Assembly: GCA_031284365.1 (NCBI GenBank)
Contig: JAISZX010000061.1
Coordinates: 1-62,585 of the forward strand
DNA from: Holosporaceae bacterium
GTDB lineage: Bacteria; Pseudomonadota; Alphaproteobacteria; UBA3830
Length of the DNA: 62,585 bases
Reading direction: 5' to 3'
This document shows, piece by piece, positions 1 to 62,585 of this stretch (positions are counted from its first letter, which is position 1; every line of letters begins with the position of its first letter). Both the position numbers and the translations under genes were made by a program. The notes under the pieces are model-generated. The model made no database searches. It was given only the letters and a program-made list of their open reading frames with translations, and was not told the origin of the DNA.

Positions 1-2
1 GA

Positions 3-1613
3 AAGATAGTAGATGGCTACATTAAAATTGACTATAAAAGCGGTAATTCATACGAGGGAGAATTCAAAGGTGGCAAAAAGAATGGCAAAGGAAAACTTAC
101 CTATCCCGATGGCAGCAGCTATGAAGGAATATTTAGAGATGGCAAAGAGAATGGCAAAGGAAAATTTACCTATCCCGATGGCAGTTTCTATGAGGGTGAT
201 TTCGAAAAAGGTGTCAAAAAGGGACTATTTTTGGATAAAAATATAAAAAGTAGAGAAGAGGAAGAGAAAAAGAAAAGAGAAGAGGAAGAGAAAAAGAGAA
301 AAATAGAGGAAGAGAAAAAGAATATCGCAGAAAAGGAAGTCATCGATCCAAAAAATTGGCTGACAGATGAACAACAGCAAAATAAGCTAAATATATTGCT
401 GAACAGTAATAAACCACCTGAAAAAATTACCTTCTTCGGTAAATGCGATAATAACAAAATTAAGAAGGGAAAAGGTGTAGTAGTTTACCCCAATGGTAAT
501 TACTATGCGGGAAATTTCGACAATAACCTTAGAGATGGAGAAGGTAAATTTATATTAAGGGGTAAGGATAATTCTATCCAGAGGGAATATAACTGTCTGT
601 ACAGAGATGGAAAAATAGTGAATGGCTATACTGAAATTTATGACATTGGGGGAAGGATTAGCTACGAGGGAGAATTCAAAGATGGCAAAAAAAATGGCAG
701 AGGAAAATTTACCTATCCCGATGGCAGCAGCTATGAAGGAATATTTAAAGATGACGAAAAAGATGGCGAAGGTATTTTTACTAGCACTAGAAGTAATACC
801 GAACACCGTTGTACATACAAAGATGGAAAGATAGTAAATGGCTACATTAAAATTGACTATGAAAACGGTAGTTCATACGAGGGAGAATTCAAAGATGGCA
901 GAAAAAACGGCAAAGGAAAACTTACCTATCAAGATGGCAGTTTCTATGAGGGTGATTTCGAAAAAGGTGTCAGAAAGGGAAAGGGACTATTTGTGAATAA
1001 AGATATGAAATTTATGCTCTACGGTGACTGGAGTAATAACGGCACAACTTTGGATGGAACATACCGAAATCTTGAAGATGGTGTCATAAAAGCAGGAAAA
1101 TTAACTTTCGATGGCAGTACGGTGAGTCATACAGACGATAAAGTTATAGAAGGAAAGGAAACTATTACTATAAATACTTACAAAAAAATAATGGAAGAAG
1201 TAAAGAAATCCAAAAAGAATACGGAGGTGGACAACAATGGAACTTTAAAAGTTTTTTCATTTCAAAAAAGCGGTGTCTTTTCTTCTGTATTATCAGGAAA
1301 ACAAACAATATCCGAACAACAGACCGGCATTGACAATTCATCAATGTCTGACAAACCGCAGGAAATAATACCACAAAATATCGTTATACCACCAAATGCC
1401 GTTGTGCCACCAAATAACAGTGTACCAAGTTCAGCTGTTGATGCTAGCAGAGGTATTGATAATAAAATAAAAAAAATATTGACTAAGGGACCAAATGAAG
1501 GGTCAAAGTTATTTACAGAAAAATTTCCACAAAAATCGAATAAAAGTTGGGAAGATCAATCAAAAGGAAATGGCGACACTAGTGTAAATAATGGGATAAC
1601 ACCTTTTGGATGA
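3..1613 (+). CDS. MORN-repeat protein, 5' end off-window
   Basis: Frame 3 is open from nt 3 with no stop before 1613, so the tracked ORF 231..1613 (TTG) is only the distal part. It has about ten YEGEFKDGKKNGKGKxTYPDGSxYEG-type units, matching the MORN consensus YxGxWxxGxxxGxG. There is an E/K-rich spacer at 244-330 and a Pro/Asn-rich tail. Confidence 0.8.
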   Translation, partial: KIVDGYIKIDYKSGNSYEGEFKGGKKNGKGKLTYPDGSSYEGIFRDGKENGKGKFTYPDGSFYEGDFEKGVKKGLFLDKNIKSREEEEKKKREEEEKKRKIEEEKKNIAEKEVIDPKNWLTDEQQQNKLNILLNSNKPPEKITFFGKCDNNKIKKGKGVVVYPNGNYYAGNFDNNLRDGEGKFILRGKDNSIQREYNCLYRDGKIVNGYTEIYDIGGRISYEGEFKDGKKNGRGKFTYPDGSSYEGIFKDDEKDGEGIFTSTRSNTEHRCTYKDGKIVNGYIKIDYENGSSYEGEFKDGRKNGKGKLTYQDGSFYEGDFEKGVRKGKGLFVNKDMKFMLYGDWSNNGTTLDGTYRNLEDGVIKAGKLTFDGSTVSHTDDKVIEGKETITINTYKKIMEEVKKSKKNTEVDNNGTLKVFSFQKSGVFSSVLSGKQTISEQQTGIDNSSMSDKPQEIIPQNIVIPPNAVVPPNNSVPSSAVDASRGIDNKIKKILTKGPNEGSKLFTEKFPQKSNKSWEDQSKGNGDTSVNNGITPFG

Positions 1614-1756
1614 GGCTAAGTTGTACAAAGGTGAATCCAGAGAGAATAGGGTAGGGGAATGATATTATCTAATATTTGCATTTTATCCATTGATTTTTAT
1701 TTATTTATAATTAATATACAATTATAGGCGATGTATATCGCATTATTAAAATAACC

Positions 1757-2248
1757 ATGGAGGAAAGTATGGAAAAAGTGTGGAAAAAAGGAAAAAAAGG
1801 AAGTAAACAGGTAGGAAAGAGAAAGACAAGAGAAGAGGAAGAGGAAGAAATGATGAGAAGAGAATTGGAAAAAATTGAAAAAGTAAAAGAAGAGGAAGAA
1901 ATAGATATGGTGAGATTGGCTAGAGAAATGGAAAAAATACTTGTGAAAAATGAAAAAAAATTGGAAAAAAATATAAAAGTAGAAAAAAGTGAAACGGAGG
2001 AAAAACAACTGAGAGCTGGTCAGTTAAAGAAAACTAATCAGACAAAACAGGTTAAGACGAATGCAGCTGCAGCTATACCAAGTTTAAGTAAAGTTAATAC
2101 TCGTCGCGCCCCTAACAGTAAAATAACTGGCGTATCATCTTCTAGAACAAATATTAGGTCAATTAATACAGGAGTGAATAGAAAAGAAGAAAAAAAAGAT
2201 GAAAAACTTAGTTTAACGGTAAATGGTGCTGATTGGATCATTAGTTGA
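1757..2248 (+). CDS. hypothetical Lys/Glu-rich protein
   Basis: 163-aa ORF, same strand as its neighbours, with a strongly charged N-half (EEEEEEMMRRELEKIEKVKEEEE). No recognisable domain. Confidence 0.4.
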   Translation: MEESMEKVWKKGKKGSKQVGKRKTREEEEEEMMRRELEKIEKVKEEEEIDMVRLAREMEKILVKNEKKLEKNIKVEKSETEEKQLRAGQLKKTNQTKQVKTNAAAAIPSLSKVNTRRAPNSKITGVSSSRTNIRSINTGVNRKEEKKDEKLSLTVNGADWIIS

Positions 2249-2386
2249 ACAATTAGAGCAGTACTCATGCAAATGATAATAGAGATGTAACCACGTGAAT
2301 GGCTACATCTCTGGCGATAAAATATTGTACTGCCCAACCACTATAATCATTGCAACTATAGCTCATGTCTATGGTATATGATTTAA

Positions 2387-3190
2387 ATGGAATATACAAA
2401 TAACCTCAAATTACCGCTACTTGTACCTAACCAATCTGGCAAGGAATTTACTCACAATGAGGCTCTGATCATTCTGGATAATTTGCTACATAGTGGAATT
2501 ATAGCCATTGTTAGTGAGCCACCAAATGTGCCAACGGTGGGTGGAAAGTATCTAATTAGTACAGATCCGGCGGGAGATTTTTTGGATAAAGAAAACCACA
2601 TAGCTGTCTACGACAATGGCTGGAGATTTATTATGCCGGCCACCGGTCAAATTATGTGGGACATGACTCTACATAAATTGATGGTTTTTGGTGAAAATTG
2701 GGAAGAGCTTACTGTAAATAATGCTGATAGCAGATTTGATGAAAATTTTAGCATAGTCAATCCCCAGGAAAATGACATTCTTAGCTATAGCAGTGGAAAA
2801 TTTTCCAATAACGGAGGATTACTGACAACATTGCTGAACTCTAAGGCAAATTTTGATTTTTCTAATATAACGAGTGTCGCCAAAAAACTAGTTTGCAATC
2901 TGTCAGCACCATCCAGCAGATCCATAAGCATATCCGTTGGAACAACGGGTAGCACCTACACAGCTCCGGCCAATGGCTACGTATCTATGCTCTCTACAGC
3001 CACCGGAGACCAGGCTATTGGAATACTGCGAAATATCAGTGCTGACAATTTGATACAGCGATTTGTAATACGCTATAGTAACTACTCCCACGGAGTATTT
3101 ATACCAACGGCTGCAGGACAGATTATACAATACGAGTACTCAAATATGAGTATTAACCAGCTGTCCTTTCACTATGCCAATGGCAACTAA
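2387..3190 (+). CDS. DUF2793-type phage/GTA tail-fibre-like protein
   Basis: The N-terminus NNLKLPLLVPNQSGKEFTHNEALIILDNLL ... PPNVPTVGGKYLIS ... IAVYDNGWRFIMP matches the DUF2793 signature (LxLPxxxxxQxxKxxxxNEALxxLD ... PP ... GxxYxV ... iAxxxxGWxF) as I recall it. Confidence 0.7.
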   Translation: MEYTNNLKLPLLVPNQSGKEFTHNEALIILDNLLHSGIIAIVSEPPNVPTVGGKYLISTDPAGDFLDKENHIAVYDNGWRFIMPATGQIMWDMTLHKLMVFGENWEELTVNNADSRFDENFSIVNPQENDILSYSSGKFSNNGGLLTTLLNSKANFDFSNITSVAKKLVCNLSAPSSRSISISVGTTGSTYTAPANGYVSMLSTATGDQAIGILRNISADNLIQRFVIRYSNYSHGVFIPTAAGQIIQYEYSNMSINQLSFHYANGN

Positions 3191-3203
3191 TTTTAGGAGA
3201 AAT

Positions 3204-3599
3204 ATGATGTTTGTAGAATTAGATGATAATGGCAACATACTAGCTTCCGCCAGCTTCAGATTCAGCGAAAGCTGTGTAGAGACGAATGTGGAAATAGTGA
3301 GGTCGAAGGATGGTAAACTATTCTTTCTAGGAGAAGAGCCTCAAGTAGATAAACTTGAGGACAGAAAAAAGGAAATCATTTTTGAAAGACAACAGAAATT
3401 GGAAAATGTGTTCTACAGTGAGTACCCTCTTTATAAACAGTGTAACATTGGCATCTATGGCACAGCCGAAGAGAAGCTCGCGTTTAAAAACTTCCATGAC
3501 TCAAAGGTGGCCATATACCACATTTTTACTGACGCCGTAGAGGAGTGCACAAATTTGAACGAACTCGATGAACTATGTTCTTCATTAAACGAAGAATAG
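3204..3599 (+). CDS. hypothetical protein, probable partner of the DUF2793 gene
   Basis: ATG at 3204 is preceded by AGGAG (3195-3199), 14 nt after the DUF2793 stop. 131 aa, no recognisable domain. The longer tracked start at 3174 overlaps the upstream gene and lacks an SD. Confidence 0.5.
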   Translation: MMFVELDDNGNILASASFRFSESCVETNVEIVRSKDGKLFFLGEEPQVDKLEDRKKEIIFERQQKLENVFYSEYPLYKQCNIGIYGTAEEKLAFKNFHDSKVAIYHIFTDAVEECTNLNELDELCSSLNEE

Positions 3600-4397
3600 T
3601 TTCGTCATTAGATAGTTCGACACCAATATGGATATTGATGCACTAATTACTGCGTTTATTGTGGCCTTACCAACGCCATCGGCCCCGCCACTTGAGTAAA
3701 ATCCGTTGTAGCAGCCACAAACCGACACAATAAAGCCGAATAGGACGGATTTAATTAGACCGGAACATATGTCCTCGCTTTTCAGAAAATTCATGGTGTT
3801 ACGCAGATAGATGCTGAGATCAAAACCAAGACTAGTAACACTAGCTACCGTACCACCAAAAATACCAACCACGTCAGCAATCAGCACTAGAAATGGCATA
3901 GAAAACGTCATAGCGATGATCTTTGGCAAAATTAGATATCTATAGGGGCAGGTGGACATAGTGTAGAGCGCATCTATCTGGTCAGTTACACGCATAGTGC
4001 CTATCTGCGCTGCCATAGATGAACTTACTCTTCCGGCTACCATTAGACCGACTAATATTGGAGCCAGCTCTCTAGTTATAGCCAAAACCACTATGGTTGG
4101 TACTGTACTTTCGGCACCAAATCTATTGCAACCGGCATAGGTTTGGAGAGCCATTACACCACCAGTAAATATGGCCGTCATAACCACCACCGGTATAGAA
4201 GAAACCCCTACTGACAGAAATTGCTCCAGTAAATTATTAGGGTACCATTTTCCGCTAAAAATCCCCTTCAGAGATTTTCCAATGAAAATCGTAAATCTAC
4301 CAACGGAAATAAAAAAACTGCTGGTTAACTCTCTCATCGTATGGCCTATATTTTGTATAATGTACATAGCTGAACCGTTCTCAAAAATTACCGCCAC
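3585..4397 (-). CDS. mlaE: phospholipid/lipid-asymmetry ABC transporter permease MlaE
   Basis: QFLSVGVSSIPVVVMTAIFTGGVMALQ ... TRELAPILVGLMVAGRVSSSMAAQIGTMRVTDQIDAL is the MlaE/YrbE family core. Confidence 0.85.
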   Translation of the reverse strand: MAVIFENGSAMYIIQNIGHTMRELTSSFFISVGRFTIFIGKSLKGIFSGKWYPNNLLEQFLSVGVSSIPVVVMTAIFTGGVMALQTYAGCNRFGAESTVPTIVVLAITRELAPILVGLMVAGRVSSSMAAQIGTMRVTDQIDALYTMSTCPYRYLILPKIIAMTFSMPFLVLIADVVGIFGGTVASVTSLGFDLSIYLRNTMNFLKSEDICSGLIKSVLFGFIVSVCGCYNGFYSSGGADGVGKATINAVISASISILVSNYLMTKLFFV

Positions 4398-4458
4398 TGT
4401 GGGTGATTATCAGATATTTTTTTATAAAAATCAATGGTCACGTAGCATCACATAATCC

Positions 4459-5427
4459 TTATTTGAAGAATTCTGCTACAGCACATTCAATTTCATTGAG
4501 ATTATCTATCCCATTAATTTTAGCTCTGAATTCACCACTGTTCTGTAGTCCAGCACTATACCAATTTAAATGCCTTCTAAACAGAGGAATTGCTTTGTTT
4601 TCGCCATAGTAACTGACCATTAGTCCAAGGTGTCTAAGTATCACTGTAACCATCGCCATTCCTTCCAATTTTTTAAATTCTCTGCCATTCAATTCGTCCT
4701 CTAGTTTTTTGAACAGCCAAGGTTTACCACATGCTCCCCTTGCAATCATTGCCCCATCAGCGCCACTTTCCCGAAGGGCCTGCTTTAGATTTTCTGCGGT
4801 TCTGATATCTCCATTCACTATGACTGGTATCTTTACGGAATTTTTTACATTGGCCACCTCAATCCAATTTGCCTTTCCCTCGTATAGTTGATTTCTAGTT
4901 CTGGCATGCACTGTAATCATTTTTATTCCCGCCTCTTCCGCAATCTTTGCCATAGTGGTGGCATTCATGCTATCAAAGTCCCAGCCTAACCTCATCTTCA
5001 TCGTTACGGGAATTCTAGCGGCATCAACGACTGCCTTCATGATATCTCTGGCTAGATCTATATCTCTCATGGCAGCTGCACCGGCAAATCCTTTCACCAC
5101 TTTTTTCACTGGGCAGCCAAAATTTATGTCTATTATATCTGCCACAGCTGAATCACTGATCAATTTAGCAGCTTCGGCCATATAATAGGGACTATTGCCA
5201 ACTATCTGTAGAGCGTTCGGAACATGGAGTACTCTGGTTCCATCGAGAAATTTTCCATGGCCAGAAGAGAGTATAGCTCTACAGGAAATCATTTCACTGA
5301 ACAACAGTCCAACCCCACCAAAACTTTCAACCATAGTCCTGAACGGAGGATCCGTTACTCCCGCCATTGGTGCCAACATTAGCGAACTAGCTACTCTTAT
5401 GTTACCAATATCTATTGCTCTAATCAC
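4459..5427 (-). CDS. dus: tRNA-dihydrouridine synthase (DusB/NifR3 type)
   Basis: LAPMAGVTDPPFR ... IDINFGCPVKKV ... PVTMKMRLGWD ... ITVHARTR ... IPVIVNGDI are typical Dus family motifs. Confidence 0.9.
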   Translation of the reverse strand: MIRAIDIGNIRVASSLMLAPMAGVTDPPFRTMVESFGGVGLLFSEMISCRAILSSGHGKFLDGTRVLHVPNALQIVGNSPYYMAEAAKLISDSAVADIIDINFGCPVKKVVKGFAGAAAMRDIDLARDIMKAVVDAARIPVTMKMRLGWDFDSMNATTMAKIAEEAGIKMITVHARTRNQLYEGKANWIEVANVKNSVKIPVIVNGDIRTAENLKQALRESGADGAMIARGACGKPWLFKKLEDELNGREFKKLEGMAMVTVILRHLGLMVSYYGENKAIPLFRRHLNWYSAGLQNSGEFRAKINGIDNLNEIECAVAEFFK

Positions 5428-5814
5428 AAAAATTAAAATCTCCTAGAATTTTATTTTAAAATTTTTCTATCTGCATAGGTGATGATTGTCGTCTTACAGC
5501 TATTTTTCAATATGCCCATTAAAATAGAATGGCCGTCGATCTACGGTGAAATTTTCCGAATAATTACGGTGGACATATACAATGAGAACTGAAGATCAAT
5601 AGTTTCGAACCAGACTATCATAGAAAAGTTAGGGTGTGGCTTAGTAGAGGGATATGGCTAAATATTTCTTGCATTCTTTACAGCAGTATTCTTACCTTTG
5701 TTACATACACATATTCCATCTATTTCTAAACAGAGATAGAGGAATGGTTGGCGATTGTGATTTTTATAACTTATTGTTTTTTAAAATTTTCAATTTATCA
5801 TTAGCCAATCATAA

Positions 5815-5900
5815 GCCCGCGTGATGGAATGGTAGACATAACAGACTTAAAATCTGTGGGGCTTTGGTCCTTGCCGGTTCAAGTCCGGCTGCGGGTACCA
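5815..5900 (+). tRNA. tRNA-Leu(UAA), CCA encoded
   Basis: GCCCGCG-TG-...-ACAGA CTTAAAA TCTGT with a long variable arm (GGGGCTTTGGTCCTTG), T-arm CCGGTTCAAGTCCGG and a ...GCGGGTACCA end. Near-collinear with the E. coli tRNA-Leu(UAA) layout. Confidence 0.9.
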
Positions 5901-5942
5901 TTGTAATTATTATTCGTCTGGGAAAAAAAGGGGGACAAACTA

Positions 5943-8900
5943 GTGGCACAAAATATTCTGAAAAAACTCAAGCATGCCGCAGGAATTCTTGGTGAGAAGA
6001 TTATCGATACTATAAAAAAAATAGCTAAGACACTATTCGTATTTGTGATAATTATAGTTATAATAATTCTAGTTTATCTGATTATCATTTTAGTGTTCTC
6101 CGTAACCAATTCTAAAGAACTTAAAGGAACATGTATAGAGGCGGATGAGTTCGGTCAAAAGAGAAATACAATTCCAGCAAAACCTATTAGTAATTCCGAC
6201 TACCTTTTGGAAAGCAAAACCTATAGCCATGAAAAATTCATGGAAAGAATCAAACAAACTAATCTAAGGCTTTCTTTGACCGGGGAACCCATAATGATAA
6301 ATATAATTGGCAAATGGATACCCTGGCTTAGTAATTTAACTAAAGAAGATAAGAGAAGTATTGGTCTCGACGATAATTTTTTCTGCTCTCTAGAGAAACA
6401 CAAAGTAACTGGCAGCTATTCATTTAGCAATAATGCAGAGGAAAATGAGCTCTACTATATAAGAAATTACTACAGCGGGATAAAGGAATCGATGACCAAA
6501 ACCATCGGTGAAGATAGAAAAATTAGCATTAAAGGTCTAGAGGAGATACCCGAGAGGCAAAAAGAGTGCTGGCTGACAAGGGGTGCTGGCATGTACCTGG
6601 CCGCCTACGGAGTGAATGGTAAGACTGAGCCATCAGCTTTTCACCACGTGTTGGCTTCAAAAATGATATGTAATGAGATAGACTGGTTTGGAGGAAAAAC
6701 AAAAAACGATAACTACATCATAACTCCATACAATATAGGCGACAGCAACTATAACTACAGACTAAACGACTTTAAGAAAAATTATTTTTCCATTAGCTAC
6801 TATGAAGATCCTAGCGACGTCAACACAGATTTGAATGATGAAGACAAAACAATTCTTATTCAAAATGGTGGTCAAATCATCTATAACATAGAAGCCCATG
6901 AGAACCTTCTTATAGACAAAGGGATCAAAAACTATGGACTCATTATAGCTAATTCCATGGCCAAATTTGCCCAGGCATGCTATAGAATTTCAAGAGACAT
7001 TGAAGGCAAAAATTATAGATCATATAAATCATATTTTCAGTATGGACCAAAGACGCTATATCGCAATATAGCCGGTCTACAAAATATTAAGTATGACTAT
7101 GGGGAAAAAATACAGATGATCATCGTCGACAAATACTATAAAAATAACTCTGGAGACTACCAGATAGAAATCATATCCGGCATAGAACTTGATGATGCCA
7201 ATGGCATCGAGGGAAAACTGCAGGAGGTGGAGTTTTTCCTGCTAGGAACTCCCTATGTGGGTCAACTGAAGGATAGAACTGATGGCATGATTGCTAGAAT
7301 ATTCCACAATGTCCTCAGTAATGATTTTGTGCTATTTGTCAGGGCCTCTATGGCACTGTATATTGCCATCTATGGTTTTAGAGTAGCTTTTGGCTTTAAG
7401 AAAAATAAAAATGATAAGAGCGCGATAACTCGAAGAGATCTTATGATGACCATGATCAAGCTAAGCGTAATAACAGCCATAACATCCCCAAATGCCTTTA
7501 GTTTTTTTAGTTCAGTAATTATGAGTTTTACCATAAATGGTACTATAGGAATTGTGGACATGATAGCGGGCATATTCAGAAACTCTTCCGTAAATAATAC
7601 CATATCTTTAGTTGGAGGTTTAAAATATGCTAGCAACATACCCACTCTTTCGAGAAATTTCGCCATTGTTGATGAAGTAGCGGCTTTTTTTGTGGATAAG
7701 CCACTGCTAGCTAAGGCATTTTCTTTTGTATTCATGAAAGGCATAAATTTTTTGTTTGGAGTTATTATTTCCATAGCGATGCTTCTCACAATGCTGTTCT
7801 ATCTTCTTAAGCTCTTGCAGGCCATAGTTCCATTCATATTTGTTCTAATACAATTTACCCTAGTTTTACCACTGGCACCACTATTCATACTATTTGGATT
7901 ATTTGATCAGACCAGTACCTTTATGAAAAATTGGCTAAAATTTATTTTTTCAAAGTGTCTAGAACTTATAAGTTTTTTCACAGCATTTTATTTCTGCACA
8001 AATATTATAGATAATTATGTAAAAAAACTACTGTCGTTCAGAGTTTGTTTTAAAGGACTTGGAGATCTATTATTTCCCAACAGCGAAGGTAAAAAGGCAG
8101 TTGAAGTGAAAAATTTTAATGATTTTTTTGAAGTAAACTGGATTAAAGAGATTTTGAATAATTTCATAGCAATAATAAGAGAAGATTTACCAAATAATTT
8201 CTTTATGTATTATATGATAAACATTCTCATCACAGTTGCTCTGACAATTATGTTTGACACAATAACTAAAGAAATCATGACTATAATTGGCAGCATACTC
8301 ACCATAGATGGAGCTACGGCCAATGAAGGTGGTGGTGCGAGCGCTTTAGGTTCCTTTGATAAATTTGGAGTAAGTTCACAGCTAGTTAATTTCAGTAAAA
8401 CTATGGGATTGGCTACTCTACAGAAAGAAAGTGATGCATTATCATGGACAAAGGGGCTGGTCGATCTAGAAAAGGGTATCGGCGAAAATGCTGTAAAAGT
8501 TCTGAGAGGTGCTAAAAATGTTGCAGAATTTGTAGCTAGTCCAAGTAAAGAGTCACTTGGCAATCTGATCCAAAAATCAACCTCCTGGACGGATGAAAAA
8601 GGTAATGTCCATGGAGCCTTTGACAAAGGGTCTCTAATTGATCTCAGTGGAAACAGTGGAGGTCTTATGGTGGGAGATGCACCAAGTAATAAAGATGAAG
8701 GACTATCATGGGCAGACACCGTTAAAAAAATGGATGACGTTATGTCAAGAGATTTCAAAGATACGATGGTTGATAGATTGATAGATGATGAGGGAGAGAA
8801 AAAACTTGGGAAAGATGTTTCCAAGGATATTGATCTACTTAAAGAGAGAAACAGAGAATTTAAAAACCAGATACGTGAATTATCCGATGAGGACATTAGC

Positions 8901-11900
8901 AAAATATTTGACGACAAAACAGCAGCAAAATTGAAAAAGATAAAAGAATCTACACCGGGCAAACTAGCAAGATCAGTTATGTCCAAGGATAAGCTAGAGC
9001 AGTTATATCTAAAGGAAGAATTTGAACTGGGCTTCGATGATATGGCCGTTTCAAAAATTAGAGAATACCTGAAAAAATATAGAAAAGTTGGCTATAAGAA
9101 ACCAAAGCTAAATGCTAGAGATGCTGCCTACTATTCAGATATGATTCCAGATAGACCAGTGCCAGACAAATTAAAGAATAGGGATGGTAAATCTCAGAGT
9201 GGAACTACCGGTGCTAAATCGTCTACAACGGCGAGAACACCTCAATCTAAAATTACAGCGGAAGGTACTACCACTGAAAAACATGAAGGAGATACAAAAC
9301 TTCAAAATGATGATGAAGCTTTTGCCTACCCAGGTGAATCAGAGGCACATAAAGCCAGTGAAGAAACAGGTGATATATTGTCATCACTAGTCGGTAAAGA
9401 AGTGGGTGATGTACTGTCGTCATCGGTTGGTGATGGAAAAACAGGTGATATAGTATTGTCATCGACCGATGGTGAAGAGACTGGTAATATAATATCGTCA
9501 TCGGTCAGTGAATCCGAATCGGAAAAACAAAAACAGAAGGAGACTGATAGTGCAAAAAGCAAAACCAAAAAAACTGACAAAAAAAGAAAATCAGATGAAA
9601 ATCTGGAAAAACACGAAATTGACAGGAAATATGAAAATAAAATTAGAGAAAAAGAACTTGAAAAGAAGGGAAAGAACACAGAAAAAGGACAACAGAAGAT
9701 AGGCGATGATCAAATTATTAAAAGGAAATCCGGAGATGAAGAGAAATTTACGTTCGAATATGAAGGTGAAAAGGTAACTGCTGAACCTAAGACTAACGGA
9801 CAGAGAAAAAATGTATCGGAGCGTGATGAGAAAGATACAGGTAAATCTGTGATAGATGATGGCACTGGGATCGTCGAAACAAAATTAAAGGATGGCTACA
9901 AACAAGTGTCAAAAAATACCTCTGAATCTAACCAGCAGGACGAGGCATTGTCTATCGATAGCCAGAAAAAGAAGAATAAAGAAGATGAGAATACTACAAA
10001 ACTTAAAAAAGATAAAGAAATCTCCACATATTCGGATAAATCTGAATTAAAAAAATCAGAGCAGAAAACATCATCACTGGAAGAGGAGGCGGATGATGCG
10101 AAAGATAAAACTAAGAAAAAATCTGGTGAAGAAAAGAAACTGAATATAGAGTCCGAAAGTTCCGAACAAAAACAGCCGGGTGAATCTGAACTGAAACAGC
10201 ACGGGCAGAAGAAAAATGAAGAAGATTTGAAATCTGCTGAAAATCTAGATGAAAATAGTGAACACAAAGAAGTTTCCACCTCCTCCAATGAGTCCAAGGT
10301 TGACAAAAAAGTTGATAGTGAATCCTCATCTTCGGAGAAAGAAATCGATGGTGAAGAGAATAAAATTAAAGAAGTTGGCAAAGAAGATAAACTGGATAAA
10401 GAACCAAAAGAACGTGAAGTTAGCGAGAAACATGGAAGTGAAACTAAAGAAGGAGCAAAAGAGAGGGAAATAAAAGAAGAGGGAGGAGAAAAAGAAGGAG
10501 AAAATATAGAAGAAAAAGAGAAAGGAACAAAGGAAGAAGAAAAAGAAGTAAGAGAAGACAAAAAAGAAATAGAGAAAGGAGAAGGAGTAAAAGAAGATGG
10601 AAAAGAAGTAGAAGTAGAGGAAAAAATAGAAGAAGAAAAGGGAGAAAACGTAAAAGAAGGAAGAGATAAGGAAAAAGAAGGAAAAGAAGAAAAAAATGTG
10701 GAAGAAAATATAAAAGAAGAAAAAGAAGAAGAGTCAAACGAAGAGGAAAAAGAATTATCTGGGAACAGTGAAGAAGCTAGCATCATAGAAGATGAAAATA
10801 GAGAAGAAATTGATGAAGAATTTGAGATTGTTAAGAAATATAAAAATGAAACTGAAAAAGAAGAAATAGTAGAAAACGAAGAGAAGGAGAGAGAGGAAGA
10901 GAAAGAAGAAGAAAGAGAAGAAGAGATAAAAGAAGAGATAGAAGAAGAGATAGAAGAGGTAAAAAAAGAAAGAAAAGATAAAGAAGAAGAAAGAGAAGAA
11001 GAAAGAGAAGAAGAAAGAGAAGAAGAAAGAGAAGAAGAAAGAGAAGAAGAAAGAGAAGAAGTAAAAGAAGAAGTAAAAGAAGAAGTAAAAGAAGAAGTAA
11101 AAGAAGAAGTAAAAGAAGAAGTAAAAGAAGAAGTAAAAGAAGAGGTAAAAGAAGAGGTAAAAGAAGAAGTAAAAGAAGAGGTAAAAGAAGAGGTAAAAGA
11201 AGAGGTAAAAGAAGAGGTAAAAGAAGAAAGAAAAAATGAAGAAGAGGGAAGAGAAGATAGAAAGGATGAGAGAGAAGAAGATAAAGAAGGAATAAAAGAA
11301 AAGGAAGGGGAAAATATAGTAGAAGAAAGAGAAGAAGATATAGAAGAAGTAAAAGAAGAGGTAAAAGAAGAAAGAAAAGATGAAGAAGAGGGAAGAGAAG
11401 AAAAAAATGTGGAAGAAAATATAAAAGAAGAAAAAGAAGAAGAGTCAAACGAAGAGGAAAAATCGTATAAAGCAGATGATAATCAAACCGATGAAAATAT
11501 CAGTGAACGGGAAGACACTTTGGAAGAAGATAAGAAAGGAGAATATTATTATGATGAATCCGATAGTGCAGAAAATGAAATTGGAGAGAAAATTAACGAA
11601 AAATATGAATCGGAACAGCAAGATATGGCGTCCTCTAATAATGATGATCAAGATAGTAGAGATTCAGAACTCATGGAGAGCTCATCGTCGGCAGATCAGA
11701 GTGAAGTTGAAAAAGAACGTTCAGCAGAAGAACATAACACTCCGAAGGAGGAAGATGTTACAGCCATATTGACCTCTGGAGATGCTATGGTAATCGTTGA
11801 AGGTCAAGCTGATGTTCTATTCGATAATGAGGCTAATGTGTTGGTTAAAAACGAGGCCGATACCGTGGTATCAGCTGTAAAAAATGATTCCGACGCTAGC

Positions 11901-12023
11901 GAAAAGTTAACAAAAGAAGAAGAAGCTAAGATAAAACAGGAGAATCTAGAGAAAATGATAGAGAAAGCTAAAAAAATAGAAAAAATGATCAAAGAAGAGA
12001 AAGAACAAAATGATAAAAAATAA
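5943..12023 (+). CDS. giant polytopic membrane protein, VirB6/TrbL-like core with about 1200-aa acidic repeat tail
   Basis: GTG start. Architecture: N-terminal TM, an about 430-aa soluble domain, a cluster of at least 6 TM helices (aa about 470-800) and a long hydrophilic tail. The TM cluster includes LFGLFDQTSTFMKNWLKFIFSKCLELISFF, which resembles the TrbL/VirB6 F-x-x-W-L region. This is the layout of Rickettsiales VirB6 paralogues. The family call is by eye only. Confidence 0.5.
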   Translation: MAQNILKKLKHAAGILGEKIIDTIKKIAKTLFVFVIIIVIIILVYLIIILVFSVTNSKELKGTCIEADEFGQKRNTIPAKPISNSDYLLESKTYSHEKFMERIKQTNLRLSLTGEPIMINIIGKWIPWLSNLTKEDKRSIGLDDNFFCSLEKHKVTGSYSFSNNAEENELYYIRNYYSGIKESMTKTIGEDRKISIKGLEEIPERQKECWLTRGAGMYLAAYGVNGKTEPSAFHHVLASKMICNEIDWFGGKTKNDNYIITPYNIGDSNYNYRLNDFKKNYFSISYYEDPSDVNTDLNDEDKTILIQNGGQIIYNIEAHENLLIDKGIKNYGLIIANSMAKFAQACYRISRDIEGKNYRSYKSYFQYGPKTLYRNIAGLQNIKYDYGEKIQMIIVDKYYKNNSGDYQIEIISGIELDDANGIEGKLQEVEFFLLGTPYVGQLKDRTDGMIARIFHNVLSNDFVLFVRASMALYIAIYGFRVAFGFKKNKNDKSAITRRDLMMTMIKLSVITAITSPNAFSFFSSVIMSFTINGTIGIVDMIAGIFRNSSVNNTISLVGGLKYASNIPTLSRNFAIVDEVAAFFVDKPLLAKAFSFVFMKGINFLFGVIISIAMLLTMLFYLLKLLQAIVPFIFVLIQFTLVLPLAPLFILFGLFDQTSTFMKNWLKFIFSKCLELISFFTAFYFCTNIIDNYVKKLLSFRVCFKGLGDLLFPNSEGKKAVEVKNFNDFFEVNWIKEILNNFIAIIREDLPNNFFMYYMINILITVALTIMFDTITKEIMTIIGSILTIDGATANEGGGASALGSFDKFGVSSQLVNFSKTMGLATLQKESDALSWTKGLVDLEKGIGENAVKVLRGAKNVAEFVASPSKESLGNLIQKSTSWTDEKGNVHGAFDKGSLIDLSGNSGGLMVGDAPSNKDEGLSWADTVKKMDDVMSRDFKDTMVDRLIDDEGEKKLGKDVSKDIDLLKERNREFKNQIRELSDEDISKIFDDKTAAKLKKIKESTPGKLARSVMSKDKLEQLYLKEEFELGFDDMAVSKIREYLKKYRKVGYKKPKLNARDAAYYSDMIPDRPVPDKLKNRDGKSQSGTTGAKSSTTARTPQSKITAEGTTTEKHEGDTKLQNDDEAFAYPGESEAHKASEETGDILSSLVGKEVGDVLSSSVGDGKTGDIVLSSTDGEETGNIISSSVSESESEKQKQKETDSAKSKTKKTDKKRKSDENLEKHEIDRKYENKIREKELEKKGKNTEKGQQKIGDDQIIKRKSGDEEKFTFEYEGEKVTAEPKTNGQRKNVSERDEKDTGKSVIDDGTGIVETKLKDGYKQVSKNTSESNQQDEALSIDSQKKKNKEDENTTKLKKDKEISTYSDKSELKKSEQKTSSLEEEADDAKDKTKKKSGEEKKLNIESESSEQKQPGESELKQHGQKKNEEDLKSAENLDENSEHKEVSTSSNESKVDKKVDSESSSSEKEIDGEENKIKEVGKEDKLDKEPKEREVSEKHGSETKEGAKEREIKEEGGEKEGENIEEKEKGTKEEEKEVREDKKEIEKGEGVKEDGKEVEVEEKIEEEKGENVKEGRDKEKEGKEEKNVEENIKEEKEEESNEEEKELSGNSEEASIIEDENREEIDEEFEIVKKYKNETEKEEIVENEEKEREEEKEEEREEEIKEEIEEEIEEVKKERKDKEEEREEEREEEREEEREEEREEEREEVKEEVKEEVKEEVKEEVKEEVKEEVKEEVKEEVKEEVKEEVKEEVKEEVKEEVKEERKNEEEGREDRKDEREEDKEGIKEKEGENIVEEREEDIEEVKEEVKEERKDEEEGREEKNVEENIKEEKEEESNEEEKSYKADDNQTDENISEREDTLEEDKKGEYYYDESDSAENEIGEKINEKYESEQQDMASSNNDDQDSRDSELMESSSSADQSEVEKERSAEEHNTPKEEDVTAILTSGDAMVIVEGQADVLFDNEANVLVKNEADTVVSAVKNDSDASEKLTKEEEAKIKQENLEKMIEKAKKIEKMIKEEKEQNDKK
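10686..10751 (+). repeat. 66-bp direct repeat, copy 1 (identical to 11397..11462)
   Basis: The string gaagaaaaaaatgtggaagaaaatataaaagaagaaaaagaagaagagtcaaacgaagaggaaaaa is present at both sites. I compared them base by base. Confidence 0.9.
10983..11222 (+). repeat. coding tandem array, 20 x 12 nt
   Basis: 6 x gaagaagaaaga (EEER) are followed directly by 14 x gaagaRgtaaaa (EEVK). It lies in frame within the 5943..12023 CDS. Confidence 0.95.
11397..11462 (+). repeat. 66-bp direct repeat, copy 2
   Basis: Identical to 10686..10751. The offset is 711 nt, which is 237 codons. Confidence 0.9.
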
Positions 12024-12070
12024 AAACTGAGCAATTTTTTCGTTAGCTATTGTCCAGTAGAAGAAAGAAT

Positions 12071-13918
12071 TCACTGAAATATACCCTCGACGATATTTTT
12101 CCATAGTCTCGCTGGCAGATTACCTCCCATTATTCCGTCCATTTTTGTGCCATCGTCATTGCCTATCCACACACCTATAGTCAAATCATTGGCAAATCCG
12201 ACAAACCAGGCATCAATATTGTTCTTGCTGCTACCAGTTTTTCCTCCGATGAAAAATTTGTTATCAGCATTCATCATATTGTATGCGATGGTTTTGTTTA
12301 CCAAGCTATCTACTGCAGCTTTTTTCCCGGTGCCTTCATTTACCACAGAATACAGAAGATATTGCATACTATCAATAGTCTTGTCGCTGAGAACTGATTT
12401 TTCCTCCAGAATGCCACTTTCGTAGAGTATCTTTTCTGCGGTGTTTACACGCCTTATTCCATGGGGTAGTACAGGAATTCCATCATTAAGGATAGTTGCA
12501 TAGGCCGCCGTAATTTCCAACAGTGTACTTTCCTGACTGCCCAGTGATATCGTCAAATCATTTCTAAATTTGCCAGTCAGACCCAATTTTCTAGCAATTT
12601 TTACTATTCTATCTATTCCAAAATTGTCAGCAATCTGGACAGCTACAGAATTGGAGGATGTTATAAAGGCCTCTTTCACTGTCATTTGTCCACTATATTT
12701 TTCACCATAGTTCTCCGGCTGCCAATTACCAACTCTGATTGGCTCATCAATAAAGCTGTCGCTTATTTTTAGACCATTTTCAAAGCCAGCTAGATAGACA
12801 AACAGTTTAAAAATAGAGCCGGTTTGTCTCCTGGCGTACACTGCCCTATTAAATTGGCTCTGGTGATAATTTTTGCCGCCAATCATCGACAGAATTTCAC
12901 CTTTTCTATTCATAGCTATAACGGCAATTTCAGCATTCTTCAAAATATCTCTATTTTCCCTCACAAAATCATCGACCACTATGACGGTTTCATTCTGTAC
13001 AAATTTATCGAGCGTTGTCACCACTGATATTTTATTCATTCTACTTTCCAGACCGATGATTCCCCACTGGCTATTTATCCAATCGGTAAAATAGTAATTT
13101 TGAGCTCTCAGATCTTTCTGTTTCAGAATCGGCAAAGATATGTCATGAATTATATTCGCAATTGCGCAGTCATCATCAATAAAACCAGCTTTTTGCATAT
13201 TAATGATAACTTGAGTCATTCTACCAACTGCCAACTCCACACTATTTACTGGACTATATCTAGTTGGAGCCTTTAGCAGGCCGACTAGCATTGCACACTC
13301 CTGTAGCTGCAATTTACTCAACTCTTTAGCGAAATAAAATCTACTAGCTTCCCTTACACCCCACTGGCCAGCTCCAAAATAGGCCTTTGCCAGATACATA
13401 GCTAATATATCTTCCTTAGCCAGATACTTCTCGAGCTCCACCGTCAGAATCAACTCTCTAATTTTTCTGCTAATCGTTCTACTACTATCACTGATGATAA
13501 TTTTTGACAGCTGCTGCGTTATAGTGCTACCGCCCTGTGCTATTTGCCCACTTCTAACATTAACCACCAGAGCTCTAAGAATACCAAAATAGTCAATTCC
13601 CCGATGGCTGAAAAATTTTCTATCTTCGGTAGCCAATAGAGCATTTACTAGATCCTTTGGTATATCTTCTAGTTTTATCGTATTGATACCCGATTCACCG
13701 TAAGCTTTTATGATATCCACACCATTCGAGTAAACTATCTTTGTATTTTGCACACTGCTGCTAGCTATTATTTCGTCGACGGTGGGCATTCGAAGTCTAT
13801 AGAAGGTATACACCAGAAACAGTAGTATCGCCACCGTTCCCAGCAGAGATAGAAGGCTGATCAAAAATTTCAGCAAAAAAACAAGTGTTGTACGGACAAT
13901 AATCGTTTTTCTTCCCAC
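12071..13918 (-). CDS. mrcA: class A penicillin-binding protein (transglycosylase/transpeptidase), PBP1A-like
   Basis: GTG start and an N-terminal TM. Glycosyltransferase motifs ATEDRKFFSHRGID and GGSTITQQL are present. Transpeptidase SxxK (TGSIFK), SxN (SSN) and KTG (GKTGSS) are present. Confidence 0.9.
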   Translation of the reverse strand: MGRKTIIVRTTLVFLLKFLISLLSLLGTVAILLFLVYTFYRLRMPTVDEIIASSSVQNTKIVYSNGVDIIKAYGESGINTIKLEDIPKDLVNALLATEDRKFFSHRGIDYFGILRALVVNVRSGQIAQGGSTITQQLSKIIISDSSRTISRKIRELILTVELEKYLAKEDILAMYLAKAYFGAGQWGVREASRFYFAKELSKLQLQECAMLVGLLKAPTRYSPVNSVELAVGRMTQVIINMQKAGFIDDDCAIANIIHDISLPILKQKDLRAQNYYFTDWINSQWGIIGLESRMNKISVVTTLDKFVQNETVIVVDDFVRENRDILKNAEIAVIAMNRKGEILSMIGGKNYHQSQFNRAVYARRQTGSIFKLFVYLAGFENGLKISDSFIDEPIRVGNWQPENYGEKYSGQMTVKEAFITSSNSVAVQIADNFGIDRIVKIARKLGLTGKFRNDLTISLGSQESTLLEITAAYATILNDGIPVLPHGIRRVNTAEKILYESGILEEKSVLSDKTIDSMQYLLYSVVNEGTGKKAAVDSLVNKTIAYNMMNADNKFFIGGKTGSSKNNIDAWFVGFANDLTIGVWIGNDDGTKMDGIMGGNLPARLWKNIVEGIFQ

Positions 13919-14585
13919 GAAACTTTTCCAAATTATTGGATCAGTGGAAACAATTGAGTTACAAAGTACACAGAGAGCTTAATTAGCTTAAATCTAACGA
14001 AAAATAGTAACAGATAAATTTTATTTTTTGCAAGATTTTCCCTAACTAGGATAAGAAAATTTGACAATCGCAGTCTCACATTTCTTTTCAAAATAATCAG
14101 GTTCAAGACAACTTTAGATTAATCTCTAAATTTAGAAAGCTACAACAGGATTATAAAAAACAAGTATACAAACTACTCTCCTGTTTCAAGAAATAGGTTC
14201 CATGGATATTAATCTATCTTTTTGTGAAGCTGTTTCTTTTCCTCCTATTTCTCTCCATCGTTTTCTTCAATGGTACTTTCTTCATCTATGAATATACTAA
14301 AGACCGTGTTGTTACTGTTGAATTTCTCCGTAGCGTGAAAATTTTTAGGTAATTCTATTGCTGGACTAGTTATAACATGGATTGGTTCTTTTGAAATTAC
14401 AATTAATTATTAGCTAAACGTTAGCACATTGACATATGTGATGCTTTTATTACATCACATTCTTTTAATTCTTTACAAAAAGAATACTAGATTCAAAATA
14501 ACTTCAGAGAAAACTATTTCAGAGGAGATTCTTTCTAAACTTGTTGATAAATCAATGTATATTTCCTGTCTAGGTCTTGTAGCAA

Positions 14586-15071
14586 TTAAGATTGTTCTCT
14601 TGTGGTTCTTACTATTCTCTCTTTCACAATTCTCATTTCTTCTCTTTTATTCTCTCTATCTCTGATACTTTGTCTCTTATCGTACAATTTTTTACCTTTT
14701 GCAACAGCAATTTTAAGCTTTGCATAGTTTTTATCGTTTATGTAGAGAACGAGAGGGATACAGGTAAATCCCTTTAGTTTTATCTTACCACCGATTTTGT
14801 TTATTTCTTTGCGATTTAGCAGTAATTTCTTCTTTCTACTAGGTTCGTGCCTGAACACTGTGGCCAGTCTATACTGTGCGATGTTCAGATTGTGTATGTA
14901 TAACTCATTCTCGTTCAATTCTATGTGTGAATCTTGAATATTCGCTCCGCAAGTTCTTAGGCTTTTGATTTCACTTCCCTGTAGAACTATTCCAGCGTTA
15001 TACTCCTGTTCTATGAAGTATTCGTAGTTTGCCTTTCTATTCTGAGCTACAATTCTATAGTTATTTTTCAT
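14586..15071 (-). CDS. smpB: SsrA-binding protein SmpB
   Basis: NRKANYEYFIEQEYNAGIVLQGSEIKSLR ... LLLNRKEINKI ... KGFTCIPLVLY ... KLKIAVAKGKKLYDKR is the canonical SmpB pattern. Confidence 0.95.
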   Translation of the reverse strand: MKNNYRIVAQNRKANYEYFIEQEYNAGIVLQGSEIKSLRTCGANIQDSHIELNENELYIHNLNIAQYRLATVFRHEPSRKKKLLLNRKEINKIGGKIKLKGFTCIPLVLYINDKNYAKLKIAVAKGKKLYDKRQSIRDRENKREEMRIVKERIVRTTREQS

Positions 15072-15079
15072 AGCAACTC

Positions 15080-16126
15080 CTAAACTACTCCGGCTTTAAA
15101 TAAATCCTGTATATGTATAATTCCGACTACTTCCATATTCTCTCTGACAACAAATATGGTCTGAATATATCTTCCCATTTCTGTCATATTTGCCAGTGCC
15201 TCAACGGCCAATTTATCCTCTAATATAAATTTAGGATCCGATGTCATTATGTCTGCTATATTTTTAGCTGTAATATTGCCATATTCTAAAGTTTTTCGTC
15301 TTATGTCACCGTCCGAGATAACACCAATCAGCCTATTATTTTCATCAACTATACCAACGGTTCCCACTCCTTTAAGACTCATCTCCTGTAGAGCTTCGGT
15401 GACACTTTTATTAATGGTTATCAGAGGAATAGTGCCGGCCATACGCATTATATCTCTTGCCCCCAGAAGTTGAGCTCCCAATTTACCTCCTGGATGAAAG
15501 GCTTTAAAGTTTTCGTTGCCAAACCCCCTCAAATCTATAAGAACTGTAATTATAGCATCCAAATAGGCCATAAACATTATGGTGTCGGTAGTGGGAGAAT
15601 TTATTTCATTTGTCTGTGGCATATTTTGCAAAACTATAGCTAAATCGGCAGAGCGGGCCAGGAAGGAATCTTGCCGACGAGTGATGCATATGAGTTTTAT
15701 GGCAAATCTTTTGCAGTAGGCCACTATATCATTCAATTCTATAGACCCACCCGAATTGGAAATCAAAATCACAATGTCATACTTAGTTATCATTCCCAGA
15801 TCACCGTGGCTTGCCTCCGATGGATGTATAAAAAATGATGGAGTACCCGTGGACGCCAGTGAAGCTGCAGCTTTTCTAGCTACATAGCTTGGTTTGCCAA
15901 TGGCGCTAAGAAAAACTCTTCCCTTTGTTCTTAGGATAATGTTGACGAGTTCAACAAATTTATCATCTATAGACTGATCTGCTATTGTCTTTATGCCGTC
16001 AATTTCGGTTTCTATTGATTTTTTACCGAGAACGAGGATCTTTTTCCTGTTCAGTTGACTGAGCATAAAAAATAAAATTGATTTATTAGGTGTAGAGAAT
16101 AGTATCCTCTGGAATTTAAAATTCAA
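15080..16126 (-). CDS. kpsF: arabinose-5-phosphate isomerase KpsF/GutQ (SIS + 2 CBS)
   Basis: SIS motifs (GRVFLSAIGKPSYVARKAAASLASTGTPSFFIHPSEASHGDLGM ... ILISNSGGS) and C-terminal CBS pair. The true start may be the internal Met at about 16066. Confidence 0.85.
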   Translation of the reverse strand: MNFKFQRILFSTPNKSILFFMLSQLNRKKILVLGKKSIETEIDGIKTIADQSIDDKFVELVNIILRTKGRVFLSAIGKPSYVARKAAASLASTGTPSFFIHPSEASHGDLGMITKYDIVILISNSGGSIELNDIVAYCKRFAIKLICITRRQDSFLARSADLAIVLQNMPQTNEINSPTTDTIMFMAYLDAIITVLIDLRGFGNENFKAFHPGGKLGAQLLGARDIMRMAGTIPLITINKSVTEALQEMSLKGVGTVGIVDENNRLIGVISDGDIRRKTLEYGNITAKNIADIMTSDPKFILEDKLAVEALANMTEMGRYIQTIFVVRENMEVVGIIHIQDLFKAGVV

Positions 16127-17160
16127 TGGCAGTGTGTATTTGGTCTCTAGAAGATGGCAAAGTGGGAAGTAGTAAGCAGGCCGGGTCGTTGGCTAGGGCG
16201 TTGGATAGTGCAGCAGTTACCAAAAAAATAGTGTATACACCGCTGATAGGTATACCTAATTTAATTAGACCGTTGTGGGTCGGAATTGATTTCAAGAATA
16301 GTGATAACATTGTTTCGGTGGCGGCCGAGGAGGTGCCAGAGGTCTTGGTGTTTGCAGGAAGAAGATCTGCAGGGGCGGCTCTTTTTCTGAAGAAATATTT
16401 TCTATCAAAGTTTGGCAAGAAAGTTAAACTAATAGCTATACTGAATCCTAATTATAATTTTAAACATTTTGATCTGGTTATACTGCCAATGCATGATGTA
16501 GCCAGCGGGAAAGGTAAAACAGGTGGCAATGTTATGTATATAAATGGTTCTCTTTGCAATGCTATCTTACCTCCCCTGGATTCCGTTGAAGATTATTGGA
16601 ACAATGAACTAAATGGCAGCGAGGAGCCATTTTTCTCGCTGATGGTGGGTGGAGATACAAAAAATAGCAGAATTGATCCAGTAAAGTTCGGCATAATACT
16701 AGAAAAAATATCTGGCTACGTCATTGGCAGAAATGGAACGCTGTTGGTAAGTACCAGCAGAAGGACCAGTTTTGCCTGTCTAGAGGAGATTAAAGAACAT
16801 CTAAGGTGCCACCATCATCTCTATGAATGGAGCGTTGACAGCCATATACCCAATCCGTATTATCTCTTTATAAAGAGGAGTTCAATGGTTTTTTTGACAG
16901 GAGATTCGATATCGATGGTGTCAGAGGTTGCCACCATAGGTAAACCAATATACGTATACATGCCAAGCGAATTGTCTGGAAAGAAGCACATACGATTCCT
17001 AAAAAATCTGGTTGAGTCAGGAATTGCTCGGGAGATAGAGGCTGATACCAACACAATTGAAAAATTTGGAAGTTCGGAAACTTTGAATGAACTTGATAGA
17101 GTATCAAGATTTGTTAAAAACAACATTTTGAACAATGCTAACTATGTTAATACTATATAG
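16126..17160 (+). CDS. ELM1/DUF1022-family protein (putative glycosyltransferase commonly linked to waaA)
   Basis: IWSLEDGKVGSSKQAGSLARAL ... FDLVILPMHD ... LMVGGDTKN ... LLVSTSRRT ... LTGDSISMVSEVATIGKPIYVY follows the ELM1 family pattern as I recall it. Confidence 0.75.
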   Translation: MAVCIWSLEDGKVGSSKQAGSLARALDSAAVTKKIVYTPLIGIPNLIRPLWVGIDFKNSDNIVSVAAEEVPEVLVFAGRRSAGAALFLKKYFLSKFGKKVKLIAILNPNYNFKHFDLVILPMHDVASGKGKTGGNVMYINGSLCNAILPPLDSVEDYWNNELNGSEEPFFSLMVGGDTKNSRIDPVKFGIILEKISGYVIGRNGTLLVSTSRRTSFACLEEIKEHLRCHHHLYEWSVDSHIPNPYYLFIKRSSMVFLTGDSISMVSEVATIGKPIYVYMPSELSGKKHIRFLKNLVESGIAREIEADTNTIEKFGSSETLNELDRVSRFVKNNILNNANYVNTI

Positions 17161-18418
17161 ATTTCTAACAATAATACTGTATCCATTTCTGTTTATATAC
17201 TTATTCATTAGGATTGCCAGAGGATTAGAAGATAAAAAAAGATTTTCCGAGCGTCTGGGGATAGCGAAGCGGCCAAGACCAGAGGGGAAGTTAATTTGGT
17301 TTAACGCGGTGAGCATGGGCGAAATAAATTCTGCCTGGACTATTATCAGCAGAATAAACGGTAGAAATAGGTACAACATTCTGATTACCACCACAAGTAT
17401 TACGGGAGCAGAAACAGCTATGAGAAGAATGAAGACTTTGAATTTCCCCGAGAGAGTTATACATCAGTACGCCCCAGTAGATTTTTCCTTCTCCGTACGT
17501 CGTTTTCTGAGACATTGGAAACCCAATCTGTTAATCAATGTAGAATCTGAATTTTGGCCAAATATTCTGACTATGACCAGAGAATATTGCTCTATAATAG
17601 TGCTAAATGGTAAATTATCTCGAAGATCATTCAGATTTTGGTATAAATTCCGTGGCCTAAGGGAAAAAATGTTTTCAAAAATAGATATATGTCTTGCCCA
17701 ATCTAAAAATGACTACAAAAAATTCATTAATCTAGGAGTACAGAACGTTCAGTTTTTGGGAAATATTAAATTCTTTGTGGATAAAAGTAGTGTGGACAAT
17801 GTACTCTATGAAAAATTTCTAAAAGAGGTGGGAAACAGAAATAGGTGGATGGCAAATTGTACCCACGGAGGTGAGGAGGAAATTGTGATGGAGGTGCACA
17901 AAAGACTAAAGCAGATTTATCCTGATCTTATAACTTTTCTCATTGTTAGACATGGGGATAGAATTCCTAGAGTAAAAAAGTTATTAGCTGCTGATGATTT
18001 GAAATGCATTACGACCACCGAGGGTGGTGTAATAGCGGAAGATATGGACTTTTTCATACATGATAGGTATGGCGATCTGGGTACATTTTTTGATTTTTGT
18101 AAAGTAATTTTCATGGGTGGCTCTATGAAAAAGGGTATTGGTGGCCATACTCCGGCAGAATCCATAAAACACAGGTGCTGTTTAGTAACCGGTCCGTACA
18201 TCGACAATAATTTTCTACTGTTCAAAGAATTGCAGAAAGTGGATGGCTGCACAATATTGGAAGATGATAGCGCCGATGCGCTTTTCAACTCCATCAGTTT
18301 TTTACTGAGTAATCCTGAAGCGGTAGAGCGAATCTCCAAGAATGCCTATCTTAGAAGTATACAATACAATAGTGTTCTAGGTGAAATCATAGATATAATA
18401 GTTACTAAGCTGCAGTAA
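17135..18418 (+). CDS. waaA: 3-deoxy-D-manno-octulosonic acid (Kdo) transferase
   Basis: LIWFNAVSMGEINSAWTIISRI (family motif iWxHaxSxGE), a C-terminal GGSMKKGIGGHTPAES motif, and a 26-nt overlap with the upstream gene. Confidence 0.9.
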   Translation: MLTMLILYRFLTIILYPFLFIYLFIRIARGLEDKKRFSERLGIAKRPRPEGKLIWFNAVSMGEINSAWTIISRINGRNRYNILITTTSITGAETAMRRMKTLNFPERVIHQYAPVDFSFSVRRFLRHWKPNLLINVESEFWPNILTMTREYCSIIVLNGKLSRRSFRFWYKFRGLREKMFSKIDICLAQSKNDYKKFINLGVQNVQFLGNIKFFVDKSSVDNVLYEKFLKEVGNRNRWMANCTHGGEEEIVMEVHKRLKQIYPDLITFLIVRHGDRIPRVKKLLAADDLKCITTTEGGVIAEDMDFFIHDRYGDLGTFFDFCKVIFMGGSMKKGIGGHTPAESIKHRCCLVTGPYIDNNFLLFKELQKVDGCTILEDDSADALFNSISFLLSNPEAVERISKNAYLRSIQYNSVLGEIIDIIVTKLQ

Positions 18419-18577
18419 TAGTAAACAGAAGTACATGGCAGTGAAGTATGGTTGTAAAAATACTCTGGATCTTTCAGAAAACAAAAACTGGGGCGCGTGC
18501 GTTGCATATTCAAAATTTCCAGTGTGGTACGCTAAATAATTTACGGTACTTCCATTTTCTTCTGAATTGAATTTCAC

Positions 18578-19453
18578 TTGGAAAACAAATTTATTTCGGT
18601 CGAATCGGTGAAAAATATAGGTAGCAATTTAAAAACATCATTGGCAGATTCTCCAACGAATATGGTTCGCTGTTTTAAAATAAAACCAAAAGATGGTGAT
18701 ACTCTGGCTTTCACCGAGTACCATGCGGAGTTAAAGATAGGGGACATTGTTTACAAACCTCAGTGTAATTTCGAGGAAGGTGACGAACTTAGAGCCTTTT
18801 CAGACATAACCAGCAATAGTTACGGTGTCATAGCGGCATTTGACAACGTTGGCATTAGGAAAAATGAGATTTTTCTGGGTAAATTTGATAGTGCTAGAGT
18901 GGACATATTTATGGTTGACTGTGAGCATTTGGAATACGGTAGTGTCAGCATAGTTAGTGGTTTCGTGGATTCTGTGGAAATTTCCGGGGAAAGAGTTTAT
19001 TTCAGTGTAGCTGGAATTATGAGTGTTCTCGAGAAAACGATGGGCAGCGTCTATTCTCCTCTGTGCAGAGCCAAGTTTTGTGATAGAAAGTGTGGTTTGA
19101 CTATCCAAAGCTATAGCCATCACGGTGAAATAGCCAGTGTGACCGGAGATAGCGAATTTCACAGCGAAGTTAGTGCCATAAAAGACAAAGACAGGGACTA
19201 TTTTAGATATGGATTTGTTACTTTCACAGAAGGTAAAAATGTTAGCATTTCCATTGAGGTCAAACAGTCGTATCTTGGTAATATAGTTCTAAATGTACCA
19301 CCTCCAAGTGCCATGGGGGTGGGAGATCAGTTTACACTGGTGACCGGCTGCGATAAGAAATTTAGTAGCTGTATAGAAAAATTTGGAAATGCTGTAAATT
19401 TTAGGGGCGAACCCAATTTACCAAGAACTACTAAGGTGTACAAATTCTACTAG
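18578..19453 (+). CDS. GTA/phage tail protein, g13-like (DUF2163 + BR0599 C-terminal domain)
   Basis: The C-terminal VTGCDKKFSSCIEKFGNAVNFRGEPNLP matches the conserved GCDKxxxTCxxKFxNxxNFxGFP motif of the BR0599/DUF2163 family. Confidence 0.8.
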   Translation: MENKFISVESVKNIGSNLKTSLADSPTNMVRCFKIKPKDGDTLAFTEYHAELKIGDIVYKPQCNFEEGDELRAFSDITSNSYGVIAAFDNVGIRKNEIFLGKFDSARVDIFMVDCEHLEYGSVSIVSGFVDSVEISGERVYFSVAGIMSVLEKTMGSVYSPLCRAKFCDRKCGLTIQSYSHHGEIASVTGDSEFHSEVSAIKDKDRDYFRYGFVTFTEGKNVSISIEVKQSYLGNIVLNVPPPSAMGVGDQFTLVTGCDKKFSSCIEKFGNAVNFRGEPNLPRTTKVYKFY

Positions 19454-19909
19454 ATGTCGGAAAAGATTGGTTCCAGTGAAGTACTCGTGGTAGCTAGAAA
19501 ATGGATTGGCACAAGATTTCATTTCGCCGCCAGGGTTAGAAAAAATTCTGGCAATGCTGGTGGGATTGACTGCATAGGTCTAGTTATAAAAGTTGGTGAG
19601 GATATAGGAGCCTCTTTCAACGGTAGAAATATAGCCAGCTACGATTATCTGACGTACTCAAAATATCCAAATCGCGGAGAGATGAGAGAATTTCTGGATA
19701 GCTATTTTCTAAAAATGTCTGCAACCAGCACAGGAATTGGTGATCTGATTTATTTTAATTTTCCCAATGGTCTTGAACATATAGCTATAGCTAGTGATTT
19801 GGGTATCATTCACTGCTGTCTGGAGGCTAGATCGGTTGTGGAACATCAACTCAATTCCTACTGGAAAGAGAAAATAATAGGTTTCTATAGATATAATTTT
19901 GAATTCTAA
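19454..19909 (+). CDS. GTA/phage NlpC/P60 cell-wall peptidase, g14-like
   Basis: ARKWIGTRFHFAARV...GGIDCIGLV carries the catalytic Cys and GLEHIAIA carries the His. The start codon abuts the g13-like stop (tagATG). Confidence 0.8.
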   Translation: MSEKIGSSEVLVVARKWIGTRFHFAARVRKNSGNAGGIDCIGLVIKVGEDIGASFNGRNIASYDYLTYSKYPNRGEMREFLDSYFLKMSATSTGIGDLIYFNFPNGLEHIAIASDLGIIHCCLEARSVVEHQLNSYWKEKIIGFYRYNFEF

Positions 19910-19996
19910 ATGAATGGATTTCTAGTTAGAAACTGGACGGAGCTATATACATCCAAAGGGCAATACTTGTAATGCAATGAGGCGATACCTATATAG

Positions 19997-21925
<1,929 letters not shown>

Positions 21926-22141
21926 TATCTTTGCTAGCCACATGAAGTATTTGCGGATTTTTACCGATTTTTTTTGCCATTAGCTTGCCGTTAGTTAGAT
22001 CTAGCTGCCAGCGAATAGGTTCAGCAGGGATGTCCGAGGGGTGGTGTCGATGTGGCCAGTGGTGATGGTAAAAAATGTTGATTATTAATCATAGCGGTCT
22101 TAGGTGTTCCCACATTCTTCTAGTTATATGGTAAGAGATAA

Positions 22142-22625
22142 ATGAACAGAGAGAAAATCCTTCAAAAGATCAGAAATATTGGAACCGAAGATTTTGACTT
22201 TGATCAATCCAAAGTTAGAGAGGACATGCTGCTGGAGCAGCTTTACTCTCTATGCGGGATTGTTGATTCTATGAGTTTTCTAGGCTGTGACATAGAGGAG
22301 GTTGAGCGATTCCGCAATGCTTCTGCATCTCTGCTAGATAAGATTTTTACCCAGGCGGAGCAGAACTATTGCTGTTCAAAATTATGTTCCGAACGCCACT
22401 TCGCCGCCAGATTTTGTACCAAGGAGGCAGTGGTGAAAGCTCTATCCCGCTACGGATTTGGCGGTATCACCTGCAGAGACATAGAAGTTGTAAAAGACAA
22501 AAATTTGCCAAGGATATACCATAGAGGGATTTGATATAGCTGTATCCATAAGCCATTTCAATACTAGTGCGATGGCTGTGGTTATTCTAGAGCCGAGTCG
22601 TACAAGTTTGCATTCGAAAAAATAA
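22142..22625 (+). pseudogene. acpS: holo-ACP synthase (AcpS) interrupted by a frameshift near 22527
   Basis: Frame 2 gives ...GCDIEEVERF...FTQAEQNYC...AARFCTKEAVVKAL...DIEVVKDKNLPRIYHRGI-stop. Frame 0 continues from 22527 as GFDIAVSISHFNTSAMAVVILE..., which is the AcpS C-terminal SxSH...A.A.vvle motif, and stops at 22625. Removing one G from the GGG at 22526-22528 restores a single ORF. The real start may be the ATG at 22271 (MSFLGCDIEEV). Confidence 0.7.
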
Positions 22626-22691
22626 TTCTTTACAATTTAATAAAATGTGTTACAATACCCATATTCCTAATAATAATTAGTAAGAGTTACT

Positions 22692-25600
22692 ATGACCGCT
22701 ACAGAATCAGGAAAAATGAATTGTAAACTAGCAAGCATGCTTGTCCTTTTCCTATTATTCGGAATATCAATAAGTTTCACAGCCTTTGGCACCGTAGAAG
22801 TTAGTATAGACAATTTTAATAGTCTAAAGAGAATTCTTGAAGAGCAAAAAACTCCTCAAGTGAGGCAGGCCGCTAGAAAAACAAAGGTGAATATAAAAAT
22901 AACTAAAAACATAGAACTCGAACAGGAAGGAATAGTAGCTACCTATACGTATTTATATGCTAATAAGACTATTAGCTATAGTAACGTAGTTATGTCTGGT
23001 AGTTTAGAGAAGAATACATCTGATAGTTTAAAGAATGGAAGAATTCGGATTCATGGAGAAAAACAAATGGGGATAGGACACCATTCTTTAACATTTGGTG
23101 ATTCCGACGTTGATCGAACAAATATTCTTCTGAAAGATTTGGAGTTTGATCGAACAAATATTCTTCTGAAAGATTTGGAGTTTGATAGTTGCAACAACAT
23201 ATACGAAGAAAGTAAAGATAAAGAAACAAGTTATAGGAAAGGTGGTGGAGCTATTGTTATTGGAGGACAAACAGATATTACACTGGAAAATGTAATTTTT
23301 AATAATAATAGATCAAACTATGCTGGTGGTGCTATTGCTTCTCTGGGACCAGTGATGCCTGTCGAGGGACGTGAATTTAAAAATAACTTAATTTTCAGAG
23401 GAAAAGACGATGAAAGAATTATTTTCAGTAAAAATTACGTTGGGCATGAAAGTGAAGACGATGGTCCAATAGCATTTGGGAGCGAAGGTGGTGCGGTCTA
23501 TCTGCGGTACTCAAATCTAAATTTTGAAAATGAAGTATATTTCATAGAAAATCAATCCTTTGGCTCAGGTGGAGCCGTAGCTTCCTCTGGAAATAAATAC
23601 CAGAAAAATATTATAAATTTTAAAAAAGGAGTTCTTTTAAGAAAAAATTCTAGTATTTTGGAATATAAAGGTTATATAGGTGGAGGTGCTATTTATTTTA
23701 GTGACTCAGATGCAAATTTTTATGAAAATGCAACTTTTGAAGGAAACTCTGCCAGAGGAAAAGGCGGCGCTATCTATTCCCTTGGAGCAGAAAAGAAAGA
23801 AAGCGATGAAAGAAATATTTTAAATTTCTCTGGAGAAACCAGATTCATTGATAATAAAACCAATGAAAGTTACGGTGGAGCAATTTGTGCTATAGGTTCA
23901 CGTTTTATCTTCAACGGTAAAACAAGTTTTAGCGAAAATGTTTCCCATGACAAAGGGGGTGCCATCTATATAACAACCTGGTTTCAAATTAACAATGGCA
24001 AATTTGAGAGTTCTATCTTTAAAGAACAGGCAATTTTTGAAAGAAATCAAGCTTACCAAGGTGGTAGTGCGATCTACATTGAAAATAGTACGGAGATAGT
24101 ATTCGATGCTGGCCTTAATTTGATCGATAATATCACCAAAGCACAAGAAAGTAGTGGAGCCATACATATGAAGGGGTTTAGTGACGAAAGTCTAGCCAAA
24201 ATTACCATAGTACAGAAAAATTCTAGTGAAACAATATTCAAAGGAAACGAATCAAGCAACGGAAGTGAACAAAACGCTTTCTATCTGGAACAATATTCAC
24301 GGCTAAATTTTGTAGTGAATGACAGCTACATTGATCTCTACGATAAAATAGGTGGGGACAGATCGAAAAATAACAATGTTGTAACTATAGACAAAGGCAG
24401 CGGCTGGTTCCGCATCAGAGAGGAAGGTTCAATAAATAACGTCGATCTTGTCAATAGAGGAAATCTAGATTTGGCGAGTTCAGTATCCACAGAATTTAAT
24501 CTAGTTAGTTTTACAAACTCTGGGAAAATTAAATTTGAAATATTTGACAATAGAGTGTCCGATGTAATTAAAGCAGATACGATAAGTCTAAATCAGGGAA
24601 CTACCATAGAAATATTTACCAATAGTAAAGACATTATACACGAAGGAAATGTCTACAACATTTTGATTTCTAAAAATGTCATTGTCGTTGGTGGTGAAAT
24701 AACAATTGAGCCAAAATTATTGGGCAATTTTAAAGTTGAAGGAAAACTCAGTGATGATAATAAAGTCTATAGCGTTACTGTTATAGATGATGAAGAAAGA
24801 GAGAGAAAAATAAAGGAAGAGGAAAGGAGAAAAGAAGAGGAAGAAATAAGGAGAAAGGAAGAGGAAAGGAGAAAAGAAGAGGAAGAAATAAGGAGAAAGG
24901 AAGAGGAAAAGAGAAAAGAAGAGGAAGAAATAAGGAGAAAGGAAGAGGAAAGGAGAAAAGAAGAGGAAGAAAGAAAAAGGAGAGAAGAGGAAAAGAGAAA
25001 GGAAGAGGAAGAAATAGTAAGAGTAGAGGAAGAAAGAAGAAAGGAAGAGAAAGAAATAGTGAGGAGAATAGAAGAAGATGAAAATGGGAGAAACAAGGAA
25101 AAAATAAATATAAAAGAAGAAGACGAGAAAAATGAAGAAGAAGAAGAGACAGTAAAAGAAAAAGATATGACAATAACAAAAAAAGAAGAGAAAGAGGAAG
25201 AGGAAAAAATAACAGAAGAGGGTATAGTGGAAGAAAAAAAAGATACGGTAGAAGAAATGGAAGAAATTATAAAAACAGAAGATGAAGAAAAAAAGGAAAA
25301 ACATGAAGAAATAGCGATACCATTTAAAGATAAATCTCCGGATGAAACAGTATCTTTTGCAACCAATTTGCCTGGCAATCAACAAAATTATAATATTTTC
25401 ACTCAATTTGTAGCAAATATCATCAGCAATAATCTTCTATCTACCTGCCGAGCAAAGATCAGTAAGGATATTTCCCTAGATACTGTGGTTTTGGAACCAA
25501 ACTATGGCAATAGCAAAATATCCAATAAATTAACTGAAAGTACTCCAGGTATTCTAATAACCTATGGCCACAGCTTCGAGAATTTAATTGCTAGCAGAGA

Positions 25601-26291
25601 TATTCTTCTGGGACTACAATTTAATCTAGGTAACCATTTCTTCAGAGAGTACTATGGCAACAAAGCTAGAGCCAATGAAAAAACCGTAGCCCTACAGCTG
25701 TCAAGTGAGATTGGTAACAAATTTAATTTAATCTTAAATCTATCTTATGGAAAAAATAGCTATAATTTGGCTATAAACACAGAAAAATCAGCTATGATGG
25801 CAGAAACTAGTTTTTCTACCAGTGTATTTGATGTGGCTGCAATTCTAGAAAAAGAGTTTAGAATTAAAAATAATCTAATTTTCATTCCTTCCGGGGTACT
25901 ACAAGGTTCTCTGCTGAGTCACAATAAATTTGTTGGAAAAAATGAAAGAAATTTAGATTTAGCAATTTATGGCAACAATTATCATCTATTTTTTAGTAGC
26001 CTTAATCTGAATCTAACGTTAGATTCATATAAGCTTAGACCATTTATTGAGTTAGGAGCTAAATATCTAATATCAGCATCCAAACCAGAGGTTATAGCTA
26101 ATTTTATAGATTATCCTGACTATAAATTCAGGGTTGTTGGAATGACTTTCGATAAATTGCTAGGTTCTGCGGCTTTAGGCTTTAGTTATAGGGTGACTAA
26201 CAATTTATCCATAAATCTTAAAGGTGATTACCAATTTACCAAAAACTACAGATCAATTGTCGCTAGCTTTTTTGTAACCTATAGTTTATAA
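22692..26291 (+). CDS. autotransporter-type surface protein with Pmp (GGA[IV]/FxxN) passenger repeats, charged repeat stalk and C-terminal beta-barrel
   Basis: Signal-like N-terminus. At least 8 GGA(I/V) motifs alternate with FxxN (GGGAIVIGG..FNNN; GGAIAS; EGGAVYL..FIEN; GGGAIYF..FEGN; KGGAIYS..FIDN; YGGAICA..FSEN; KGGAIYI..FERN). The last about 300 aa have an alternating-hydrophobic beta-strand pattern. Confidence 0.75.
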   Translation: MTATESGKMNCKLASMLVLFLLFGISISFTAFGTVEVSIDNFNSLKRILEEQKTPQVRQAARKTKVNIKITKNIELEQEGIVATYTYLYANKTISYSNVVMSGSLEKNTSDSLKNGRIRIHGEKQMGIGHHSLTFGDSDVDRTNILLKDLEFDRTNILLKDLEFDSCNNIYEESKDKETSYRKGGGAIVIGGQTDITLENVIFNNNRSNYAGGAIASLGPVMPVEGREFKNNLIFRGKDDERIIFSKNYVGHESEDDGPIAFGSEGGAVYLRYSNLNFENEVYFIENQSFGSGGAVASSGNKYQKNIINFKKGVLLRKNSSILEYKGYIGGGAIYFSDSDANFYENATFEGNSARGKGGAIYSLGAEKKESDERNILNFSGETRFIDNKTNESYGGAICAIGSRFIFNGKTSFSENVSHDKGGAIYITTWFQINNGKFESSIFKEQAIFERNQAYQGGSAIYIENSTEIVFDAGLNLIDNITKAQESSGAIHMKGFSDESLAKITIVQKNSSETIFKGNESSNGSEQNAFYLEQYSRLNFVVNDSYIDLYDKIGGDRSKNNNVVTIDKGSGWFRIREEGSINNVDLVNRGNLDLASSVSTEFNLVSFTNSGKIKFEIFDNRVSDVIKADTISLNQGTTIEIFTNSKDIIHEGNVYNILISKNVIVVGGEITIEPKLLGNFKVEGKLSDDNKVYSVTVIDDEERERKIKEEERRKEEEEIRRKEEERRKEEEEIRRKEEEKRKEEEEIRRKEEERRKEEEERKRREEEKRKEEEEIVRVEEERRKEEKEIVRRIEEDENGRNKEKINIKEEDEKNEEEEETVKEKDMTITKKEEKEEEEKITEEGIVEEKKDTVEEMEEIIKTEDEEKKEKHEEIAIPFKDKSPDETVSFATNLPGNQQNYNIFTQFVANIISNNLLSTCRAKISKDISLDTVVLEPNYGNSKISNKLTESTPGILITYGHSFENLIASRDILLGLQFNLGNHFFREYYGNKARANEKTVALQLSSEIGNKFNLILNLSYGKNSYNLAINTEKSAMMAETSFSTSVFDVAAILEKEFRIKNNLIFIPSGVLQGSLLSHNKFVGKNERNLDLAIYGNNYHLFFSSLNLNLTLDSYKLRPFIELGAKYLISASKPEVIANFIDYPDYKFRVVGMTFDKLLGSAALGFSYRVTNNLSINLKGDYQFTKNYRSIVASFFVTYSL
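23112..23183 (+). repeat. perfect 2 x 36-bp tandem duplication (DRTNILLKDLEF x2)
   Basis: gatcgaacaaatattcttctgaaagatttggagttt occurs twice back to back, in frame. Confidence 0.95.
24816..25070 (+). repeat. 42-nt (14-aa) coding tandem repeat, 3 near-perfect plus about 3 degenerate copies
   Basis: Units start at 24816, 24858, 24900 and 24942 (gaagaggaaaggagaaaagaagaggaagaaataaggagaaag = EERRKEEEEIRRKE) and decay towards 25070. Confidence 0.85.
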
Positions 26292-26307
26292 TCGCTATCC
26301 TTTTTCA

Positions 26308-26336
26308 GGGGGACAGAGACTGCAAAACCGTCCCCC
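26308..26336 (+). terminator. possible stem-loop terminator after the autotransporter gene
   Basis: GGGGGAC (26308-14) pairs with GTCCCCC (26330-36). This is the only GC-rich stem in the spacer, 17 nt after the stop. The loop is long (15 nt) and the T-tract is weak. Confidence 0.3.
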
Positions 26337-26505
26337 TAGTGGCTTTTCAAAAGCAGGCCTATACCTAGAGAATTTGGAACAATTTTGGTCAACTTCTTGA
26401 TTCTATTAGATAAAACCCTTTCCAATTCTATTATCAAACTGTTTAGAATGTGTTTACAGGTAAAAGCCACCATTTCCACCCCTACTCAGAAATCTTTGAA
26501 AACAA

Positions 26506-26581
26506 TGGTGCCACAAAAGGGACTCGAACCCCCGACCTACTGATTACAAATCAGTTGCTCTACCAGCTGAGCCAGTTCGGC
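26506..26581 (-). tRNA. tRNA-Thr(UGU), CCA encoded
   Basis: The reverse complement reads GCCGAAC-TG-GCTC AGCTGGTA GAGC-A-ACTGA TTTGTAA TCAGT-AGGTC-GGGGG TTCGAGT CCCTT-TTGTGGC-A-CCA. The acceptor stem has 2 mismatches (see findings). Confidence 0.8.
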
Positions 26582-26618
26582 ACAAGTGCGTAAGATAGTA
26601 TTACATAAATTTTCTGAT

Positions 26619-28688
26619 TCATTTAAACTTCATTGTTAGTTTTGCACGATATTTGTTATCATATCCAAGAAACTTAACGTTTACTTTGTCGCCTTCATTT
26701 ATGAAATCTGTGACTTTTTCTACTCTAGAATCAGACATTTCACTTATGTGAACAAGTCCTTCTTTTGATCCGTAGAAGTTTACGAAGGCTCCAAAATCCA
26801 TTATTTTAACGACCTTTCCAGTATACACTGTACCAATAACTGGATCAAAAGCTATTTCCTTGATCATATCTAAAGCGTCATCAAGTGACGTGGAATTGGA
26901 TGCAGAAACTGCGACATTTCCGTCGTCGTCAATGTCAATTTTTGCACCAGTGCGCTCTATAATTTCACGAATTACCTTTCCTCCCGACCCAATAACGTCA
27001 CGTATCTTATCCTTTGGAATCGAAATTGTAGTCATTTTTGGCGCGTTCTCGTTAAGCTCAGATCTATGAGATTTTAACTCTTTTGACATTTCACTTAGAA
27101 TATGCATTCGTCCAATTTTTGCTTGACTCATTGCTTTTTCCATAATCTCGAAAGTAACACTCGTTACTTTAATGTCCATTTGCAAAGCGGTAATACCATT
27201 TTTTGTGCCTGCAACCTTAAAATCCATGTCGCCAAGGTGATCCTCCTCTCCCATGATATCACTGAGAATTTCATACCTTCCACTATCGTCTATGATTAGC
27301 CCCATGGCAATGCCAGCAACTGCATTTTTCAGTGGAACCCCAGCATCCATCAAAGCTAGAGAAGCACCGCACACTGTTGCCATTGACGACGATCCATTGC
27401 ATGAAAGAACCTCAGATACAACACGTATGGAGTACGGGAATTTATCGCGGTGTGGAATTACCGGATTTAGAGCTCGCCATGCCAATTTGCCATGACCTAC
27501 TTCGCGTCTTCCAGGAGATCCGAGACGACCAATTTCTCCAACTGAAAATGGTGGAAAATTGTAATGCAGCATAAATCTTTCTTTGTATTCTCCGGCAAGA
27601 GAATCAACCAATTGTTCATTCTGTGCTGTACCTAACGTCGCAATCACGAGAGCTTGTGTCTCACCACGTTGAAATACAGCTGATCCATGCACTTTCGGTA
27701 GAACAGACGTATCTATGCTAATATTTCTTATGTCATTTGTTCCTCGATTGTCAATGCGTCTTCCAGTTGTGAGAATATTATTTCTTATAAAGCGTGAACG
27801 AGCTTCCATAAATGCTTCTAAAATTGTATTTTCAGTAACATCTTCGGAAATTGTAAAATGTTCTACGACTTTTTTAGACAGAACTGCTATGGATTCGTTT
27901 CTATCGTGTTTACTCGGTTTTCCATATGCTTCATCTATATCTTTTATGAAATTTTTAAGTATTTCATCAACAAGACGCAATACATTCGTTTCCGTATTTT
28001 GTAGCTCGAACTTCTTATTTCCGCATTTTTCAGTTAATTGTGTTATTGCGTCTATAATTGGTTGAAACGATTCATGGCCAAATTTAAGAGCGGACAGCAT
28101 ATCTGCTTCCGATAATTCTCTTGCACCAGATTCAACCATTAAAACACCATTCTTTGAACCAGCAATCACAAGATCCAGATCGGATTCATATCCAATCTTT
28201 GGATTTAGAATAAATTGACCGTTTTCATATCCTATTCTTGCCGCGGCAATTGGACAGAGAAACGGAAGGCCAGAGATCGCAAGAGCAGCTGATGCGCCAA
28301 TTATTGATATAACGTCTGTGTCATTTTCTCCATCAAAACTTAAAACTGTGCAAATGATTTGAGTTTCATTCTTGAAATTTTCATGGAACAGAGGACGAAT
28401 TGGTCTATCTATGAGACGTGAAACTAATGTTTCTCTCTCTGAAGGACGTCCTTCCCTTTTTACAAAACCACCAGGGATCTTTCCAGCAGCGTACGCTTTT
28501 TCAACGTAATTCACAGTAAGTGGGAAAAAATCATCTGTTGCGCTAGGTTTCGTGTCAGCTACGACTGTACACAGAACGATGGTATCACCGTATTTTACGG
28601 TGACGGCTCCAGTAGCTTGATTTGCGAAACGTCCAGTTTCAATGATTAGAGGCCTACCGCCCCATTCGATTTTTTTACTAAACACCAT
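26619..28688 (-). CDS. pnp: polyribonucleotide nucleotidyltransferase (PNPase)
   Basis: Two RNase PH-like domains plus KH (IPKDKIRDVIGSGGKVIREI) and S1 (GKVVKIMDFGAFVNF...GLVHISE) domains. Located downstream of rpsO. Confidence 0.97.
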   Translation of the reverse strand: MVFSKKIEWGGRPLIIETGRFANQATGAVTVKYGDTIVLCTVVADTKPSATDDFFPLTVNYVEKAYAAGKIPGGFVKREGRPSERETLVSRLIDRPIRPLFHENFKNETQIICTVLSFDGENDTDVISIIGASAALAISGLPFLCPIAAARIGYENGQFILNPKIGYESDLDLVIAGSKNGVLMVESGARELSEADMLSALKFGHESFQPIIDAITQLTEKCGNKKFELQNTETNVLRLVDEILKNFIKDIDEAYGKPSKHDRNESIAVLSKKVVEHFTISEDVTENTILEAFMEARSRFIRNNILTTGRRIDNRGTNDIRNISIDTSVLPKVHGSAVFQRGETQALVIATLGTAQNEQLVDSLAGEYKERFMLHYNFPPFSVGEIGRLGSPGRREVGHGKLAWRALNPVIPHRDKFPYSIRVVSEVLSCNGSSSMATVCGASLALMDAGVPLKNAVAGIAMGLIIDDSGRYEILSDIMGEEDHLGDMDFKVAGTKNGITALQMDIKVTSVTFEIMEKAMSQAKIGRMHILSEMSKELKSHRSELNENAPKMTTISIPKDKIRDVIGSGGKVIREIIERTGAKIDIDDDGNVAVSASNSTSLDDALDMIKEIAFDPVIGTVYTGKVVKIMDFGAFVNFYGSKEGLVHISEMSDSRVEKVTDFINEGDKVNVKFLGYDNKYRAKLTMKFK

Positions 28689-28705
28689 TTACTATTCCTC
28701 TGTTG

Positions 28706-28969
28706 TTATCTTCTCAAAGATAGGTCTTTAATTAGCTTTGTGTATCTTGATTCATTGGTTCGTTTTAAATAGTCCAAAAGCTTTCTTCTCCTGCTAACGA
28801 TCGCCAACAAACCGCGTCTCGAGTGAAAATCTTTTGTGTGAGAATTCATGTGCTCACCCAACGCATTGATTCTCGCAGTAAGAACAGCCACTTGCACTTC
28901 CGGAGATCCAGTATCTCCTTCGTGAATAGCGAACCTGTCTATTATTTCCTTTTTGTTTTCTATCGACAT
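28706..28969 (-). CDS. rpsO: 30S ribosomal protein S15
   Basis: [52 protein letters not shown] is canonical S15. Confidence 0.97.
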
Positions 28970-29214
28970 CTTTCTTCTCCAATTTTAATTACCAGCACAT
29001 TACTGGACGAACCTAAAAAGTACGTCCAAATTCAATAAATTAGTACCGTCCAAGATATAAAGCCGGGATGTCGTCCAGCGGACTTTCTATGAAAACGATA
29101 CGCAAACTAACGTGCTATTCTACTACGTTTTTTTGTAACTTTTCAATAAAAATATGTTGTTCGTTGAAAAAAAATAGTTTCGTGTGCATGTAAGCTTATT
29201 ACTTTGATTCTTAA

Positions 29215-29291
<77 letters not shown>

Positions 29292-29378
29292 TCGCTATCA
29301 ATATATATAACGATATAAATATATTCAATACTTATAATGAAATGATTTTTTGATGTATATGTTGATATCAAAAATATG

Positions 29379-29393
29379 TTAACAAATTGTTAA
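29379..29393. promoter_or_regulatory. perfect palindrome TTAACAA-A-TTGTTAA (CtrA-box format TTAA-N7-TTAA)
   Basis: Read directly at 29379-29393. A one-mismatch relative, cTAActaattgTTAA, lies at 29411-29425. Confidence 0.5.
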
Positions 29394-29484
29394 TTTGCCA
29401 GAGAATCTCGCTAACTAATTGTTAATGAATGATAACGCAAGGTGGATGTTTCCAAAATTTTCTAGAACAAAACTGTTAGTATCC

Positions 29485-29493
29485 TGTGGATAA
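29485..29493 (-). promoter_or_regulatory. perfect DnaA box (TTATCCACA on the minus strand)
   Basis: tgtggataa at 29485-29493. One-mismatch boxes are TTATCAACA at 29555-29563 and cTATCCACc at 29722-29730. Confidence 0.45.
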
Positions 29494-29535
29494 ATAGTGA
29501 ACAAAAATTGGAATTGTTCGGATTAATGTAAGTTA

Positions 29536-29551
29536 TTAACAATTTGTTAAC
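29536..29551. promoter_or_regulatory. perfect palindrome TTAACAA-T-TTGTTAA(C) (full CtrA consensus TTAA-N7-TTAAC)
   Basis: Read directly at 29536-29551. It overlaps the first copy of an 11-bp direct repeat ttgttaacatg (29544-54 and 29566-76). Confidence 0.5.
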
Positions 29552-30128
29552 ATGTTATCAACAGGTTGTTAACATGGACGTACCATTAGCCAATATAGAG
29601 GTTTTTTCTAGAGGAGCAATCAATCCTTAATTCTTTGCTTTAACAAGTGAATGGCGAGATATATACACATGTCTCTAGGAAAAAGCCCTGAACTTAATGT
29701 CGACGTAGTCTGCGCGGTACACTATCCACCAACTATCACATTATACCAAAATAGTAAAAATTTTGTTAATTTTTCAAATTATTTTTTATTCCTTAAAAAA
29801 TAACGCTTTTTTAACATATTTTTCATAATATGGTAATCGGTGGAAGATGCTCCGCGCCAATTGGATTAATAACAAATTAATAAAGCAATTAACATCTTTC
29901 TGAAATTTCAGATTGAAAAAGGATCTGATGGATGGTAAGTGTTTTTTTGTAGAATTGACCAACTTTTTGCTTTTTTTTTGGCGTAGTATTTTTGGTGTAA
30001 AATGTGCTCGTGTATGAATGTTGTTTGCGGAATTGCTGCAAAAATAGGCATGAGTGCCTCGACAATTTTCCGAGAAATTGCTTATAATTAAGTGTCTGGC
30101 GTTTACATAAAGAGTTGCAGCGCAAGCG

Positions 30129-32819
30129 TTATTCATGCAACCCAAGTATCTGCCATCCTGGATTCTCAACATAATTTTTTATATTAGACAGAAATTCCGA
30201 AGCTTTTCTGGTATCAGAAATTCTGTGATCATACGATAAAGATATATAAAGCATTGGCCTGATTTCCATTCCGCCATCGGCAACGACTGGTCGATTGTGC
30301 ATTTTATGAACGCTTAAAGTTGCGACCTGTGGTGGTGTAAGTAGATCTGTTCCTATTAGTGAGCCGTAAATTCCAGCGTTAACAACTGTAAAAGTTCCTC
30401 CGGAGGCTTCCTCTATTGATAAAGTTCCTTCTATAGCTCGTCTTGACAAATGAATCATTGCCACTTCGATTTCAGCAATTGTCATCGCATCCGCGTGCCT
30501 TATTACTGGTGCTGCTATACCATCATTTCCGCAGGTAATAATGGATATATCAAAATTATTTTTATATATGATTTCATCATTATGAATATGCGCATTAAAG
30601 ATGCGGTATTGCTTCAACGCAGCAATGCTGGCCGAGATAAAAAATGGGGTAAATCCAAGTCTAGTATTGTGCTTTTTCGAAAAAGCATTGCCAAAAGTTT
30701 TCTCCAAAGCTAGAATGGCACCCATATTAACTTCGTTCGATACAGTTGAAATAACTGACGCGTCGTAGGAATCGCGCATTTTTTCTGAGATACGACGTCG
30801 CAAAAAATCTATCGGCTCATTGTAATCTCCCGGAGTTTCAAAAAATTTAGGTTTATTCCAATTATCTGCGTATACTTCCGGAGTGTTGCTTTCTTGCTCT
30901 ACACTTAACAATTTTTTTACAATTCTATTTTGTTCCTCAATTTCGCAATTCTTCTCTTTTAAAACTTTATTGTGCAAATCAGATTCTTCTTTAGTAAAGT
31001 TTCCAAATTGTTCAGTCGTTTCATTCTTTGTGACATCTGTTATCTCACTATTCACAGTGCTAGTGTTTATCTCCGCGACATGTTTTTTGCATGTCTCATT
31101 TTTTAAAACATTAACAGTTCTGTGAACACTTTCGTACATATTTTTGTTAATTTCAACTACGGCAAAATGTACCATTTCCACAGTCGTTTCTTCGATTTTT
31201 TCGATAACATCAGCCTTAACATTGCCAATAGTTTTCTCGATGGAAGACTTAATTTCTTTGTAAGCATTTTTCCTAGCGTCGTCTACGGCTTCACGTACAT
31301 CACACTCCATTTTTTCGTTTATCTCAGCTACAACGCGTTTTAGCGTCAAATTAGTCATTCCGCGAACATTATCACAGGCAATTTTTCTAACTTCACTAAC
31401 CATTTCGTATATATCATGTCCAATTTTTTGATTGATTTCTGTAATAATCGAATTTAACACTGAGTGCATCGATTCGCTAATTTCAGAACAAGCATTTCTC
31501 CTCGTATTATCAACAACTTCGTGCAGATCTTTACCCATTTCTTGATTAATTTGTACAATAATAGAGCGCAGCATTGAACTTGCCGATTCACGGATTTCAT
31601 TGCATGCTTCAATTTTTCCGTCATTCATTACATCGCGAATGTTATTCTCAATTTTTTTGTTAATCTCATTAATGGCAGATTCCAGAATTGAATGAGTCGT
31701 TCCACATATTTCATTATTTGCAATTTTGAGAATTTCTTCCTTTAGTAACTCTGCTTCGTTGGAAGCTAACCGTGTTGTTGATTCAATTAACTCTTCAGCG
31801 TGAACATGTGAACGCATTCTGGCATCTTTAACGATTTCTTTTACTATCGTTTTTGATTCCTTTGCTGCATGTTTACGTGCAGAATGAATGATATCTTTTT
31901 TTATCGCTTTCGCTTCCATTTTTGATTCATTTATAGCTTCCTCGATAATTTCTTTTGATAGCAATTCTGCAGCTTGTTTCGCTTCCTCTTTTGCGTTGGA
32001 GATGGCATCTTTTATTGTTGTTTCAGCTTTGTACTTAGCTTCTTTTTCCGCATTACTGATGATTTCATAGCGAATATTTTCAGCTTCCTTCAGGGCGCGC
32101 TCTCGAGCCTCATCTATTAATTTTAATTTTGTATTTTCTGCCTCTTGGATTGAGCCTTGAATAATTTTTTTGTGCATTTCACTGGCGTCTCTAGTTGCTT
32201 TTTCCTCATATTCTCTTAATATTTTGCACTTAAGCTCTTCAGCTTGCATGAAAGCCAGTCTTCGAGCTTCCTCAATGATCTTTTCTTTCAGTTTATGAGA
32301 CTCTTCTCTGGCTTGATTTTCGGCATTTTTAAGGATATTCATGCACTTTTCTTCTGTATGTACATAAACTTCACCTATTATCTCTTCTTCAATTTTCACA
32401 CTTTTTTCAACTGAGGTTTCAACAAGTGGAACCGAAAGACCGTGCCCTTTGCTGGTAAAATCATTGAAAATTTGATTTTCTTCATGAATTTCATTCTGTA
32501 TCTCAGATCCTACAACATCAGATACAATTTTTGCTTCCATTATTTCTACACTTCGTATAACGTCAGATATATCCGCGCTCAAATCCGTTTCTATGACAGC
32601 AATTTTTGTTCCCTGCGGAATTACAGCACCTTCTTCCACCAAGATCTTCACTAATATACAGTCGTAACTCGACGTAATGCCGCATGCCACAGACATGGTT
32701 TCAGCATCCGCTACTATTTCATTTTTAGAAATTCTTTCGCCTACACTTTTATACCAAGAAGACAGGACAACTTCCTCTGAAGAGTTATCAAAATTCGGAA
32801 CTATTATATCTATACGCAT
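30129..32819 (-). CDS. E2 (SucB-type) 2-oxoacid dehydrogenase acyltransferase homologue with a degenerate lipoyl domain and a long helical-repeat insert
   Basis: The C-terminal 230 aa form the acyltransferase catalytic domain (GGTFTVVNAGIYGS ... LSYDHRISD). The N-terminal about 75 aa are lipoyl-domain-like, but ETDKV reads ETMSV. ATG at 32819 (MRIDIIVPNF, GGTGA 7 nt upstream) is preferred over the longest-ORF start at 32921. Confidence 0.8.
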   Translation of the reverse strand: MRIDIIVPNFDNSSEEVVLSSWYKSVGERISKNEIVADAETMSVACGITSSYDCILVKILVEEGAVIPQGTKIAVIETDLSADISDVIRSVEIMEAKIVSDVVGSEIQNEIHEENQIFNDFTSKGHGLSVPLVETSVEKSVKIEEEIIGEVYVHTEEKCMNILKNAENQAREESHKLKEKIIEEARRLAFMQAEELKCKILREYEEKATRDASEMHKKIIQGSIQEAENTKLKLIDEARERALKEAENIRYEIISNAEKEAKYKAETTIKDAISNAKEEAKQAAELLSKEIIEEAINESKMEAKAIKKDIIHSARKHAAKESKTIVKEIVKDARMRSHVHAEELIESTTRLASNEAELLKEEILKIANNEICGTTHSILESAINEINKKIENNIRDVMNDGKIEACNEIRESASSMLRSIIVQINQEMGKDLHEVVDNTRRNACSEISESMHSVLNSIITEINQKIGHDIYEMVSEVRKIACDNVRGMTNLTLKRVVAEINEKMECDVREAVDDARKNAYKEIKSSIEKTIGNVKADVIEKIEETTVEMVHFAVVEINKNMYESVHRTVNVLKNETCKKHVAEINTSTVNSEITDVTKNETTEQFGNFTKEESDLHNKVLKEKNCEIEEQNRIVKKLLSVEQESNTPEVYADNWNKPKFFETPGDYNEPIDFLRRRISEKMRDSYDASVISTVSNEVNMGAILALEKTFGNAFSKKHNTRLGFTPFFISASIAALKQYRIFNAHIHNDEIIYKNNFDISIITCGNDGIAAPVIRHADAMTIAEIEVAMIHLSRRAIEGTLSIEEASGGTFTVVNAGIYGSLIGTDLLTPPQVATLSVHKMHNRPVVADGGMEIRPMLYISLSYDHRISDTRKASEFLSNIKNYVENPGWQILGLHE

Positions 32820-32914
32820 TATCAAATCACCATAGTGCCCACGATCATTAAATAACAAAAAAATTGCTTTTGTGTTAATTTGCTCAAAAAAAATCGCATT
32901 TTTACGTGGTTTTT

Positions 32915-33616
32915 TTACCATGTCGATCCAAGCTTTATGAAAATTTGGCGTTCGGTATCCTTTTGTATTTCAATGAAATTTTGTTTTATTGTTTTTATGA
33001 TATAGTCATCAATATGATCTTCAACACTAAACCAAGAATCATCTATGTAAGCTTTAGAATCGCTAATTGTACAAAACAACTGGTGTTGTTTTGTTTTTTT
33101 AAACAAATTAATACGGTCATATTTTCGATTTGTGACATTGATGGAAGAAATATTTGGGAGCTCTTTTATTATTGTAGACGTAAATTGAATAACAGCTGCT
33201 ACGTCTCCTTTATCAGTGATAAGTAATTTTATTGACTTAAAATATATCAAGCCAGGCAATTCAAAAAACAATTTATCTATAAAATAGTAAATTTTTTGTT
33301 CTTGATTTGCCAGGATTTTTATTTCAGTGCCAGTGGAATCACATTTAATCAATATCTTTTTCAAACACAGTTCTTTTGTGATTTCCTTTATGCATTTTTT
33401 CATATCGTCACTTGAAGAAAAGAGTTTTTCTTTTGATTTTAAATGCTTAGGTGTATTAATTTTTATCTCTCTTACAAGTTTGTTTATTTGATTTCTCGAT
33501 TCGATGAGACACTCTTTTTGATTTTCAAGATCAATTAAATTCGATATTTTTGAGATACACAGAATACTCAATATTGTTATCAAAAAAAATGGAATACATA
33601 TTCTTATTTTATGCAT
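32915..33616 (-). CDS. hypothetical bitopic membrane protein (GspM/PilO-like by architecture only)
   Basis: N-terminal TM (ICIPFFLITILSILCI) plus about 200 aa predicted outside. It overlaps the upstream gene by 13 nt. No motif-level match. Confidence 0.45.
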   Translation of the reverse strand: MHKIRICIPFFLITILSILCISKISNLIDLENQKECLIESRNQINKLVREIKINTPKHLKSKEKLFSSSDDMKKCIKEITKELCLKKILIKCDSTGTEIKILANQEQKIYYFIDKLFFELPGLIYFKSIKLLITDKGDVAAVIQFTSTIIKELPNISSINVTNRKYDRINLFKKTKQHQLFCTISDSKAYIDDSWFSVEDHIDDYIIKTIKQNFIEIQKDTERQIFIKLGSTW

Positions 33617-34647
33617 ATGTTGGATCCAATTTTTTTATCTGAGTCGAGCTCTTCATATTCATCATTTGAATTTCTTTCTATTTCAATAGCATCACACGTT
33701 TTTAATTTTTCGAACTGTGATCTGTTTAGTGATGTTTTTATTTTGATTTTATTTTCATAGGATAATTGCTCAACATTAATAAGATGTTTGCGACATATCT
33801 CAGAAGCATTCCGAAATAGCTCCAAAGGATTTTGTAATTTTTTTATTTTATCAAAAAATTGCTTTGTATTGGAGAAATTTTCATTGTTAATTTCTAAAAC
33901 GATATCATCAGTTGTCACACGCACACTTTTTTTGAGAAATGAAATGTCATTTTTTTGATTTTCTATACTTTTATCGATATAAAATAGTGATAAAGAAATG
34001 GCAACTACAACTGCATATAAAAATTTCTCATTTAAAAATTTTTTAATATAATTTTTGTTAACATAGATAGGTTTTATTTGATTGTTTGATAACAGAAAAT
34101 CAGTAATAATTTTACTCATGTTATTTGAATTCTCGATGTAATATTTCTCAATAACAACTTTTGAATTGATTTCTAGATTTTGCAATGTAGAAAAAAATTT
34201 CACACTTTCTGTCATTCCGAATCTTTGCAAATACATTATGGTTCTGGAAATTTCGTTTTGCATGCTTGAATTTTCAGATAAAAATCTCGACAATATTATT
34301 CCTCTTCCTACTCCGGCTATAATTCTTGCTCCGCTTGCATGATAAGCGGCGTATAACCACCAATCTTTTTCATTAAGTTTACTAATATTATCACAAAATT
34401 CCGCAATAACGTTTTCCATTAAAAATATATCATCATTTGCGGTTAAATTTTGCGGAAGTAAAATTTTTTGGATGTAATGATTTGATTTTTCAAAGAAAGA
34501 TATTCTGTCTTTTTTTACCAAAAATGCTTTTTCACGTTCAGAAAAAGTCTTTCTTTTGCATTTTAGAATTTTGTACGCGTCAAATAAGGAACAGTTCATT
34601 AACTGCTCCAGAGATAACTCAACTTCATTTGTGTCCAATAAATACAT
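33604..34647 (-). CDS. hypothetical bitopic protein (GspL / PilM-N-like by architecture only)
   Basis: About 205-aa N-terminal soluble part, a single TM (FLYAVVVAISLSLFYI), then about 125 aa at the C-terminus. The ATG immediately follows the gspF/pilC-like stop (taaATG). Confidence 0.45.
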   Translation of the reverse strand: MYLLDTNEVELSLEQLMNCSLFDAYKILKCKRKTFSEREKAFLVKKDRISFFEKSNHYIQKILLPQNLTANDDIFLMENVIAEFCDNISKLNEKDWWLYAAYHASGARIIAGVGRGIILSRFLSENSSMQNEISRTIMYLQRFGMTESVKFFSTLQNLEINSKVVIEKYYIENSNNMSKIITDFLLSNNQIKPIYVNKNYIKKFLNEKFLYAVVVAISLSLFYIDKSIENQKNDISFLKKSVRVTTDDIVLEINNENFSNTKQFFDKIKKLQNPLELFRNASEICRKHLINVEQLSYENKIKIKTSLNRSQFEKLKTCDAIEIERNSNDEYEELDSDKKIGSNICIK

Positions 34648-35823
34648 TTATGTACCTGCCATTTCAACATAATTGTAAATCGGATAAAACAAACTGCATA
34701 AAATGAAAACAAATATCAATCCAGTAAAAAACGTCAGCCCAATACTCATAAATTGCCCTAGTGACTTGATTTCAAACAATATTTCTTTGTATTGATTTTT
34801 ACTAATGTGATGAAAGCTACTAGGAAGATCGTTTCCATCTTCTCCAACGTATATGGCGAGAAGAATATCTCGCGGAATCAAATTTCCGAGGGCGAAGGAT
34901 TCCGCAATTTTGTATCCATCAATTATATTATCGCGAATATTTTGCAATTCGCTTTTTAATGAATCTAATTTTATTGTTTCGATAGCTAAGTTCAACGCTG
35001 GAATGAAGTCCAATTTTGCGTTAAGAGCTATACTTAAAATTTTGCAGAACTGCCACATGGAAATTTTTATGATTAACTGACTGATTTTTGGAATTTTTAA
35101 CATTACTTGCGCTAAAATTTTTTTGCCTTTTTTGGTTGGTAAAAAAAACGCAATTAACATCAACGGAAAAATCATGAATTCAGAAATTTTTGGAAGTACA
35201 TTTATCGCGAATTGAGTGAGTTGTGGAATTTCTCCACCATCGCAATTTTGAACCAATGACGTAACCTGAGGCCCCAAAAATACTATACTCAAAACGAGAA
35301 CAAGAAGCGCGACTACCATAATAAAAATTGGATATATAATTGCTCGCTTTACATTATTTTTCCAATCCATTTGTAATTTTAAAAAACTTAAAATGTTTGA
35401 AATTACTTCTATTGTGTTTCCGGTATTTTCCGCTGATTTCAACATTCCAACAATAACTTCATCAAAAATAAAATGACTTTTTTGAAACGCCTCACCAATG
35501 CTTTCTCCTTCTTTCAAAGAATTAGAAATATCCAAAAGAGTTGCATTTAAAGTTTTGTTTCCATGAAAATCGGAAAAAGAATCGATGGCGTCGTTAATAT
35601 TCACTCCACATTTCAACTGAAAATTTATATGCATAAAAAATGTTAGTAAATCTTCAAGTGCAACTTTTTGCGAAGCAAAATATATTCTTTTTATTTCAAT
35701 TGGATGACAATGTTTCTTGTGAAGAATGTCATAAACGCACTTAAAATTATCGGCCAAAATTGCACCATCTTTTTTTTTGCCATTCTTAGTCAGCACTTTA
35801 TATTTATATATCGGCATTGCCAA
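34648..35823 (-). CDS. type II secretion / type IV pilus platform protein (GspF/PilC family)
   Basis: Two GspF-type repeats, e.g. GESIGEAFQKSHFIFDEVIVGMLKSAENTGNTIEV and the second-half analogue GYKIAESFALGNLIPRDILLAIYVGEDGNDL, with 3 TM segments. Confidence 0.85.
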   Translation of the reverse strand: MAMPIYKYKVLTKNGKKKDGAILADNFKCVYDILHKKHCHPIEIKRIYFASQKVALEDLLTFFMHINFQLKCGVNINDAIDSFSDFHGNKTLNATLLDISNSLKEGESIGEAFQKSHFIFDEVIVGMLKSAENTGNTIEVISNILSFLKLQMDWKNNVKRAIIYPIFIMVVALLVLVLSIVFLGPQVTSLVQNCDGGEIPQLTQFAINVLPKISEFMIFPLMLIAFFLPTKKGKKILAQVMLKIPKISQLIIKISMWQFCKILSIALNAKLDFIPALNLAIETIKLDSLKSELQNIRDNIIDGYKIAESFALGNLIPRDILLAIYVGEDGNDLPSSFHHISKNQYKEILFEIKSLGQFMSIGLTFFTGLIFVFILCSLFYPIYNYVEMAGT

Positions 35824-37276
35824 AAACTCTCGCTATTTCGTTCAAATCTGTGAGATGAAAATCGACAGCTTCCCTTGAAGATTTTTGAAAAGTTTTATCA
35901 AGTTTGCATACGCTGATATCTTCGCACCCGAGAATGTTTTTTTTTAACTCTTCAGAAAAATAAATGTACTCAGTTATCGGAAATCTACCGTGATATTCGC
36001 AGTTTGTTAGACGTCGAGCAAGACGTTGTGAAAAAATTCCGATGAGACTTGGTAAAAAATCAGATAATTTTAGTCCTAAATCCAACAATCTTCGAATTCC
36101 TTCGATTGGTGTAGCTGCGTGCAGAGTGGCGAGCACGAGTCGTCCAGTAAGTGATGCGCGAATAGCAGTTGCCGCTGTCGCTTCGTCTCTAATTTCCCCG
36201 ACTAGCATAACATCAGGGTCCTGTCGCAGAATTGATCGAACACCATCTGCAAAAGATAAAATTCCTTCTTCTCGCAAGTCAAGTTGTTTTATGCCATCAA
36301 TTTGATATTCAACAGGATCTTCCAGAGTCATTATATTGATCGATGCAGAATTTATTTCCTTTAATAGGGAATATAACGTAGTTGTTTTACCGGATCCGGT
36401 TGGTCCAACTATCAAAAATATTCCACTGGGAAAAGATATAACCTTCTTAAGCCACAAAAAATCATCACGGGAGAAACCTAGCTCAATCAATGACTTAATG
36501 CCATTTGATAAATCAAAGATTCGCACAACGAAATTCTCTCCAAAAATACTCGGATGTGTAGAAATTCTCAGGTCGATTATTCTTCCTGCCAAGTGAATGC
36601 GCGTATGTCCGCTCTGAGGTCGACGATTCTCCGTTATGTTAAGATTGGAAATTAATTTCAGCTTCGATTTCATGCGCATCCAAGAATCTAAATCTATGTT
36701 TTTTAAGACATATAGAATGCCGTCCACTCTTATGCGAACGCGAACAAAATTTTCTGATGGTTCAAAATGAATATCGCTCGCCTTGGATTCCATGGCTTCA
36801 AAAATTATTTTATTTAACAGAAGCAATGGATCTTTATCAATTAATTCTGCGTCGCATTTCATTATTTCTAGAAATCTCAAAATTTCCGTTTCTTTTGCAA
36901 TAAAAAATTCTATTTTTTTCTCTCTGAGAGATGAACTAATGGCGTCAATTGCACGTAAATCTCCTGGATCGGCGATTGCGATTTTTGCGCATTTGTCGTT
37001 GATCAAAAATGGGATAACCAAATGTTTTGCTGCTATATTGTACGGAATAGATGTTAGCGTTTTTTTATCTACATATAAAAATTCAAGACTAACGATTTTA
37101 ATTGAGTACAATTCTGATAGAATTTTCAGCAGATCATTTTCTTTTAAAAAACCGAGAGTTACTGCCAATTGTCCAAAAAGTAAGTCTGACTTCTTCTGTG
37201 ATTTTGCAACGATAAGGATTTGTTCTTTAGTCATTAATCCTCTGTTAAATAGTGTTTCTCCAATGCAGTTAACCAA
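35804..37276 (-). CDS. type II secretion / type IV pilus assembly ATPase (GspE/PilB family)
   Basis: N-terminal T2SSE_N-like domain. Walker A VGPTGSGKTTT; Asp box LEDPVEYQ; Walker B/His box DPDVMLVGEIRD ... TGRLVLATLHA. The tetracysteine motif is degenerate (only 3 scattered Cys). Confidence 0.9.
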   Translation of the reverse strand: MVNCIGETLFNRGLMTKEQILIVAKSQKKSDLLFGQLAVTLGFLKENDLLKILSELYSIKIVSLEFLYVDKKTLTSIPYNIAAKHLVIPFLINDKCAKIAIADPGDLRAIDAISSSLREKKIEFFIAKETEILRFLEIMKCDAELIDKDPLLLLNKIIFEAMESKASDIHFEPSENFVRVRIRVDGILYVLKNIDLDSWMRMKSKLKLISNLNITENRRPQSGHTRIHLAGRIIDLRISTHPSIFGENFVVRIFDLSNGIKSLIELGFSRDDFLWLKKVISFPSGIFLIVGPTGSGKTTTLYSLLKEINSASINIMTLEDPVEYQIDGIKQLDLREEGILSFADGVRSILRQDPDVMLVGEIRDEATAATAIRASLTGRLVLATLHAATPIEGIRRLLDLGLKLSDFLPSLIGIFSQRLARRLTNCEYHGRFPITEYIYFSEELKKNILGCEDISVCKLDKTFQKSSREAVDFHLTDLNEIARVFGNADI

Positions 37277-37347
37277 AATATCTCTCCGGACATAATTTTC
37301 TGTAATATTTTACTAAACGACTGGTAAGAAAAGGTTTAAAAATTTGC

Positions 37348-37375
37348 TTGACGACTACTATAGTGTATGTATATT
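37348..37375 (+). promoter_or_regulatory. candidate sigma-70-type promoter for trpS
   Basis: TTGACG (37348-53), a 16-nt spacer, then TATATT (37370-75), 30 nt upstream of the trpS ATG. Motif match only. Confidence 0.3.
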
Positions 37376-37404
37376 GTACACAGTTATTGTTGTGGTGGAT
37401 CAGT

Positions 37405-38403
37405 ATGAAAAAAGTTGTACTTACTGGAGATCGTCCGACCGGCAATCTTCATTTGGGGCATTTGGTTGGTTCCTTACAAAGCAGAGTAGAGTTGCAGCAT
37501 TGCTACGATCAGTATGTGATGATAGCTGATGTTCAAGCTCTTACTGATTATTTTGGTAATCCTCAGAAGGTGATAGATAATGTTTTGGAAGTGGTTGCCG
37601 ATTATATTGCAGTTGGTATAGATCCACAATTGACAACAATATTTATTCAGTCGCAGATTCCTGCCATTCCGGAATTAACTGCGTATTACATGAATTTAAC
37701 GTCTATTTCAAGGTTGGAGAGAAATCCAACTGTAAAAAATGAGATAGCCCAAAAAAACTTCGGAGAGTCAGTTCCGGTTGGTTTTTTCTGCTACCCGGTA
37801 AGTCAAGTATCTGATATCACTGCGTTTAAGGCTGAGTTAATTCCAGTTGGTGAGGATCAATTACCAATGATTGAATTATCAAACGAAATTGTTCGGCGTT
37901 TTAATAGGCTTTACAATACTGATTGCTTAAAAGAATCGAAGGCGTACCTAAGCAACGTAGGGCGTTTAGTTGGCATAGATGGAAAGGCGAAAGCAAGCAA
38001 GTCTTTGAATAATGCGATTTTTCTGAGCGACTCGTCGAAAATCATCAAGGAAAAAGTCTACTCCATGTTTACAGATCCTGGCCACACAAAAGTATCAGAT
38101 TCTGGAAAAGTAGAAGGTAATGTTGTATTTGCGTACTTGGATGCTTTTTACGAAGAAAAAGATGAGATATCATCACTAAAAGAGCGATATCAACGCGGAG
38201 GACTTGGAGATATGGTTCTAAAAGCGCTCTTAAACGATGTCTTGCAAAAAAAAATACAGCCAATACGCGAGAAAAGAGAAGCTTTGTCTAAAAAATATTT
38301 ACTGGAAATCTGTTTTGAAGGTACAAAAAAGGCAAATAGTGTTGCTCAAAACACGCTTTTCGAGGTAAAAAAAGCAATAGGAATCAATTATTTTGATATA
38401 TGA
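37405..38403 (+). CDS. trpS: tryptophan--tRNA ligase
   Basis: MKKVVLTGDRPTGNLHLGHLVG (HIGH-type motif), GEDQLPMIEL and KASKSLNNAIFL (KMSKS-type). The internal ATG at 37405 was chosen over the longer ORF start at 37348. Confidence 0.93.
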   Translation: MKKVVLTGDRPTGNLHLGHLVGSLQSRVELQHCYDQYVMIADVQALTDYFGNPQKVIDNVLEVVADYIAVGIDPQLTTIFIQSQIPAIPELTAYYMNLTSISRLERNPTVKNEIAQKNFGESVPVGFFCYPVSQVSDITAFKAELIPVGEDQLPMIELSNEIVRRFNRLYNTDCLKESKAYLSNVGRLVGIDGKAKASKSLNNAIFLSDSSKIIKEKVYSMFTDPGHTKVSDSGKVEGNVVFAYLDAFYEEKDEISSLKERYQRGGLGDMVLKALLNDVLQKKIQPIREKREALSKKYLLEICFEGTKKANSVAQNTLFEVKKAIGINYFDI

Positions 38404-38464
38404 ACTTGCTTTTTCAGTAAAAACGTTTCACACTCCGGAAGTGTATAAGATAGTGGAGTGTACT

Positions 38465-38737
38465 ATGAACAAATCTGAGTTAATTGATGCTGTATCAGGA
38501 GATAGCGGGTTGACAAAAACTGATACCGAAAGAGTCATCAATTCTTTCATTGCCGTTACGCAAAAAGCATTAAAAAAAAGAGATGACGTTTCTATTGTTG
38601 GGTTTGGAAGTTTTTTTGTAAAAGACACGGCCGGCAGAAGTGGAAGAGATTTCAAGACTGGTGCGCCTATCAGCATTCCTCCGGGAAAGTCTGTTCGTTT
38701 TAAGGCTGGAAAGAATCTGAAGGATGCAGTAAATTGA
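38465..38737 (+). CDS. hup: DNA-binding protein HU/IHF family
   Basis: MNKSELIDAVS...LTKTDTERVINSFI...VSIVGFGSFFVKDTAGRSGRDFKTGAPISIPPGKSVRFKAGKNLKDAV is canonical HU. GGAG lies 7 nt upstream. Confidence 0.93.
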   Translation: MNKSELIDAVSGDSGLTKTDTERVINSFIAVTQKALKKRDDVSIVGFGSFFVKDTAGRSGRDFKTGAPISIPPGKSVRFKAGKNLKDAVN

Positions 38738-38813
38738 GTTGTAGAAGTTAGTGGTTGTTTTTCGTAGTCACTGGTTTTTATGTCGTCGGTTTTTGGGGAA
38801 TGGAGTGTTTTGT

Positions 38814-39521
38814 ATGAAAAAAGTGCTGGTGCTTTCTGTTTTCTCGTTCGTGTTCGTTTTCGGCGAAGATGCTGGATCAGTTGACGGCAAACTAGAAACA
38901 TTGGATGAGTTTCTGCAGCTGGCTGATCCTGAGAAAAATATCAGCGGAGCTTACTATGGACTCGGCGTCGGCTTGTCTAAAATATCCCATGAACTGAAAG
39001 CTAAAGCTGTAAATGTTTCTGAGGAGAATCTCAGTAGTAATCGCAGCCAGTTTGATATTTCGTTAATTTGCGGTTTTGGATCTGCTTTTTACAAAAGATA
39101 CTACGCCGGAATTGAGATGGATTTTTTCAAGAGGGCATGCGGTGGTCGTAGTTATTCTGAAAACAAACGAGTGGGAATTTTTCATAACTCGACCGTTGGG
39201 CTCAATATGGATGTTAGGTTCGGGTATCTTTACCCGCAGCATGGATGTTTGGTTTATACAACTTTTGGTTTTTCAAGAGTTCTTGGGAGAGCGCTTTTAA
39301 ATCGTGGTTCTTACTATTCGGAGGGATCGTTTGGATCTTTTTATCCAACAATCGGATTTGGAGCTGAAAAGAAAATAAATCACATTTGGAACGTTCGTGC
39401 TGATTATCGTTTTTCAATAACGAACAAAGACGATAACAAGTATCTTACTGGCACTACATGGAAGTATGAAGCAAAACCAGAGAGGATGGCTTTCAGAATC
39501 TCCGTCACGAGAAGTATATGA
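38814..39521 (+). CDS. outer-membrane beta-barrel protein (OMP_b-brl / surface-antigen type)
   Basis: Signal peptide MKKVLVLSVFSFVFVFG, then alternating aromatic/Gly beta-strand pattern (YYGLGVGLS, FGSAFYKRYYAGIEMDF, VGLNMDVRFGY, IGFGAEKKI, WNVRADYRFS). Confidence 0.6.
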   Translation: MKKVLVLSVFSFVFVFGEDAGSVDGKLETLDEFLQLADPEKNISGAYYGLGVGLSKISHELKAKAVNVSEENLSSNRSQFDISLICGFGSAFYKRYYAGIEMDFFKRACGGRSYSENKRVGIFHNSTVGLNMDVRFGYLYPQHGCLVYTTFGFSRVLGRALLNRGSYYSEGSFGSFYPTIGFGAEKKINHIWNVRADYRFSITNKDDNKYLTGTTWKYEAKPERMAFRISVTRSI

Positions 39522-39569
39522 TAAATGCAATATATGCATTTGTATGAAATTTTATTTTTTAGGTGATGT

Positions 39570-41654
39570 TTGATTACTTCATCTGAGTTGATTGGCCTTG
39601 TAAAAGAATATGATCCTAGCGCGAATGGTGACTTAGTTCGAAAGGCTTATGTTTTTGCAATGGAGGCTCATGGCGTTCAAAAAAGAGCGTCTGGTGCTCC
39701 TTACTTTTATCATCCAGCAGAGGTTGCAAAATTTTTGGCTGAATTGAAGTTGGATGTGCAAACCGTTGTCACTGGTTTACTGCACGATGTCATAGAGGAT
39801 ACCAATGTAAATTACAAGGAATTAGAAGAAATTTTCGGAGCAGAAATTGCCTTTCTAGTAGAAGGAGTTACTAAGTTATCGAAAATTAATTACACATCTT
39901 CAAAGGCGCATCAGGCGGAAAATTTTCGAAAATTTTTACTTGCTATGTCCAAGGATATACGAGTGCTTATTGTGAAGCTTGTTGACAGACTCAACAATAT
40001 GCGTACGCTAAGTTACGTTACATCCATAGAAAAAAGAAAAAGAATCTCACTTGAAACTCTAGAGGTCTACGCTCCGTTGGCGGAACGCATAGGTATGAGC
40101 ATCATAAAAGACGAAATGGAAGATCTTGCATTTTATAATCTTCATCCACACGAATACAGTACAATTTCGCTGCGTCTTGATCAGATACGCAATAAGGATC
40201 ATAACTTTGTACAAAACACGATTTTGGAGATGAAAAAAGTTTTTAATGACGCAGAAATTAATGCAGAAATAAGTGGTAGAGAAAAGAAGGTCTATTCAAT
40301 ATGGAGGAAAATGCGACAGCGGAACGTTTCTCTTGAGCAGATAAACGATATAGTTGCGTTTCGCGTAATAGTTGATACTGTTCAGCAGTGCTATCTGTCG
40401 CTCGGAGTGATTCATATAAATTATCAGATTATGCCTGGTAGGTTTAAAGATTATATAAGCATTCCAAAATTAAATGGTTATCGTTCGCTGCATACAACTG
40501 TTATTGGTCCTCTGAAACAAGCAATAGAGGTGCAAATTCGAACAAAAGAAATGCATCGAGTTGCCGATGAAGGCGTTGCTGCTCACTGGTCGTATAAGAA
40601 CGATGAACTTATTGCAAAAAAAGATGAACAAAAAAATTATAGCTGGATCAAAAGCTTACTTACCATTCTTCAGACTTCCGGAAGTCCAGAAGAAATTATG
40701 GACAATTCGAAATTAGAGATATTTGAAAACGAAGTTTTTTGCTTTACCCCGAATGGTGATCTTATTACACTGCCGCGTGGAGCTACCAGTGTTGATTTCG
40801 CCTACGAAATTCACTCGGACATAGGAAATACATGTATCGGAGCAAAAGTTAATGGCAAAATTGCACCACTTAAAACTGTGCTTCGCAATGGAGATCAGGT
40901 TGAGATCATTACGTCACTGTACCAGCAGCCTGAAGCTTCATGGGAGAGGTTTGTTGTTACCGGTAAAGCGAGGGCGTGCATCAAAAAATTTATGAAAGCG
41001 CATGAGAAATCGGAATTTACATCTCTTGGATTACAATTAGTTAAATATATTTTTAATGAAATATATGGTGGATTTAGTGAAGATTTAATTGAATTAAAAA
41101 AATTCTCCTGTAGTTCTTTGGCAGAATTTTACTGTGATGTTGGAAAAGGAGTTATTCCGCTTGGTATAGTTCGCTCTGCTGTTTCTGGTTCAGAAAAGCA
41201 AGTGGACGTCAGCAATAATTATATATGTTTAATAGATTTTACTCCTGGAATTGCCGTACATTTTTCTGAGTGTTGTACTCCGATTTTAGGGGATAAAATA
41301 GTTGGTATTTTTGTTCCACAAAAAGGCATTGAGGTACACGCTACAAGCTGCGAATGCATCGAAGAATGCAAATCAGTGATGATAAAAGTAAAATGGAATC
41401 ATGAGGATGAAGCTGATGCAGCGTTTATCGTTAGATTACGTATAGTAATTCTAAATGAAACAGAAAGCTTCGCTGTTATTACAAATGTAATCAGCGAAAA
41501 TGGCGCCAGCATAACCAACATTAAGGTTGAGCATCGCTCCACAGAATTTTTCGACTTATTAGTGGATTTGAAGGTGAAAAGCGTAAACCACATCGGAGAG
41601 ATTCAGGCTGCACTAAGGACATGCTCAAATGTGAGGTCTGTTAGGAGGCTGTAG
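39570..41654 (+). CDS. spoT: bifunctional (p)ppGpp synthetase/hydrolase (RelA/SpoT homologue), full length
   Basis: TTG start with AGGTGA upstream. HD domain (HPAEVAKFL ... GLLHDVIEDT), synthetase region (REKKVYSIWRKM ... INDIVAFRVIV ... YRSLHTTV), and TGS and ACT-like C-terminus. Confidence 0.93.
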   Translation: MITSSELIGLVKEYDPSANGDLVRKAYVFAMEAHGVQKRASGAPYFYHPAEVAKFLAELKLDVQTVVTGLLHDVIEDTNVNYKELEEIFGAEIAFLVEGVTKLSKINYTSSKAHQAENFRKFLLAMSKDIRVLIVKLVDRLNNMRTLSYVTSIEKRKRISLETLEVYAPLAERIGMSIIKDEMEDLAFYNLHPHEYSTISLRLDQIRNKDHNFVQNTILEMKKVFNDAEINAEISGREKKVYSIWRKMRQRNVSLEQINDIVAFRVIVDTVQQCYLSLGVIHINYQIMPGRFKDYISIPKLNGYRSLHTTVIGPLKQAIEVQIRTKEMHRVADEGVAAHWSYKNDELIAKKDEQKNYSWIKSLLTILQTSGSPEEIMDNSKLEIFENEVFCFTPNGDLITLPRGATSVDFAYEIHSDIGNTCIGAKVNGKIAPLKTVLRNGDQVEIITSLYQQPEASWERFVVTGKARACIKKFMKAHEKSEFTSLGLQLVKYIFNEIYGGFSEDLIELKKFSCSSLAEFYCDVGKGVIPLGIVRSAVSGSEKQVDVSNNYICLIDFTPGIAVHFSECCTPILGDKIVGIFVPQKGIEVHATSCECIEECKSVMIKVKWNHEDEADAAFIVRLRIVILNETESFAVITNVISENGASITNIKVEHRSTEFFDLLVDLKVKSVNHIGEIQAALRTCSNVRSVRRL

Positions 41655-41659
41655 GAAAA

Positions 41660-41736
41660 TGGTGCGATCGGTTGGATTTGAACCTACGACCCCAGGATTA
41701 GGAATCCTGTGCTCTATCCAGCTGAGCTACGACCGC
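41660..41736 (-). tRNA. tRNA-Arg(CCU), CCA encoded
   Basis: The reverse complement reads GCGGTCG-TA-GCTC AGCTGGATA GAGC-A-CAGGA TTCCTAA TCCTG-GGGTC-GTAGG TTCAAAT CCAAC-CGATCGC-A-CCA. There is one A.A mismatch in the T-stem. Confidence 0.85.
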
Positions 41737-41819
41737 AACGATAGAAACTTACACAAAAAATGACTTTATCTCAAGATGCTTTAGAAGATTTACTTGTTCA
41801 CCTTACTAATTACACAGTT

Positions 41820-42911
41820 TTATGGTGTGCATTTTTGCTTTCCGTCTTGTGTTTGGGATGAATTTTGTGATTGGCTTTTCAAAAAAGTAATAATTCGACT
41901 ACCAATTCGACTAGCTGTTTTCCACAAGACCATGATGAGATCTACAACATTCGGTTCTTTCGGATATTCCATATACAGGTTGTGTTTACTTACAGCTCTT
42001 TCAAAGATATCAGAACAGAATGAATCATAGTGCTTTTTAAAAAAATCTCTTAAAAGATTTATTTGCTCTTTATTTGGGAAATAATACCACGGCAAAACAA
42101 GCATGTTAAAGTAATCAAAAGCAAATTTTTCCTGGTGGTCATCTAGTTTTATCGCTCCAATATTCGGAAATGTTAACGCTACCCCATTCAATAAATCTTT
42201 ATGTGGAATTATTTTTTGACCTCTGATGACGCTCAATAATGCACAATTTGTCCACCCACCATTGTAATCCGATCGTTCCAAAAAGTGGAATGAAGTATCA
42301 TGAAAAACGACTATTGCTCCTGCCTTTAAATATGGCAAAATTTGCAAAAAATCCAGAATTTCACCAGGATTACGATGCACAGTATCAATGAATACAAAAT
42401 CTATATCCCCTCCTATTTCATCCATAAATTTTGCAGTTATGTTTCCTGTATACAATCTCCAATTATTTTTCATTAAATGCGAAAAATATTTATGCACCAC
42501 AAAACCAACGGGTTTTGATGGGCATTTGTATACATTTTTACTTAAATCTATAGAATACAACTTCGCGCCGTATATATCTTTTATTGCGTTCAATATTACC
42601 ACAGAACTTCCTCCGGAGGAGACTCCGATCTCAACTATTTTTTTTGGTTTATATCTTCTTATCAAATAACTGAGAAATTTTGTTTCACTTTCAGACATTT
42701 CAACATAAAGTTTCGTTCTATCGAGAAGTGTAGCATCCTCTTTTTCGTCAGGAATATCTATATCGATAATTTCAACATTCGAAAAGTTATTGGTAAAGCA
42801 AAAGGTTACTGATATAGTCAATAACATGCATATTACAGCAATCGTCTTTATGTTACGGTAATCCAAAATACAAATTGTATCATAGAATCGTGGAAATAAT
42901 TTCAAAATCAT
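41820..42911 (-). CDS. membrane-anchored class I SAM-dependent methyltransferase (Methyltransf_24/O-MT-like)
   Basis: N-terminal TM; motif I IVEIGVSSGGSS; IDFVFIDTVH; VVFHDT. Confidence 0.6.
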   Translation of the reverse strand: MILKLFPRFYDTICILDYRNIKTIAVICMLLTISVTFCFTNNFSNVEIIDIDIPDEKEDATLLDRTKLYVEMSESETKFLSYLIRRYKPKKIVEIGVSSGGSSVVILNAIKDIYGAKLYSIDLSKNVYKCPSKPVGFVVHKYFSHLMKNNWRLYTGNITAKFMDEIGGDIDFVFIDTVHRNPGEILDFLQILPYLKAGAIVVFHDTSFHFLERSDYNGGWTNCALLSVIRGQKIIPHKDLLNGVALTFPNIGAIKLDDHQEKFAFDYFNMLVLPWYYFPNKEQINLLRDFFKKHYDSFCSDIFERAVSKHNLYMEYPKEPNVVDLIMVLWKTASRIGSRIITFLKSQSQNSSQTQDGKQKCTP

Positions 42912-43161
42912 AAGTTAGCTCCAGGTAATTTGCAACAACTACAGATCATTTATATCAAAAAACATTTTATATTTTGTAAAAAAAGTACAATATGCGAGTT
43001 TTTTTACAAATTTGTGAAAATTTCAACTAGAATAATATAGGCAACTGCTGGACATCTGTAAGTTAGAAGCGCTCAATAAAGTAACGAACATTTGTTTCTC
43101 TTTGAAATTTCAGATTAAAAAGGACCAGACATGTGATAAAGAAAACATTAATTTTTTACGT

Positions 43162-45291
43162 TTATCTCCAGCGTAGATTATAAACCTCCTGCTGTCCAAA
43201 GCTTTTGGCTAGAGAAATTACACCTACATATTCTGTGGAGTATCTTTCGTAATATTTGAGTCCTTTTTGCTCAAATTCATTGCGTTCATCGTTTGTTTCT
43301 CCGTATAAAAGTGACACAAATTGTTGCGTTGCGTATACCTGTCCAACTGCTGTGACGGGCTCGAGTCTTGCCGCTCTGTTAATGTGTCCGCCATAGAAAT
43401 TTGTTTTCTTGATGAATGGATCCTGCGCAATGAACACTGGCCCAGAATGCAACGATATCCTTGCCCGAATTGGAAATGGAAACTCCGGATATTTTAGCCC
43501 GAGATTTTCAATAATGTCGCAATATCTGAGTCCAAAATCAGCTATTTTCATGGAGCTGTCTGCAACAGCAAACACAGCATCTCCCCAAGTATTTAGCGAT
43601 TCCAGTGAAACACCAATTTTATCTATGGCCGCGTTAAGTTTTTCTAAAAAGTCCAGGAAAGACGGAATATGCTCGTCTTGTAGCTTACTATAGCCTGATA
43701 AATCAGAAAACATCATAGACTTTATGACGCGTTCAGGCGTTTTTGATATAAATGGATCAAAAGTTAATGAAAATTTTTGAGGTTGAACAAGAGAAAGGTC
43801 GATTTTATCGACATTTCCGCCGTTATCGCCCAATTCGTCCAGATCTATCAGGTGAAGCGTACTAATATTTGTCCATCTATCGATAAAATCTGCTGGACCT
43901 CCGGGAATCGCATCAGTTCTGGAATGCCAAACAGCCATTAAATGAGGCTCTGTGGTCAGAAATTTTCCTCGCATAACGGCGCTGCCGTGCATGACGTGAT
44001 TCGCGAACCTGTATAGCATGTCATGCCCAAGGTAGCGGTCTTCACAGGCAAAGCTGACAGAATGAGCACTTTCGAGAACTCGCTGAAATCTTTTTTCCCA
44101 GCGAGGCCCAGCGTGCCTCACATTTGTTTCAATGAAATCGGAAATAGCAAAGGGCAAAATAATGTTGACCTCTCCACCCAGGCTCTGAAGCGCCTCCATG
44201 AATATGATATCAGCGCCACAGGACGCCGAACTATATCCTATCTTTGCATTAATGGATTGTAATTTTTCCGTAATAATACGTTTGACATCGGCCTCAATTT
44301 CCTGTGGAAATAGCGATACCTGGAAGCTAGGGTGATCTATCGCATGTCCCGTAAACACAACAATCGTTGGAGGACTCAGAATTTCAAATGTTTTATTGGG
44401 GACCTTAAGACCAGCGTCTCTCAGAAAATACAACTGTTGTCGAGCAGTTACTATCGAAATATAACTTTCGCTGGCACTTTGCTTCATTGCTTCGCCATAA
44501 AGTTTGCAAGCATCGTCCTCGCGTCCAAGCAACAACTGAGCTTCAGCCAAATCTATCAGCTCATTAAATGATGCTTCGAGCCCGAAAGGAGGTAATAATT
44601 TCAGAACTTCTGCTGCCATCTGCTTAGCCTGAGCGTCTTCTCCGGTCACCCAGGAAAGCCACGCTGCGTGCATGCCTGTCCGCGTCTTCTTCTCTTTTTT
44701 GAAGGAAGCAAGGTACAACTCCCGCGATATTTCCAGATCTCGACAACTGCGAGAATATTTCCACGACTCGTTAAATATGTGACCGAGATTGGCGATAACA
44801 TCTGCGCGTCCTTCCGTGAGAAATTTGCTAGTCAAGAGATCTTCGATAGTAATAACCATCGTATTAGTTGCTTCGTCTTTCTGCGGAGTAATTCCAAGAA
44901 TTTGGTATATTAAGTTTTGAGACTCTTTGACTGCTCCTGTTTTCAGTAAAACAAGAGCGTATGCCTGGGCCAATCCAACATTGTTCGGATGTTTTTGAAA
45001 TGCCTTTTTAGCTATCACATGAGCTTTAAACATGTGCCCGGTAGCAATCAAGTTCGTTATCTGATCTTCAACTTCATTGCATGAAGCTTTCTCAAGTTTA
45101 TTTTCTTCAGAATCGTCATCACTTAGATCAGTATCGTCAACTGGAGTCTCTACGGCTGTGGTTTTTTTCTGTGAAGAGGTTGCTGGCGCATCCGAGCTAT
45201 CCACTGGATTACACTCACTGGACGTCTGATTTTCTTCCTTGTTTTCCCCAGTGTTTTCAGTATCTTCTGTCACGTTTCCTTCTTTTTTCAC
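43162..45291 (-). CDS. multidomain signalling protein: acidic N-terminus, TPR-like region, Rossmann-like middle domain, class III nucleotide cyclase
   Basis: The C-terminal about 190 aa read MFSDLSGYSKL ... WGDAVFAV ... ISLHSGPVF ... YGGHINRAARLE ... GQVYATQQF, which are the class III cyclase metal-Asp, GD and NxxxR motifs. The middle domain reads IVVFTGHAID ... SSASCGADIIFMEALQSLGGEVNIILPF. Confidence 0.7.
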   Translation of the reverse strand: MKKEGNVTEDTENTGENKEENQTSSECNPVDSSDAPATSSQKKTTAVETPVDDTDLSDDDSEENKLEKASCNEVEDQITNLIATGHMFKAHVIAKKAFQKHPNNVGLAQAYALVLLKTGAVKESQNLIYQILGITPQKDEATNTMVITIEDLLTSKFLTEGRADVIANLGHIFNESWKYSRSCRDLEISRELYLASFKKEKKTRTGMHAAWLSWVTGEDAQAKQMAAEVLKLLPPFGLEASFNELIDLAEAQLLLGREDDACKLYGEAMKQSASESYISIVTARQQLYFLRDAGLKVPNKTFEILSPPTIVVFTGHAIDHPSFQVSLFPQEIEADVKRIITEKLQSINAKIGYSSASCGADIIFMEALQSLGGEVNIILPFAISDFIETNVRHAGPRWEKRFQRVLESAHSVSFACEDRYLGHDMLYRFANHVMHGSAVMRGKFLTTEPHLMAVWHSRTDAIPGGPADFIDRWTNISTLHLIDLDELGDNGGNVDKIDLSLVQPQKFSLTFDPFISKTPERVIKSMMFSDLSGYSKLQDEHIPSFLDFLEKLNAAIDKIGVSLESLNTWGDAVFAVADSSMKIADFGLRYCDIIENLGLKYPEFPFPIRARISLHSGPVFIAQDPFIKKTNFYGGHINRAARLEPVTAVGQVYATQQFVSLLYGETNDERNEFEQKGLKYYERYSTEYVGVISLAKSFGQQEVYNLRWR

Positions 45292-45466
45292 TTACCCAAT
45301 AAAAATGATATAATAAAAATGTTTATAGAAAGTTAATTCAATACCGGTATTGTTATGTTACAGAAAAAACACACTATAAAACAAAAAACAAGAAAACAAT
45401 GAAATGGTTTTGTTTTTGATTTTTTTGCAACTTATTCTAATAACTGCTTTTTTAATAGGATGTTAT

Positions 45467-46508
45467 ATGAAAAAGTGTTGTTTTTTAGGAGTTGTGTTTA
45501 GTTTTTTTGTTTGTGCGTCTGATATTTCGGCGAACGATGTAATTGACGAAAAAGACGGAGCAGATTCATGTGGAGTCAATGAAAGAAAAATACATGAAGG
45601 ATTTCATTTAGGCGGCGGATTTGGAGTTGGTTCGTTCAAAAACGATGCTACGGCTGTCGGGAGGCATGTTACGTTCGATGGTAATATAGGTATAGTGGGT
45701 TTGCAGGTCCGTTGGCAGCAGCAGGCGTAGCAGTGGCTAATATTCCAGCACTTAATGCGCAAGTTGCTCAGGCGAAAGTTGCTCAGGCGAATAGAAACAT
45801 TTTAGCTGGAGTTTTGGGATGTTATGGTATACATGATATATCTAATCTGATTGGTGGCGCTTATGTTGCTGCTGTGGTCCCCCAATTACTCATTTTGCAG
45901 GAAGTGGTTTTGGTAACAGCAAAATAGGCGATGGAAAGAGAACTAATTTGGGGGCGACACTATTTGCTGGGTATACTACTTTTATAAACGGTAATTTTTT
46001 GGGCGGTGTAGCTTTTACATTCGATATTTTCGGCAAGAAAACAAAAGAAAAATTGGACGAATCATATGGAGATAACGGCATAGGCAAAGCTGAATACAAA
46101 AGCGGAGGATTTTCTCCAACAATCGCTCTTAAATTAGGTTTGTATAGCTCCTGCATTGGTGCTGCGTACTACCTGAGATTAGGTGGTGCTTTTGTAAAAT
46201 CTGAGCTAAAGAATAGCAAAAATAGTGTAAAAGTATCAAAATTTGTTCCAGTAATTGGTTTTGGTGTAGAGAAAGGAATAGGCGGGGGTTGGCTTGCTTC
46301 CTTGGAAGCTGATTGCAGATTTCGATCCAAAACAACAGGTAGTTTAAAAGGGAATGACATAAAGTTTAACCCAGATCCAGCTGTTAATGCAGTGCAAGCT
46401 TATGGCGGTGCATTTATAGACGCAGTTCATACATCTAGTCAGACAACTGACGCTCGCTTAGAGAGTAAGAGTTTTGTCATAAGATTCTGTGTGGCTCACA
46501 ACTTTTAA
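45467..46508 (+). pseudogene. outer-membrane beta-barrel surface protein gene split over three frames
   Basis: Signal peptide MKKCCFLGVVFSFFVCA in frame 2. The reading continues in frame 1 from about 45700 (GFAGPLAAAGVAVANIPAL...) and in frame 0 from the C5 run at 45879-83 (PITHFAGSGFGNSKIG...GATLFAGYTTF...). It ends ...FVIRFCVAHNF, with an OMP-type terminal Phe. Confidence 0.65.
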
Positions 46509-46551
46509 TAGATTCTAATCTAATTATTGCGTCTGGTCTCATATCTGCAGA

Positions 46552-47328
46552 TCAGGCGTGATTTAAAATCAGCTGATACACATATCCGCGGCTTATTTCT
46601 ACTCCAGATTTTTGGAGCAATTCAGCATTCAAGAGATGACGAATCGCATCGCGGTTTTGTATGCTTATTTTTGAGAAATTCTGCGATTTCACTATGCGCT
46701 CCCTCATCACAGTTTGCAACAAAAATCTGATCAATGGAATCAGATCAAGTCCACTCAAAAAAGACTGCTTACTAGTGTTATAATTCCTTAAATAATTGAT
46801 ATCGTCCAACAAAAGAGATATCTTCCTGAACGCTGAATAAAGTTCTTCATCAGTGCTGGATATTATTTTTACGATTTCATCGCGAACACTTTGGGTAACA
46901 TTTGGAAAAAGCATCTTTGTTATGGAATGGCGTGTTAAATCATTATCAAAAGACGCTATTGATAGTGCTTCGCTCTTCAAAAAATAATCTGTGATTTTTT
47001 TTGATTTGGTGTAATTTCCACTTTCTAAAATGAAGACACAATTTTTCTCTTCAAAAAATTTTGAGACTTTATCCAAATGATTGTCTTCCACATTTTTTAT
47101 GCAGAAACATTTGACGCTTGATTCAAATAAATCGCACTGTCCATTAATTATTTTTATACACTCTGAGACAGAACAATGATGAACTTTTACATTAGAGGAC
47201 TTCTTCATAAGTTCCTCTTGAACGAATTCACAGAACACATCAAAAGTTTTTCTATAATTTCCATACAGAAAGAATATGCTGCCGGCCCCGACGTGATTTG
47301 CGTTTATATTTCTAAAATCAACTTTCAC
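46552..47328 (-). CDS. holA: DNA polymerase III delta subunit (short form)
   Basis: Position in the conserved leuS-lptE-holA order; N-terminal IFFLYGN...; 258 aa. The sequence evidence on its own is weak. Confidence 0.65.
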   Translation of the reverse strand: MKVDFRNINANHVGAGSIFFLYGNYRKTFDVFCEFVQEELMKKSSNVKVHHCSVSECIKIINGQCDLFESSVKCFCIKNVEDNHLDKVSKFFEEKNCVFILESGNYTKSKKITDYFLKSEALSIASFDNDLTRHSITKMLFPNVTQSVRDEIVKIISSTDEELYSAFRKISLLLDDINYLRNYNTSKQSFLSGLDLIPLIRFLLQTVMRERIVKSQNFSKISIQNRDAIRHLLNAELLQKSGVEISRGYVYQLILNHA

Positions 47329-47788
47329 TTTCCAGAAACACCTTTATGTTTTCAACAATTCTACCACTTAACTCCCTAAGAAGCGCGTTATTGTTGCGTC
47401 CGTACAAAACAAGAACCACTTCGCCGTGAGCGCTCGCGATATTGCTACTCGTGTGCACAGAGATTGGCCGCGAAAAAATCTCATCTCCATTTTCGTTTTT
47501 TAAAATCACGTTAGCTGTGTACGATAACCGAAGCCGCTTTGCATTTCCATCTGTGGAGTAGGCGAAAGGCTTTTCGGTATATAAAAGAGTGATCTTTAAA
47601 CGATATTTCTTTTTCGCAAAGCGAAGATCTCGCAGCGTATTCAAAATAAATCCGCGCAGCTTTTGTCCGTCTCGTTCTGCAATTACATCAACATGAATGC
47701 GCCGAGTTTCAGATGACTCTTCGCGATTGTGCAAAGTAGTGATGGAACATCCAGAGCACAGCAATAAAACAAAAATTCTACACAACAA
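47318..47788 (-). CDS. lptE: LPS-assembly lipoprotein LptE
   Basis: Lipobox LLLCSGC, size and position directly after leuS, with 11-nt overlaps on both sides. Confidence 0.7.
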
Positions 47789-50357
47789 GGTTCAATATCT
47801 TCCCTTTTATAAAAATCTTCTTTTTCAATGGCTTACCATCTATTGCATTTTGCACAGACGGAAGCTGCTGAGCCATTTCAAACACGACCTGCTCGTCAGC
47901 ATCAATATTCACAGTAACAGTTCCGCGAAGTTTTCCATTAACCTGCACAGGTAAATCTATAGTGCATATTTCAAGATATTTTTCATTGTAATCTGGCCAC
48001 TGATTTTCCGAAACCAATCCATTAAATCCAAATACGCTCCAGGCTTCTTCGCAAATATGCGGAATAATCGGCGCCATTAATTTTATCAGATCACGGATAA
48101 TTACGGAGAAAATTTCTTTATTCTCCTCTATCTTATCAAAATGTAGGTAAATGGAGTTTACGCAATCCCGGACGTAGGCAACGGCTTTGTTCATCGATCT
48201 TTCTTCAAAAGAATTCGTGACATTCTTTATTGTTCTGTGAAACTCTTTATAGAGCTTTTGCATATCGGTGTTGAGTCCATCGATATTCGGAGAAAATTTG
48301 TTTTTTTCTGCACAAATACTGCATGATTTTGCGTACACAAACAGACGCCACACACGATTAATAAATCTCCAGCATCCTTCCAAGCCTTCATCTGACCACG
48401 AAAAATCTTTGTCGGGCGGAGTATCGGAAACCACAAACAGACGCAATGTATCTGCTCCGTAATTTTTTACGATTTCATCAGGATCAACGACATTCTTTTT
48501 CGATTTGCTCATTTTCTCAAAATGCCCAACGATCACTTTTTCTCCAGTTGCGATAACTTCGTAATCTCCGTCAGCATTTTTTTGAACTTCATCTGGAAAG
48601 AGCCAATCGCCGTTTTCTTTGCGATAGGTCACGCTGCACACCATTCCCTGGGTAAATAAATTATTGAACGGTTCTCTGACATTTACAAAACCGCACTCGG
48701 TAAGAGCCTTCGCAAAAAATCTCGCGTACAGAAGATGCAAAATAGCATGCTCAATCCCTCCAATGTACTGATCAACGCACATCCAGTGTGCAACATCATC
48801 CTTTTCCAGGAGATTATTATTATCCGGATCATTCACGCAAAATCTCAGAAAGTACCAGGACGAATCAAAAAATGTGTCCAAAGTATCCGTTTCACGTCTG
48901 GCATCACCGCCGCAGCACGGACATTTCACATGCTTCCATGTCGCATGTTTATCCAGAGGATTGCCAGCTCCGGAAAAAGTTACGTCATACGGAAGTACGA
49001 CCGGCAAATCCTTTTCCTCGAGCGGAATAATTCCGCAGTGGTCGCAATGCACCATTGGAATCGGACATCCCCAGTATCTCTGTCGCGAAATTCCCCAGTC
49101 CAAAAGTTTGAAAAACACTTCGCGTTTACCAACACCAATGTCACATAATTTTTGGATGACAGTTTTTTTAGCTTCGGCAACCGTTAGACCATTTAAAAAG
49201 TCTGAGTTAACGAGAACTCCGTCATCAACATATGGTAATTTGTCGTTTTCCGTTGGAGATGCAACCACTCTTTTAATTGGTAAATTATACTTCATCGCAA
49301 ATTCGTAATCTCGCCCATCGTGAGCCGGCGTGGCGAAGATCGCTCCCGTTCCGTAGTTCATCAGAACAAAATTTGCGATGTAAACAGGCAGCTTTTCATT
49401 CAAGAATGGATGATCAACAACGAGACCAGTGTCTATACCAAGTTTCTCCTGCTTATCGAAAAATTCCTGTGTCACAGATCCTTTTTTAAATTCATCGATG
49501 AACGCCTTTATTTTATCATTTGTTTTTCCCAACGCAGCCGTAAGCGGATGTCCCGGAGAAATCGCTAGAAATGTTGCTCCAAAAATAGTATCCGGACGTG
49601 TCGAAAAAACCACGATCTCATCGCCGGTATTTGTTTTGAAACTAATGGAACATCCTTCTGATTTTCCAATCCAATTTCGCTGCATTGTTCTTACTTTTTC
49701 CGGCCACCCGGTCAGATTGTCGATTTCAGACAACAGCTCATCAACAAAGTCAGTAATTTTTAAAAACCACTGGGACAATATCCGTTTTTCCACAGGAGCT
49801 CCGGATCTCCACCCACATCCCCCGATGACCTGCTCATTTGCTAACACGCAATTATCCACCGGATCCCAGTTAACCTCCGATTCTTTTCGAACAATTAATC
49901 CCTTCCTATACAAAGCTAGGAAAATCTTCTGCTGAAAGCCGTAGTATTTTTCATCACAGGTTGCAAATTCTCTTTTCCAATCGTATGAAAAACCAAGTGA
50001 CAATAGCTGATTTTTCATAATTTTTATATTTTTGTAGGTCCAATCCTTTGGGTGTACACCGTGTTTAAGAGCGGCATTTTCTGCCGGAAGCCCAAATGCA
50101 TCCCATCCAACCGGATGCAACACAGAAAATCCGCATGATCTCCTAAAACGAGCAATAACATCTCCGATTATGTAATTCCGTACATGCCCAATGTGCACCT
50201 TTCCAGACGGATACATAAACATTTCCAAAACATAATATTTTTTTTGAGATGAATTAGAATCAGAATGGAAAGAATCATTTTTTAGCCAAAAATCCTGCCA
50301 TTTCGCTTCTGTTGCTGAGAAGTTATAGATAGCTATCTCTGATAAATCAACACTCAT
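47778..50357 (-). CDS. leuS: leucine--tRNA ligase
   Basis: [21 protein letters not shown] (HIGH-type), CP1 editing domain and [12 protein letters not shown] (KMSKS). ATG at 50357 has GGAGG 7 nt upstream and forms ATGA with the upstream ORF stop. The longest ORF would start at 50384. Confidence 0.97.
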
Positions 50358-50731
50358 CGTTTTCCTCCAAAAGTATCTAAGCATTCTACATCATTTCGTA
50401 ATTGAAGGTAGATTTTTTTTTGATCATGCTTTATACCAACAATCATATTCAAGAAAGTTAAAATTTGTTCGTTTTTAACGATTGTTGTGCAGATCTTGCT
50501 CCAGTAAATTCGTAATATTGATGACCGCGAATTGCGATCGCTGTAATTTGAAATTTTATTCAATTTGGTATGTACCGTTCTAACATTTGCTAAAAACTTA
50601 GCTTTATTGAAATTCATATCTTTTTCTCCTAAATAATTTAAATATTTTTTTAAAAAGCAACGCACACAACGCCGCTCAATTGACTCTATCAATTTTATTG
50701 ATCTTTTCAATCTTCGGGTAGAGTACAACAA
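50354..50731 (-). CDS. hypothetical small protein translationally coupled to leuS
   Basis: 125-aa ORF whose TGA overlaps the leuS ATG. No secure family; the real start may be the internal MNFNKAKF. Confidence 0.35.
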
Positions 50732-51009
50732 TTATTTTGAAAAGTCAATATTTTTTTGTGTGGTAATATAAAAATGCAATAAAATTAATGTGCTAGCTAG
50801 AGTCACTGCGATGCGAGCTGATCAGTTGCACAGATCAATGGTCATTGGTGGAAGAATGGTTTCTCGCATCGCCACATAAAAAAACAAACTTTTTCCGTGC
50901 GAGATGCTCTCTGGAATACTGCAGCTGCGATTTCTCAGAAACTTGCTTGTACTAGGAATGGAAAATTTGCTAGAATGACCTGTGCTCTGATCGTAGGCGT
51001 ACAGTACCA

Positions 51010-52119
51010 ATGAAGAAAGAGATTACGGTTTTTGTTGCTTGTGCAATTGTTTCAATTGTGTGCTACTTCAGACTCCCGATGTTTGGCAGGCTGCCTAGTG
51101 GGCAACGCCTAGGGCGCATCGAAAAATCCAGCAACTACAGAGGCGACGCATTTCGTAATATCAACGAAAAGCCGCTGCTCCTCAAGAATCCAATCATAGC
51201 CGTGTTGAAATTCCTTTTCGGAAATAATGTCGGATTAAAACCGCCATATCCTCTGCCGTCAGTAAAAACGGATCTTAAAAATCTGAACGTCAACGAAGAT
51301 TTGCTGATTTGGTTCGGTCACTCCTCGTACCTTATTCAGCTCAATGGAAAGAGAATTCTGGTTGATCCGCTGTTCAGTGAAGTATCGTCTCCGGTCTTAT
51401 TCTTTCCAAAAGCGTTCGACGGTTCGAATGTGTATCAAGTTGAGGATATGCCTGAGATTGATTATCTCATAATTACGCATGATCACTGGGACCATCTGGA
51501 TTATAATACTGTGCTTCGTCTAAAATCAAAGGTAAAAAAAATTATTTGCCCTCTCGGAGTTGGAGAGCACTTTGAATATTGGGGATTTAACGTTAGTTGC
51601 CTGTTGGAAATGGATTGGAATGAAGAAATATCGCTTGACCAAAACTTAACGATTTTTTGCCTTCCTGCACAGCATTTTTCCGGACGTGGTTTTTTCAGAA
51701 ATACATCTCTTTGGTGCTCATTTTTGCTAAAAACAAAGGACTTTCAGTGCTATATCGGAGGAGATAGCGGATACGGTACTCATTATAAGGAAATCGGTAA
51801 AAGATTCGGACCGATCGATCTCGCAATTCTAGATAGCGGACAGCATAATCAGAATTGGAGACACGTGCACATGATGACGGACGAAGTTGTAAATGCATTG
51901 TATGACCTGAATGGGAAGAGTTTACTGCCTGTTCATATCTGCAAAGTCCGTCTTGCTAATCACCAATGGGATGAACCGCTGAACGAACTTTCGATGATGC
52001 TCGATGAAAAAAAACTTCTGACGCCCATGATCGGAGAAAAAATACATATTAAATCCAGCGATAACACAACAAAAAAATGGTGGAAAACTTACCACACTTG
52101 GGATTCCGATAATCACTGA
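51010..52119 (+). CDS. MBL-fold metallo-hydrolase (NAPE-PLD-like)
   Basis: N-terminal TM; ITHDHWDHLD is the HxHxDH metal motif; GHSSYLIQLNGKRILVDP. Confidence 0.75.
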   Translation: MKKEITVFVACAIVSIVCYFRLPMFGRLPSGQRLGRIEKSSNYRGDAFRNINEKPLLLKNPIIAVLKFLFGNNVGLKPPYPLPSVKTDLKNLNVNEDLLIWFGHSSYLIQLNGKRILVDPLFSEVSSPVLFFPKAFDGSNVYQVEDMPEIDYLIITHDHWDHLDYNTVLRLKSKVKKIICPLGVGEHFEYWGFNVSCLLEMDWNEEISLDQNLTIFCLPAQHFSGRGFFRNTSLWCSFLLKTKDFQCYIGGDSGYGTHYKEIGKRFGPIDLAILDSGQHNQNWRHVHMMTDEVVNALYDLNGKSLLPVHICKVRLANHQWDEPLNELSMMLDEKKLLTPMIGEKIHIKSSDNTTKKWWKTYHTWDSDNH

Positions 52120-52129
52120 TTCTGAATGA

Positions 52130-53470
52130 TTATACCAATCTGTTGAACCATTTAAATTGATTATATCTCCGGTAGGCCACAACTGAGTTTACGATTCCAG
52201 CCAACGGAATCAGCGTGTAAGTAAAGCGAATGCTAGTTAAATTTCCCGTAAGATACAGCGCCACAGTTGGAGCAACAACTCCAAACCATAGTGTTGAAAG
52301 TTCAACGTATGTAGGAAATTTCGTATCGCCTCCGGAATTTAATATCCCGCATACCATATAAAAAATGCCATCCATGAAAATTATTATCCACATACTAACA
52401 AAAAGAAATCGAAAATCCGAATGTAGGTGACTTATATCACCATTTACTCCCTCCATAAACCAAAACATTATATCGTGGTAAAAAATCAGCGGAATCGAAA
52501 AAAAGATGCATACGACAGTATTGAAATTCAAAAATAATTTCAATAATTTTTTGATTCCAGGAAGATTGTTTTCACCAATAAGATTGGCGCTCATCGATGA
52601 AAGCGCACGTCCTCCGCCTTCAGCGAAAAACATAAATATGATCCACATGCTTATGGCAAAAGATTCCAGGGTGGCAAGATCTTTTGAGATACGATTATAT
52701 ATTGATAAAAGTATGAACCATCCGAGCAAAGAAAGAACCTTCCCGCAGGACATTGGAAATCCGGTCTTTATGCAGTTAAAAAACAAATCTTTTCTAAATT
52801 TATTATCAAATGTGGAATATTTTTCCCTATTCTCTTTATTAATAAATATGATCAGCAAAATTATTATCGATGTTAATTCACTGATTATCGTCGCTATTGC
52901 GGCTCCTTTAATTCCCAATGGCTCGATTACTCCTTCGTAACCAAAAACCAGCAGTATATCGGCAATAAGATTCACCATGTTTGCAAAAAGAACCACACAG
53001 ATGATGATGGAACTTTGTCCGCGCCCAATGAAAAATGCGCTCAACGCCGCATAAATTGCCTGCAATCCAGCAAAATATGTGAGAATTCGCATGTATGCAA
53101 GTCCTTCTTCTTCATAATGTTTCGGAAAAAGGCTAAAATGATGGCAGAAAATAGCTATTGGAACAAACAGAACAAACGACATTATCCCGAGATATATCAT
53201 CTGCCAGGGCGCCCATCCTGTTTTTCTGTATTCCCCTAGTCCATTGTATTGACCAACAAAAACAGTCGCTATTTGCGCGATTGCAATGACTACGAAGCTG
53301 ATCATCGCCACAAAATTTCCAGCCAAGGCCGCAGCATTCATGGAATCAAGCGAATAATGCGCCAATACCATGCGATCAACGTTGAACATCAGACTAAACG
53401 ATAGAGACGTAAGCACCATAGGAATAGTAAATTTTAGAACTTCCCTTGCGCTATACTCGCATTTTTGCAT
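52130..53470 (-). CDS. MATE-family efflux transporter
   Basis: 12-TM layout and an N-terminal REVLKFTIPMVLTSLSFSLMFNVDRMVLAH pattern typical of NorM/MATE. Confidence 0.8.
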   Translation of the reverse strand: MQKCEYSAREVLKFTIPMVLTSLSFSLMFNVDRMVLAHYSLDSMNAAALAGNFVAMISFVVIAIAQIATVFVGQYNGLGEYRKTGWAPWQMIYLGIMSFVLFVPIAIFCHHFSLFPKHYEEEGLAYMRILTYFAGLQAIYAALSAFFIGRGQSSIIICVVLFANMVNLIADILLVFGYEGVIEPLGIKGAAIATIISELTSIIILLIIFINKENREKYSTFDNKFRKDLFFNCIKTGFPMSCGKVLSLLGWFILLSIYNRISKDLATLESFAISMWIIFMFFAEGGGRALSSMSANLIGENNLPGIKKLLKLFLNFNTVVCIFFSIPLIFYHDIMFWFMEGVNGDISHLHSDFRFLFVSMWIIIFMDGIFYMVCGILNSGGDTKFPTYVELSTLWFGVVAPTVALYLTGNLTSIRFTYTLIPLAGIVNSVVAYRRYNQFKWFNRLV

Positions 53471-53535
53471 AACTTATTCTCGAAAATTTGTTTATATCTA
53501 GAGTAAGATATTATATGAGGAGACTGAGTGCAAAT

Positions 53536-54201
53536 ATGAAAATAGGAATTGTTGGTATTAATGGGCGCATCGGAAAAATTCTTTCAACGCTCATAGCGAA
53601 GGAGGAGCTCAGCGGAGGTATTTCCAGCGCAACTTCTCCACGTGAATTGGAAAATGTAATCAGCGAGAGCGATGTACTGATTGATTTTTCTGCCCCGGCA
53701 GCCCTGCATAGGATAATCGATGTTGCGGCGCAATATAAAACTCCGATTGTAAGTGGAACAACTGATTTCTCAGATAAAGATTTTGAACGAATACGAGAAA
53801 TATCACGGATAATTCCGATATTACACTCGAGTAATTTCAGCCTCGGCGTGCAGTTGATGGCGATTCTAGTTCGAAAATGCGCCCAAATTCTGCCAGATTT
53901 CGATTTTGGCATTATAGAAAGGCACCACAATCGCAAAAAGGATGCTCCTTCTGGTACAGCTCTATTTCTGGCACAGCAAATATCAAAAGAAGCGCAAATC
54001 GTTTCTCTGCGAGAGGGAAATATTTTTGGAGAACACATATGCGACTTCGTTGGTGAGCACGAAATGATATCAATCTGTCATCGAGCCTTCGACCGAGAAG
54101 TATTTGCATCCGGAGCGATAAAGTGCGCTCGTTGGCTCGTCGGAAAACATCCGAAGCTTTATTCAATGCAGGATTATTTAAACAGTGTCGGAAGTATCTA
54201 G
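53536..54201 (+). CDS. dapB: 4-hydroxy-tetrahydrodipicolinate reductase
   Basis: MKIGIVGINGRIGK; DVLIDFSAP; PIVSGTTDF; HSSNFSLGV; IIERHHNRKKDAPSGTA. Confidence 0.9.
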   Translation: MKIGIVGINGRIGKILSTLIAKEELSGGISSATSPRELENVISESDVLIDFSAPAALHRIIDVAAQYKTPIVSGTTDFSDKDFERIREISRIIPILHSSNFSLGVQLMAILVRKCAQILPDFDFGIIERHHNRKKDAPSGTALFLAQQISKEAQIVSLREGNIFGEHICDFVGEHEMISICHRAFDREVFASGAIKCARWLVGKHPKLYSMQDYLNSVGSI

Positions 54202-54811
54202 AATCAGCGAAATTTGCAGAAGGCTTTCTGAATCTGTAAGCGAATCAAAAACAGAACTGGACTACATTTCTGACTATACTTTTTTGATTGCAGTTATTTT
54301 ATCTGCGCAGACAACTGACGTGCAAGTTAATAAGGTCACATCCATTCTTTTCAAGAAATGTAGAACCATAGATGATATCCTAAATCTTGGATTAGAAGCA
54401 TTTACTAACGAAATTCGTTCAATTGGCCTCTATAAAAACAAGGCCAAGCACATAATGGAGCTAAGTAAAATATTGAAAGAAAAGTTTGATTCGAAAATTC
54501 CGAATTCCAGGGAAGATCTTGAATCTCTGCCAGGAATTGGCCGCAAAAGCGCTAACGTTATACTGAACACACTGTTTCACGAACCTGTAATCGCCGTCGA
54601 CACACATGTTCTCCGCCTGAGTAAGAGACTAGGACTGTCCGAAAGTGATGATCCACGCAAAGTGGAAAATGATTTAGAAAATATTATCCCGGACACCTAC
54701 AAAAAGAACATCAGTAACCTACTTGTACTTCATGGTAGATATACGTGCAAAGCTAAAAAACCAGAATGCGCTAATTGCGTACTTGCAGATTTGTGCGATG
54801 CTATATCGTGA
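54185..54811 (+). CDS. nth: endonuclease III
   Basis: AVILSAQTTDVQVNKV; HhH-GPD LPGIGRKSANVILN; AVDTHVLRLSKRLGL; Fe-S cluster CKAKKPECANCVLADLC. Confidence 0.93.
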   Translation: MSEVSRISEICRRLSESVSESKTELDYISDYTFLIAVILSAQTTDVQVNKVTSILFKKCRTIDDILNLGLEAFTNEIRSIGLYKNKAKHIMELSKILKEKFDSKIPNSREDLESLPGIGRKSANVILNTLFHEPVIAVDTHVLRLSKRLGLSESDDPRKVENDLENIIPDTYKKNISNLLVLHGRYTCKAKKPECANCVLADLCDAIS

Positions 54812-54886
54812 TGGTTCGCGTTATTACAGCGAATAGTAGTAATTTTTGATTTTTTGTGCCATAAGTTTACGTCGCTCAGCGAGAAA

Positions 54887-54964
54887 TGTATGGTGTTCCC
54901 AATTTTTTAGACCAGATTTTGTCGATTTAGAGTTTCACTGAGGTTTATCTGAGCATAGATAAAA
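54887..54964 (-). mobile_element. 78-bp solo remnant of the 3' end of the IS3-family element seen at 62362..
   Basis: 77/78 identical to 62362-62439, compared base by base. It covers the last 19 transposase codons plus 20 bp of the element end. Confidence 0.8.
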
Positions 54965-55059
54965 ATTTTATGAAACGGCCGTGGTTGAACTCATACTAGC
55001 TCTAGCAAATAGTTGAAACCTAGTTTAAAATCAGCGGGATGATTTAGGAAGGATATGTC

Positions 55060-55719
55060 GTGGCTGAAGATATTAACTCGATTATTCAGGAAATAAACGA
55101 AGAGCTGAAAAATGACCAGCTCATGGCGTTTTTTAAAAAGTATAAGGATGCAATTTTATTTGCGATTGCGGTTTTTGTGATTGGAATACTGGCGTATTCA
55201 TCTTGGTACAATCGCCAAAATCAACAGAGAGAGGAAATTACCAACGCTATTCTAGAGGATTTGCAATCTCCAACAAATAAGAGTTCTCTCATAATCGATG
55301 GGTTGATAGAAAATGCTCCATCTGAACTAAAACCAATCCTTTCCATAATAAGAAATGGCAGGAACTTGTATGAATTTAGAGATATTCCAGCTAGTGCAGA
55401 AGCCTTAATGGCAATAACCAAAAAGCGTGGCGTTGATATCGTCTGGAAAGATCTTGCAATGATTATTTTCGCGTCCTACCGCTTCAGAAAAACTGAAGAT
55501 CTAATACAAATGTTGGAACCTCTTACAGCAGAAGATCGTCCTTTCCGACACACTGCCATTGAGCTCAATGCGATGAATTACGAAAGTATCGGTGATCACG
55601 AAAAAGCGATAGAAAATTTAAAAAAAATTATTGATAGTAGCGATGCTCCAAAATCAATGAAAAAGAGGGTAGCGATGCTGTTATGCCACATGAGAAATAC
55701 TCGGGAGAAAAAACAATGA
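55060..55719 (+). CDS. YfgM-like membrane-anchored TPR protein
   Basis: GTG start, a single TM after a charged N-terminus, and a position directly upstream of bamB-der as in other proteobacteria. Confidence 0.6.
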   Translation: MAEDINSIIQEINEELKNDQLMAFFKKYKDAILFAIAVFVIGILAYSSWYNRQNQQREEITNAILEDLQSPTNKSSLIIDGLIENAPSELKPILSIIRNGRNLYEFRDIPASAEALMAITKKRGVDIVWKDLAMIIFASYRFRKTEDLIQMLEPLTAEDRPFRHTAIELNAMNYESIGDHEKAIENLKKIIDSSDAPKSMKKRVAMLLCHMRNTREKKQ

Positions 55720-57014
55720 TGGGAAAAAAGTATGTGCCTCTTTTGGTTTTAAGTACAATATTAGCAGGATGTTCGTCGAAGGAGCATCTGGAAGGCACCA
55801 GAGAGGAGTTGATCGTTTCAGGATACGACGAGGATATGGTGAAAAGTACAGATCCTACTCCTGTTATCGTTGACTCTGTAGAGGAAATTAATCCTGAATT
55901 TACGCAGCCGCACCTTAACGCTGAACACTATTATTTTCCTTTGAAATTTTCGTTGTCTCCGAAAGAGATTTGGTCTAGTGCACTTGATTTTGAAGCGTCT
56001 GAATCAATAAAAATGACCGCTGCTCCAATTGTTGCAGATGGTAAAGTTTTTTGTATAGACGCCGCCGGAATCGTCTACGCCATCAACCAAAAAACAGGAG
56101 CGAGGTTGTGGAGAGTAAGTACGACTCTAATAGGAAAGGACGGACAAATTGGCGGAGCTACCGCCTACGATAACGGACGTCTCATAGTCACATCAAGCTT
56201 TGCCGAAGGATTCAGCCTAGATGCAAAAACAGGAAAAATTCTTTGGCGAATTAAATTGCCGGCCGCCTGCAAGGGTGATGGCATAACAATTAGCGATGGA
56301 AAAGCATTCATAATGTGCAGCAACAGCAGCCTGCATTGCATTGATATTAACACCGGCAAGACGTTGTGGTCCCACTCGGGGATGCTCGCAGATTCTACTT
56401 TTATGGGTAGTTCCAGCGTAGCTGTCAGTGATGGAGTTGTGTATTTTGCCTACCCCTCGGGAGAGGTTTTTGCTCTTCTGGAAGAAACGGGAGCTGTAAT
56501 TTGGGATGCTATGTTGTCAAAATTCTCTCTCACTAACGCAGCGCGAGCATTTTCTCATCCGAGAGCATGTCCTGTCGTGAAAGACGGAGTAGTATATTTG
56601 GTGTCTGCAAATGAGCAAACGTCTGCGTTTAATACCAGAAATGGAAAATTACTATGGAAAAGTGATTTCGGTAGCGTCCAAACTCCAATTGTTAGCGGCA
56701 ACAGTATTTTCGTGTTTAACTCGAAGTCTGAGCTGGTATGCCTAAACAAAAATACAGGGCGCAGGCACTGGGTAAAGAAGCTTACGAAAGATGAAAGTAA
56801 AGCATCAGAATGGTTAGGAATGATTTTGCTAAAGGATCATGTTTTGGCTGTCTCTCCAAACGGAGATATACAATTTGTTTCTGTGTACGATGGAAAAATC
56901 AAGAAAGCAATGTCGATTGGTGGCGACAGCTTTAGCGTTTCTGTAAATCCTGTTATTGCAAACGGCGTTATGTATGTTCCGATGAATAGCGGAAAAGTTG
57001 TAGCATACCGATGA
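55716..57014 (+). CDS. bamB: outer-membrane protein assembly factor BamB
   Basis: Lipobox LAGCSS and repeated PQQ-like propeller blades (G.V.A.....G...W). ATG at 55716 has GGGAG upstream. Confidence 0.85.
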   Translation: MMGKKYVPLLVLSTILAGCSSKEHLEGTREELIVSGYDEDMVKSTDPTPVIVDSVEEINPEFTQPHLNAEHYYFPLKFSLSPKEIWSSALDFEASESIKMTAAPIVADGKVFCIDAAGIVYAINQKTGARLWRVSTTLIGKDGQIGGATAYDNGRLIVTSSFAEGFSLDAKTGKILWRIKLPAACKGDGITISDGKAFIMCSNSSLHCIDINTGKTLWSHSGMLADSTFMGSSSVAVSDGVVYFAYPSGEVFALLEETGAVIWDAMLSKFSLTNAARAFSHPRACPVVKDGVVYLVSANEQTSAFNTRNGKLLWKSDFGSVQTPIVSGNSIFVFNSKSELVCLNKNTGRRHWVKKLTKDESKASEWLGMILLKDHVLAVSPNGDIQFVSVYDGKIKKAMSIGGDSFSVSVNPVIANGVMYVPMNSGKVVAYR

Positions 57015-58351
57015 AAATAGCAATAATCGGGCGGCCAAACGTTGGGAAATCTACGCTATTTAACCGTCTCTTGAAGCAGAAGTCTGCCATTGTTGGTGAT
57101 ATACCAGGCATTACGCGCGATCGTAAATTAGTGCAGGCTGAGCTGTACGGGTTGACATTTGGTCTATTTGACACTCCTGGTGTTGATCCTTTTTCTAAGG
57201 ATTCGCTGGCAGTCTCTATGAACGAGCAATCCCTGGCCGCAATAGAAGAATCAGATCTCGTATTTTTGGTAGTTGATGCCATGAATGGGATCACAGAGTA
57301 CGACAAAGCTATCGCGTCGTGGTTACGTAGCGTTTTCAAAAAGGTTGGCAATCGAACTGTTGTACTGATAAAGAACAAGTCCGAAGGAAAAATATCGCTG
57401 CAAAATCCTGAAATTTTGGGTTTTGGTGATGGAATCGCTATTTCAGCTGAGCACAATATTGGATTCGACGAAATTTTTGAAATTTTGTCTCAAATGCCAA
57501 ATTTATATGAAGAAATCAATAATGAGACAGACGATGTGCTTCCAATGAAAATTGCCATAGTAGGTCGTCCGAATGTCGGAAAATCAACTTTGATAAACGC
57601 AATAATTGGAGAAGATCGCCTACTTACCGGCGATCAGGCTGGCACAACACGTGATTCGATCTCTTTAAATTGGAAATTCAAAAATCAGTGTTTTTTATTG
57701 GTAGATACAGCTGGTCAACGCAGAAAATCAAAGGTCCAAGAAAAAGTTGAAACAATTTCTGTGATTGATGCTTGGAAACATATTCGCCAGGCGAATGTTG
57801 TTGTTGTCCTGATGGATATACAAAATCCATTCGAAAAACAAGACATTAGCATCGCTCAAAAAGCATTTGACGAAGGAAAAATTGTAATATTTGCGCTTAA
57901 TAAAAGCGATACTGTCGAAAATCCTGATAAAATTCTAAAAGAAGTAGAATGGCGAGCAGAAAAAGAATTCGCGCAACTGCCAGGAGTAATGTGCTTGTTG
58001 GTCTCAGCAAAAGAAAAGAAGGGATTAATCCGCATTTTTAATACAGCTCTAAAATTGTACGAAAATTGGTCGCGAAGAATTTCAACTGGATCATTAAATA
58101 AGTGGCTACAAACTGCAATTAATCAAAAGCAACCGCCGTTGGTAAACGGAATGCCGATAAAGCTAAAGTACATTTCGCAAACAAACTGCAAGCCGCCAAC
58201 CTTCGCACTTTTCGCAAACCGGTCAGAGCATCTTCCGGTAAGTTACGAAAGATATTTGCTGAATCATCTGAGGAAGACTTTCAACTTCAACGGTGTACCG
58301 CTTAGAATCTTCATCAGACAACAGGAAAATCCGTTTAAAGGCAAAAAGTAA
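57011..58351 (+). CDS. der: ribosome-associated GTPase Der/EngA
   Basis: Two G domains (IIGRPNVGKSTLFN; IVGRPNVGKSTLIN; DTPG/DTAG; NKSE/NKSD) plus a KH-like C-terminus. It overlaps the bamB stop by 4 nt. Confidence 0.97.
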   Translation: MKIAIIGRPNVGKSTLFNRLLKQKSAIVGDIPGITRDRKLVQAELYGLTFGLFDTPGVDPFSKDSLAVSMNEQSLAAIEESDLVFLVVDAMNGITEYDKAIASWLRSVFKKVGNRTVVLIKNKSEGKISLQNPEILGFGDGIAISAEHNIGFDEIFEILSQMPNLYEEINNETDDVLPMKIAIVGRPNVGKSTLINAIIGEDRLLTGDQAGTTRDSISLNWKFKNQCFLLVDTAGQRRKSKVQEKVETISVIDAWKHIRQANVVVVLMDIQNPFEKQDISIAQKAFDEGKIVIFALNKSDTVENPDKILKEVEWRAEKEFAQLPGVMCLLVSAKEKKGLIRIFNTALKLYENWSRRISTGSLNKWLQTAINQKQPPLVNGMPIKLKYISQTNCKPPTFALFANRSEHLPVSYERYLLNHLRKTFNFNGVPLRIFIRQQENPFKGKK

Positions 58352-58358
58352 CCGAAAG

Positions 58359-58778
58359 CTACGCGTCGCCTCTTTCGGATGCATCTTCGTCATCGACGTT
58401 GGCATCGTCACAGGCTGCCTCTTCAAACTCTTCTTCACCGTCAACTATGCGTATGTTGCCGGACTCAATGGCTGCCATTTCCATTTCAACACAAGGATTG
58501 TAGGTATCTTCCTCTGGAAGATCTTCGATATCCTCGTCCAAATCCTCTTCCGGAGTGAACGACCTGAAACTTTTTATTGCGCTTTCTTTGAGATAGTCAA
58601 CAGAAACAGTCATCGCAGCGATTTCCCTCAGAGCAATAACATGTTTTTTTTCATCATCACTCTCAAGAGTTATCTTATTTCCGCTCAAAATTTGACGTGT
58701 GCGCTGCGCCGCCAAAACAACCAAATCGAACCTATTCGCCACAACCTTTTCGCAATCTTCAACAGTTACACGAGCCAT
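58359..58778 (-). CDS. rpoZ: RNA polymerase omega subunit with an acidic C-terminal extension
   Basis: MARVTVEDCEKVVANRFDLVVLAAQRTRQI. AGGGAG lies upstream of the ATG at 58778. Confidence 0.9.
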   Translation of the reverse strand: MARVTVEDCEKVVANRFDLVVLAAQRTRQILSGNKITLESDDEKKHVIALREIAAMTVSVDYLKESAIKSFRSFTPEEDLDEDIEDLPEEDTYNPCVEMEMAAIESGNIRIVDGEEEFEEAACDDANVDDEDASERGDA

Positions 58779-59040
58779 AGGAAACTCCCTCAAACTAACT
58801 CCAGAGAAGCTGATTGTAACATACATCAATATTTATTACAACCTATATGTTTTGTAGCGTCACGGCCGTTTCATAAATTTTGGTGATGCAGAAATACCAG
58901 CTTTTTATAAATCGCTACGAATATAAAATTCTTCCACATCATTATTTTTTGCTTTTATTTGAATTTATATGCTTACTTTTAATTATTTTGAAACAAATAC
59001 ATCGTACACTATATCTACTTTATTTTGATGAGGGTAAACA

Positions 59041-60537
59041 ATGAAAAAATATATCTTATTACTTAATTTTTGTACTTGTTTAGGATTAAGTATTACAGCT
59101 CCAGATTCATTTGGAGTTTCAGAAAAAAAAAGAACAGAAAGACTTGCTGTTCAGATTATAGGAGCTCCCGGATCTGGAAAATCAATGGCACTAAATGATA
59201 TACTTGGTTATCTTCCATCTCATTTGAGACATGTTGTGTCTTCGCAATCCGGCAACAGTCATACAATAAACAAAAGTAACGTGAATAAAATGGATATTGA
59301 CGTTTTTAGAGAACAAACGGAAAAATTGCCTGGACGAGAACAATTTTTCCTGTTTGTTCAAGCCATAAAAACATTTTCTAGGATTAAAACAAAATTTGGC
59401 GGTTGGTTAGATTGGTGTACAGAAGGCTTGATGTCTGAAGTTAAGGAGGAGGGGCAACTTCATAAAAAAATTAAAGAAAGTTTTGGGATATTATTACAAA
59501 TTAAAGAAGATAATGAAGAAGGCGAATCATTCTTGGAATATAAAAAAGAAGGTGAAGCTATGTGGAATAAAGTAACGATAGATAAGTTTGGAGATTTCAT
59601 TACTGCCTTGAAAGATGGTTTAGGAATTAAGAAACCAAATGCTGATTTAGACGCAGAACTAAAAGGCATCTTTGATAATATGAAAGGGATCTGTAATGTC
59701 AGAAATGTGTTCGCTCGCCTTGAATTTTTAAAATTATTTTACGAATCTGTTGCTGCCGGTAAAAATGTGGTTTTTGACAACATTGGGAATAATTTTGATG
59801 ACATTATCAGTGCGCTTACTCAAGCCAGGAAAATGGGATTTTTAACATTGCTTTATGCAATTGTACATAAAGATTGCTCTGTTAATATGTTTTTGAATTC
59901 ATTTAGAGTTATCATTAATAATGCCCAATACGCTCCTCCTGATATGATTCTCAGTTCTTTTACAAAAATAAAAAAATTAACTGAAACCAACGGAGAAAGC
60001 AGCTATGTTGGTAGAGCTGAGAGTATTTGTACGATAGAAACCAATTTTTTGAAAGAAGAAGTTCAAAAACAACTTTGCCAAATGGATACAAGAGACAATT
60101 TTTCTAGGAAAGCCGAAGGTAAGGCTTTTGACTTACTGATTGTTGACAGTAGAAAATCCCTCAGTGACGTATTAGAATTTTTAAACAAAGTAGGCGATGA
60201 ACAAAGAAAACAAATATTCGCCCTGACTAGAGCAAGTGTTGCTTTAGCCTATTTGAAGAATGAGAAACAACAAAATCCTCCAAATTCTTCAAAAGAGGAG
60301 TTTACTGAGTTAAAAAAATGCATAGAATCTATAGAATCTATAGGACAAGGATTGGGAGATTGGTCTTCCTGGAACGAAGATAAAGAAATAATAGGGGGAC
60401 TTTTAGTCAAATCACATTACATCAAAGATGTGTGGGGAGAAGTGATACAAAATGATGATGGAGAAATTGGTAAAGCTTATGCTAGCATCAAAAAATTGAA
60501 TGGCGAAATTTTACAGGAAAAGACGCTCCCTCAATAG
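59041..60537 (+). CDS. hypothetical secreted P-loop protein (zeta-toxin/kinase-like fold suspected)
   Basis: Signal peptide MKKYILLLNFCTCLGLSITA; Walker A IIGAPGSGKS; later NVVFDNIGNNFDDIISALTQARKMGFLTLLYAIV (Walker-B-like strand plus a helix-strand as in zeta/AAA kinases). Confidence 0.4.
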   Translation: MKKYILLLNFCTCLGLSITAPDSFGVSEKKRTERLAVQIIGAPGSGKSMALNDILGYLPSHLRHVVSSQSGNSHTINKSNVNKMDIDVFREQTEKLPGREQFFLFVQAIKTFSRIKTKFGGWLDWCTEGLMSEVKEEGQLHKKIKESFGILLQIKEDNEEGESFLEYKKEGEAMWNKVTIDKFGDFITALKDGLGIKKPNADLDAELKGIFDNMKGICNVRNVFARLEFLKLFYESVAAGKNVVFDNIGNNFDDIISALTQARKMGFLTLLYAIVHKDCSVNMFLNSFRVIINNAQYAPPDMILSSFTKIKKLTETNGESSYVGRAESICTIETNFLKEEVQKQLCQMDTRDNFSRKAEGKAFDLLIVDSRKSLSDVLEFLNKVGDEQRKQIFALTRASVALAYLKNEKQQNPPNSSKEEFTELKKCIESIESIGQGLGDWSSWNEDKEIIGGLLVKSHYIKDVWGEVIQNDDGEIGKAYASIKKLNGEILQEKTLPQ

Positions 60538-61051
60538 TGAAGTGCACCAAAATGGTTACTACTCACAATGAAGGACAGTTCTCCATGGCCGTTTCATGAG
60601 ATATTGAGAGTATTTACGCTGAAAAAAACATCTCATGTAGAAATTGTTTTTAGTGTCTAAAATGCTATACCAATTCTACATGAGAAATAGGATTTTAGCA
60701 CTTCAGTAATTCTGATTTTTCAAGCTGTTTTGTCCTGATTCTCATTCTAAACGAGTATAATATCACATATGAGAGATTTGTCTTCCTGTGGAAAAAAGCC
60801 TAAGATAATCACAAAGCTTAACAGAAATACATTTAATGTGTAATAGATTTAATTTTGTGTTAATATTACAATGATTATCTAAAATAAATTTTACGATGCG
60901 TGTTAAAAGGAAAAAATTGAATGGAATGCGCCTGCATTTCAGGAATAGAAAAAAATACTCCCAAAAAAATTTAAGCGTTTTATTTTTTTTCACCCATTAT
61001 GTGATAATGATATGTTGGGGTTGTGTTTTGGCATAACGGAGTCATTATTTT

Positions 61052-62152
61052 ATGAAGATTTTTGCGATTTTTGTTGTTGTATCGTGCTTTATTTACTGCT
61101 TATTCCAAGGTTTTAATACGAAACGCAATCAAGATTCTTCTTCGTCCCCAATTTCGTCCCCAATAAATCAGCAATCACCTAAAAGTCTTGTTGAAACTCA
61201 AGAGATTGAAGAACCAGCAGTTCCAATAGAAGAGTGGGTAAAACCTCTGAAAATAAGACAGTTCTCGTCGTTAAACGGAAAAGAGCTCGAATATTATCAC
61301 AAAAACACTTGGGATGAAAATAAAACTTTGGAGCAAAACAGAAAAGAGCTTGTTAATCTTTTCATGAAAACATGCATTGAACCGATAGAAGATTTTTTGC
61401 AGGTTGATAAAGGTATCGTGCTAAAGCTTGGAGGCCAAGCGGGAGCTATTCTACTGCAATCAGCTCAGGTGGACGAGGTTAGACCTCATGAATTGGTTCG
61501 CATTTTCTACCTACTAACTGATTCGCCAACTTTTTGCAAATTGTTGAGATCTCTGATAACAAAGTACAAAACTATGTTCTACAGACCCCAGAAAGCAGTG
61601 TTTTTGTTTACAAAAGGTGATGCTAGCCACGCCTCCTATAGTTCCGTACACTATGTTATTAATCTGAGAACGATGGATTATTATATTCTATCTGCATTGG
61701 ATTGCACAAAGCACAAATTGTTGTTCGGAGGAACTATGTTTCATGAGATGTTGCATTGGTATCACAAAGTGTCAAATTGGTCTGAGTATGAGCATCGAGG
61801 AAAATCAATGAATTGCATTCGTAGGCGTCTCCAAGAATATCAGACATATGATTTTTTTTGCCAGTATCGCGATCAAATTGCAATGTATTTTTCAAATGAC
61901 GAAGAATATTACACTATGTACGGGTTAAAGGAAGAATACGGAGAAATGATGCTGGATACGCTATGTGAAGCAACTTATACCTATGAGCAATATGGTTATA
62001 TACGTGGAAGTCACGTTGCTTTCCGAAGGCATTACCCAGACGAAAAGAGATTTATTCTCAATACTAGAGACTCTAAGCTGTTAAAATTTTTCCAAGAAAA
62101 TCATCTGCCAGAATTTGGAGATGGAGAGTTTAAATGCCTGGACTTAAAGTAA
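61052..62152 (+). CDS. hypothetical secreted/anchored protein with an HExxHxxH zinc-protease-like motif
   Basis: N-terminal hydrophobic segment MKIFAIFVVVSCFIYCLF, a Ser/Pro linker and a single FHEMLHWYH motif. Confidence 0.4.
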   Translation: MKIFAIFVVVSCFIYCLFQGFNTKRNQDSSSSPISSPINQQSPKSLVETQEIEEPAVPIEEWVKPLKIRQFSSLNGKELEYYHKNTWDENKTLEQNRKELVNLFMKTCIEPIEDFLQVDKGIVLKLGGQAGAILLQSAQVDEVRPHELVRIFYLLTDSPTFCKLLRSLITKYKTMFYRPQKAVFLFTKGDASHASYSSVHYVINLRTMDYYILSALDCTKHKLLFGGTMFHEMLHWYHKVSNWSEYEHRGKSMNCIRRRLQEYQTYDFFCQYRDQIAMYFSNDEEYYTMYGLKEEYGEMMLDTLCEATYTYEQYGYIRGSHVAFRRHYPDEKRFILNTRDSKLLKFFQENHLPEFGDGEFKCLDLK

Positions 62153-62361
62153 TGTCTATTCCAGGAATTAAAATGACGATTTTTTTAACATATTTTTAAC
62201 TAACTCACATAAAGAGACATTTTTACAAAAAAAACAACACAACAATACAAAAAAATATCTTGACATTCTCCCAAAAAATATAATATATTATGTGTATAAT
62301 AATATATGGAGGATTTTGTTAATATGAAAACCAATAATTTTTTAATGGCTTTGCCTTTGAT

Positions 62362-62585
62362 TGTATGGTGCTCCCAATTTTTTAGACCAGATTTTGTCGA
62401 TTTAGAGTTTCACTGAGGTTTATCTGAGCATAGATAAAACTTTCAACTCTACAACTGCCAGTATATACATCATTTGGAGTTTTGTAATCCAAATTTTGAT
62501 GTAATCTTTTGTAATTATAAAAATTAATAAATTTCTCGATTTCCTCCTTTGCCTCCCTAACTGTTTGAAAATCCATCAAAAAAAC
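62362..62585 (-). mobile_element. IS3-family insertion sequence, one end only; continues off-window
   Basis: The terminus begins TG (tggtgctcccaatttttt...). The transposase C-terminus FQTVREAKEEIEKFINFYNYKRLHQNLDYKTPNDVY is the end of the rve integrase core domain. A second copy of the terminal 78 bp lies at 54887. Confidence 0.75.
62382..62585 (-). CDS. IS3-family transposase (OrfB C-terminal part), 5' end off-window
   Basis: The frame is open to the window edge. It carries the rve-domain C-terminal motif FYNxxRxHxxLxYxTP. Confidence 0.75.
   Translation of the reverse strand, partial: VFLMDFQTVREAKEEIEKFINFYNYKRLHQNLDYKTPNDVYTGSCRVESFIYAQINLSETLNRQNLV

Follow-up and report, generated by a model that had tools for sequence, protein, structure and literature searches.

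A segment of ca. 300 bp next to the tRNA-Pro(UGG) gene of an uncultured termite-gut Holosporales bacterium is probably the chromosomal origin of replication (oriC), built on the plan of the Caulobacter Cori and placed at a non-canonical locus. The segment (positions 29292-29592) belongs to a 62,585-nt stretch of DNA, hereafter the window, taken from a MAG with a genome of 1.436 Mb (ca. 1.44 Mb). Bearing on this proposal are the sites found in the segment, their uniqueness, their conservation, the enrichment in boxes across the family, the ctrA and dnaA genes of the host and strand-bias switches detected in relatives.

A unique core next to tRNA-Pro(UGG)

The 840-bp gap, considered as a single gene-free region in a previous sequence-only reading, is not one unit: unique sequence is confined to positions 29292-29592, while the other ca. 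540 bp are repeat-borne and occur in 14 to 30 genomic copies. Apart from the tRNA, no RNA family was found in the gap with Rfam. The features of the core and of its borders are given in Table 1.

Table 1. Features of the core and of the adjoining sequences (positions in the window)
Feature	Position	Strand	Remarks
tRNA-Pro(UGG)	29215..29291	-	ARAGORN, Rfam; heads tRNA-Pro-rpsO-pnp; conserved in every relative, where it anchors the module on the right
AT-rich tract	29292..29378		81.6% A+T; candidate DNA-unwinding element and promoter/upstream region of tRNA-Pro
Sigma-70-type promoter TTGAAT-N17-TATATT	29300..29328	-	Promoter scan; directly upstream of tRNA-Pro, inside the AT-rich tract
CtrA-type site D	29378..29393	-	Minus strand TTAACAATTTGTTAAC; perfect 7+1+7 palindrome
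CtrA-type site C	29411..29425	-	Minus strand TTAACAATTAGTTAG; 1 mismatch to TTAA-N7-TTAA
Site B	29473..29493	-	Minus strand TTATCCACA-GG-ATACTAACA; 29485-29493 is a perfect DnaA box
CtrA-type site A	29536..29551	+	Plus strand TTAACAATTTGTTAAC, minus strand (tRNA direction) TTAACAAATTGTTAA; perfect palindrome, inverted copy of site D
Imperfect DnaA box TTATCAACA	29555..29563	+	1 mismatch; inverted relative to site B
Second copy of TTGTTAACATG	29566..29576	+	Isolated TTAAC half-site, outer edge of the unique core
Dispersed repeat	29593..29930 (end approximate)		blastn against the genome: 14-30 copies, 80-88% identity

Of CtrA boxes, the core has two perfect and full ones, a third with a single mismatch and, in site B, a remnant. 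The palindromes that had been noticed at 29379-29393 and 29536-29551 do fit the CtrA box, both corresponding to a full TTAA-N7-TTAAC (TTAACAAATTGTTAA at 29379-29393 and TTAACAATTTGTTAA at 29536-29550), and together they form a 19-bp inverted repeat, ATTAACAATTTGTTAACAT, with copies 142 bp apart. The sequence at 29411-29425 (CTAACTAATTGTTAA), taken as a one-mismatch copy, qualifies as such when compared to TTAA-N7-TTAA but differs from the extended palindrome at two positions. Regarding DnaA, both the perfect box TTATCCACA at 29485-29493 of the minus strand and the one-mismatch box at 29555-29563 are present as described; one perfect and one imperfect box in 300 bp is weak taken alone, the window having 28 such boxes. 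A third box proposed at 29722-29730 reads CTATCCACC, has two mismatches and lies inside the dispersed repeat, which also carries a third TTAA-N7-TTAA (29866) and which abuts the module without being part of the proposed origin.

Site B consists of two tandem 9-mers with a spacing of 11-12 bp, beside which no DnaA-trio run was recognised by eye. The IHF consensus WATCAANNNNTTR has one match in the core (29556-29568; 13 in the window, chance ca. 6%) that overlaps the imperfect DnaA box. The 11-bp direct repeat TTGTTAACATG was found where it had been reported, with copies starting at 29544 and 29566. The AT-rich tract, previously described as nearly pure A/T, is less extreme in composition (Table 1); it includes the second least stable 60-mer of the 62.6-kb window (99.997th percentile of instability).

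Rarity of the sites and genome-wide ranking

A lone CtrA or DnaA box is no rarity in this DNA: the window has 10 TTAA-N7-TTAA versus 5.7 expected and, with up to one mismatch allowed, 28 DnaA boxes versus 18 expected. The significance of the core rests on the extended palindromes, on clustering and on conservation. For the extended 15-mer with at most one mismatch, two occurrences were found in the window versus 0.05 expected and none of 100 shuffles gave two, in line with the earlier estimate that such a pair is unlikely by chance. A genome-wide count of the 15-bp palindrome, also suggested at that time, gave no copy outside the core in the 1.436 Mb of the host genome.

When sliding windows of 600 bp were scored for DnaA plus CtrA boxes over the whole host genome, the one at 29301 ranked first with a score of 7.5 versus 5.0 for the second. 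The core also holds the only pair of full TTAAC CtrA sites located at most 300 bp from each other in this genome. The remaining CtrA boxes are single, with full ones occurring 5 to 250 bp upstream of many genes. The products of these downstream genes are mostly hypothetical proteins, together with GyrB and a TssF-like protein.

Regulators of the host and genomic location

The relatives of the host PNPase belong to the Holosporaceae, and a Chlamydia affiliation first suggested by a Pmp-repeat match was dropped for this reason. Profile searches of the host genome detected a dnaA gene on contig C98 (549.7 bits) and, on contig C133, a gene for a true CtrA (357 bits versus a cut-off of 350). CtrA is present in 11 of the 12 genomes of the genus; in the remaining one, G022, which is only 93% complete, the profile search detected no ctrA. 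Four genes of the HU/IHF family occur in the host genome, two of which display the GRNPKTGE motif typical of IHF alpha and beta, as read by eye and not by model scoring.

Alphaproteobacterial origins are usually flanked by hemE and COG1806. Profile searches for hemE (TIGR01464) and COG1806/DUF299 (PF03618) gave no match in G000, G022 or G017. The usual flanks are thus missing from the core because the genes themselves are missing, which makes this a non-canonical location and not a case of failed synteny.

Other loci were considered as origin. No cluster of boxes was found in the neighbourhood of dnaA on C98. An element made of two perfect DnaA boxes (TTATCCACA-N3-TTATCCACA) occurs on C118 and C129 of the host and elsewhere in the family, including upstream of truB-rpsO-pnp in the sister genus. 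It was rejected as the true origin: contig C1 of G013 (226 kb) reads as one replichore straight through the element, contig C37 of G017 likewise has no skew switch at it, and five genomes of the genus lack it. A DnaA-like cluster at the end of contig C6 of G022 was also rejected, the 47 kb to its left being replicated rightward.

Conservation in the genus and in the family

All 12 members of the genus have, upstream of tRNA-Pro, four arrayed CtrA-type sites and then an AT-rich tract with the tRNA-Pro promoter. The gene upstream of this module differs from one genome to another, and the module accompanies tRNA-Pro even when rpsO is on a separate contig (e.g. G024). Invariant elements in the genus are the TTGTTA of site A, the half-site ATTAACA of site D and the -35 block TATTGAA, the latter also recurring across the family. 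At the position of site C, most relatives have a perfect TTAACAAnnnGTTAAC. Conservation across relatives is limited to the TTAA-N7-TTAAC frame, the inner bases being variable, and G022 retains two perfect boxes despite its lack of a detectable ctrA.

Site B differs between relatives. Within the genus, the place of the perfect DnaA box is usually occupied by a CtrA-type sequence, for instance by a CtrA box (TTATTAACA-N3-TATTAACA) in G023, G018 and G022. In G021, a pair of TCATCCACA is found there. In several genomes of the genus, the module lacks any DnaA box, even with one mismatch allowed. At the level of the family, the same position corresponds to a forward DnaA box in 14 of 30 genomes, and an inverted DnaA box is located at -245 to -335 from the tRNA in 13 of 30.

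Counted over the 400 bp upstream of tRNA-Pro(UGG) in these 30 genomes, CtrA boxes amount to 60 (5.0 per kb) and DnaA boxes to 53 (4.4 per kb), whereas outside this segment the same loci have 0.13 CtrA boxes and 0.37 DnaA boxes per kb. A given module has between 0 and 4 CtrA boxes. Clusters of four to seven DnaA boxes occur upstream of the tRNA gene in G009, G006 and G003, with G009 having seven, four of which are perfect, and no CtrA box.

Strand bias and read depth

No origin-type switch was observed in the contig of the window, where plus- and minus-strand genes have equal GC3 skew on both sides, so that the initial caveat of no visible strand switch holds for the host. The genes that come next on the left, after tRNA-Pro-rpsO-pnp, are oriented toward the site, and so are the first ones to its right. 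Analyses of GC skew, gene orientation and gene-level GC3 bias over the window and all contigs of the host gave no usable switch (best split t = 2.6; none for C120). In the only sequencing run containing the sequence (Logan contigs, ca. 14x), read depth showed no marker-frequency signal: it ranged from 11.4 to 15.8 over seven contigs, the scatter within contigs (11-16) being the same as between them.

In relatives belonging to three genera (G013, G022 and G014), the module lies at, or at most 5 kb from, a gene-level strand-bias switch in the direction of an origin. The switch on contig C6 of G022 (GC3, p = 4e-4) is the strongest origin-type split among the 24 contigs of that genome and has its optimum exactly between tRNA-Pro and its divergent neighbour. 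For contig C7 of G013 (p = 1.6e-6), plus- and minus-strand genes both flip and the position is resolved only to ca. 5 kb; on contig C22 of G014, the switch has p = 0.03. It can be mentioned that the clearest switch, in G022, comes from the genome without a detectable ctrA, and that a second intergenic region with two imperfect DnaA boxes lies 3.5 kb away in G013. In G018, G019, G023 and G040, the bias is consistent with an origin on the single arm available. The profile of G017 is flat at the module, and G024 and G027 lean the opposite way with few genes, which is weakly contrary.

Proposed function of the core and alternative explanations

The likeness to the Caulobacter origin put forward in the sequence-only reading is strengthened by the presence of CtrA and DnaA genes, by conservation, by the top rank in the box scan and by the strand-bias switches in three genera. 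Binding of DnaA and CtrA, unwinding and repression at the core are predicted from sequence. The perfect box in site B and the inverted imperfect box at 29555 would be the DnaA-binding sites, and DnaA would melt the very unstable AT-rich tract next to them. The TTAA-N7-TTAAC array (A, C, D and the remnant in site B), which interleaves with the DnaA positions and overlaps them, would be occupied by phosphorylated CtrA, and this would block initiation in non-replicating cells. The strong conserved tRNA-Pro promoter lies inside the AT-rich tract, a placement comparable to that of the Ps promoter within Cori, and the origin would lie beside tRNA-Pro(UGG) and not beside hemE, a gene lost in the lineage.

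The main rival, which we regard as unlikely, is that the module is purely a transcriptional control region and that the origin lies elsewhere. CtrA, and DnaA in some species, would then act as transcription factors on the strong tRNA-Pro-(truB)-rpsO-pnp promoter, with translation capacity thereby coupled to the cell cycle or the developmental cycle. The suggestion already made, that the sites are operators upstream of tRNA-Pro-rpsO-pnp, gains from the conserved promoter being inside the module and remains the weaker reading when compared to an origin. All sites are directed at this promoter, whose -35/-10 elements lie 60 bp downstream of site D, and the module follows tRNA-Pro everywhere, always with a strong promoter while the upstream gene varies, so that local conservation fits equally well. 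The missing switch in the contig of the window and in G017 and the sparse DnaA boxes within the genus point the same way. Against it stand the switches in three genera, and DnaA-box clusters as in G009, G006 and G003 are typical of an origin and not of a promoter; moreover, CtrA boxes elsewhere in the genome are single and the combination of boxes is found at no other locus. The two roles are in any case compatible, Cori itself having a CtrA-repressed promoter.

That the palindromes are operators of another dimeric DNA-binding protein, their fit to TTAA-N7-TTAAC being coincidental, is very improbable. Their 7+1+7 symmetry (TTAACAA-N-TTGTTAA) does exceed the canonical CtrA box, and two perfect boxes persist in G022, but that genome is incomplete, CtrA is encoded by the other members of the genus, only the CtrA frame is conserved across relatives, and single full boxes upstream of many genes are what a global regulator would show. 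Still far less credible is a MITE-like mobile or dispersed repeat with the 19-bp inverted repeat as its ends. Although a genuine dispersed repeat abuts the core at 29593, only the sequence from there onward is repeated; the core is single copy, which led to the rejection of this identity, and it is orthologous site by site to the equal position in 11 other genomes of the genus. For the core, this explanation is already refuted.

Beyond the origin proposed for the host, a broader scenario is possible, if somewhat doubtful, in which the origin of a whole protist- and gut-associated family of Holosporales was relocated to the 5' flank of tRNA-Pro(UGG) and merged with the tRNA promoter, DnaA and CtrA boxes having flipped at homologous positions. 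Origins would therefore range from DnaA-only (G009) to CtrA-dominated (genus of the host). The flip would be clearest at site B, where the host has TTATCCACA, its closest relative a double TCATCCACA and further congeners CtrA boxes of the TTATTAACA type. The usually single-copy element with twin DnaA boxes located elsewhere would be a titration or reactivation site, serving like datA or DARS.

Comparison with known systems

To our knowledge, no replication origin has been described so far for any member of the Holosporales. A 2025 review of this order does not mention oriC, DnaA or CtrA. Usual routes to origin finding fail for these organisms because they are uncultured and represented by fragmented MAGs without hemE. 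If the present proposal is true, tRNA-Pro(UGG) together with the box array would provide a conserved and easily recognised landmark to orient such genomes, and would permit metagenomic growth-rate estimates (peak-to-trough ratio). The intracellular lifestyles of Holosporales and Rickettsiales have independent origins, and CtrA-based cell-cycle control would become comparable with that of Caulobacter and Rickettsiales. DnaA and CtrA boxes that have apparently replaced each other at equal positions offer a natural experiment on the competition between activator and repressor sites at an origin.

Several CtrA boxes (TTAA-N7-TTAA) interleave with DnaA boxes and overlap them in the Cori of Caulobacter crescentus (Marczynski and Shapiro; summarised in PMC1914354). 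The core shares with Cori this arrangement of boxes, an AT-rich element and a strong internal promoter, in a host which likewise has ctrA, dnaA and IHF-like genes. Unlike Cori, it adjoins tRNA-Pro(UGG) instead of lying between hemE and COG1806, its embedded promoter drives a tRNA and ribosomal-protein operon, its CtrA sites are all co-oriented, and it is a sequence-based prediction.

The basal origin-unwinding system reportedly has paired tandem DnaA boxes. The tandem 9-mers of site B and the twin-box element of the family resemble this arrangement, with the difference that the perfect twin boxes (C118, C129) are away from the core and, in relatives, off the skew switches.

The origins of Rickettsia, Wolbachia, Ehrlichia and Anaplasma, all obligate intracellular alphaproteobacteria, are in silico predictions (Brassinga 2002; Ioannidis 2007, PMC1914354) whose criteria are how many DnaA, CtrA and IHF sites there are, a high A+T content and uniqueness among intergenic regions (PMC1914354). 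In both cases, relatives differ in how many CtrA boxes they have (0-7 in these origins, 0-4 in the module). The Rickettsiales, to which the architecture had been related, are not the order concerned here: the core belongs to the Holosporales and is anchored by a tRNA gene, with neither hemE nor COG1253, and its support, unlike that of the predicted origins, includes strand-bias switches in three genera.

Box content of the module upstream of tRNA-Pro(UGG)

The core at 29292-29592 carries two perfect palindromes, a perfect DnaA box on the minus strand and an 11-bp direct repeat, all three as the sequence-only reading had described them; their positions are listed in the table. With one flanking base, both palindromes correspond to the identical 16-mer TTAACAATTTGTTAAC in opposite orientations, so that each represents a full CtrA-type box, TTAA-N7-TTAAC; extended further, the two become the arms, 142 bp apart, of the 19-bp inverted repeat ATTAACAATTTGTTAACAT. 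Other details of that reading had to be amended. The supposed one-mismatch DnaA box at 29722-29730 reads CTATCCACC, with two mismatches, and is missing from the list of one-mismatch boxes of the window; the one-mismatch copy proposed at 29411-29425 stands in the CtrA frame and not as a long palindrome, where it has two mismatches; and the 29292-29378 tract, thought to be nearly pure A/T, has a measured A+T content of 81.6%. Of all 60-mers in the window, the second least stable is found in this tract.

Features of the module and its surroundings (window coordinates)
Feature	Position	Strand	Remarks
tRNA-Pro(UGG)	29215-29291	minus	left boundary of core; then rpsO, pnp
tRNA-Pro promoter, TTGAAT-N17-TATATT	29328-29300		promoter scan
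Palindrome TTAACAAATTGTTAA	29379-29393		read directly in 28800-30400
Site D, GTTAAnnnnTnATTAACAtAT	29393-29379		genus alignment
Site C, TTAACAAnnnGTTAAC	29425-29411		genus alignment
Site B, tandem pair of 9-mers	29493-29473		genus alignment
DnaA box TGTGGATAA (= TTATCCACA on minus strand)	29485-29493	minus	perfect; read directly
Palindrome TTAACAATTTGTTAA	29536-29550		read directly in 28800-30400
Site A, consensus tGTTAAtAAnTTGTTAAc	29536-29550		genus alignment
Direct repeat TTGTTAACATG	29544 and 29566		read directly
Imperfect DnaA box TTATCAACA	29555-29563		read directly
930-aa SucB-derived gene, 3' end	right of core, past repeats	same as tRNA-Pro	
Perfect DnaA box TTATCCACA + one-mismatch box TTGTCCACA	17776-17799	minus	spacing 15 bp; within or adjoining ORF 17135-18418
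Other solitary perfect DnaA boxes	7691 and 52384		
HU-like DNA-binding protein gene	38465-38734		PF00216, 103 bits; 9 kb from module

Taken individually, CtrA or DnaA boxes are unremarkable in the window (10 TTAA-N7-TTAA versus 5.7 ± 2.5 expected; 28 DnaA boxes, four perfect and the others one mismatch away, versus 18.3 ± 4.2 expected). The 15-mer palindrome pattern (at most one mismatch) has two matches in the window versus 0.05 expected, a number reached by none of 100 shuffles. The sequence-only reading had proposed a genome-wide count of the palindrome, and this gave no copy beyond the window's two across the entire assembly (1,436,221 bp, 133 contigs). Of the 111 TTAA-N7-TTAA sites of the genome, 82 are intergenic, and two full TTAAC boxes occur within 300 bp of each other only in the window; the remaining full boxes are solitary and precede genes by 5-250 bp, a distribution that a global regulator would be expected to show. 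When the entire assembly was scanned with a sliding 600-bp frame for DnaA boxes (perfect or with one mismatch) together with CtrA boxes, window position 29301 came out on top, scoring 7.5 (runner-up 5.0).

Comparison of 29292-30128 to the whole genome by blastn divided what had been taken as one 840-bp gene-free region into a unique core, 29292-29592, with no second copy in the genome, and repeats from 29593 on. A dispersed repeat extends to ca. 29930 (first 100 bp in 25-30 copies, 330-bp unit in ca. 14), is often found at contig ends and probably explains the fragmentation of the assembly into 133 contigs; it is followed, up to 30128, by a weaker repeat with two or three more copies. Two motifs, a third TTAA-N7-TTAA at 29866 and the presumed DnaA box at 29722, lie inside the dispersed repeat and are therefore its cargo. 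The ORFs inside the repeat (29651-29803 and 29786-30172) had no family match, and a strong promoter-like site is located at 29769-29740 on the minus strand. On the other side of the core, the tRNA-Pro/rpsO interval, occupied by truB in most relatives, lacks that gene and consists of a 245-bp spacer (28970-29214) with a promoter-like site (29146-29117, minus strand).

Conservation in the genus and in the family

When the 340-bp region preceding tRNA-Pro was aligned across the 12 genus genomes, all 12 showed an identical plan which, read toward the tRNA, consists of sites A, B, C and D, an A-rich spacer, the promoter and the tRNA. The -35 element TATTGAA is invariant in the 12 genomes, with a -10 element 17 bp downstream, and perfect TTAA-N7-TTAA boxes number two to four per genome, every one directed at the tRNA. 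The module's upstream neighbour is variable (rpmB, a 555-aa or 580-aa ORF, a 302-aa ORF or, here, a SucB-like gene) and divergent in 4 of 6 genomes; the downstream order is tRNA-Pro-truB-rpsO-pnp or, as in the window genome, the same without truB. In one congener (G024), tRNA-Pro and rpsO are on separate contigs and the module remains with the tRNA. Site B reads TTATCCACA-GG-ATACTAACA in the window, TCATCCACA-AT-TCATCCACA in the closest relative and, in G023, G018 and G022, the perfect CtrA box TTATTAACA-N3-TATTAACA. The window's perfect DnaA box is thus a state peculiar to its lineage, the site being CtrA-like in the rest of the genus.

tRNA-Pro(UGG) was found in 42 of 45 family genomes, and boxes were counted in the 400 bp upstream of it in 30 of these. 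Outside the genus, clustered DnaA boxes (at most one mismatch) accompany CtrA boxes in this region: seven DnaA boxes (four perfect) in G009 and four (two perfect) in G006, both with no CtrA box; four DnaA and three CtrA boxes in G003; and three DnaA boxes each in G001, G035, G008, G015, G016 and G014, with four, three, two, two, two and two CtrA boxes, respectively. Pooled, the upstream 12 kb contain 60 CtrA and 53 DnaA boxes (5.0 and 4.4 per kb) versus 9 and 26 (0.13 and 0.37 per kb) in the other 70 kb of the same loci. DnaA boxes recur at three positions: inverted at -245 to -335 (29555-29563 in the window), forward at -140 to -230 (the window's perfect box) and forward at -73 to -125, a position taken in the window by CtrA site D. 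DnaA and CtrA boxes thus seem, at the sequence level, to swap at homologous positions between relatives. In G013, from the sister genus, the module (C7:24707-25080) is flanked by tRNA-Pro and a second, divergently oriented tRNA gene; it has a single perfect CtrA box and, even when one mismatch is allowed, no DnaA box.

Replication factors

Relatives of the PNPase, 69-78% identical, come from termite-gut and rumen MAGs that carry the label Holosporaceae. A profile search of the genome detected DnaA (contig C98, 549.7 bits) and CtrA (contig C133, 357 bits versus an equivalog cut-off of 350). CtrA occurs in 11 of the 12 genus genomes, the sole exception being G022 (93% complete), which reflects either an assembly gap or a lineage losing CtrA control; in this 848-kb assembly the module (C6:18469-18812) has degenerate sites C and D and still perfect sites A and B. 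Four HU/IHF-family genes were found, two of which look like IHF alpha and beta from a GRNPKTGE motif read by eye; this pair is located on contigs C80 and C106, outside the window.

Strand bias and read depth

Since plain GC skew here mostly tracks gene orientation, coding-strand GC3 skew was compared for genes of the two strands to the left and to the right of the module. As calibration, leading- and lagging-strand genes of a single replichore (G022:C22, 274 kb) had means of +0.12 and +0.02. On G022:C6, the 11 minus-strand genes left of the module have a mean of +0.19, and to the right the mean is +0.18 for 18 plus-strand genes and -0.03 for 15 minus-strand genes (minus-strand genes, left versus right: Mann-Whitney p = 0.0007). 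In an unbiased change-point scan of all 24 G022 contigs, the origin-type split that came out strongest (t = 4.5, p = 4e-4) lies on C6 between 18392 and 18813, exactly at the module.

The clearest switch, at the module or at most 5 kb away despite its few boxes, was that of G013:C7, where skew is strong: plus- and minus-strand genes are at +0.03 and +0.19 to the left and at +0.30 and -0.10 to the right (t = 5.9, p = 1.6e-6 at the site). The optimum lies anywhere within 24.8-29.8 kb, and the resolution is ca. 5 kb because a second intergenic region, with two imperfect DnaA boxes, occurs at 28.3-28.9 kb. In a third genus (G014:C22; four imperfect DnaA boxes and two CtrA boxes), the switch is at the module (p = 0.03), the right side being three genes only. 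The expected polarity was found in G018, G019, G023 and G040, with one arm available in each, and in G042 to the left and for ca. 17 kb to the right, with reversal beyond. Polarity leans the wrong way in G024 and G027 (two to six genes per class), and both G017:C21 and the window contig are flat on either side of the module, with no switch. No contig of the window genome has a convincing switch; this genome is rich in repeats and larger than most congeners (1.44 Mb versus 0.8-1.1 Mb; G021, 1.3 Mb, is fragmented too). In the window, the next genes left beyond tRNA-Pro-rpsO-pnp and the first genes right face the module.

Depth was taken from assembler contigs (ca. 14x) of a termite-gut metagenome, the only public run containing the window. 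Long pieces gave 13.7-14.2 for the window, 12.9-15.0 for C118, 10-15.5 for C129, 13.1-13.6 for C98 (dnaA), 12.9-13.3 for C38, 12-14.1 for C11 and 11.4-15.8 for C53; since scatter within contigs equals that between contigs, these seven contigs hold no marker-frequency signal either way. Window 19501-26200, which includes a Pmp-repeat autotransporter gene (22692-26291), is covered by short contigs only, at depth 5-8 with ca. 14 on either side, which suggests strain-level variation in a surface-protein region.

A twin DnaA-box element

TTATCCACAGAGTTATCCACAGG followed by CTCTGTT occurs at C129:1225 and C118:10110, both outside the window, in elements (C129:1124-1268 and C118:10087-10231) sharing 86% identity across 145 bp. 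The pattern TTATCCACA-N3-TTATCCACA, in most cases with an inverted TGTTGATAA after it, was found in 32 of the 45 family genomes, the copy number being mostly one and, in the window genome, two; its reversed control had no matches in the 45; in the sister genus it is located upstream of truB-rpsO-pnp. Site B of the window looks like a decayed relative of this element. As an origin the element was rejected because strand bias continues unchanged through it on G013:C1 (226 kb; GC3 skew on either side +0.26/+0.21 for minus-strand and -0.09/-0.06 for plus-strand genes), because flank polarity is wrong on G017:C37 and because 5 of 11 congeners lack it. Possible roles are titration or reactivation of DnaA, in the manner of datA or DARS, or that of a promoter under DnaA control.

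Interpretation and comparison with known origins

We consider it likely that the core 29292-29592 is the chromosome origin. The main alternative, that the box array merely controls the tRNA-Pro promoter, is improbable in our view. Taken as an origin, and following the Caulobacter model (in part after PMC1914354), the core would bind DnaA-ATP at 29485-29493 and 29555-29563, probably at weaker boxes too, and the AT tract would open. CtrA~P dimers on sites A, C and D and on the remnant at site B would block DnaA or unwinding until CtrA removal. Transcription from the tRNA-Pro promoter inside the unwinding region may assist opening, by analogy with the Ps promoter of Cori, the Caulobacter crescentus origin, where transcription has been proposed to help.

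No description of a Holosporales origin or of CtrA control was found in the literature, and a 2025 review (PMC11909080) mentions neither oriC, DnaA nor CtrA. In Caulobacter and Rickettsia the origin is bordered by hemE and COG1806/DUF299, which also served as a guide in predicting that of Wolbachia (PMC1914354); neither hemE (TIGR01464) nor COG1806/DUF299 (PF03618) was found in this genome or in two congeners. The hemE/COG1806 neighbourhood is the sole trait used for Rickettsiales origins in silico that the module lacks, because both genes are absent from the window genome, and most others (site combination, uniqueness, A+T) are present. For IHF, the core has one putative site, at 29556-29568, out of 13 consensus matches in the window (ca. 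6% by chance). As an origin, the candidate module would be of known type at a new locus.

Follow-up and report, generated by a model that had tools for sequence, protein, structure and literature searches.

A SucB-type E2 relative without a lipoyl lysine and with a long helical insert in uncultured Holosporaceae

The E2 proteins of the 2-oxoacid dehydrogenases are the textbook example of swinging-arm catalysis. Eukaryotic pyruvate dehydrogenase contains an E2 paralogue, the E3-binding protein (E3BP, also called protein X), in which the core has a part in assembly and not in catalysis; this protein retains a lipoylated lysine and the peripheral-subunit-binding domain (PSBD), has lost the catalytic histidine and co-assembles with a true E2. 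Actinobacterial OdhA/KGD proteins contain an E2o-type succinyltransferase domain without a functional lipoyl domain of their own (PMC10415282). In OdhA bound to succinyl-CoA, Thr258 and Ser268 form hydrogen bonds with the thioester carbonyl (PMC10415282), and the equivalent of Tyr373 holds the succinyl carboxylate. Here we report a computational analysis of a gene from a Holosporaceae bacterium, located in a 62,585-nt stretch of DNA that we call the window. Judged from its sequence, the encoded protein is a heavily remodelled E2 that probably has a new job. It is one of about 70 sequences that make up a sharply distinct family. The named members all come from metagenome-assembled genomes of uncultured Holosporaceae/Alphaproteobacteria, and databases list the proteins as '2-oxo acid dehydrogenase subunit E2' or '2-oxoglutarate dehydrogenase E2 component'. 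We found no published work on this family.

Gene limits and domain layout

The long open reading frame described in an earlier, sequence-only reading of this DNA (30129–32921, minus strand) is present in the window. Its first ATG, at position 32921, was rejected as the start codon, as homologues begin at the Met of MRIDIIVPNF, which is Met35 of the long frame, and a GGTGA sequence lies 7 nt upstream of the corresponding ATG at 32819. The pattern M-x-[IV]-D-[IV]-I-[IV]-P opens all 51 homologues, most homologue N termini have no counterpart to the 34-codon extension, and the extensions of two members (P0017 and P0039) are unrelated to it. On these sequence features, the true start is almost certainly the ATG at 32819, and the extension is probably not translated. 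The homologue N termini and the GGTGA sequence therefore give a protein of 896 residues and a gap of 95 nt to the upstream gene; of the two spacings proposed before, the 95-nt gap stands with this start and the 7-nt overlap falls away. The protein begins with a lipoyl-fold β-barrel, followed by an acidic linker, a 196-residue helical domain, variable helical repeats and a SucB-type catalytic domain, such that about 580 residues of helix and linker separate the barrel from the catalytic domain. The features are as follows.

30129..32819, minus strand: re-delimited gene, 896 codons plus stop, covered over its full length in the family alignment A1
32820..32921, minus strand: in-frame 5′ extension of 34 codons, spanning the 95-nt intergenic gap and the 7-nt overlap with the upstream gene
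32580..32819, minus strand: pseudo-lipoyl domain, residues 1–80 (PF00364, alignment to solved E2o lipoyl domains, AF2)
32373..32579, minus strand: residues 81–149, helix 85–120 and then a disordered acidic linker (AF2)
31785..32372, minus strand: conserved family-specific helical domain, residues 150–345 (alignment A2, profile search, AF2)
31020..31784, minus strand: variable helical repeat region, residues 346–600, about five 38-aa units (autocorrelation)
30840..31019, minus strand: pre-core segment, residues 601–660, a low-confidence linker, a short helix and Y-A-D-N-W-N-K-P-K-F-F at 650–660 (A1, AF2)
30132..30839, minus strand: E2o (SucB)-type catalytic domain, residues 661–896 (PF00198, solved relatives, Foldseek)
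32915..37276, minus strand: upstream same-strand cassette, context only
35804–37276, minus strand: GspE/PilB-type ATPase with an MshEN domain
34648–35823, minus strand: GspF/PilC homologue
33604–34647 and 32915–33616, minus strand: two unannotated open reading frames, at least one with a hydrophobic, membrane-like segment

Lipoylation site, docking domain and active site

The N-terminal domain matches the lipoyl/biotinyl-fold model PF00364 (residues 39–110 of the long frame, 31.7 bits), and AF2 predicts an all-β barrel with the barrel-sandwich (lipoyl/biotinyl) fold (pLDDT 83–90). Alignments to solved E2o chains agree with this assignment, bearing out the N-terminal lipoyl domain proposed earlier. 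In the phmmer alignments to these chains, the M-S of ETMSV lies opposite the D-K of ETDKV, and an ungapped alignment to a canonical lipoyl domain with 45% identity (P0181) gives the same register. Thus, M42-S43 occupies the former D-K hairpin tip, as the sequence-only reading had it when it described a Ser in place of the lipoyl-accepting Lys. The loss extends to the whole family: none of the 57 N-terminal domains has a Lys at the hairpin tip, 22 different dipeptides occupy the D-K site, and the entropy at positions 42 and 43 is 2.16 and 2.21 bits, versus 0–0.25 bits at the flanks. E[TS]DK is found in 95 of the 97 SucB sequences that form our canonical comparison set. Because the tip has no Lys, lipoate cannot be carried there. 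Within the barrel, Cys46 is invariant and Cys54 nearly invariant in the family.

Downstream of the barrel, residues 121–152 are predicted with pLDDT values below 50. The linker contains the motif G-H-G-L-S-V-P-L (residues 125–132, window 32424–32447), with the family consensus Y-x-L-S-V-(P/S); the Y-x-L-S-V motif occurs in about 45 of the 52 members that form our family set, at variable distances from the barrel. A Pfam search of the window protein detected no PSBD (PF02817), and a custom PSBD model run with all filters off scored at most 4.8 bits across the 52 members, with no E3/E1-binding domain detectable, which agrees with the earlier claim that this domain is missing.

The C-terminal region is a complete E2 catalytic domain, as previously noted (PF00198, residues 701–921 of the long frame, 186.5 bits, E = 6.7e-55). 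Its best solved relatives are the E2 cores of 2-oxoglutarate dehydrogenase (OGDH), with 38–41% sequence identity over this domain, and Foldseek places the predicted structure at TM scores of 0.85–0.92 to the E2o cores 1c4t and 8xll. In the window protein, His865, Asp869 and Tyr863 are kept, and the equivalents of E. coli T323, S333 and G380 are replaced by Val813, Gly823 and Thr870, respectively. Retention of the catalytic His and Asp and the change of the DHRxxDG Gly to Thr had both been recognized before; the replacement of the catalytic Thr/Ser at 323 and of Ser333 had been overlooked. Position 323 is Ser or Thr in 97 of 97 canonical SucB sequences and Val or Ile in 52 of 52 family members, position 333 is Ser in 92 of the 97 and Gly in all 52, and both losses recur in 10 further family sequences. 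The G380-to-Thr replacement is likewise found in all 52. In the family set, His375 and Asp379 are each retained in 51 of 52 members, Arg376 in 49, and His348, Ser330 and Tyr373 in all. His375 and Asp379 are kept in about 95% of the members examined. Among the exceptions, P0050, P0173 and L021 carry Gln in place of the catalytic His, and P0052 has Ala instead of the Asp; these proteins are otherwise intact. The hydrophobic C terminus, L/I-L-G-L, is kept. We infer from the conserved T-N-x-G-x-x-G-x-x-x-S spacing that OdhA Thr258 and Ser268 correspond to E. coli T323 and S333. On this alignment, the acyl-transfer site is without both hydroxyls that hold the thioester/oxyanion oxygen.

Helical domain, family constraint and genomic neighbourhood

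The sequence-only reading had treated residues of about 113–700 as a single spacer; residues 150–345, however, form a well-conserved, family-specific domain of fixed length. This domain spans 192–196 residues in most members, shares 46–71% identity with the window copy in A2 (15 diverse members) and contains an invariant Q-G-S motif near residue 222. It has no Pfam or PDB match, and an exhaustive profile search of 1.84e9 proteins recovered it only in its own family (11 clusters at E ≤ 1e-30). Its sequence period is 19 residues (z = 9.8) rather than the 11/22-residue units described earlier, and a hydrophobic period of 3.8 residues (19/5) runs regularly throughout the helical rod. AF2 predicts the domain alone as one 194-residue helix (pLDDT 90.8), and the protein as having helices at 145–220, 228–398 and 406–571. 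In the variable region, the 38-aa units reported previously are evident (lag-38 z = 9.6–11.5 against shuffles), three of them ending in A-C, and no tandem repeat was found there at the DNA level. In relatives, 87–521 aa lie between the conserved helical domain and the WNKP motif; this stretch, which includes the repeats, has other periods there. The pre-core segment (pLDDT 28–66) carries this motif, in which W654 and P657 are conserved in at least 90% of the sequences in A1; the motif is also present in the fragments P0054–P0061.

Family members score 332–487 bits with 69–89% identity, and canonical SucB sequences at most 222 bits with at most 49% identity. In about 40 columns where canonical SucB hardly varies, the family has a different, fixed residue, and many such substitutions fall in the 323–346 active-site loop. 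The protein misses both NCBIfam sucB equivalog models (TIGR01347, 280.9 bits against a cut-off of 378.65; NF004309, 276.2 against 449). With synonymous sites saturated, pN is 0.07–0.09 in the catalytic domain, 0.09–0.15 in the barrel, 0.17–0.25 in the helical domain and 0.3–0.4 in the variable repeats. Between the window and its L001 counterpart, the catalytic domain is 84% identical, compared with 75.5% for TrpRS, 62.7% for Der and 63.9% for BamB. By these sequence measures, the catalytic-fold domain, the barrel and the 196-residue helical domain are each under strong purifying selection. Total length varies from 635 to 1908 aa across the family.

The four upstream cassette genes overlap or abut one another, in agreement with the earlier description of four coupled secretion/pilus-type genes on the same strand. 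The link to secretion that this arrangement implied is not supported: the cassette is absent beside the gene in all related loci, and in 11 of 19 loci the gene directly upstream, on the same strand and 56–104 nt away, is bacA (uppP). A role as a type II secretion substrate was therefore rejected, because the protein has no Sec/Tat signal peptide, its N terminus (MRIDIIVPNFDNSSEE) being the first β-strand of the barrel, and the cassette adjacency is unique to the window. Upstream of bacA lie three different gene sets, and accB-accC is associated in three loci. Neither sucA nor lpdA was found anywhere in the 62.6-kb window, and neither adjoins the gene there or in any of the 18 related loci whose flanks could be used, which extends the earlier remark that they are not adjacent. 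In one relative (P0063, locus L014), ankyrin repeats are fused to the catalytic domain, and another ankyrin protein adjoins it. The window also encodes a giant VirB6/TrbL-domain protein, and a type IV system is therefore likely to be present.

Possible functions and comparison with known systems

The explanation that we prefer, although we put it a little short of an even chance, is that the gene is a clade-specific descendant of an alphaproteobacterial sucB and encodes a neofunctionalised pseudo-E2, not a working OGDH E2, that would serve as an oligomeric hub and carry long helical arms. The earlier suggestion of recruitment as a scaffold or as a free acyltransferase is plausible. The E2 catalytic fold would be retained mainly for obligate self-assembly into trimers, possibly a 24-mer cube, and three N-terminal chains would project from each threefold vertex. 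The helical part of each chain, about 430 residues, would make a long rod that could reach about 60 nm at full extension but would be shorter with the three predicted helices folded back on one another; a lysine-less barrel would sit at its end as a 'head'. The Y-x-L-S-V motif would be a putative binding site, and the hub may have a multivalent structural or adaptor role, in which the retained His–Asp pair could bind CoA or acyl-CoA, sustain residual chemistry or stabilize the fold. The conserved pairing with bacA, which encodes undecaprenyl-diphosphatase, may point to joint expression and, less surely, to a role connected with the envelope. The conserved hydrophobic C-terminal residues are compatible, and only compatible, with assembly. 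Some observations count against a hub: the retention of His375, Asp379, Arg376, His348, Ser330 and Tyr373 in 94–100% of members seems more than a pure scaffold needs and contrasts with the loss of the His from the non-catalytic E3BP core, the family-fixed Thr380 could in principle supply a new hydroxyl, and the hydrophobic period of 3.8 residues falls outside the range of well-known coiled coils (3.5–3.75 residues). A more specific model, which we regard as doubtful, is a self-assembling, non-metabolic particle: a trimeric or 24-mer hub on which every threefold vertex would bear a helical spike tens of nanometres long, with a rod of unusual 19-residue repeats (3.8 residues per hydrophobic position) and three cofactor-less barrel heads at its tip. 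Such a particle would be a new type of bacterial scaffold, cytoplasmic or associated with the envelope, conserved and genetically paired with bacA in gut- and protist-associated Holosporaceae.

The same conserved residues would suit a free acyltransferase, which would move succinyl or another acyl group from CoA to a new acceptor, such as a protein lysine or thiol or an envelope/lipid intermediate, with the barrel head and rod recruiting the substrate; we consider this somewhat unlikely. The catalytic domain is very strongly conserved, the clustering of substitutions in the 323–346 loop is consistent with re-tuning rather than decay, the fixed hydroxyl of Thr380 lies beside Asp379, and the bacA pairing and the three accB-accC loci could indicate lipid or envelope metabolism, although gene order in reduced genomes is often functionally meaningless. 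However, both hydrogen-bond donors to the thioester carbonyl (roles from PMC10415282) have become Val/Ile and Gly in every member examined, the His-to-Gln and Asp-to-Ala variants persist in otherwise intact proteins, and no acceptor is identifiable. The loss of the oxyanion Thr and Ser in all members examined also weighs against a working E2o that borrows lipoyl groups in trans and whose partners, sucA, lpdA and a lipoylated protein, would be encoded at other sites of the genome. The SucB-type catalytic domain, its closest solved relatives and the retained His-Asp-Tyr of the succinyl site speak for such an enzyme, and OdhA offers a precedent (PMC10415282), but the family has no PSBD or E1-binding region, scores far below the sucB equivalog cut-offs and never adjoins sucA or lpdA in the loci surveyed. 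The lysine-less barrel and the 430-residue rod would also have no role in it. Moreover, one family gene (locus L005) lies next to a 2-oxoacid:ferredoxin oxidoreductase, an enzyme type known from anaerobes that does not need lipoate. We therefore regard the borrowing of lipoyl groups as very improbable. The earlier judgement that the protein is unlikely to function as an OGDH E2 is well supported and now extends to the whole family.

A host-directed effector or other host-interaction protein would be exported, for example by a type IV or type VI system, and would use its rod and head to act on proteins or organelles of a protist host, whether or not it transfers acyl groups. The lineage-specific repeat expansions in the middle of the protein, the wide range of total length and the fast-evolving linkers speak for such a role. 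The ankyrin fusion with its ankyrin neighbour and the likely type IV system also fit it, and characterised members of the carriers' lineage live inside protists (PMC11909080). Against this, there is no signal peptide, the C terminus is a conserved folded E2 element and not a typical disordered type IV signal, the catalytic domain and the barrel change more slowly than housekeeping proteins do, a pace uncommon among effectors, and the adjacency of the secretion cassette is not conserved. We consider an effector improbable.

Whatever its role, a lineage has discarded the cofactor site, the docking domain and the oxyanion residues of an E2 and yet holds the core under greater constraint than housekeeping genes, which points to reuse of the fold. 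As database names call the family 'E2', anyone reconstructing the metabolism of these uncultured symbionts would mistakenly assign them part of a TCA-cycle enzyme. The family would also offer a natural E2-core display scaffold, and the new 196-residue helical domain and the unusual 19-residue helical repeat are subjects for structural study.

A comparison with known systems places the family closest to SucB/E2o (TIGR01347; PF00364, PF02817 and PF00198), with which it shares a lipoyl-fold barrel at the start, an E2 catalytic domain at the end, the identity and TM scores given above for that domain, the His and Asp of the DHR region, Tyr373, His348 and the hydrophobic C terminus. It differs from SucB in having no lipoyl Lys and no PSBD, in the T323-to-Val/Ile, S333-to-Gly, G380-to-Thr and about 40 other fixed switches, in the helix/linker insert of about 580 residues, in its sub-cut-off scores and in not being clustered with sucA or lpdA. 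E3BP provides a precedent for a 'pseudo-E2' and, like the family, has an E2-derived core, but the pattern is reversed: the family is without the Lys and the PSBD and keeps the His, and an E3BP-type pseudo-E2 was rejected for this reason. OdhA keeps both Thr258 and Ser268, is fused to E1o and uses E2p lipoyl domains, whereas the family has lost both residues, carries a helical rod fused to a dead barrel and has no E1 link. The membrane-fusion proteins of the HlyD/AcrA type likewise combine a cofactor-less lipoyl-like barrel with a long helical rod, and a few family members have weak matches to barrel-sandwich Pfam models (PF25997 and PF25973). Membrane-fusion proteins are periplasmic, carry a signal or an anchor and have their hairpin as an insertion within the barrel; in the family, by contrast, the rod comes after the barrel, the signal peptide is missing and an E2 core forms the C terminus.

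The two end domains and their constraint

The mechanically called open reading frame (ORF; window 30129-32921 (-)) translates to 930 aa and has two Pfam matches: the lipoyl/biotinyl-fold domain PF00364 at the N-terminus (31.7 bits; hereafter the barrel) and the 2-oxoacid dehydrogenase acyltransferase domain PF00198 at the C-terminus (186.5 bits), with nothing matched between them. The E2 cores of 2-oxoglutarate dehydrogenase (OGDH) from Dictyostelium, E. coli and human are the closest solved structures (E 1e-55 to 1e-57). Because all homologues recovered from public data (51/51) begin at the Met of MRIDIIVPNF and GGTGA lies 5′ of the ATG at 32819, we place the start there, giving a protein of 896 aa with the upstream gene 95 nt away. 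The sequence-only reading had offered either this 95-nt gap or a 7-nt overlap with the long ORF; the homologue starts and the GGTGA strongly favour the former.

In phmmer alignments to solved OGDH E2 chains, M42-S43 of the barrel stands opposite the D-K of ETDK, and a canonical lipoyl domain with 45% identity (P0181) gives the same register in a gap-free alignment, bearing out the earlier claim that the lipoyl-accepting Lys is replaced by Ser. The family, a sharply separated set of E2-like sequences, carries 22 different dipeptides at the D-K positions and Lys in 0/57 N-terminal domains; E[TS]DK is present in 95/97 canonical SucB sequences. Positions 42 and 43 are among the most variable of the domain (2.16 and 2.21 bits), and E40, T41, C46, T49 and S50, which flank the former lipoylation site, are invariant or nearly so. 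This combination of a variable tip with near-invariant flanks argues that the barrel, modelled by AF2 as all-beta (pLDDT 83-90), is conserved for a reason other than presenting a modifiable tip. Biotinylation in place of lipoylation, considered because accB-accC and birA occur nearby, is ruled out by a tip without Lys in 57/57 domains. A word-index search with the N-terminal domain alone returned 3 proteins and is uninformative for that reason. The barrel also contains two cysteines in the motif A-C-G-I-T-S-S-Y-D-C (residues 46-54, window 32658-32684 (-)), the first of them 3 residues past the former lipoyl-Lys position; Cys46 is invariant and Cys54 at least 90% conserved in the family, and the pair could form a redox or metal site.

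Across the catalytic domain, 52 members of the family were aligned with the 97 canonical SucB sequences.

Catalytic-domain positions (E. coli numbering) in canonical SucB and in the family
His375: canonical 97/97, family 51/52
Asp379: canonical 97/97, family 51/52
Arg376: canonical 97/97, family 49/52
His348 and Ser330: canonical 97/97, family 52/52
Tyr373: canonical at least 90%, family 52/52
Position 323: Ser/Thr in canonical 97/97, Val/Ile in family 52/52
Position 333: Ser in canonical 92/97, Gly in family 52/52
Position 380: Gly in canonical 97/97, Thr in family 52/52

The retained catalytic His and Asp, and the Thr that replaces the Gly of DHRxxDG, had been noticed in the window protein and prove to be family-wide (51/52, 51/52 and 52/52), and ten further sequences from other searches have an identical active-site pattern. 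The exceptions are a His-to-Gln change in two proteins (P0050 and the 1908-aa P0173) and at locus L021, and an Asp-to-Ala change in P0052, all in otherwise intact proteins. In the cryo-EM structure of OdhA with succinyl-CoA, Thr258 and Ser268 hydrogen-bond the thioester carbonyl, and the succinyl carboxylate is held by Ser129 and Tyr314 beside the catalytic His316 (PMC10415282). Mapped by the spacing of the T-N-x-G-x-x-G-x-x-x-S motif rather than by structural superposition, Thr258 and Ser268 would correspond to T323 and S333, so the family would have lost the two hydroxyls by which the thioester is polarised and the tetrahedral intermediate stabilised, and would keep the general base.

In the family, some 40 columns with a near-invariant residue in canonical SucB are fixed to another one, including R216E, M234T, P335D, N338T, G346S and R399W. 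Against the window's catalytic domain, family members score 332-487 bits (69-89% identity) and canonical SucB at most 222 bits (at most 49% identity), with nothing intermediate, and scores to the NCBIfam sucB equivalog models fall well under the cut-offs. Two loci from a metagenome scan, L024 and L025, were rejected as family members, being ordinary high-GC E2 genes with the Lys, a peripheral-subunit-binding domain (PSBD) and TITN/DHRVIDG motifs.

Comparison with six relatives found synonymous sites saturated (pS about 0.66-0.91), so that dN/dS is not computable in most comparisons and only pN is given.

Nonsynonymous divergence (pN) by region
Catalytic domain: 0.07-0.09
Barrel: 0.09-0.15
Conserved helical domain: 0.17-0.25
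Linker and variable repeats: 0.24-0.48

Between the window and the related locus L001, the catalytic domain is 84% and the barrel 78% identical; for the same pair, TrpRS is 75.5%, Der 62.7% and BamB 63.9% identical. The E2-like gene is thus not in decay.

The helical middle region

The region between the end domains is divided as follows (residues numbered from the Met at 32819).

Middle region of the E2-like protein
Residues 85-120: helix
Residues 121-152: disordered acidic linker with the short motif GHGLSVPL
Residues 150-345: conserved helical domain of fixed length, 192-196 aa
Residues 346 to about 600: variable helical region
Residues 650-660: conserved pre-core motif Y-A-D-N-W-N-K-P-K-F-F

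As the sequence-only reading had supposed, no PSBD is found: Pfam gives no such match in the protein, and an unfiltered search with a profile of the inter-domain region, built from the 97 canonical SucB sequences, yields no more than 4.8 bits for any member of the family. The profile search proposed with that reading thus recovers PF00364 and PF00198 and no PF02817-type PSBD. The linker motif has the family consensus Y-x-L-S-V-(P/S), present in about 45/52 members; it was considered as a vestigial PSBD and rejected, giving no signal with the same profile.

The conserved helical domain is 46-71% identical to the window copy among 15 diverse members, with invariant residues that include a Q-G-S motif. 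Pfam at E <= 10 returned noise only (ATP-synt_B at E 9.8), a profile search of the PDB gave nothing below E 0.5, and Foldseek found no matches to a single-helix model of the domain. When 1.84 billion representative proteins were searched exhaustively with its profile, the matches were confined to this family (11 clusters at E <= 1e-30).

The variable region spans 87-521 aa in relatives, and total protein lengths therefore range over 635-1908 aa. In the window protein it has a 38-residue period (z = 9.6-11.5) and three units ending in A-C, in agreement with the 38-aa units, three ending in Cys, described earlier; the 11/22-residue units of the same description give way to a 19-residue sequence period in the conserved helical domain (z = 9.8). 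No DNA-level tandem repeat was found in the repeat region, and recent tandem duplication of the 38-aa units was rejected on that ground. The conserved and variable parts alike (window 31020-32372 (-)) show a sharp hydrophobic period of 3.8 residues (19/5), as do other family members; coiled coils usually have values of 3.5-3.75, a range that does not include it. AF2 modelled three very long helices in the full-length protein (145-220, 228-398 and 406-571; pLDDT about 70-78) and one continuous 194-residue helix for the conserved domain alone (pLDDT 90.8). When a monomer model shows a lone long helix, this usually marks a rod dependent on partner chains.

Distribution and gene neighbourhood

A genome-collection scan with a single sequence yielded at least 9 close relatives, and all named relatives come from metagenome-assembled genomes of uncultured 'Holosporaceae bacterium' or 'Alphaproteobacteria bacterium', whose isolate codes presumably denote termite-gut bins. 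An uncharacterised Holosporales clade is known mostly from animal guts, especially those of termites (PMC11909080). The window itself has the character of an ordinary stretch of low-GC alphaproteobacterial chromosome (dnaK, pnp, rpsO, leuS, trpS, spoT, bamB, der).

Other features of the window
231-1613 (+): MORN-repeat protein
2387-3190 (+): DUF2793 protein
5943-12023 (+): giant 2026-aa ORF with a TrbL/VirB6 domain at residues 471-696
18578-19453 (+): phage baseplate-hub-like protein (Phage_phiJL001_Gp84_N + BR0599)
22692-26291 (+): 1199-aa ORF with Chlamydia polymorphic-membrane-protein (PMP) repeats
29215-29291 (-): tRNA-Pro(TGG), between the E2-like gene and rpsO-pnp
32915-37276 (-): compact cassette with a GspE/PilB-type ATPase that starts with an MshEN domain (c-di-GMP-binding type), a GspF/PilC homologue and two ORFs without a family match, at least one with a hydrophobic segment
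43162-45291 (-): 709-aa protein with an adenylate/guanylate cyclase domain

The 2026-aa ORF resembles the enlarged VirB6 proteins that intracellular alphaproteobacteria carry, pointing to a type IV secretion system; strand composition is extreme at 10001-12000 (GC skew 0.56, AT skew 0.59). The PMP-repeat ORF is probably an autotransporter-like surface protein, and the DUF2793 and baseplate-hub-like proteins may be scattered remnants of a gene-transfer-agent or prophage tail module. MORN repeats and adenylate/guanylate cyclase domains are eukaryote-like features seen in intracellular bacteria. An 82-aa ORF at 29123-29371 is spurious, overlapping the tRNA.

The four-gene GspE/GspF-type cassette does precede the E2-like gene in the window, as first described, with no secretin or pilin gene seen near it. 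A functional link to this type II secretion/pilus cassette was discarded, since the adjacency occurs at no other related locus and the E2-like protein has no signal peptide. Among related loci, only L001 shares the wider neighbourhood (trpS, an OMP gene, bamB, der). The synteny comparison suggested earlier instead brought out bacA (uppP), which in 11/19 loci is the next gene upstream, on the same strand and at a distance of 56-104 nt. Upstream of bacA the loci have one of three gene sets (accB-accC; an amino-acid permease with def and fmt; rplU-rpmA); this difference suggests that it is the bacA/E2-like pair itself that is retained. The reported lack of an adjacent sucA or lpdA holds in the window and in all 18 related loci with usable flanks.

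Features of related loci
L005, 5494-9799 (-): 2-oxoacid:ferredoxin oxidoreductase (gamma, alpha, beta) and a GltD-like Fe-S flavoprotein, divergent from the E2-like gene
L012, 5986-5988, and also L013: single in-frame TAA in the variable region of the E2-like gene
L014, 631-3379: P0063 (357 aa, fragmentary), with ankyrin repeats replacing barrel and rod, fused to the same catalytic domain; immediately upstream is a gene for a further ankyrin protein (443 aa)

The L005 genes are consistent with anaerobic, lipoate-independent 2-oxoacid oxidation in the clade. The TAA, present in one ENA and one NCBI assembly, leaves an N-terminal half of 478 aa and a catalytic half of 318 aa, each an otherwise intact ORF.

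Possible role of the E2-like protein

The E2-like protein should very probably not be read as a working OGDH E2, in line with the sequence-only reading. As judged from its residues, it is incapable of being lipoylated, it lacks a domain for docking E3 or E1 and, on the motif-spacing map, it would have lost both oxyanion-holding hydroxyls (T323/S333); these proteins form a distinct and strongly constrained family, and the gene is unclustered with OGDH genes in the window and the 18 related loci. It is on these grounds that we set the OGDH role aside; a trans-lipoyl OGDH like OdhA seems highly improbable.

We tentatively favour a structural or adaptor hub, a reading to which we give slightly less than an even chance. 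The E2 fold would supply obligate trimerisation, possibly a 24-mer cube. In E2 cores the N-termini leave the surface near one another around each threefold axis, and for this reason E2p cores are used for trimeric antigen display; the PDB match 8eqn is of this type. With the N-termini so close, the rods could form a bundle of three at every vertex, holding the barrel heads and the Y-x-L-S-V motif well away from the hub, reaching at most about 60 nm if some 430 helical residues were fully extended (0.15 nm per residue) and much less if folded back. The main rival, a re-tuned acyl-CoA-dependent acyltransferase with a non-lipoyl acceptor, draws on the retained His, Asp, Arg and Tyr and on a Thr380 fixed in the family; we consider it unlikely, though less so than a host-directed role, to which the repeat expansions and the ankyrin fusion would point and against which the slow evolution of the two end domains counts, leaving it rather improbable.

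Literature searches found no paper describing a lysine-less or coiled-coil E2 in Holosporales. E3BP and OdhA are precedents for an E2 paralogue with some of its machinery missing, and the building blocks are known; new to us is their combination, in which the His survives the loss of Lys, PSBD and oxyanion residues, a new conserved helical domain of 196 aa and a rod of 19/38-residue periodicity have been acquired, and the gene is paired with bacA.

What the first reader, a model, noticed from the sequence alone, without database searches (positions are those of the whole stretch)
32915..37276. Stripped-down GspE-GspF-(L-like)-(M-like) cassette with no pilin, secretin or prepilin peptidase in the window
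Four minus-strand genes are tightly packed:
- ATPase and platform protein overlap by 20 nt.
- The platform stop is followed directly by the next ATG.
- The next junction overlaps by 13 nt.

Only the ATPase and the platform protein are recognisable. The two downstream genes match GspL/PilMN and GspM/PilO only in topology: soluble domain, TM, periplasmic domain for the first, and TM plus periplasmic domain for the second.

No ORF of at least 60 aa in the ORF track shows a prepilin leader (G-F-T-L-I-E type), a secretin or a PilD-like protease. The ATPase has also lost the usual tetracysteine Zn site.

The E-F-L-M order without the pseudopilin block, ending in the aberrant E2 homologue, is not a standard T2SS, T4P or Com layout.
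Basis: partly seen in the sequence, partly recalled or inferred. Interest (0 to 1): 0.7.

Follow-up and report, generated by a model that had tools for sequence, protein, structure and literature searches.

The report
Minimal type-IV-pilus-like motor cassette
Four tightly packed genes in a Holosporaceae (protist-endosymbiont type) genome encode the inner-membrane engine of a type IV pilus / type II secretion-like machine; every relative found keeps it as an isolated block with no pilin, peptidase or outer-membrane pore gene nearby, and the adjacent E2 gene is a coincidence.

Summary
Window 32915-37276 (minus strand) carries four translationally coupled genes:
- a PilB/GspE-type ATPase;
- a PilC/GspF platform protein;
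- two proteins, 347 aa (X) and 233 aa (Y), with no Pfam or NCBIfam match.

Structure prediction fills in the two unknowns. X has a PilM-like actin-fold domain, a TM helix and an alpha/beta periplasmic domain, so it is a PilM-PilN fusion, i.e. GspL-like. Y has a TM helix, a coiled coil, a PulM/PilO-like ferredoxin domain and a confident six-strand beta domain. That last domain looks like PilP/GspC-HR, but this is unproven.

About 20 independent homologous loci carry the same E-F-X-Y block. All that carry a name are Holosporaceae MAGs, mostly from termite guts. The flanks differ each time. None has the E2 gene next to it, so the five-gene idea fails.

The ATPase clade uniformly lacks the tetracysteine Zn subdomain. 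No pilin, secretin or prepilin peptidase lies in the window or in about 400 kb of related loci. Published inventories of complete Holosporaceae genomes list a secretin but no pilin or peptidase. Whether these exist elsewhere in this genome could not be tested.

Verdict: a lineage-specific, compacted variant of a known machine, already catalogued as "incomplete T4P". It would be of real interest only if it is truly pilin-less.

The parts
35804..37276 (-). Assembly ATPase of the PilB/GspE class. It has an N-terminal MshEN (N1) domain and intact Walker A (GPTGSGKTT), Asp box, Walker B (DPDVMLVGEIRD) and His box (LATLHA). The tetracysteine Zn subdomain is deleted.
   Evidence: Pfam T2SSE 2.3e-87 and MshEN 5.4e-13. 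NCBIfam GspE 337.8 bits and PilB 338.0 bits, both far below the equivalog cut-offs. Best solved relatives are the M. xanthus and Geobacter PilB (276/272 bits), against 232 bits for Vibrio GspE. The roughly 37-aa Zn-loop deletion is shared by all 14 orthologues. Amino-acid identity to orthologues is 60-87%.
34648..35823 (-). Polytopic platform protein of the PilC/GspF class. The real start is probably the ATG at 35817, which gives a 14-nt overlap with the ATPase gene.
   Evidence: Pfam T2SSF 1e-32 in two stretches. NCBIfam HofC/GspF about 139 bits and PilC about 109 bits, below the equivalog cut-offs. Junction read. Relatives show 14-nt overlaps. Identity to orthologues is 43-79%.
33604..34647 (-). 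X: a bitopic GspL-like protein, i.e. a PilM-PilN fusion. Residues 1-190 form a cytoplasmic actin-fold domain. A helix at about 198-235 holds the hydrophobic TM stretch FLYAVVVAISLSLFYI. Residues 242-346 form a periplasmic alpha/beta domain.
   Evidence: AF2 model with mean pLDDT 77. Foldseek top PDB hits are PilM 5eou, 3jc8_M and 2ych (E 1e-5 to 3e-5, prob 1.0), then FtsA. No Pfam or NCBIfam hit in it, and no Pfam hit in any of 51 relatives. No PDB sequence hit. The family has 72 representative clusters among 1.84 billion proteins. Its ATG directly follows the platform stop.
32915..33616 (-). Y: a bitopic GspM/PilO-like protein with an extra C-terminal beta domain. Residues 2-53 form the TM helix and coiled coil. 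Residues 69-148 form a ferredoxin-like domain. Residues 156-174 are a disordered linker. Residues 179-228 form a six-strand beta domain, a candidate PilP/GspC-HR-like secretin adaptor.
   Evidence: AF2 mean pLDDT 75.5; the C-terminal domain reaches about 92. Foldseek: PulM C-terminal domain 8a9x/7ze0/8ab1 (TM-score normalised to the target 0.70-0.77, rmsd 2.2-2.7 A, prob 1.0, but E 0.05-0.15), PilO 3jc8_O and 2rjz, XcpY 6ghu. C-terminal motif L-x-G-I...A-Y-I-(N/D)...G-D-x-I...I..I....I.I...G....I.L-G..W is conserved in 13 orthologues. hhalign against two GspC HR domains aligns the expected segment, but only at P=0.037. It overlaps X by 13 nt.
37277..37347 (.). A 71-nt divergent intergenic region between the cassette and trpS. 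It is the presumed promoter region of the cassette and holds the GGAGAG ribosome-binding site.
   Evidence: Sequence read. The promoter scan gives no more matches than shuffled sequence does (38 found against 36.9 expected), so the promoter is inferred only.

Best explanation
The four genes form one operon. It encodes the complete cytoplasmic-membrane subcomplex of a type IV filament machine of the T4aP/T2SS branch, compacted into four proteins:
- a hexameric PilB/GspE-type ATPase that has lost its Zn subdomain;
- a PilC/GspF platform;
- X, a GspL-like PilM-PilN fusion. Its actin-fold domain would clamp the ATPase under the membrane, and its periplasmic domain would pair with Y;
- Y, a GspM/PilO-like protein that also carries a small beta domain. 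That domain plausibly does the job of PilP or the GspC HR domain, reaching a secretin in the outer membrane.

The block is an old, vertically inherited module specific to Holosporaceae and is under purifying selection. Its position next to the E2 gene in this genome is accidental.

**Shown:** the identities of the ATPase and platform; the folds and topology of X and Y; conservation of the block; absence of partner genes nearby.

**Inferred:** the X-ATPase and X-Y contacts; Y docking to a secretin encoded elsewhere; the output of the machine.

My best guess (about 0.5) is that it still drives a short periplasmic pseudopilus, built from pilin-like subunits encoded elsewhere. It would then work as a T2SS-like exporter through a secretin, not as a surface pilus. 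The confidence of 0.75 applies to the identity of the block as this inner-membrane subcomplex, not to the output step.
For: **Family matches.**
- Profile matches for the ATPase and the platform.
- The catalytic motifs are intact (sequence).

**Predicted folds.**
- X model pLDDT 77, with PilM as best structural match (E 1e-5, prob 1.0).
- Y model with a PulM/PilO-like domain (TM-score normalised to the target up to 0.77) and a six-strand C-terminal domain at pLDDT about 92. The GspC HR domain is itself a sandwich of six consecutive beta strands whose nearest structural relative is PilP (PMC3169554).

**Precedent for both fusions.**
- PulL is a PilM-PilN fusion (PMC10191384).
- PilO-PilP fusions exist (PMC3169554).

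**Gene arrangement.**
- Translational coupling at all three junctions.
- The same E-F-X-Y order and spacing in about 20 independent loci with unrelated housekeeping flanks.

**Conservation.**
- Identity falls from ATPase 60-87% to platform 43-79%, X 27-60% and Y 31-53%, with intact reading frames throughout.

**Literature.**
- Published inventories of complete Holosporaceae genomes list gspF, pilB, gspD/pilQ and in one case pilM (bioRxiv 10.1101/719211 Table S3). So a secretin partner is plausible in the family.
Against: - X and Y have no sequence-level link to GspL/M or PilM/N/O/P. There are no Pfam or NCBIfam hits and no PDB sequence hits to them. hhalign against the E. coli GspL/M/C/B and HofM/N/O/P single sequences gives Prob of about 10 or less.
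- Foldseek E-values for Y are weak (0.02-0.15), and the ferredoxin-like fold is common.
- The PilP/HR reading of the Y C-terminus rests on strand count, a motif resemblance and one marginal P=0.037.
- No pilin, prepilin peptidase or secretin was seen anywhere in the about 400 kb examined. The published inventories list no pilin or peptidase either. The pseudopilus step is therefore unsupported.
- Orthology between this cassette and the genes listed for Cytomitobacter and Nesciobacter was not checked directly.
Confidence: 0.75

Rival explanations
1. This is an ordinary split T4aP system. The same genome encodes canonical pilins, a PilD-type prepilin peptidase and a PilQ secretin at other loci. 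The cassette is then just the pilBC-pilMNOP part of a normal pilus.
For: - T4aP genes are commonly scattered over several loci (established knowledge).
- Only 62.6 kb of this genome is visible.
- One relative (L017, isolate Im510_bin49) carries tadA-tadB-tadC about 5 kb upstream of the cassette. Some genomes of the group therefore do make type IV filaments and must have a prepilin peptidase.
- Pilins are short and diverge fast, so HMM catalogues miss them easily.
Against: - Inventories of three complete, closed Holosporaceae genomes list only gspF, gspD, pilB, pilQ and in one case pilM. They list no pilin and no peptidase.
- Most Holosporales are described as having "incomplete Type IV pili" (PMC9992710).
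- In about 20 loci, none has a pilin, peptidase or secretin within up to 10 kb on either side.
- No PilT-type retraction ATPase was seen either.
Confidence: 0.3
2. This is a machine that truly lacks a filament. The lineage has lost pilins and prepilin peptidase but keeps ATPase, platform, X, Y and a secretin. The motor would then do something other than polymerise pilins, for example gate or energise export through the secretin.
For: - The same literature inventories.
- The cassette is strongly conserved in very reduced genomes.
- The whole clade has remodelled the ATPase by deleting the Zn subdomain.
- Most orthologues lack the first Arg of the MshEN c-di-GMP motif as I recall that motif; the column is variable in the alignment.
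Against: - Pilin, peptidase, ATPase and platform are the four components found in every known type IV filament system (PMC10191384).
- No activity other than pilin polymerisation is known for PilB/PilC-type pairs (my own knowledge).
- Absence in catalogues is weak evidence for short, divergent proteins.
- Nothing was tested in this genome beyond one contig.
Confidence: 0.3
3. The cassette forms a five-gene functional unit with the aberrant E2 (SucB-like) gene.
For: - The two lie on the same strand, about 95 nt apart.
- No terminator-like site lies between Y and E2. One terminator-like hairpin follows E2.
Against: - tblastn of the E2 protein finds nothing in any of the 20 related loci held at that point.
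- Gene tables of nine contexts show different downstream genes each time: yggT, tsaD, ruvA, an mlaE/ABC pair, an SDF transporter and others.
Confidence: 0.03
4. The cassette is a decaying, non-functional remnant of a lost T4P or T2SS.
For: - The host genomes are reduced.
- X and Y are sequence orphans.
- The ATPase has lost a subdomain.
Against: - All four frames are intact in all full-length loci.
- The ATPase is 60-87% identical across lineages in which X has drifted to 27%.
- The catalytic motifs are intact.
- Overlapping start and stop codons are preserved.
- The Zn deletion is uniform across the clade, so it is old and tolerated.
Confidence: 0.05

Closest known systems
T2SS inner-membrane platform GspE-GspF-GspL-GspM, e.g. 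Klebsiella Pul or Vibrio Eps
   Same: - An ATPase with an N1 domain and a polytopic platform protein.
- A bitopic protein with an actin-like cytoplasmic domain fused through one TM helix to a periplasmic alpha/beta domain (GspL is a PilM-PilN fusion).
- A bitopic GspM-like partner. Y's middle domain superposes on the PulM C-terminal domain (TM-score normalised to the target up to 0.77).
- The gene order E, F, then L, M.
   Different: - There is no pseudopilin block (G-K), GspC, GspD or GspO between or near the genes.
- X and Y do not match the GspL or GspM profiles.
- Y carries an extra C-terminal beta domain.
- The ATPase lacks the tetracysteine Zn site and scores below the GspE equivalog cut-off.
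T4aP PilB-PilC with the PilM/N/O/P alignment subcomplex (M. xanthus, P. aeruginosa)
   Same: - The best solved relatives of the ATPase are PilB proteins.
- The best structural match of X is PilM.
- Y matches PilO (3jc8_O, 2rjz).
- PilP is the nearest structural relative of the GspC HR domain that the Y C-terminus resembles.
   Different: - Four proteins (M, N, O, P) are compacted into two.
- Y has no lipobox, so it is not a lipoprotein as PilP is.
- No PilA, PilD, PilQ or PilT is nearby.
- There is no sequence-level homology for X or Y.
PilO-PilP fusion proteins, e.g. Pseudomonas putida Q88CU9, cited in PMC3169554
   Same: A single polypeptide with a TM anchor, a PilO-type domain and a PilP-type domain. 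This is the architecture proposed here for Y.
   Different: - No comparison with Q88CU9 was made here.
- The identity of Y's C-terminal domain is unproven (P=0.037).
Clostridial T4P clusters with the order pilB-pilC-pilM(N)-pilO (own knowledge, not tested here)
   Same: The same order: ATPase, platform, PilM/N-type gene, PilO-type gene.
   Different: - Those clusters also hold pilins and pilD.
- They belong to monoderm bacteria without a secretin.
"Incomplete type IV pili" or "T2SS/T4P hybrid" gene sets catalogued in Holosporaceae/Holosporales (bioRxiv 10.1101/719211; PMC9992710)
   Same: - The same bacterial family.
- The same recognisable genes (pilB, gspF, sometimes pilM), with no pilin or peptidase listed.
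   Different: - Those papers list HMM hits only.
- They do not describe the conserved four-gene block, the two orphan families, their folds or the Zn-less ATPase.
- A 2025 review of the order does not mention the system at all.

Membership tests
GspE/PilB secretion ATPase superfamily (Pfam T2SSE) | A match to the T2SSE ATPase domain above the gathering score, with Walker A, Asp box, Walker B and His box | tested here: met
   293.5 bits against a cut-off of 24.9. GPTGSGKTT, EDPVEY, DPDVMLVGEIRD and LATLHA are all present in the translation.
GspE/PilB secretion ATPase superfamily | An N-terminal N1/MshEN domain | tested here: met
   MshEN 49.2 bits against a cut-off of 23.1. The c-di-GMP motif model scores 32 bits, below its cut-off of 38.
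GspE / PilB assembly ATPases | A tetracysteine (CxxC...CxxC) Zn-binding subdomain in the C-terminal domain | tested here: not met
   A roughly 37-residue deletion covers the whole motif relative to E. coli GspE, in the window and in 13 orthologues.
GspE (TIGR02533) or PilB (TIGR02538) equivalogs | A score above NCBIfam's equivalog cut-off | tested here: not met
   337.8 against 630.25 for GspE and 338.0 against 675.65 for PilB. The protein belongs to neither named subfamily.
GspF/PilC platform proteins | Two T2SSF domains in a polytopic membrane protein | tested here: met
   T2SSF 113 bits in two stretches. It falls below all equivalog cut-offs.
GspL / PilM-PilN | A sequence-profile match | tested here: not met
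   No Pfam or NCBIfam hit for X, and no Pfam hit for any of 51 relatives. hhalign against E. coli GspL, HofM and HofN gives Prob below 1.
GspL / PilM-PilN | A cytoplasmic actin-like (PilM-type) fold, one TM helix and a periplasmic alpha/beta domain | tested here: met
   AF2 model. Foldseek gives PilM 5eou, 3jc8_M and 2ych at E about 1e-5, prob 1.0. The periplasmic domain is judged from its secondary-structure pattern only.
GspL / PilM-PilN | Binding of the ATPase N1 domain | not testable with these tools
   This needs a complex prediction or an experiment.
GspM / PilO | An N-terminal TM helix, a coiled coil and a periplasmic ferredoxin-like domain | tested here: inconclusive
   The topology and fold are present. 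PulM C-terminal domain: TM-score normalised to the target 0.70-0.77, prob 1.0; PilO prob 0.92-0.98. Foldseek E is only 0.02-0.15 and the fold is common. There is no profile hit.
PilP / GspC HR domain | A six- to seven-strand beta sandwich that binds the secretin N0 domain | tested here: inconclusive
   Six strands in residues 179-228, pLDDT about 92. There is a motif resemblance. hhalign against two HR domains gives P=0.037 on the expected segment. Pairwise z-scores are 1.5 or lower. The domain could not be fold-searched on its own.
Type IV filament system, as a whole | The four universal core parts: pilin(s), prepilin peptidase, extension ATPase and platform (PMC10191384) | tested here: inconclusive
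   The ATPase and platform are present. No pilin or peptidase lies in the window or in about 400 kb of related loci. The rest of the genome is not available.
T2SS / diderm T4aP | An outer-membrane secretin | tested here: inconclusive
   None in the window or in the related loci. gspD/pilQ is listed for complete Holosporaceae genomes in the literature.

The most novel reading that the evidence does not exclude
Holosporaceae keep a type IV filament motor (ATPase, platform, PilMN-like and PilOP-like proteins, probably with a secretin) but have lost both pilins and the prepilin peptidase. If so, the engine works without a filament. That would be the first exception to the rule that all type IV filament machines share those four core parts.
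Probability: 0.3. Interest if true: 0.8.

Novelty: new variant of a known kind. Interest (0 to 1): 0.5.

Why it matters
- Obligate endosymbionts discard almost everything they do not need. A four-gene motor kept at 60-87% ATPase identity across a whole family is therefore very probably important for life inside the host.
- The Holosporales literature focuses on the type VI system and barely mentions this one.
- Defining the block and two new protein families (X with 72 representative clusters; Y with nine members found in the protein searches plus orthologues in the loci) gives a search handle for it.
- If closed genomes confirm that no pilin and no peptidase exist, the system would test whether a PilB/PilC motor can do work without polymerising pilins.
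- If pilins are found, it is simply a compact, divergent T2SS/T4P. It would still be useful as a naturally minimised model: PilMNOP reduced to two proteins and an ATPase without its Zn domain.

Tried and rejected
**Sequence searches that gave nothing**
- Profile searches of the X and Y families against PDB sequences gave no hit to any secretion or pilus protein.
- Pfam scans of all family members gave nothing relevant.
- hhalign of the family alignments against single E. coli GspL/M/C/B and HofM/N/O/P sequences gave nothing significant.
- Smith-Waterman with shuffling for the Y C-terminus against E. coli GspB, GspC and HofP gave z of 1.5 or lower. K-12 GspB turned out to lack the relevant domain.
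- A PDB search with the E. coli GspC HR segment, meant to collect more HR sequences, was swamped by designed beta-propeller proteins.

- The broad 51-sequence alignment was too diverse for the genome scan.
- The single genome-collection scan went on the X family. No secretin or peptidase scan of Holosporaceae genomes was therefore possible.

**Other dead ends**
- The E2 protein with its corrected start is not on record in the contig index.
- No tandem repeats and no internal BLAST repeats were found in the E2 insert.
- Literature searches for pilQ, prepilin peptidase or pilin in Holospora or Caedibacter found nothing relevant.

**Readings considered and rejected**
- A five-gene unit with E2.
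- A decaying remnant.
- A Tad system or a PilT-type ATPase. The ATPase has an MshEN N-domain, and its PilB/GspE scores are far above its PilT or TadA scores.

Full report
**Where the window comes from.**
- The 62.6-kb window has low GC (31-45%) and encodes alphaproteobacterial housekeeping genes.
- The two unknown genes of the finding have homologues only in MAGs labelled Holosporaceae, most from termite-gut metagenomes, and in unnamed metagenome contigs.
- The closest locus is L008, Holosporaceae isolate Gx481_bin64. Identities there are 87% for the ATPase, 79% for the platform, 60% for X and 53% for Y.
- The window is therefore a contig of an uncultured Holosporaceae bacterium. This family consists of obligate intracellular symbionts of protists.

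**The observation.**
- Four minus-strand ORFs sit at the coordinates given.
- I read every junction. The platform stop TAA is followed directly by the ATG of X. X and Y overlap by 13 nt.
- The ATPase and platform genes overlap by 20 nt if the TTG at 35823 is used. The ATG at 35817 gives 14 nt, the overlap seen in gene calls of three relatives, so 14 nt is more likely.
- A GGAGAG ribosome-binding site lies 5 nt before the ATPase TTG start.
- The E2 gene downstream probably starts at 32819, where its lipoyl domain begins. That is about 95 nt after the stop of Y.

**The two recognisable genes.**
- The 490-aa protein is a PilB/GspE-class ATPase: Pfam T2SSE 293 bits and N-terminal MshEN 49 bits.
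- NCBIfam scores it equally as GspE (337.8) and PilB (338.0), about half of either equivalog cut-off.
- Among solved structures the PilB proteins of M. xanthus and Geobacter score best (276/272 bits). Vibrio GspE scores 232 bits and PilT about 105 bits.
- Walker A, Asp box, Walker B and His box are all intact.
- Aligned with E. coli GspE, the window protein and 13 orthologues share one clean deletion of about 37 residues. It removes the whole CxxC...CxxC Zn subdomain.
- The 391-aa protein has two T2SSF domains. It scores slightly better as HofC/GspF than as PilC.

**The two unknown genes.**
- X (347 aa) and Y (233 aa) match nothing in Pfam or NCBIfam. They match no relevant PDB sequence. No Pfam family fits X's 51 relatives or Y's 10.
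- An exhaustive profile search finds the X family in only 72 representative clusters among 1.84 billion proteins.
- The AlphaFold2 model of X has mean pLDDT 77. It shows an N-terminal alpha/beta domain (1-190), one long helix (about 198-235) holding the hydrophobic stretch FLYAVVVAISLSLFYI, and a C-terminal alpha/beta domain.
- Foldseek against the PDB puts PilM first (5eou, 3jc8_M, 2ych; E 1e-5 to 3e-5, prob 1.0), then FtsA.
- The model of Y has mean pLDDT 75.5. It shows a TM helix running into a coiled coil (2-53), a ferredoxin-like alpha-beta-beta-alpha-beta-beta domain (69-148), a disordered linker, and a six-strand beta domain (179-228) at pLDDT about 92.
- Foldseek aligns the middle domain with the PulM C-terminal domain (TM-score normalised to the target 0.70-0.77, rmsd 2.2-2.7 A), PilO (3jc8_O, 2rjz) and XcpY. 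E-values are only 0.02-0.15 and the fold is common. I rate this moderate support.

**The C-terminal domain of Y.**
- It is the best conserved part of the protein, with a motif of the form L-x-G-I...A-Y-I-(N/D)...G-D-x-I...I..I....I.I...G....I.L-G..W.
- In length, strand number and motif it resembles the GspC HR domain. [quoted passage not shown]
- A profile comparison with the E. coli and Klebsiella HR domains aligns the expected segment, but only at P=0.037. Pairwise tests are not significant.
- I therefore treat "PilP/HR-like secretin adaptor" as a lead, not a result.
- PilO-PilP fusions are known (PMC3169554), so the proposed architecture has precedent.

**Conservation and context.**
- Look-ups by protein identity, plus one scan of the species-representative genome collection, gave 25 related loci. 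About 20 are independent.
- Every full-length locus has the same four genes in the same order with overlapping or abutting junctions. This includes the most distant ones: L002/L020 with X at 27-29% identity, L023, L024/25, L027 and L028.
- The flanks are unrelated housekeeping genes that differ from locus to locus.
- tblastn with the window's E2, TrpRS, PNPase, HU and SpoT proteins finds none of them in any of the 20 related loci held at that point.
- The E2 adjacency is therefore specific to this genome, and the five-gene reading is refuted.
- Identity falls steadily from the ATPase to Y. This is the pattern expected for a working machine with a conserved motor and fast-evolving structural adaptors.

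**The missing partners.**
- A strict prepilin-motif scan of the window and of the seven loci held at that point (L001-L007) found one spurious 29-aa match.
- A relaxed scan of the window and the loci held so far (through L025) recovered E. coli GspG, H, I and J as positive controls. In the window and the Holosporaceae loci it found only internal TM segments of two transporters.
- phmmer with E. coli GspA-O and HofM-Q against every open frame of 40 aa or more, in the window plus 25 loci (399 kb), hit only the ATPase and platform genes.
- So no pilin, prepilin peptidase or secretin lies in this window or within up to 10 kb of any homologous cassette.
- In the literature, three complete Holosporaceae genomes are listed with gspF, gspD, pilB, pilQ and in one case pilM, and nothing else of the system. 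The authors call it "a possible T2SS/T4P hybrid" (bioRxiv 10.1101/719211).
- Most Holosporales are said to have "incomplete Type IV pili" (PMC9992710). A 2025 review of the order does not mention the system.
- I did not verify that those listed genes are orthologous to this cassette.

**How it most likely works.**
- The four proteins are what is needed for the cytoplasmic-membrane subcomplex of a T4aP/T2SS-type machine: motor, platform, a GspL-like clamp and a GspM/PilO-like partner that may also reach a secretin.
- The identities of the ATPase and platform, the folds and topology of X and Y, and the block's conservation are shown.
- The contacts, the secretin link and the output are inferred from how PilMNOP and GspLMC work in studied systems.
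- My best guess (about 0.5) is a T2SS-like exporter with a short pseudopilus, made of divergent subunits encoded elsewhere.
- The alternative is that pilins and peptidase are truly gone (about 0.3). That would break the rule that pilin, peptidase, ATPase and platform occur in every type IV filament system (PMC10191384).
- A simple split T4aP with canonical parts elsewhere is also about 0.3. It overlaps with my best guess.
- A dead remnant is unlikely, given intact frames and 60-87% ATPase identity.

**Novelty and score.**
- The parts and both fusions have precedents, and the reduced gene set has been catalogued.
- New here are the definition of an invariant four-gene block, two orphan families with PilMN-like and PilO(P)-like folds, and a clade-wide Zn-less ATPase.
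- I class it as a new variant of a known kind, with interest 0.5. Interest would rise to about 0.8 if closed genomes show no pilin and no peptidase.

Noticed in passing
window 30129-32819 (-): The SucB-like E2 gene next to the cassette is odd in itself. Its lipoyl domain aligns with E. coli SucB, but the lipoyl-lysine motif ETDKV reads ETMSV. About 560 residues rich in E, K and I (E 16%, K 11%) are inserted between the lipoyl and catalytic domains. The DHR..D catalytic motif is kept. No sucA or lpd gene is in the window. It may be an E2 core that can no longer be lipoylated.
   Followed up: partly
L017 24-2698 (MAG Holosporaceae isolate Im510_bin49): The 3' part of a TadA/CpaF-type ATPase gene (TIGR03819, 222 bits) is followed by two ORFs of 333 and 323 aa. 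From the translations alone I read these as TadB/TadC-like; no profile search was run on them. They lie about 5 kb upstream of the E-F-X-Y cassette, separated from it by dapB, nth, kdtA and other genes. At least one relative thus also has a Tad-type filament system, which implies a prepilin peptidase in that genome.
   Followed up: partly
window 37130-37276 (-), N-terminus of the ATPase: The MshEN domain keeps the shape of the two tandem c-di-GMP-binding motifs. The leading Arg of the motif (RLGxx, recalled from memory) is replaced in most orthologues: CIGE/SIGE/NIGE in the first motif and LFGQ in the second. It is kept only in the most distant ones, L002 and L020. The NCBIfam c-di-GMP motif model scores 32 bits, below its cut-off of 38.
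   Followed up: partly
window 18578-19909 (+) and 2387-3190 (+): Phage or gene-transfer-agent-like genes sit among housekeeping genes. They are a baseplate-hub protein (Phage_phiJL001_Gp84_N plus Phage_BR0599), an NlpC/P60 peptidase and a DUF2793 protein. This fits the report of GTA clusters in reduced protist endosymbionts (PMC9254644, seen; the paper was not read).
   Followed up: partly
window 5943-12023 (+), 22692-26291 (+), 231-1613 (+): Three large proteins with long E/K-rich low-complexity tracts or eukaryote-like repeats:
- a 2026-aa multi-TM protein with no NCBIfam hit;
- a 1199-aa protein with Chlamydia PMP repeats, which by eye looks like an autotransporter;
- a MORN-repeat protein.

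The E/K-rich insert in the E2 gene looks like part of the same genome-wide habit.
   Followed up: partly
window 43162-45291 (-): A 709-aa protein with a TPR region and a C-terminal class III adenylate/guanylate cyclase domain. It is a signalling gene in an otherwise reduced genome.
   Followed up: no
window 32001-36000: The cassette region has the lowest GC of the window (0.306-0.311, against 0.33-0.45 elsewhere). The cassette is present in every related genome found, so this more likely reflects relaxed composition in fast-evolving membrane-protein genes than recent transfer.
   Followed up: no
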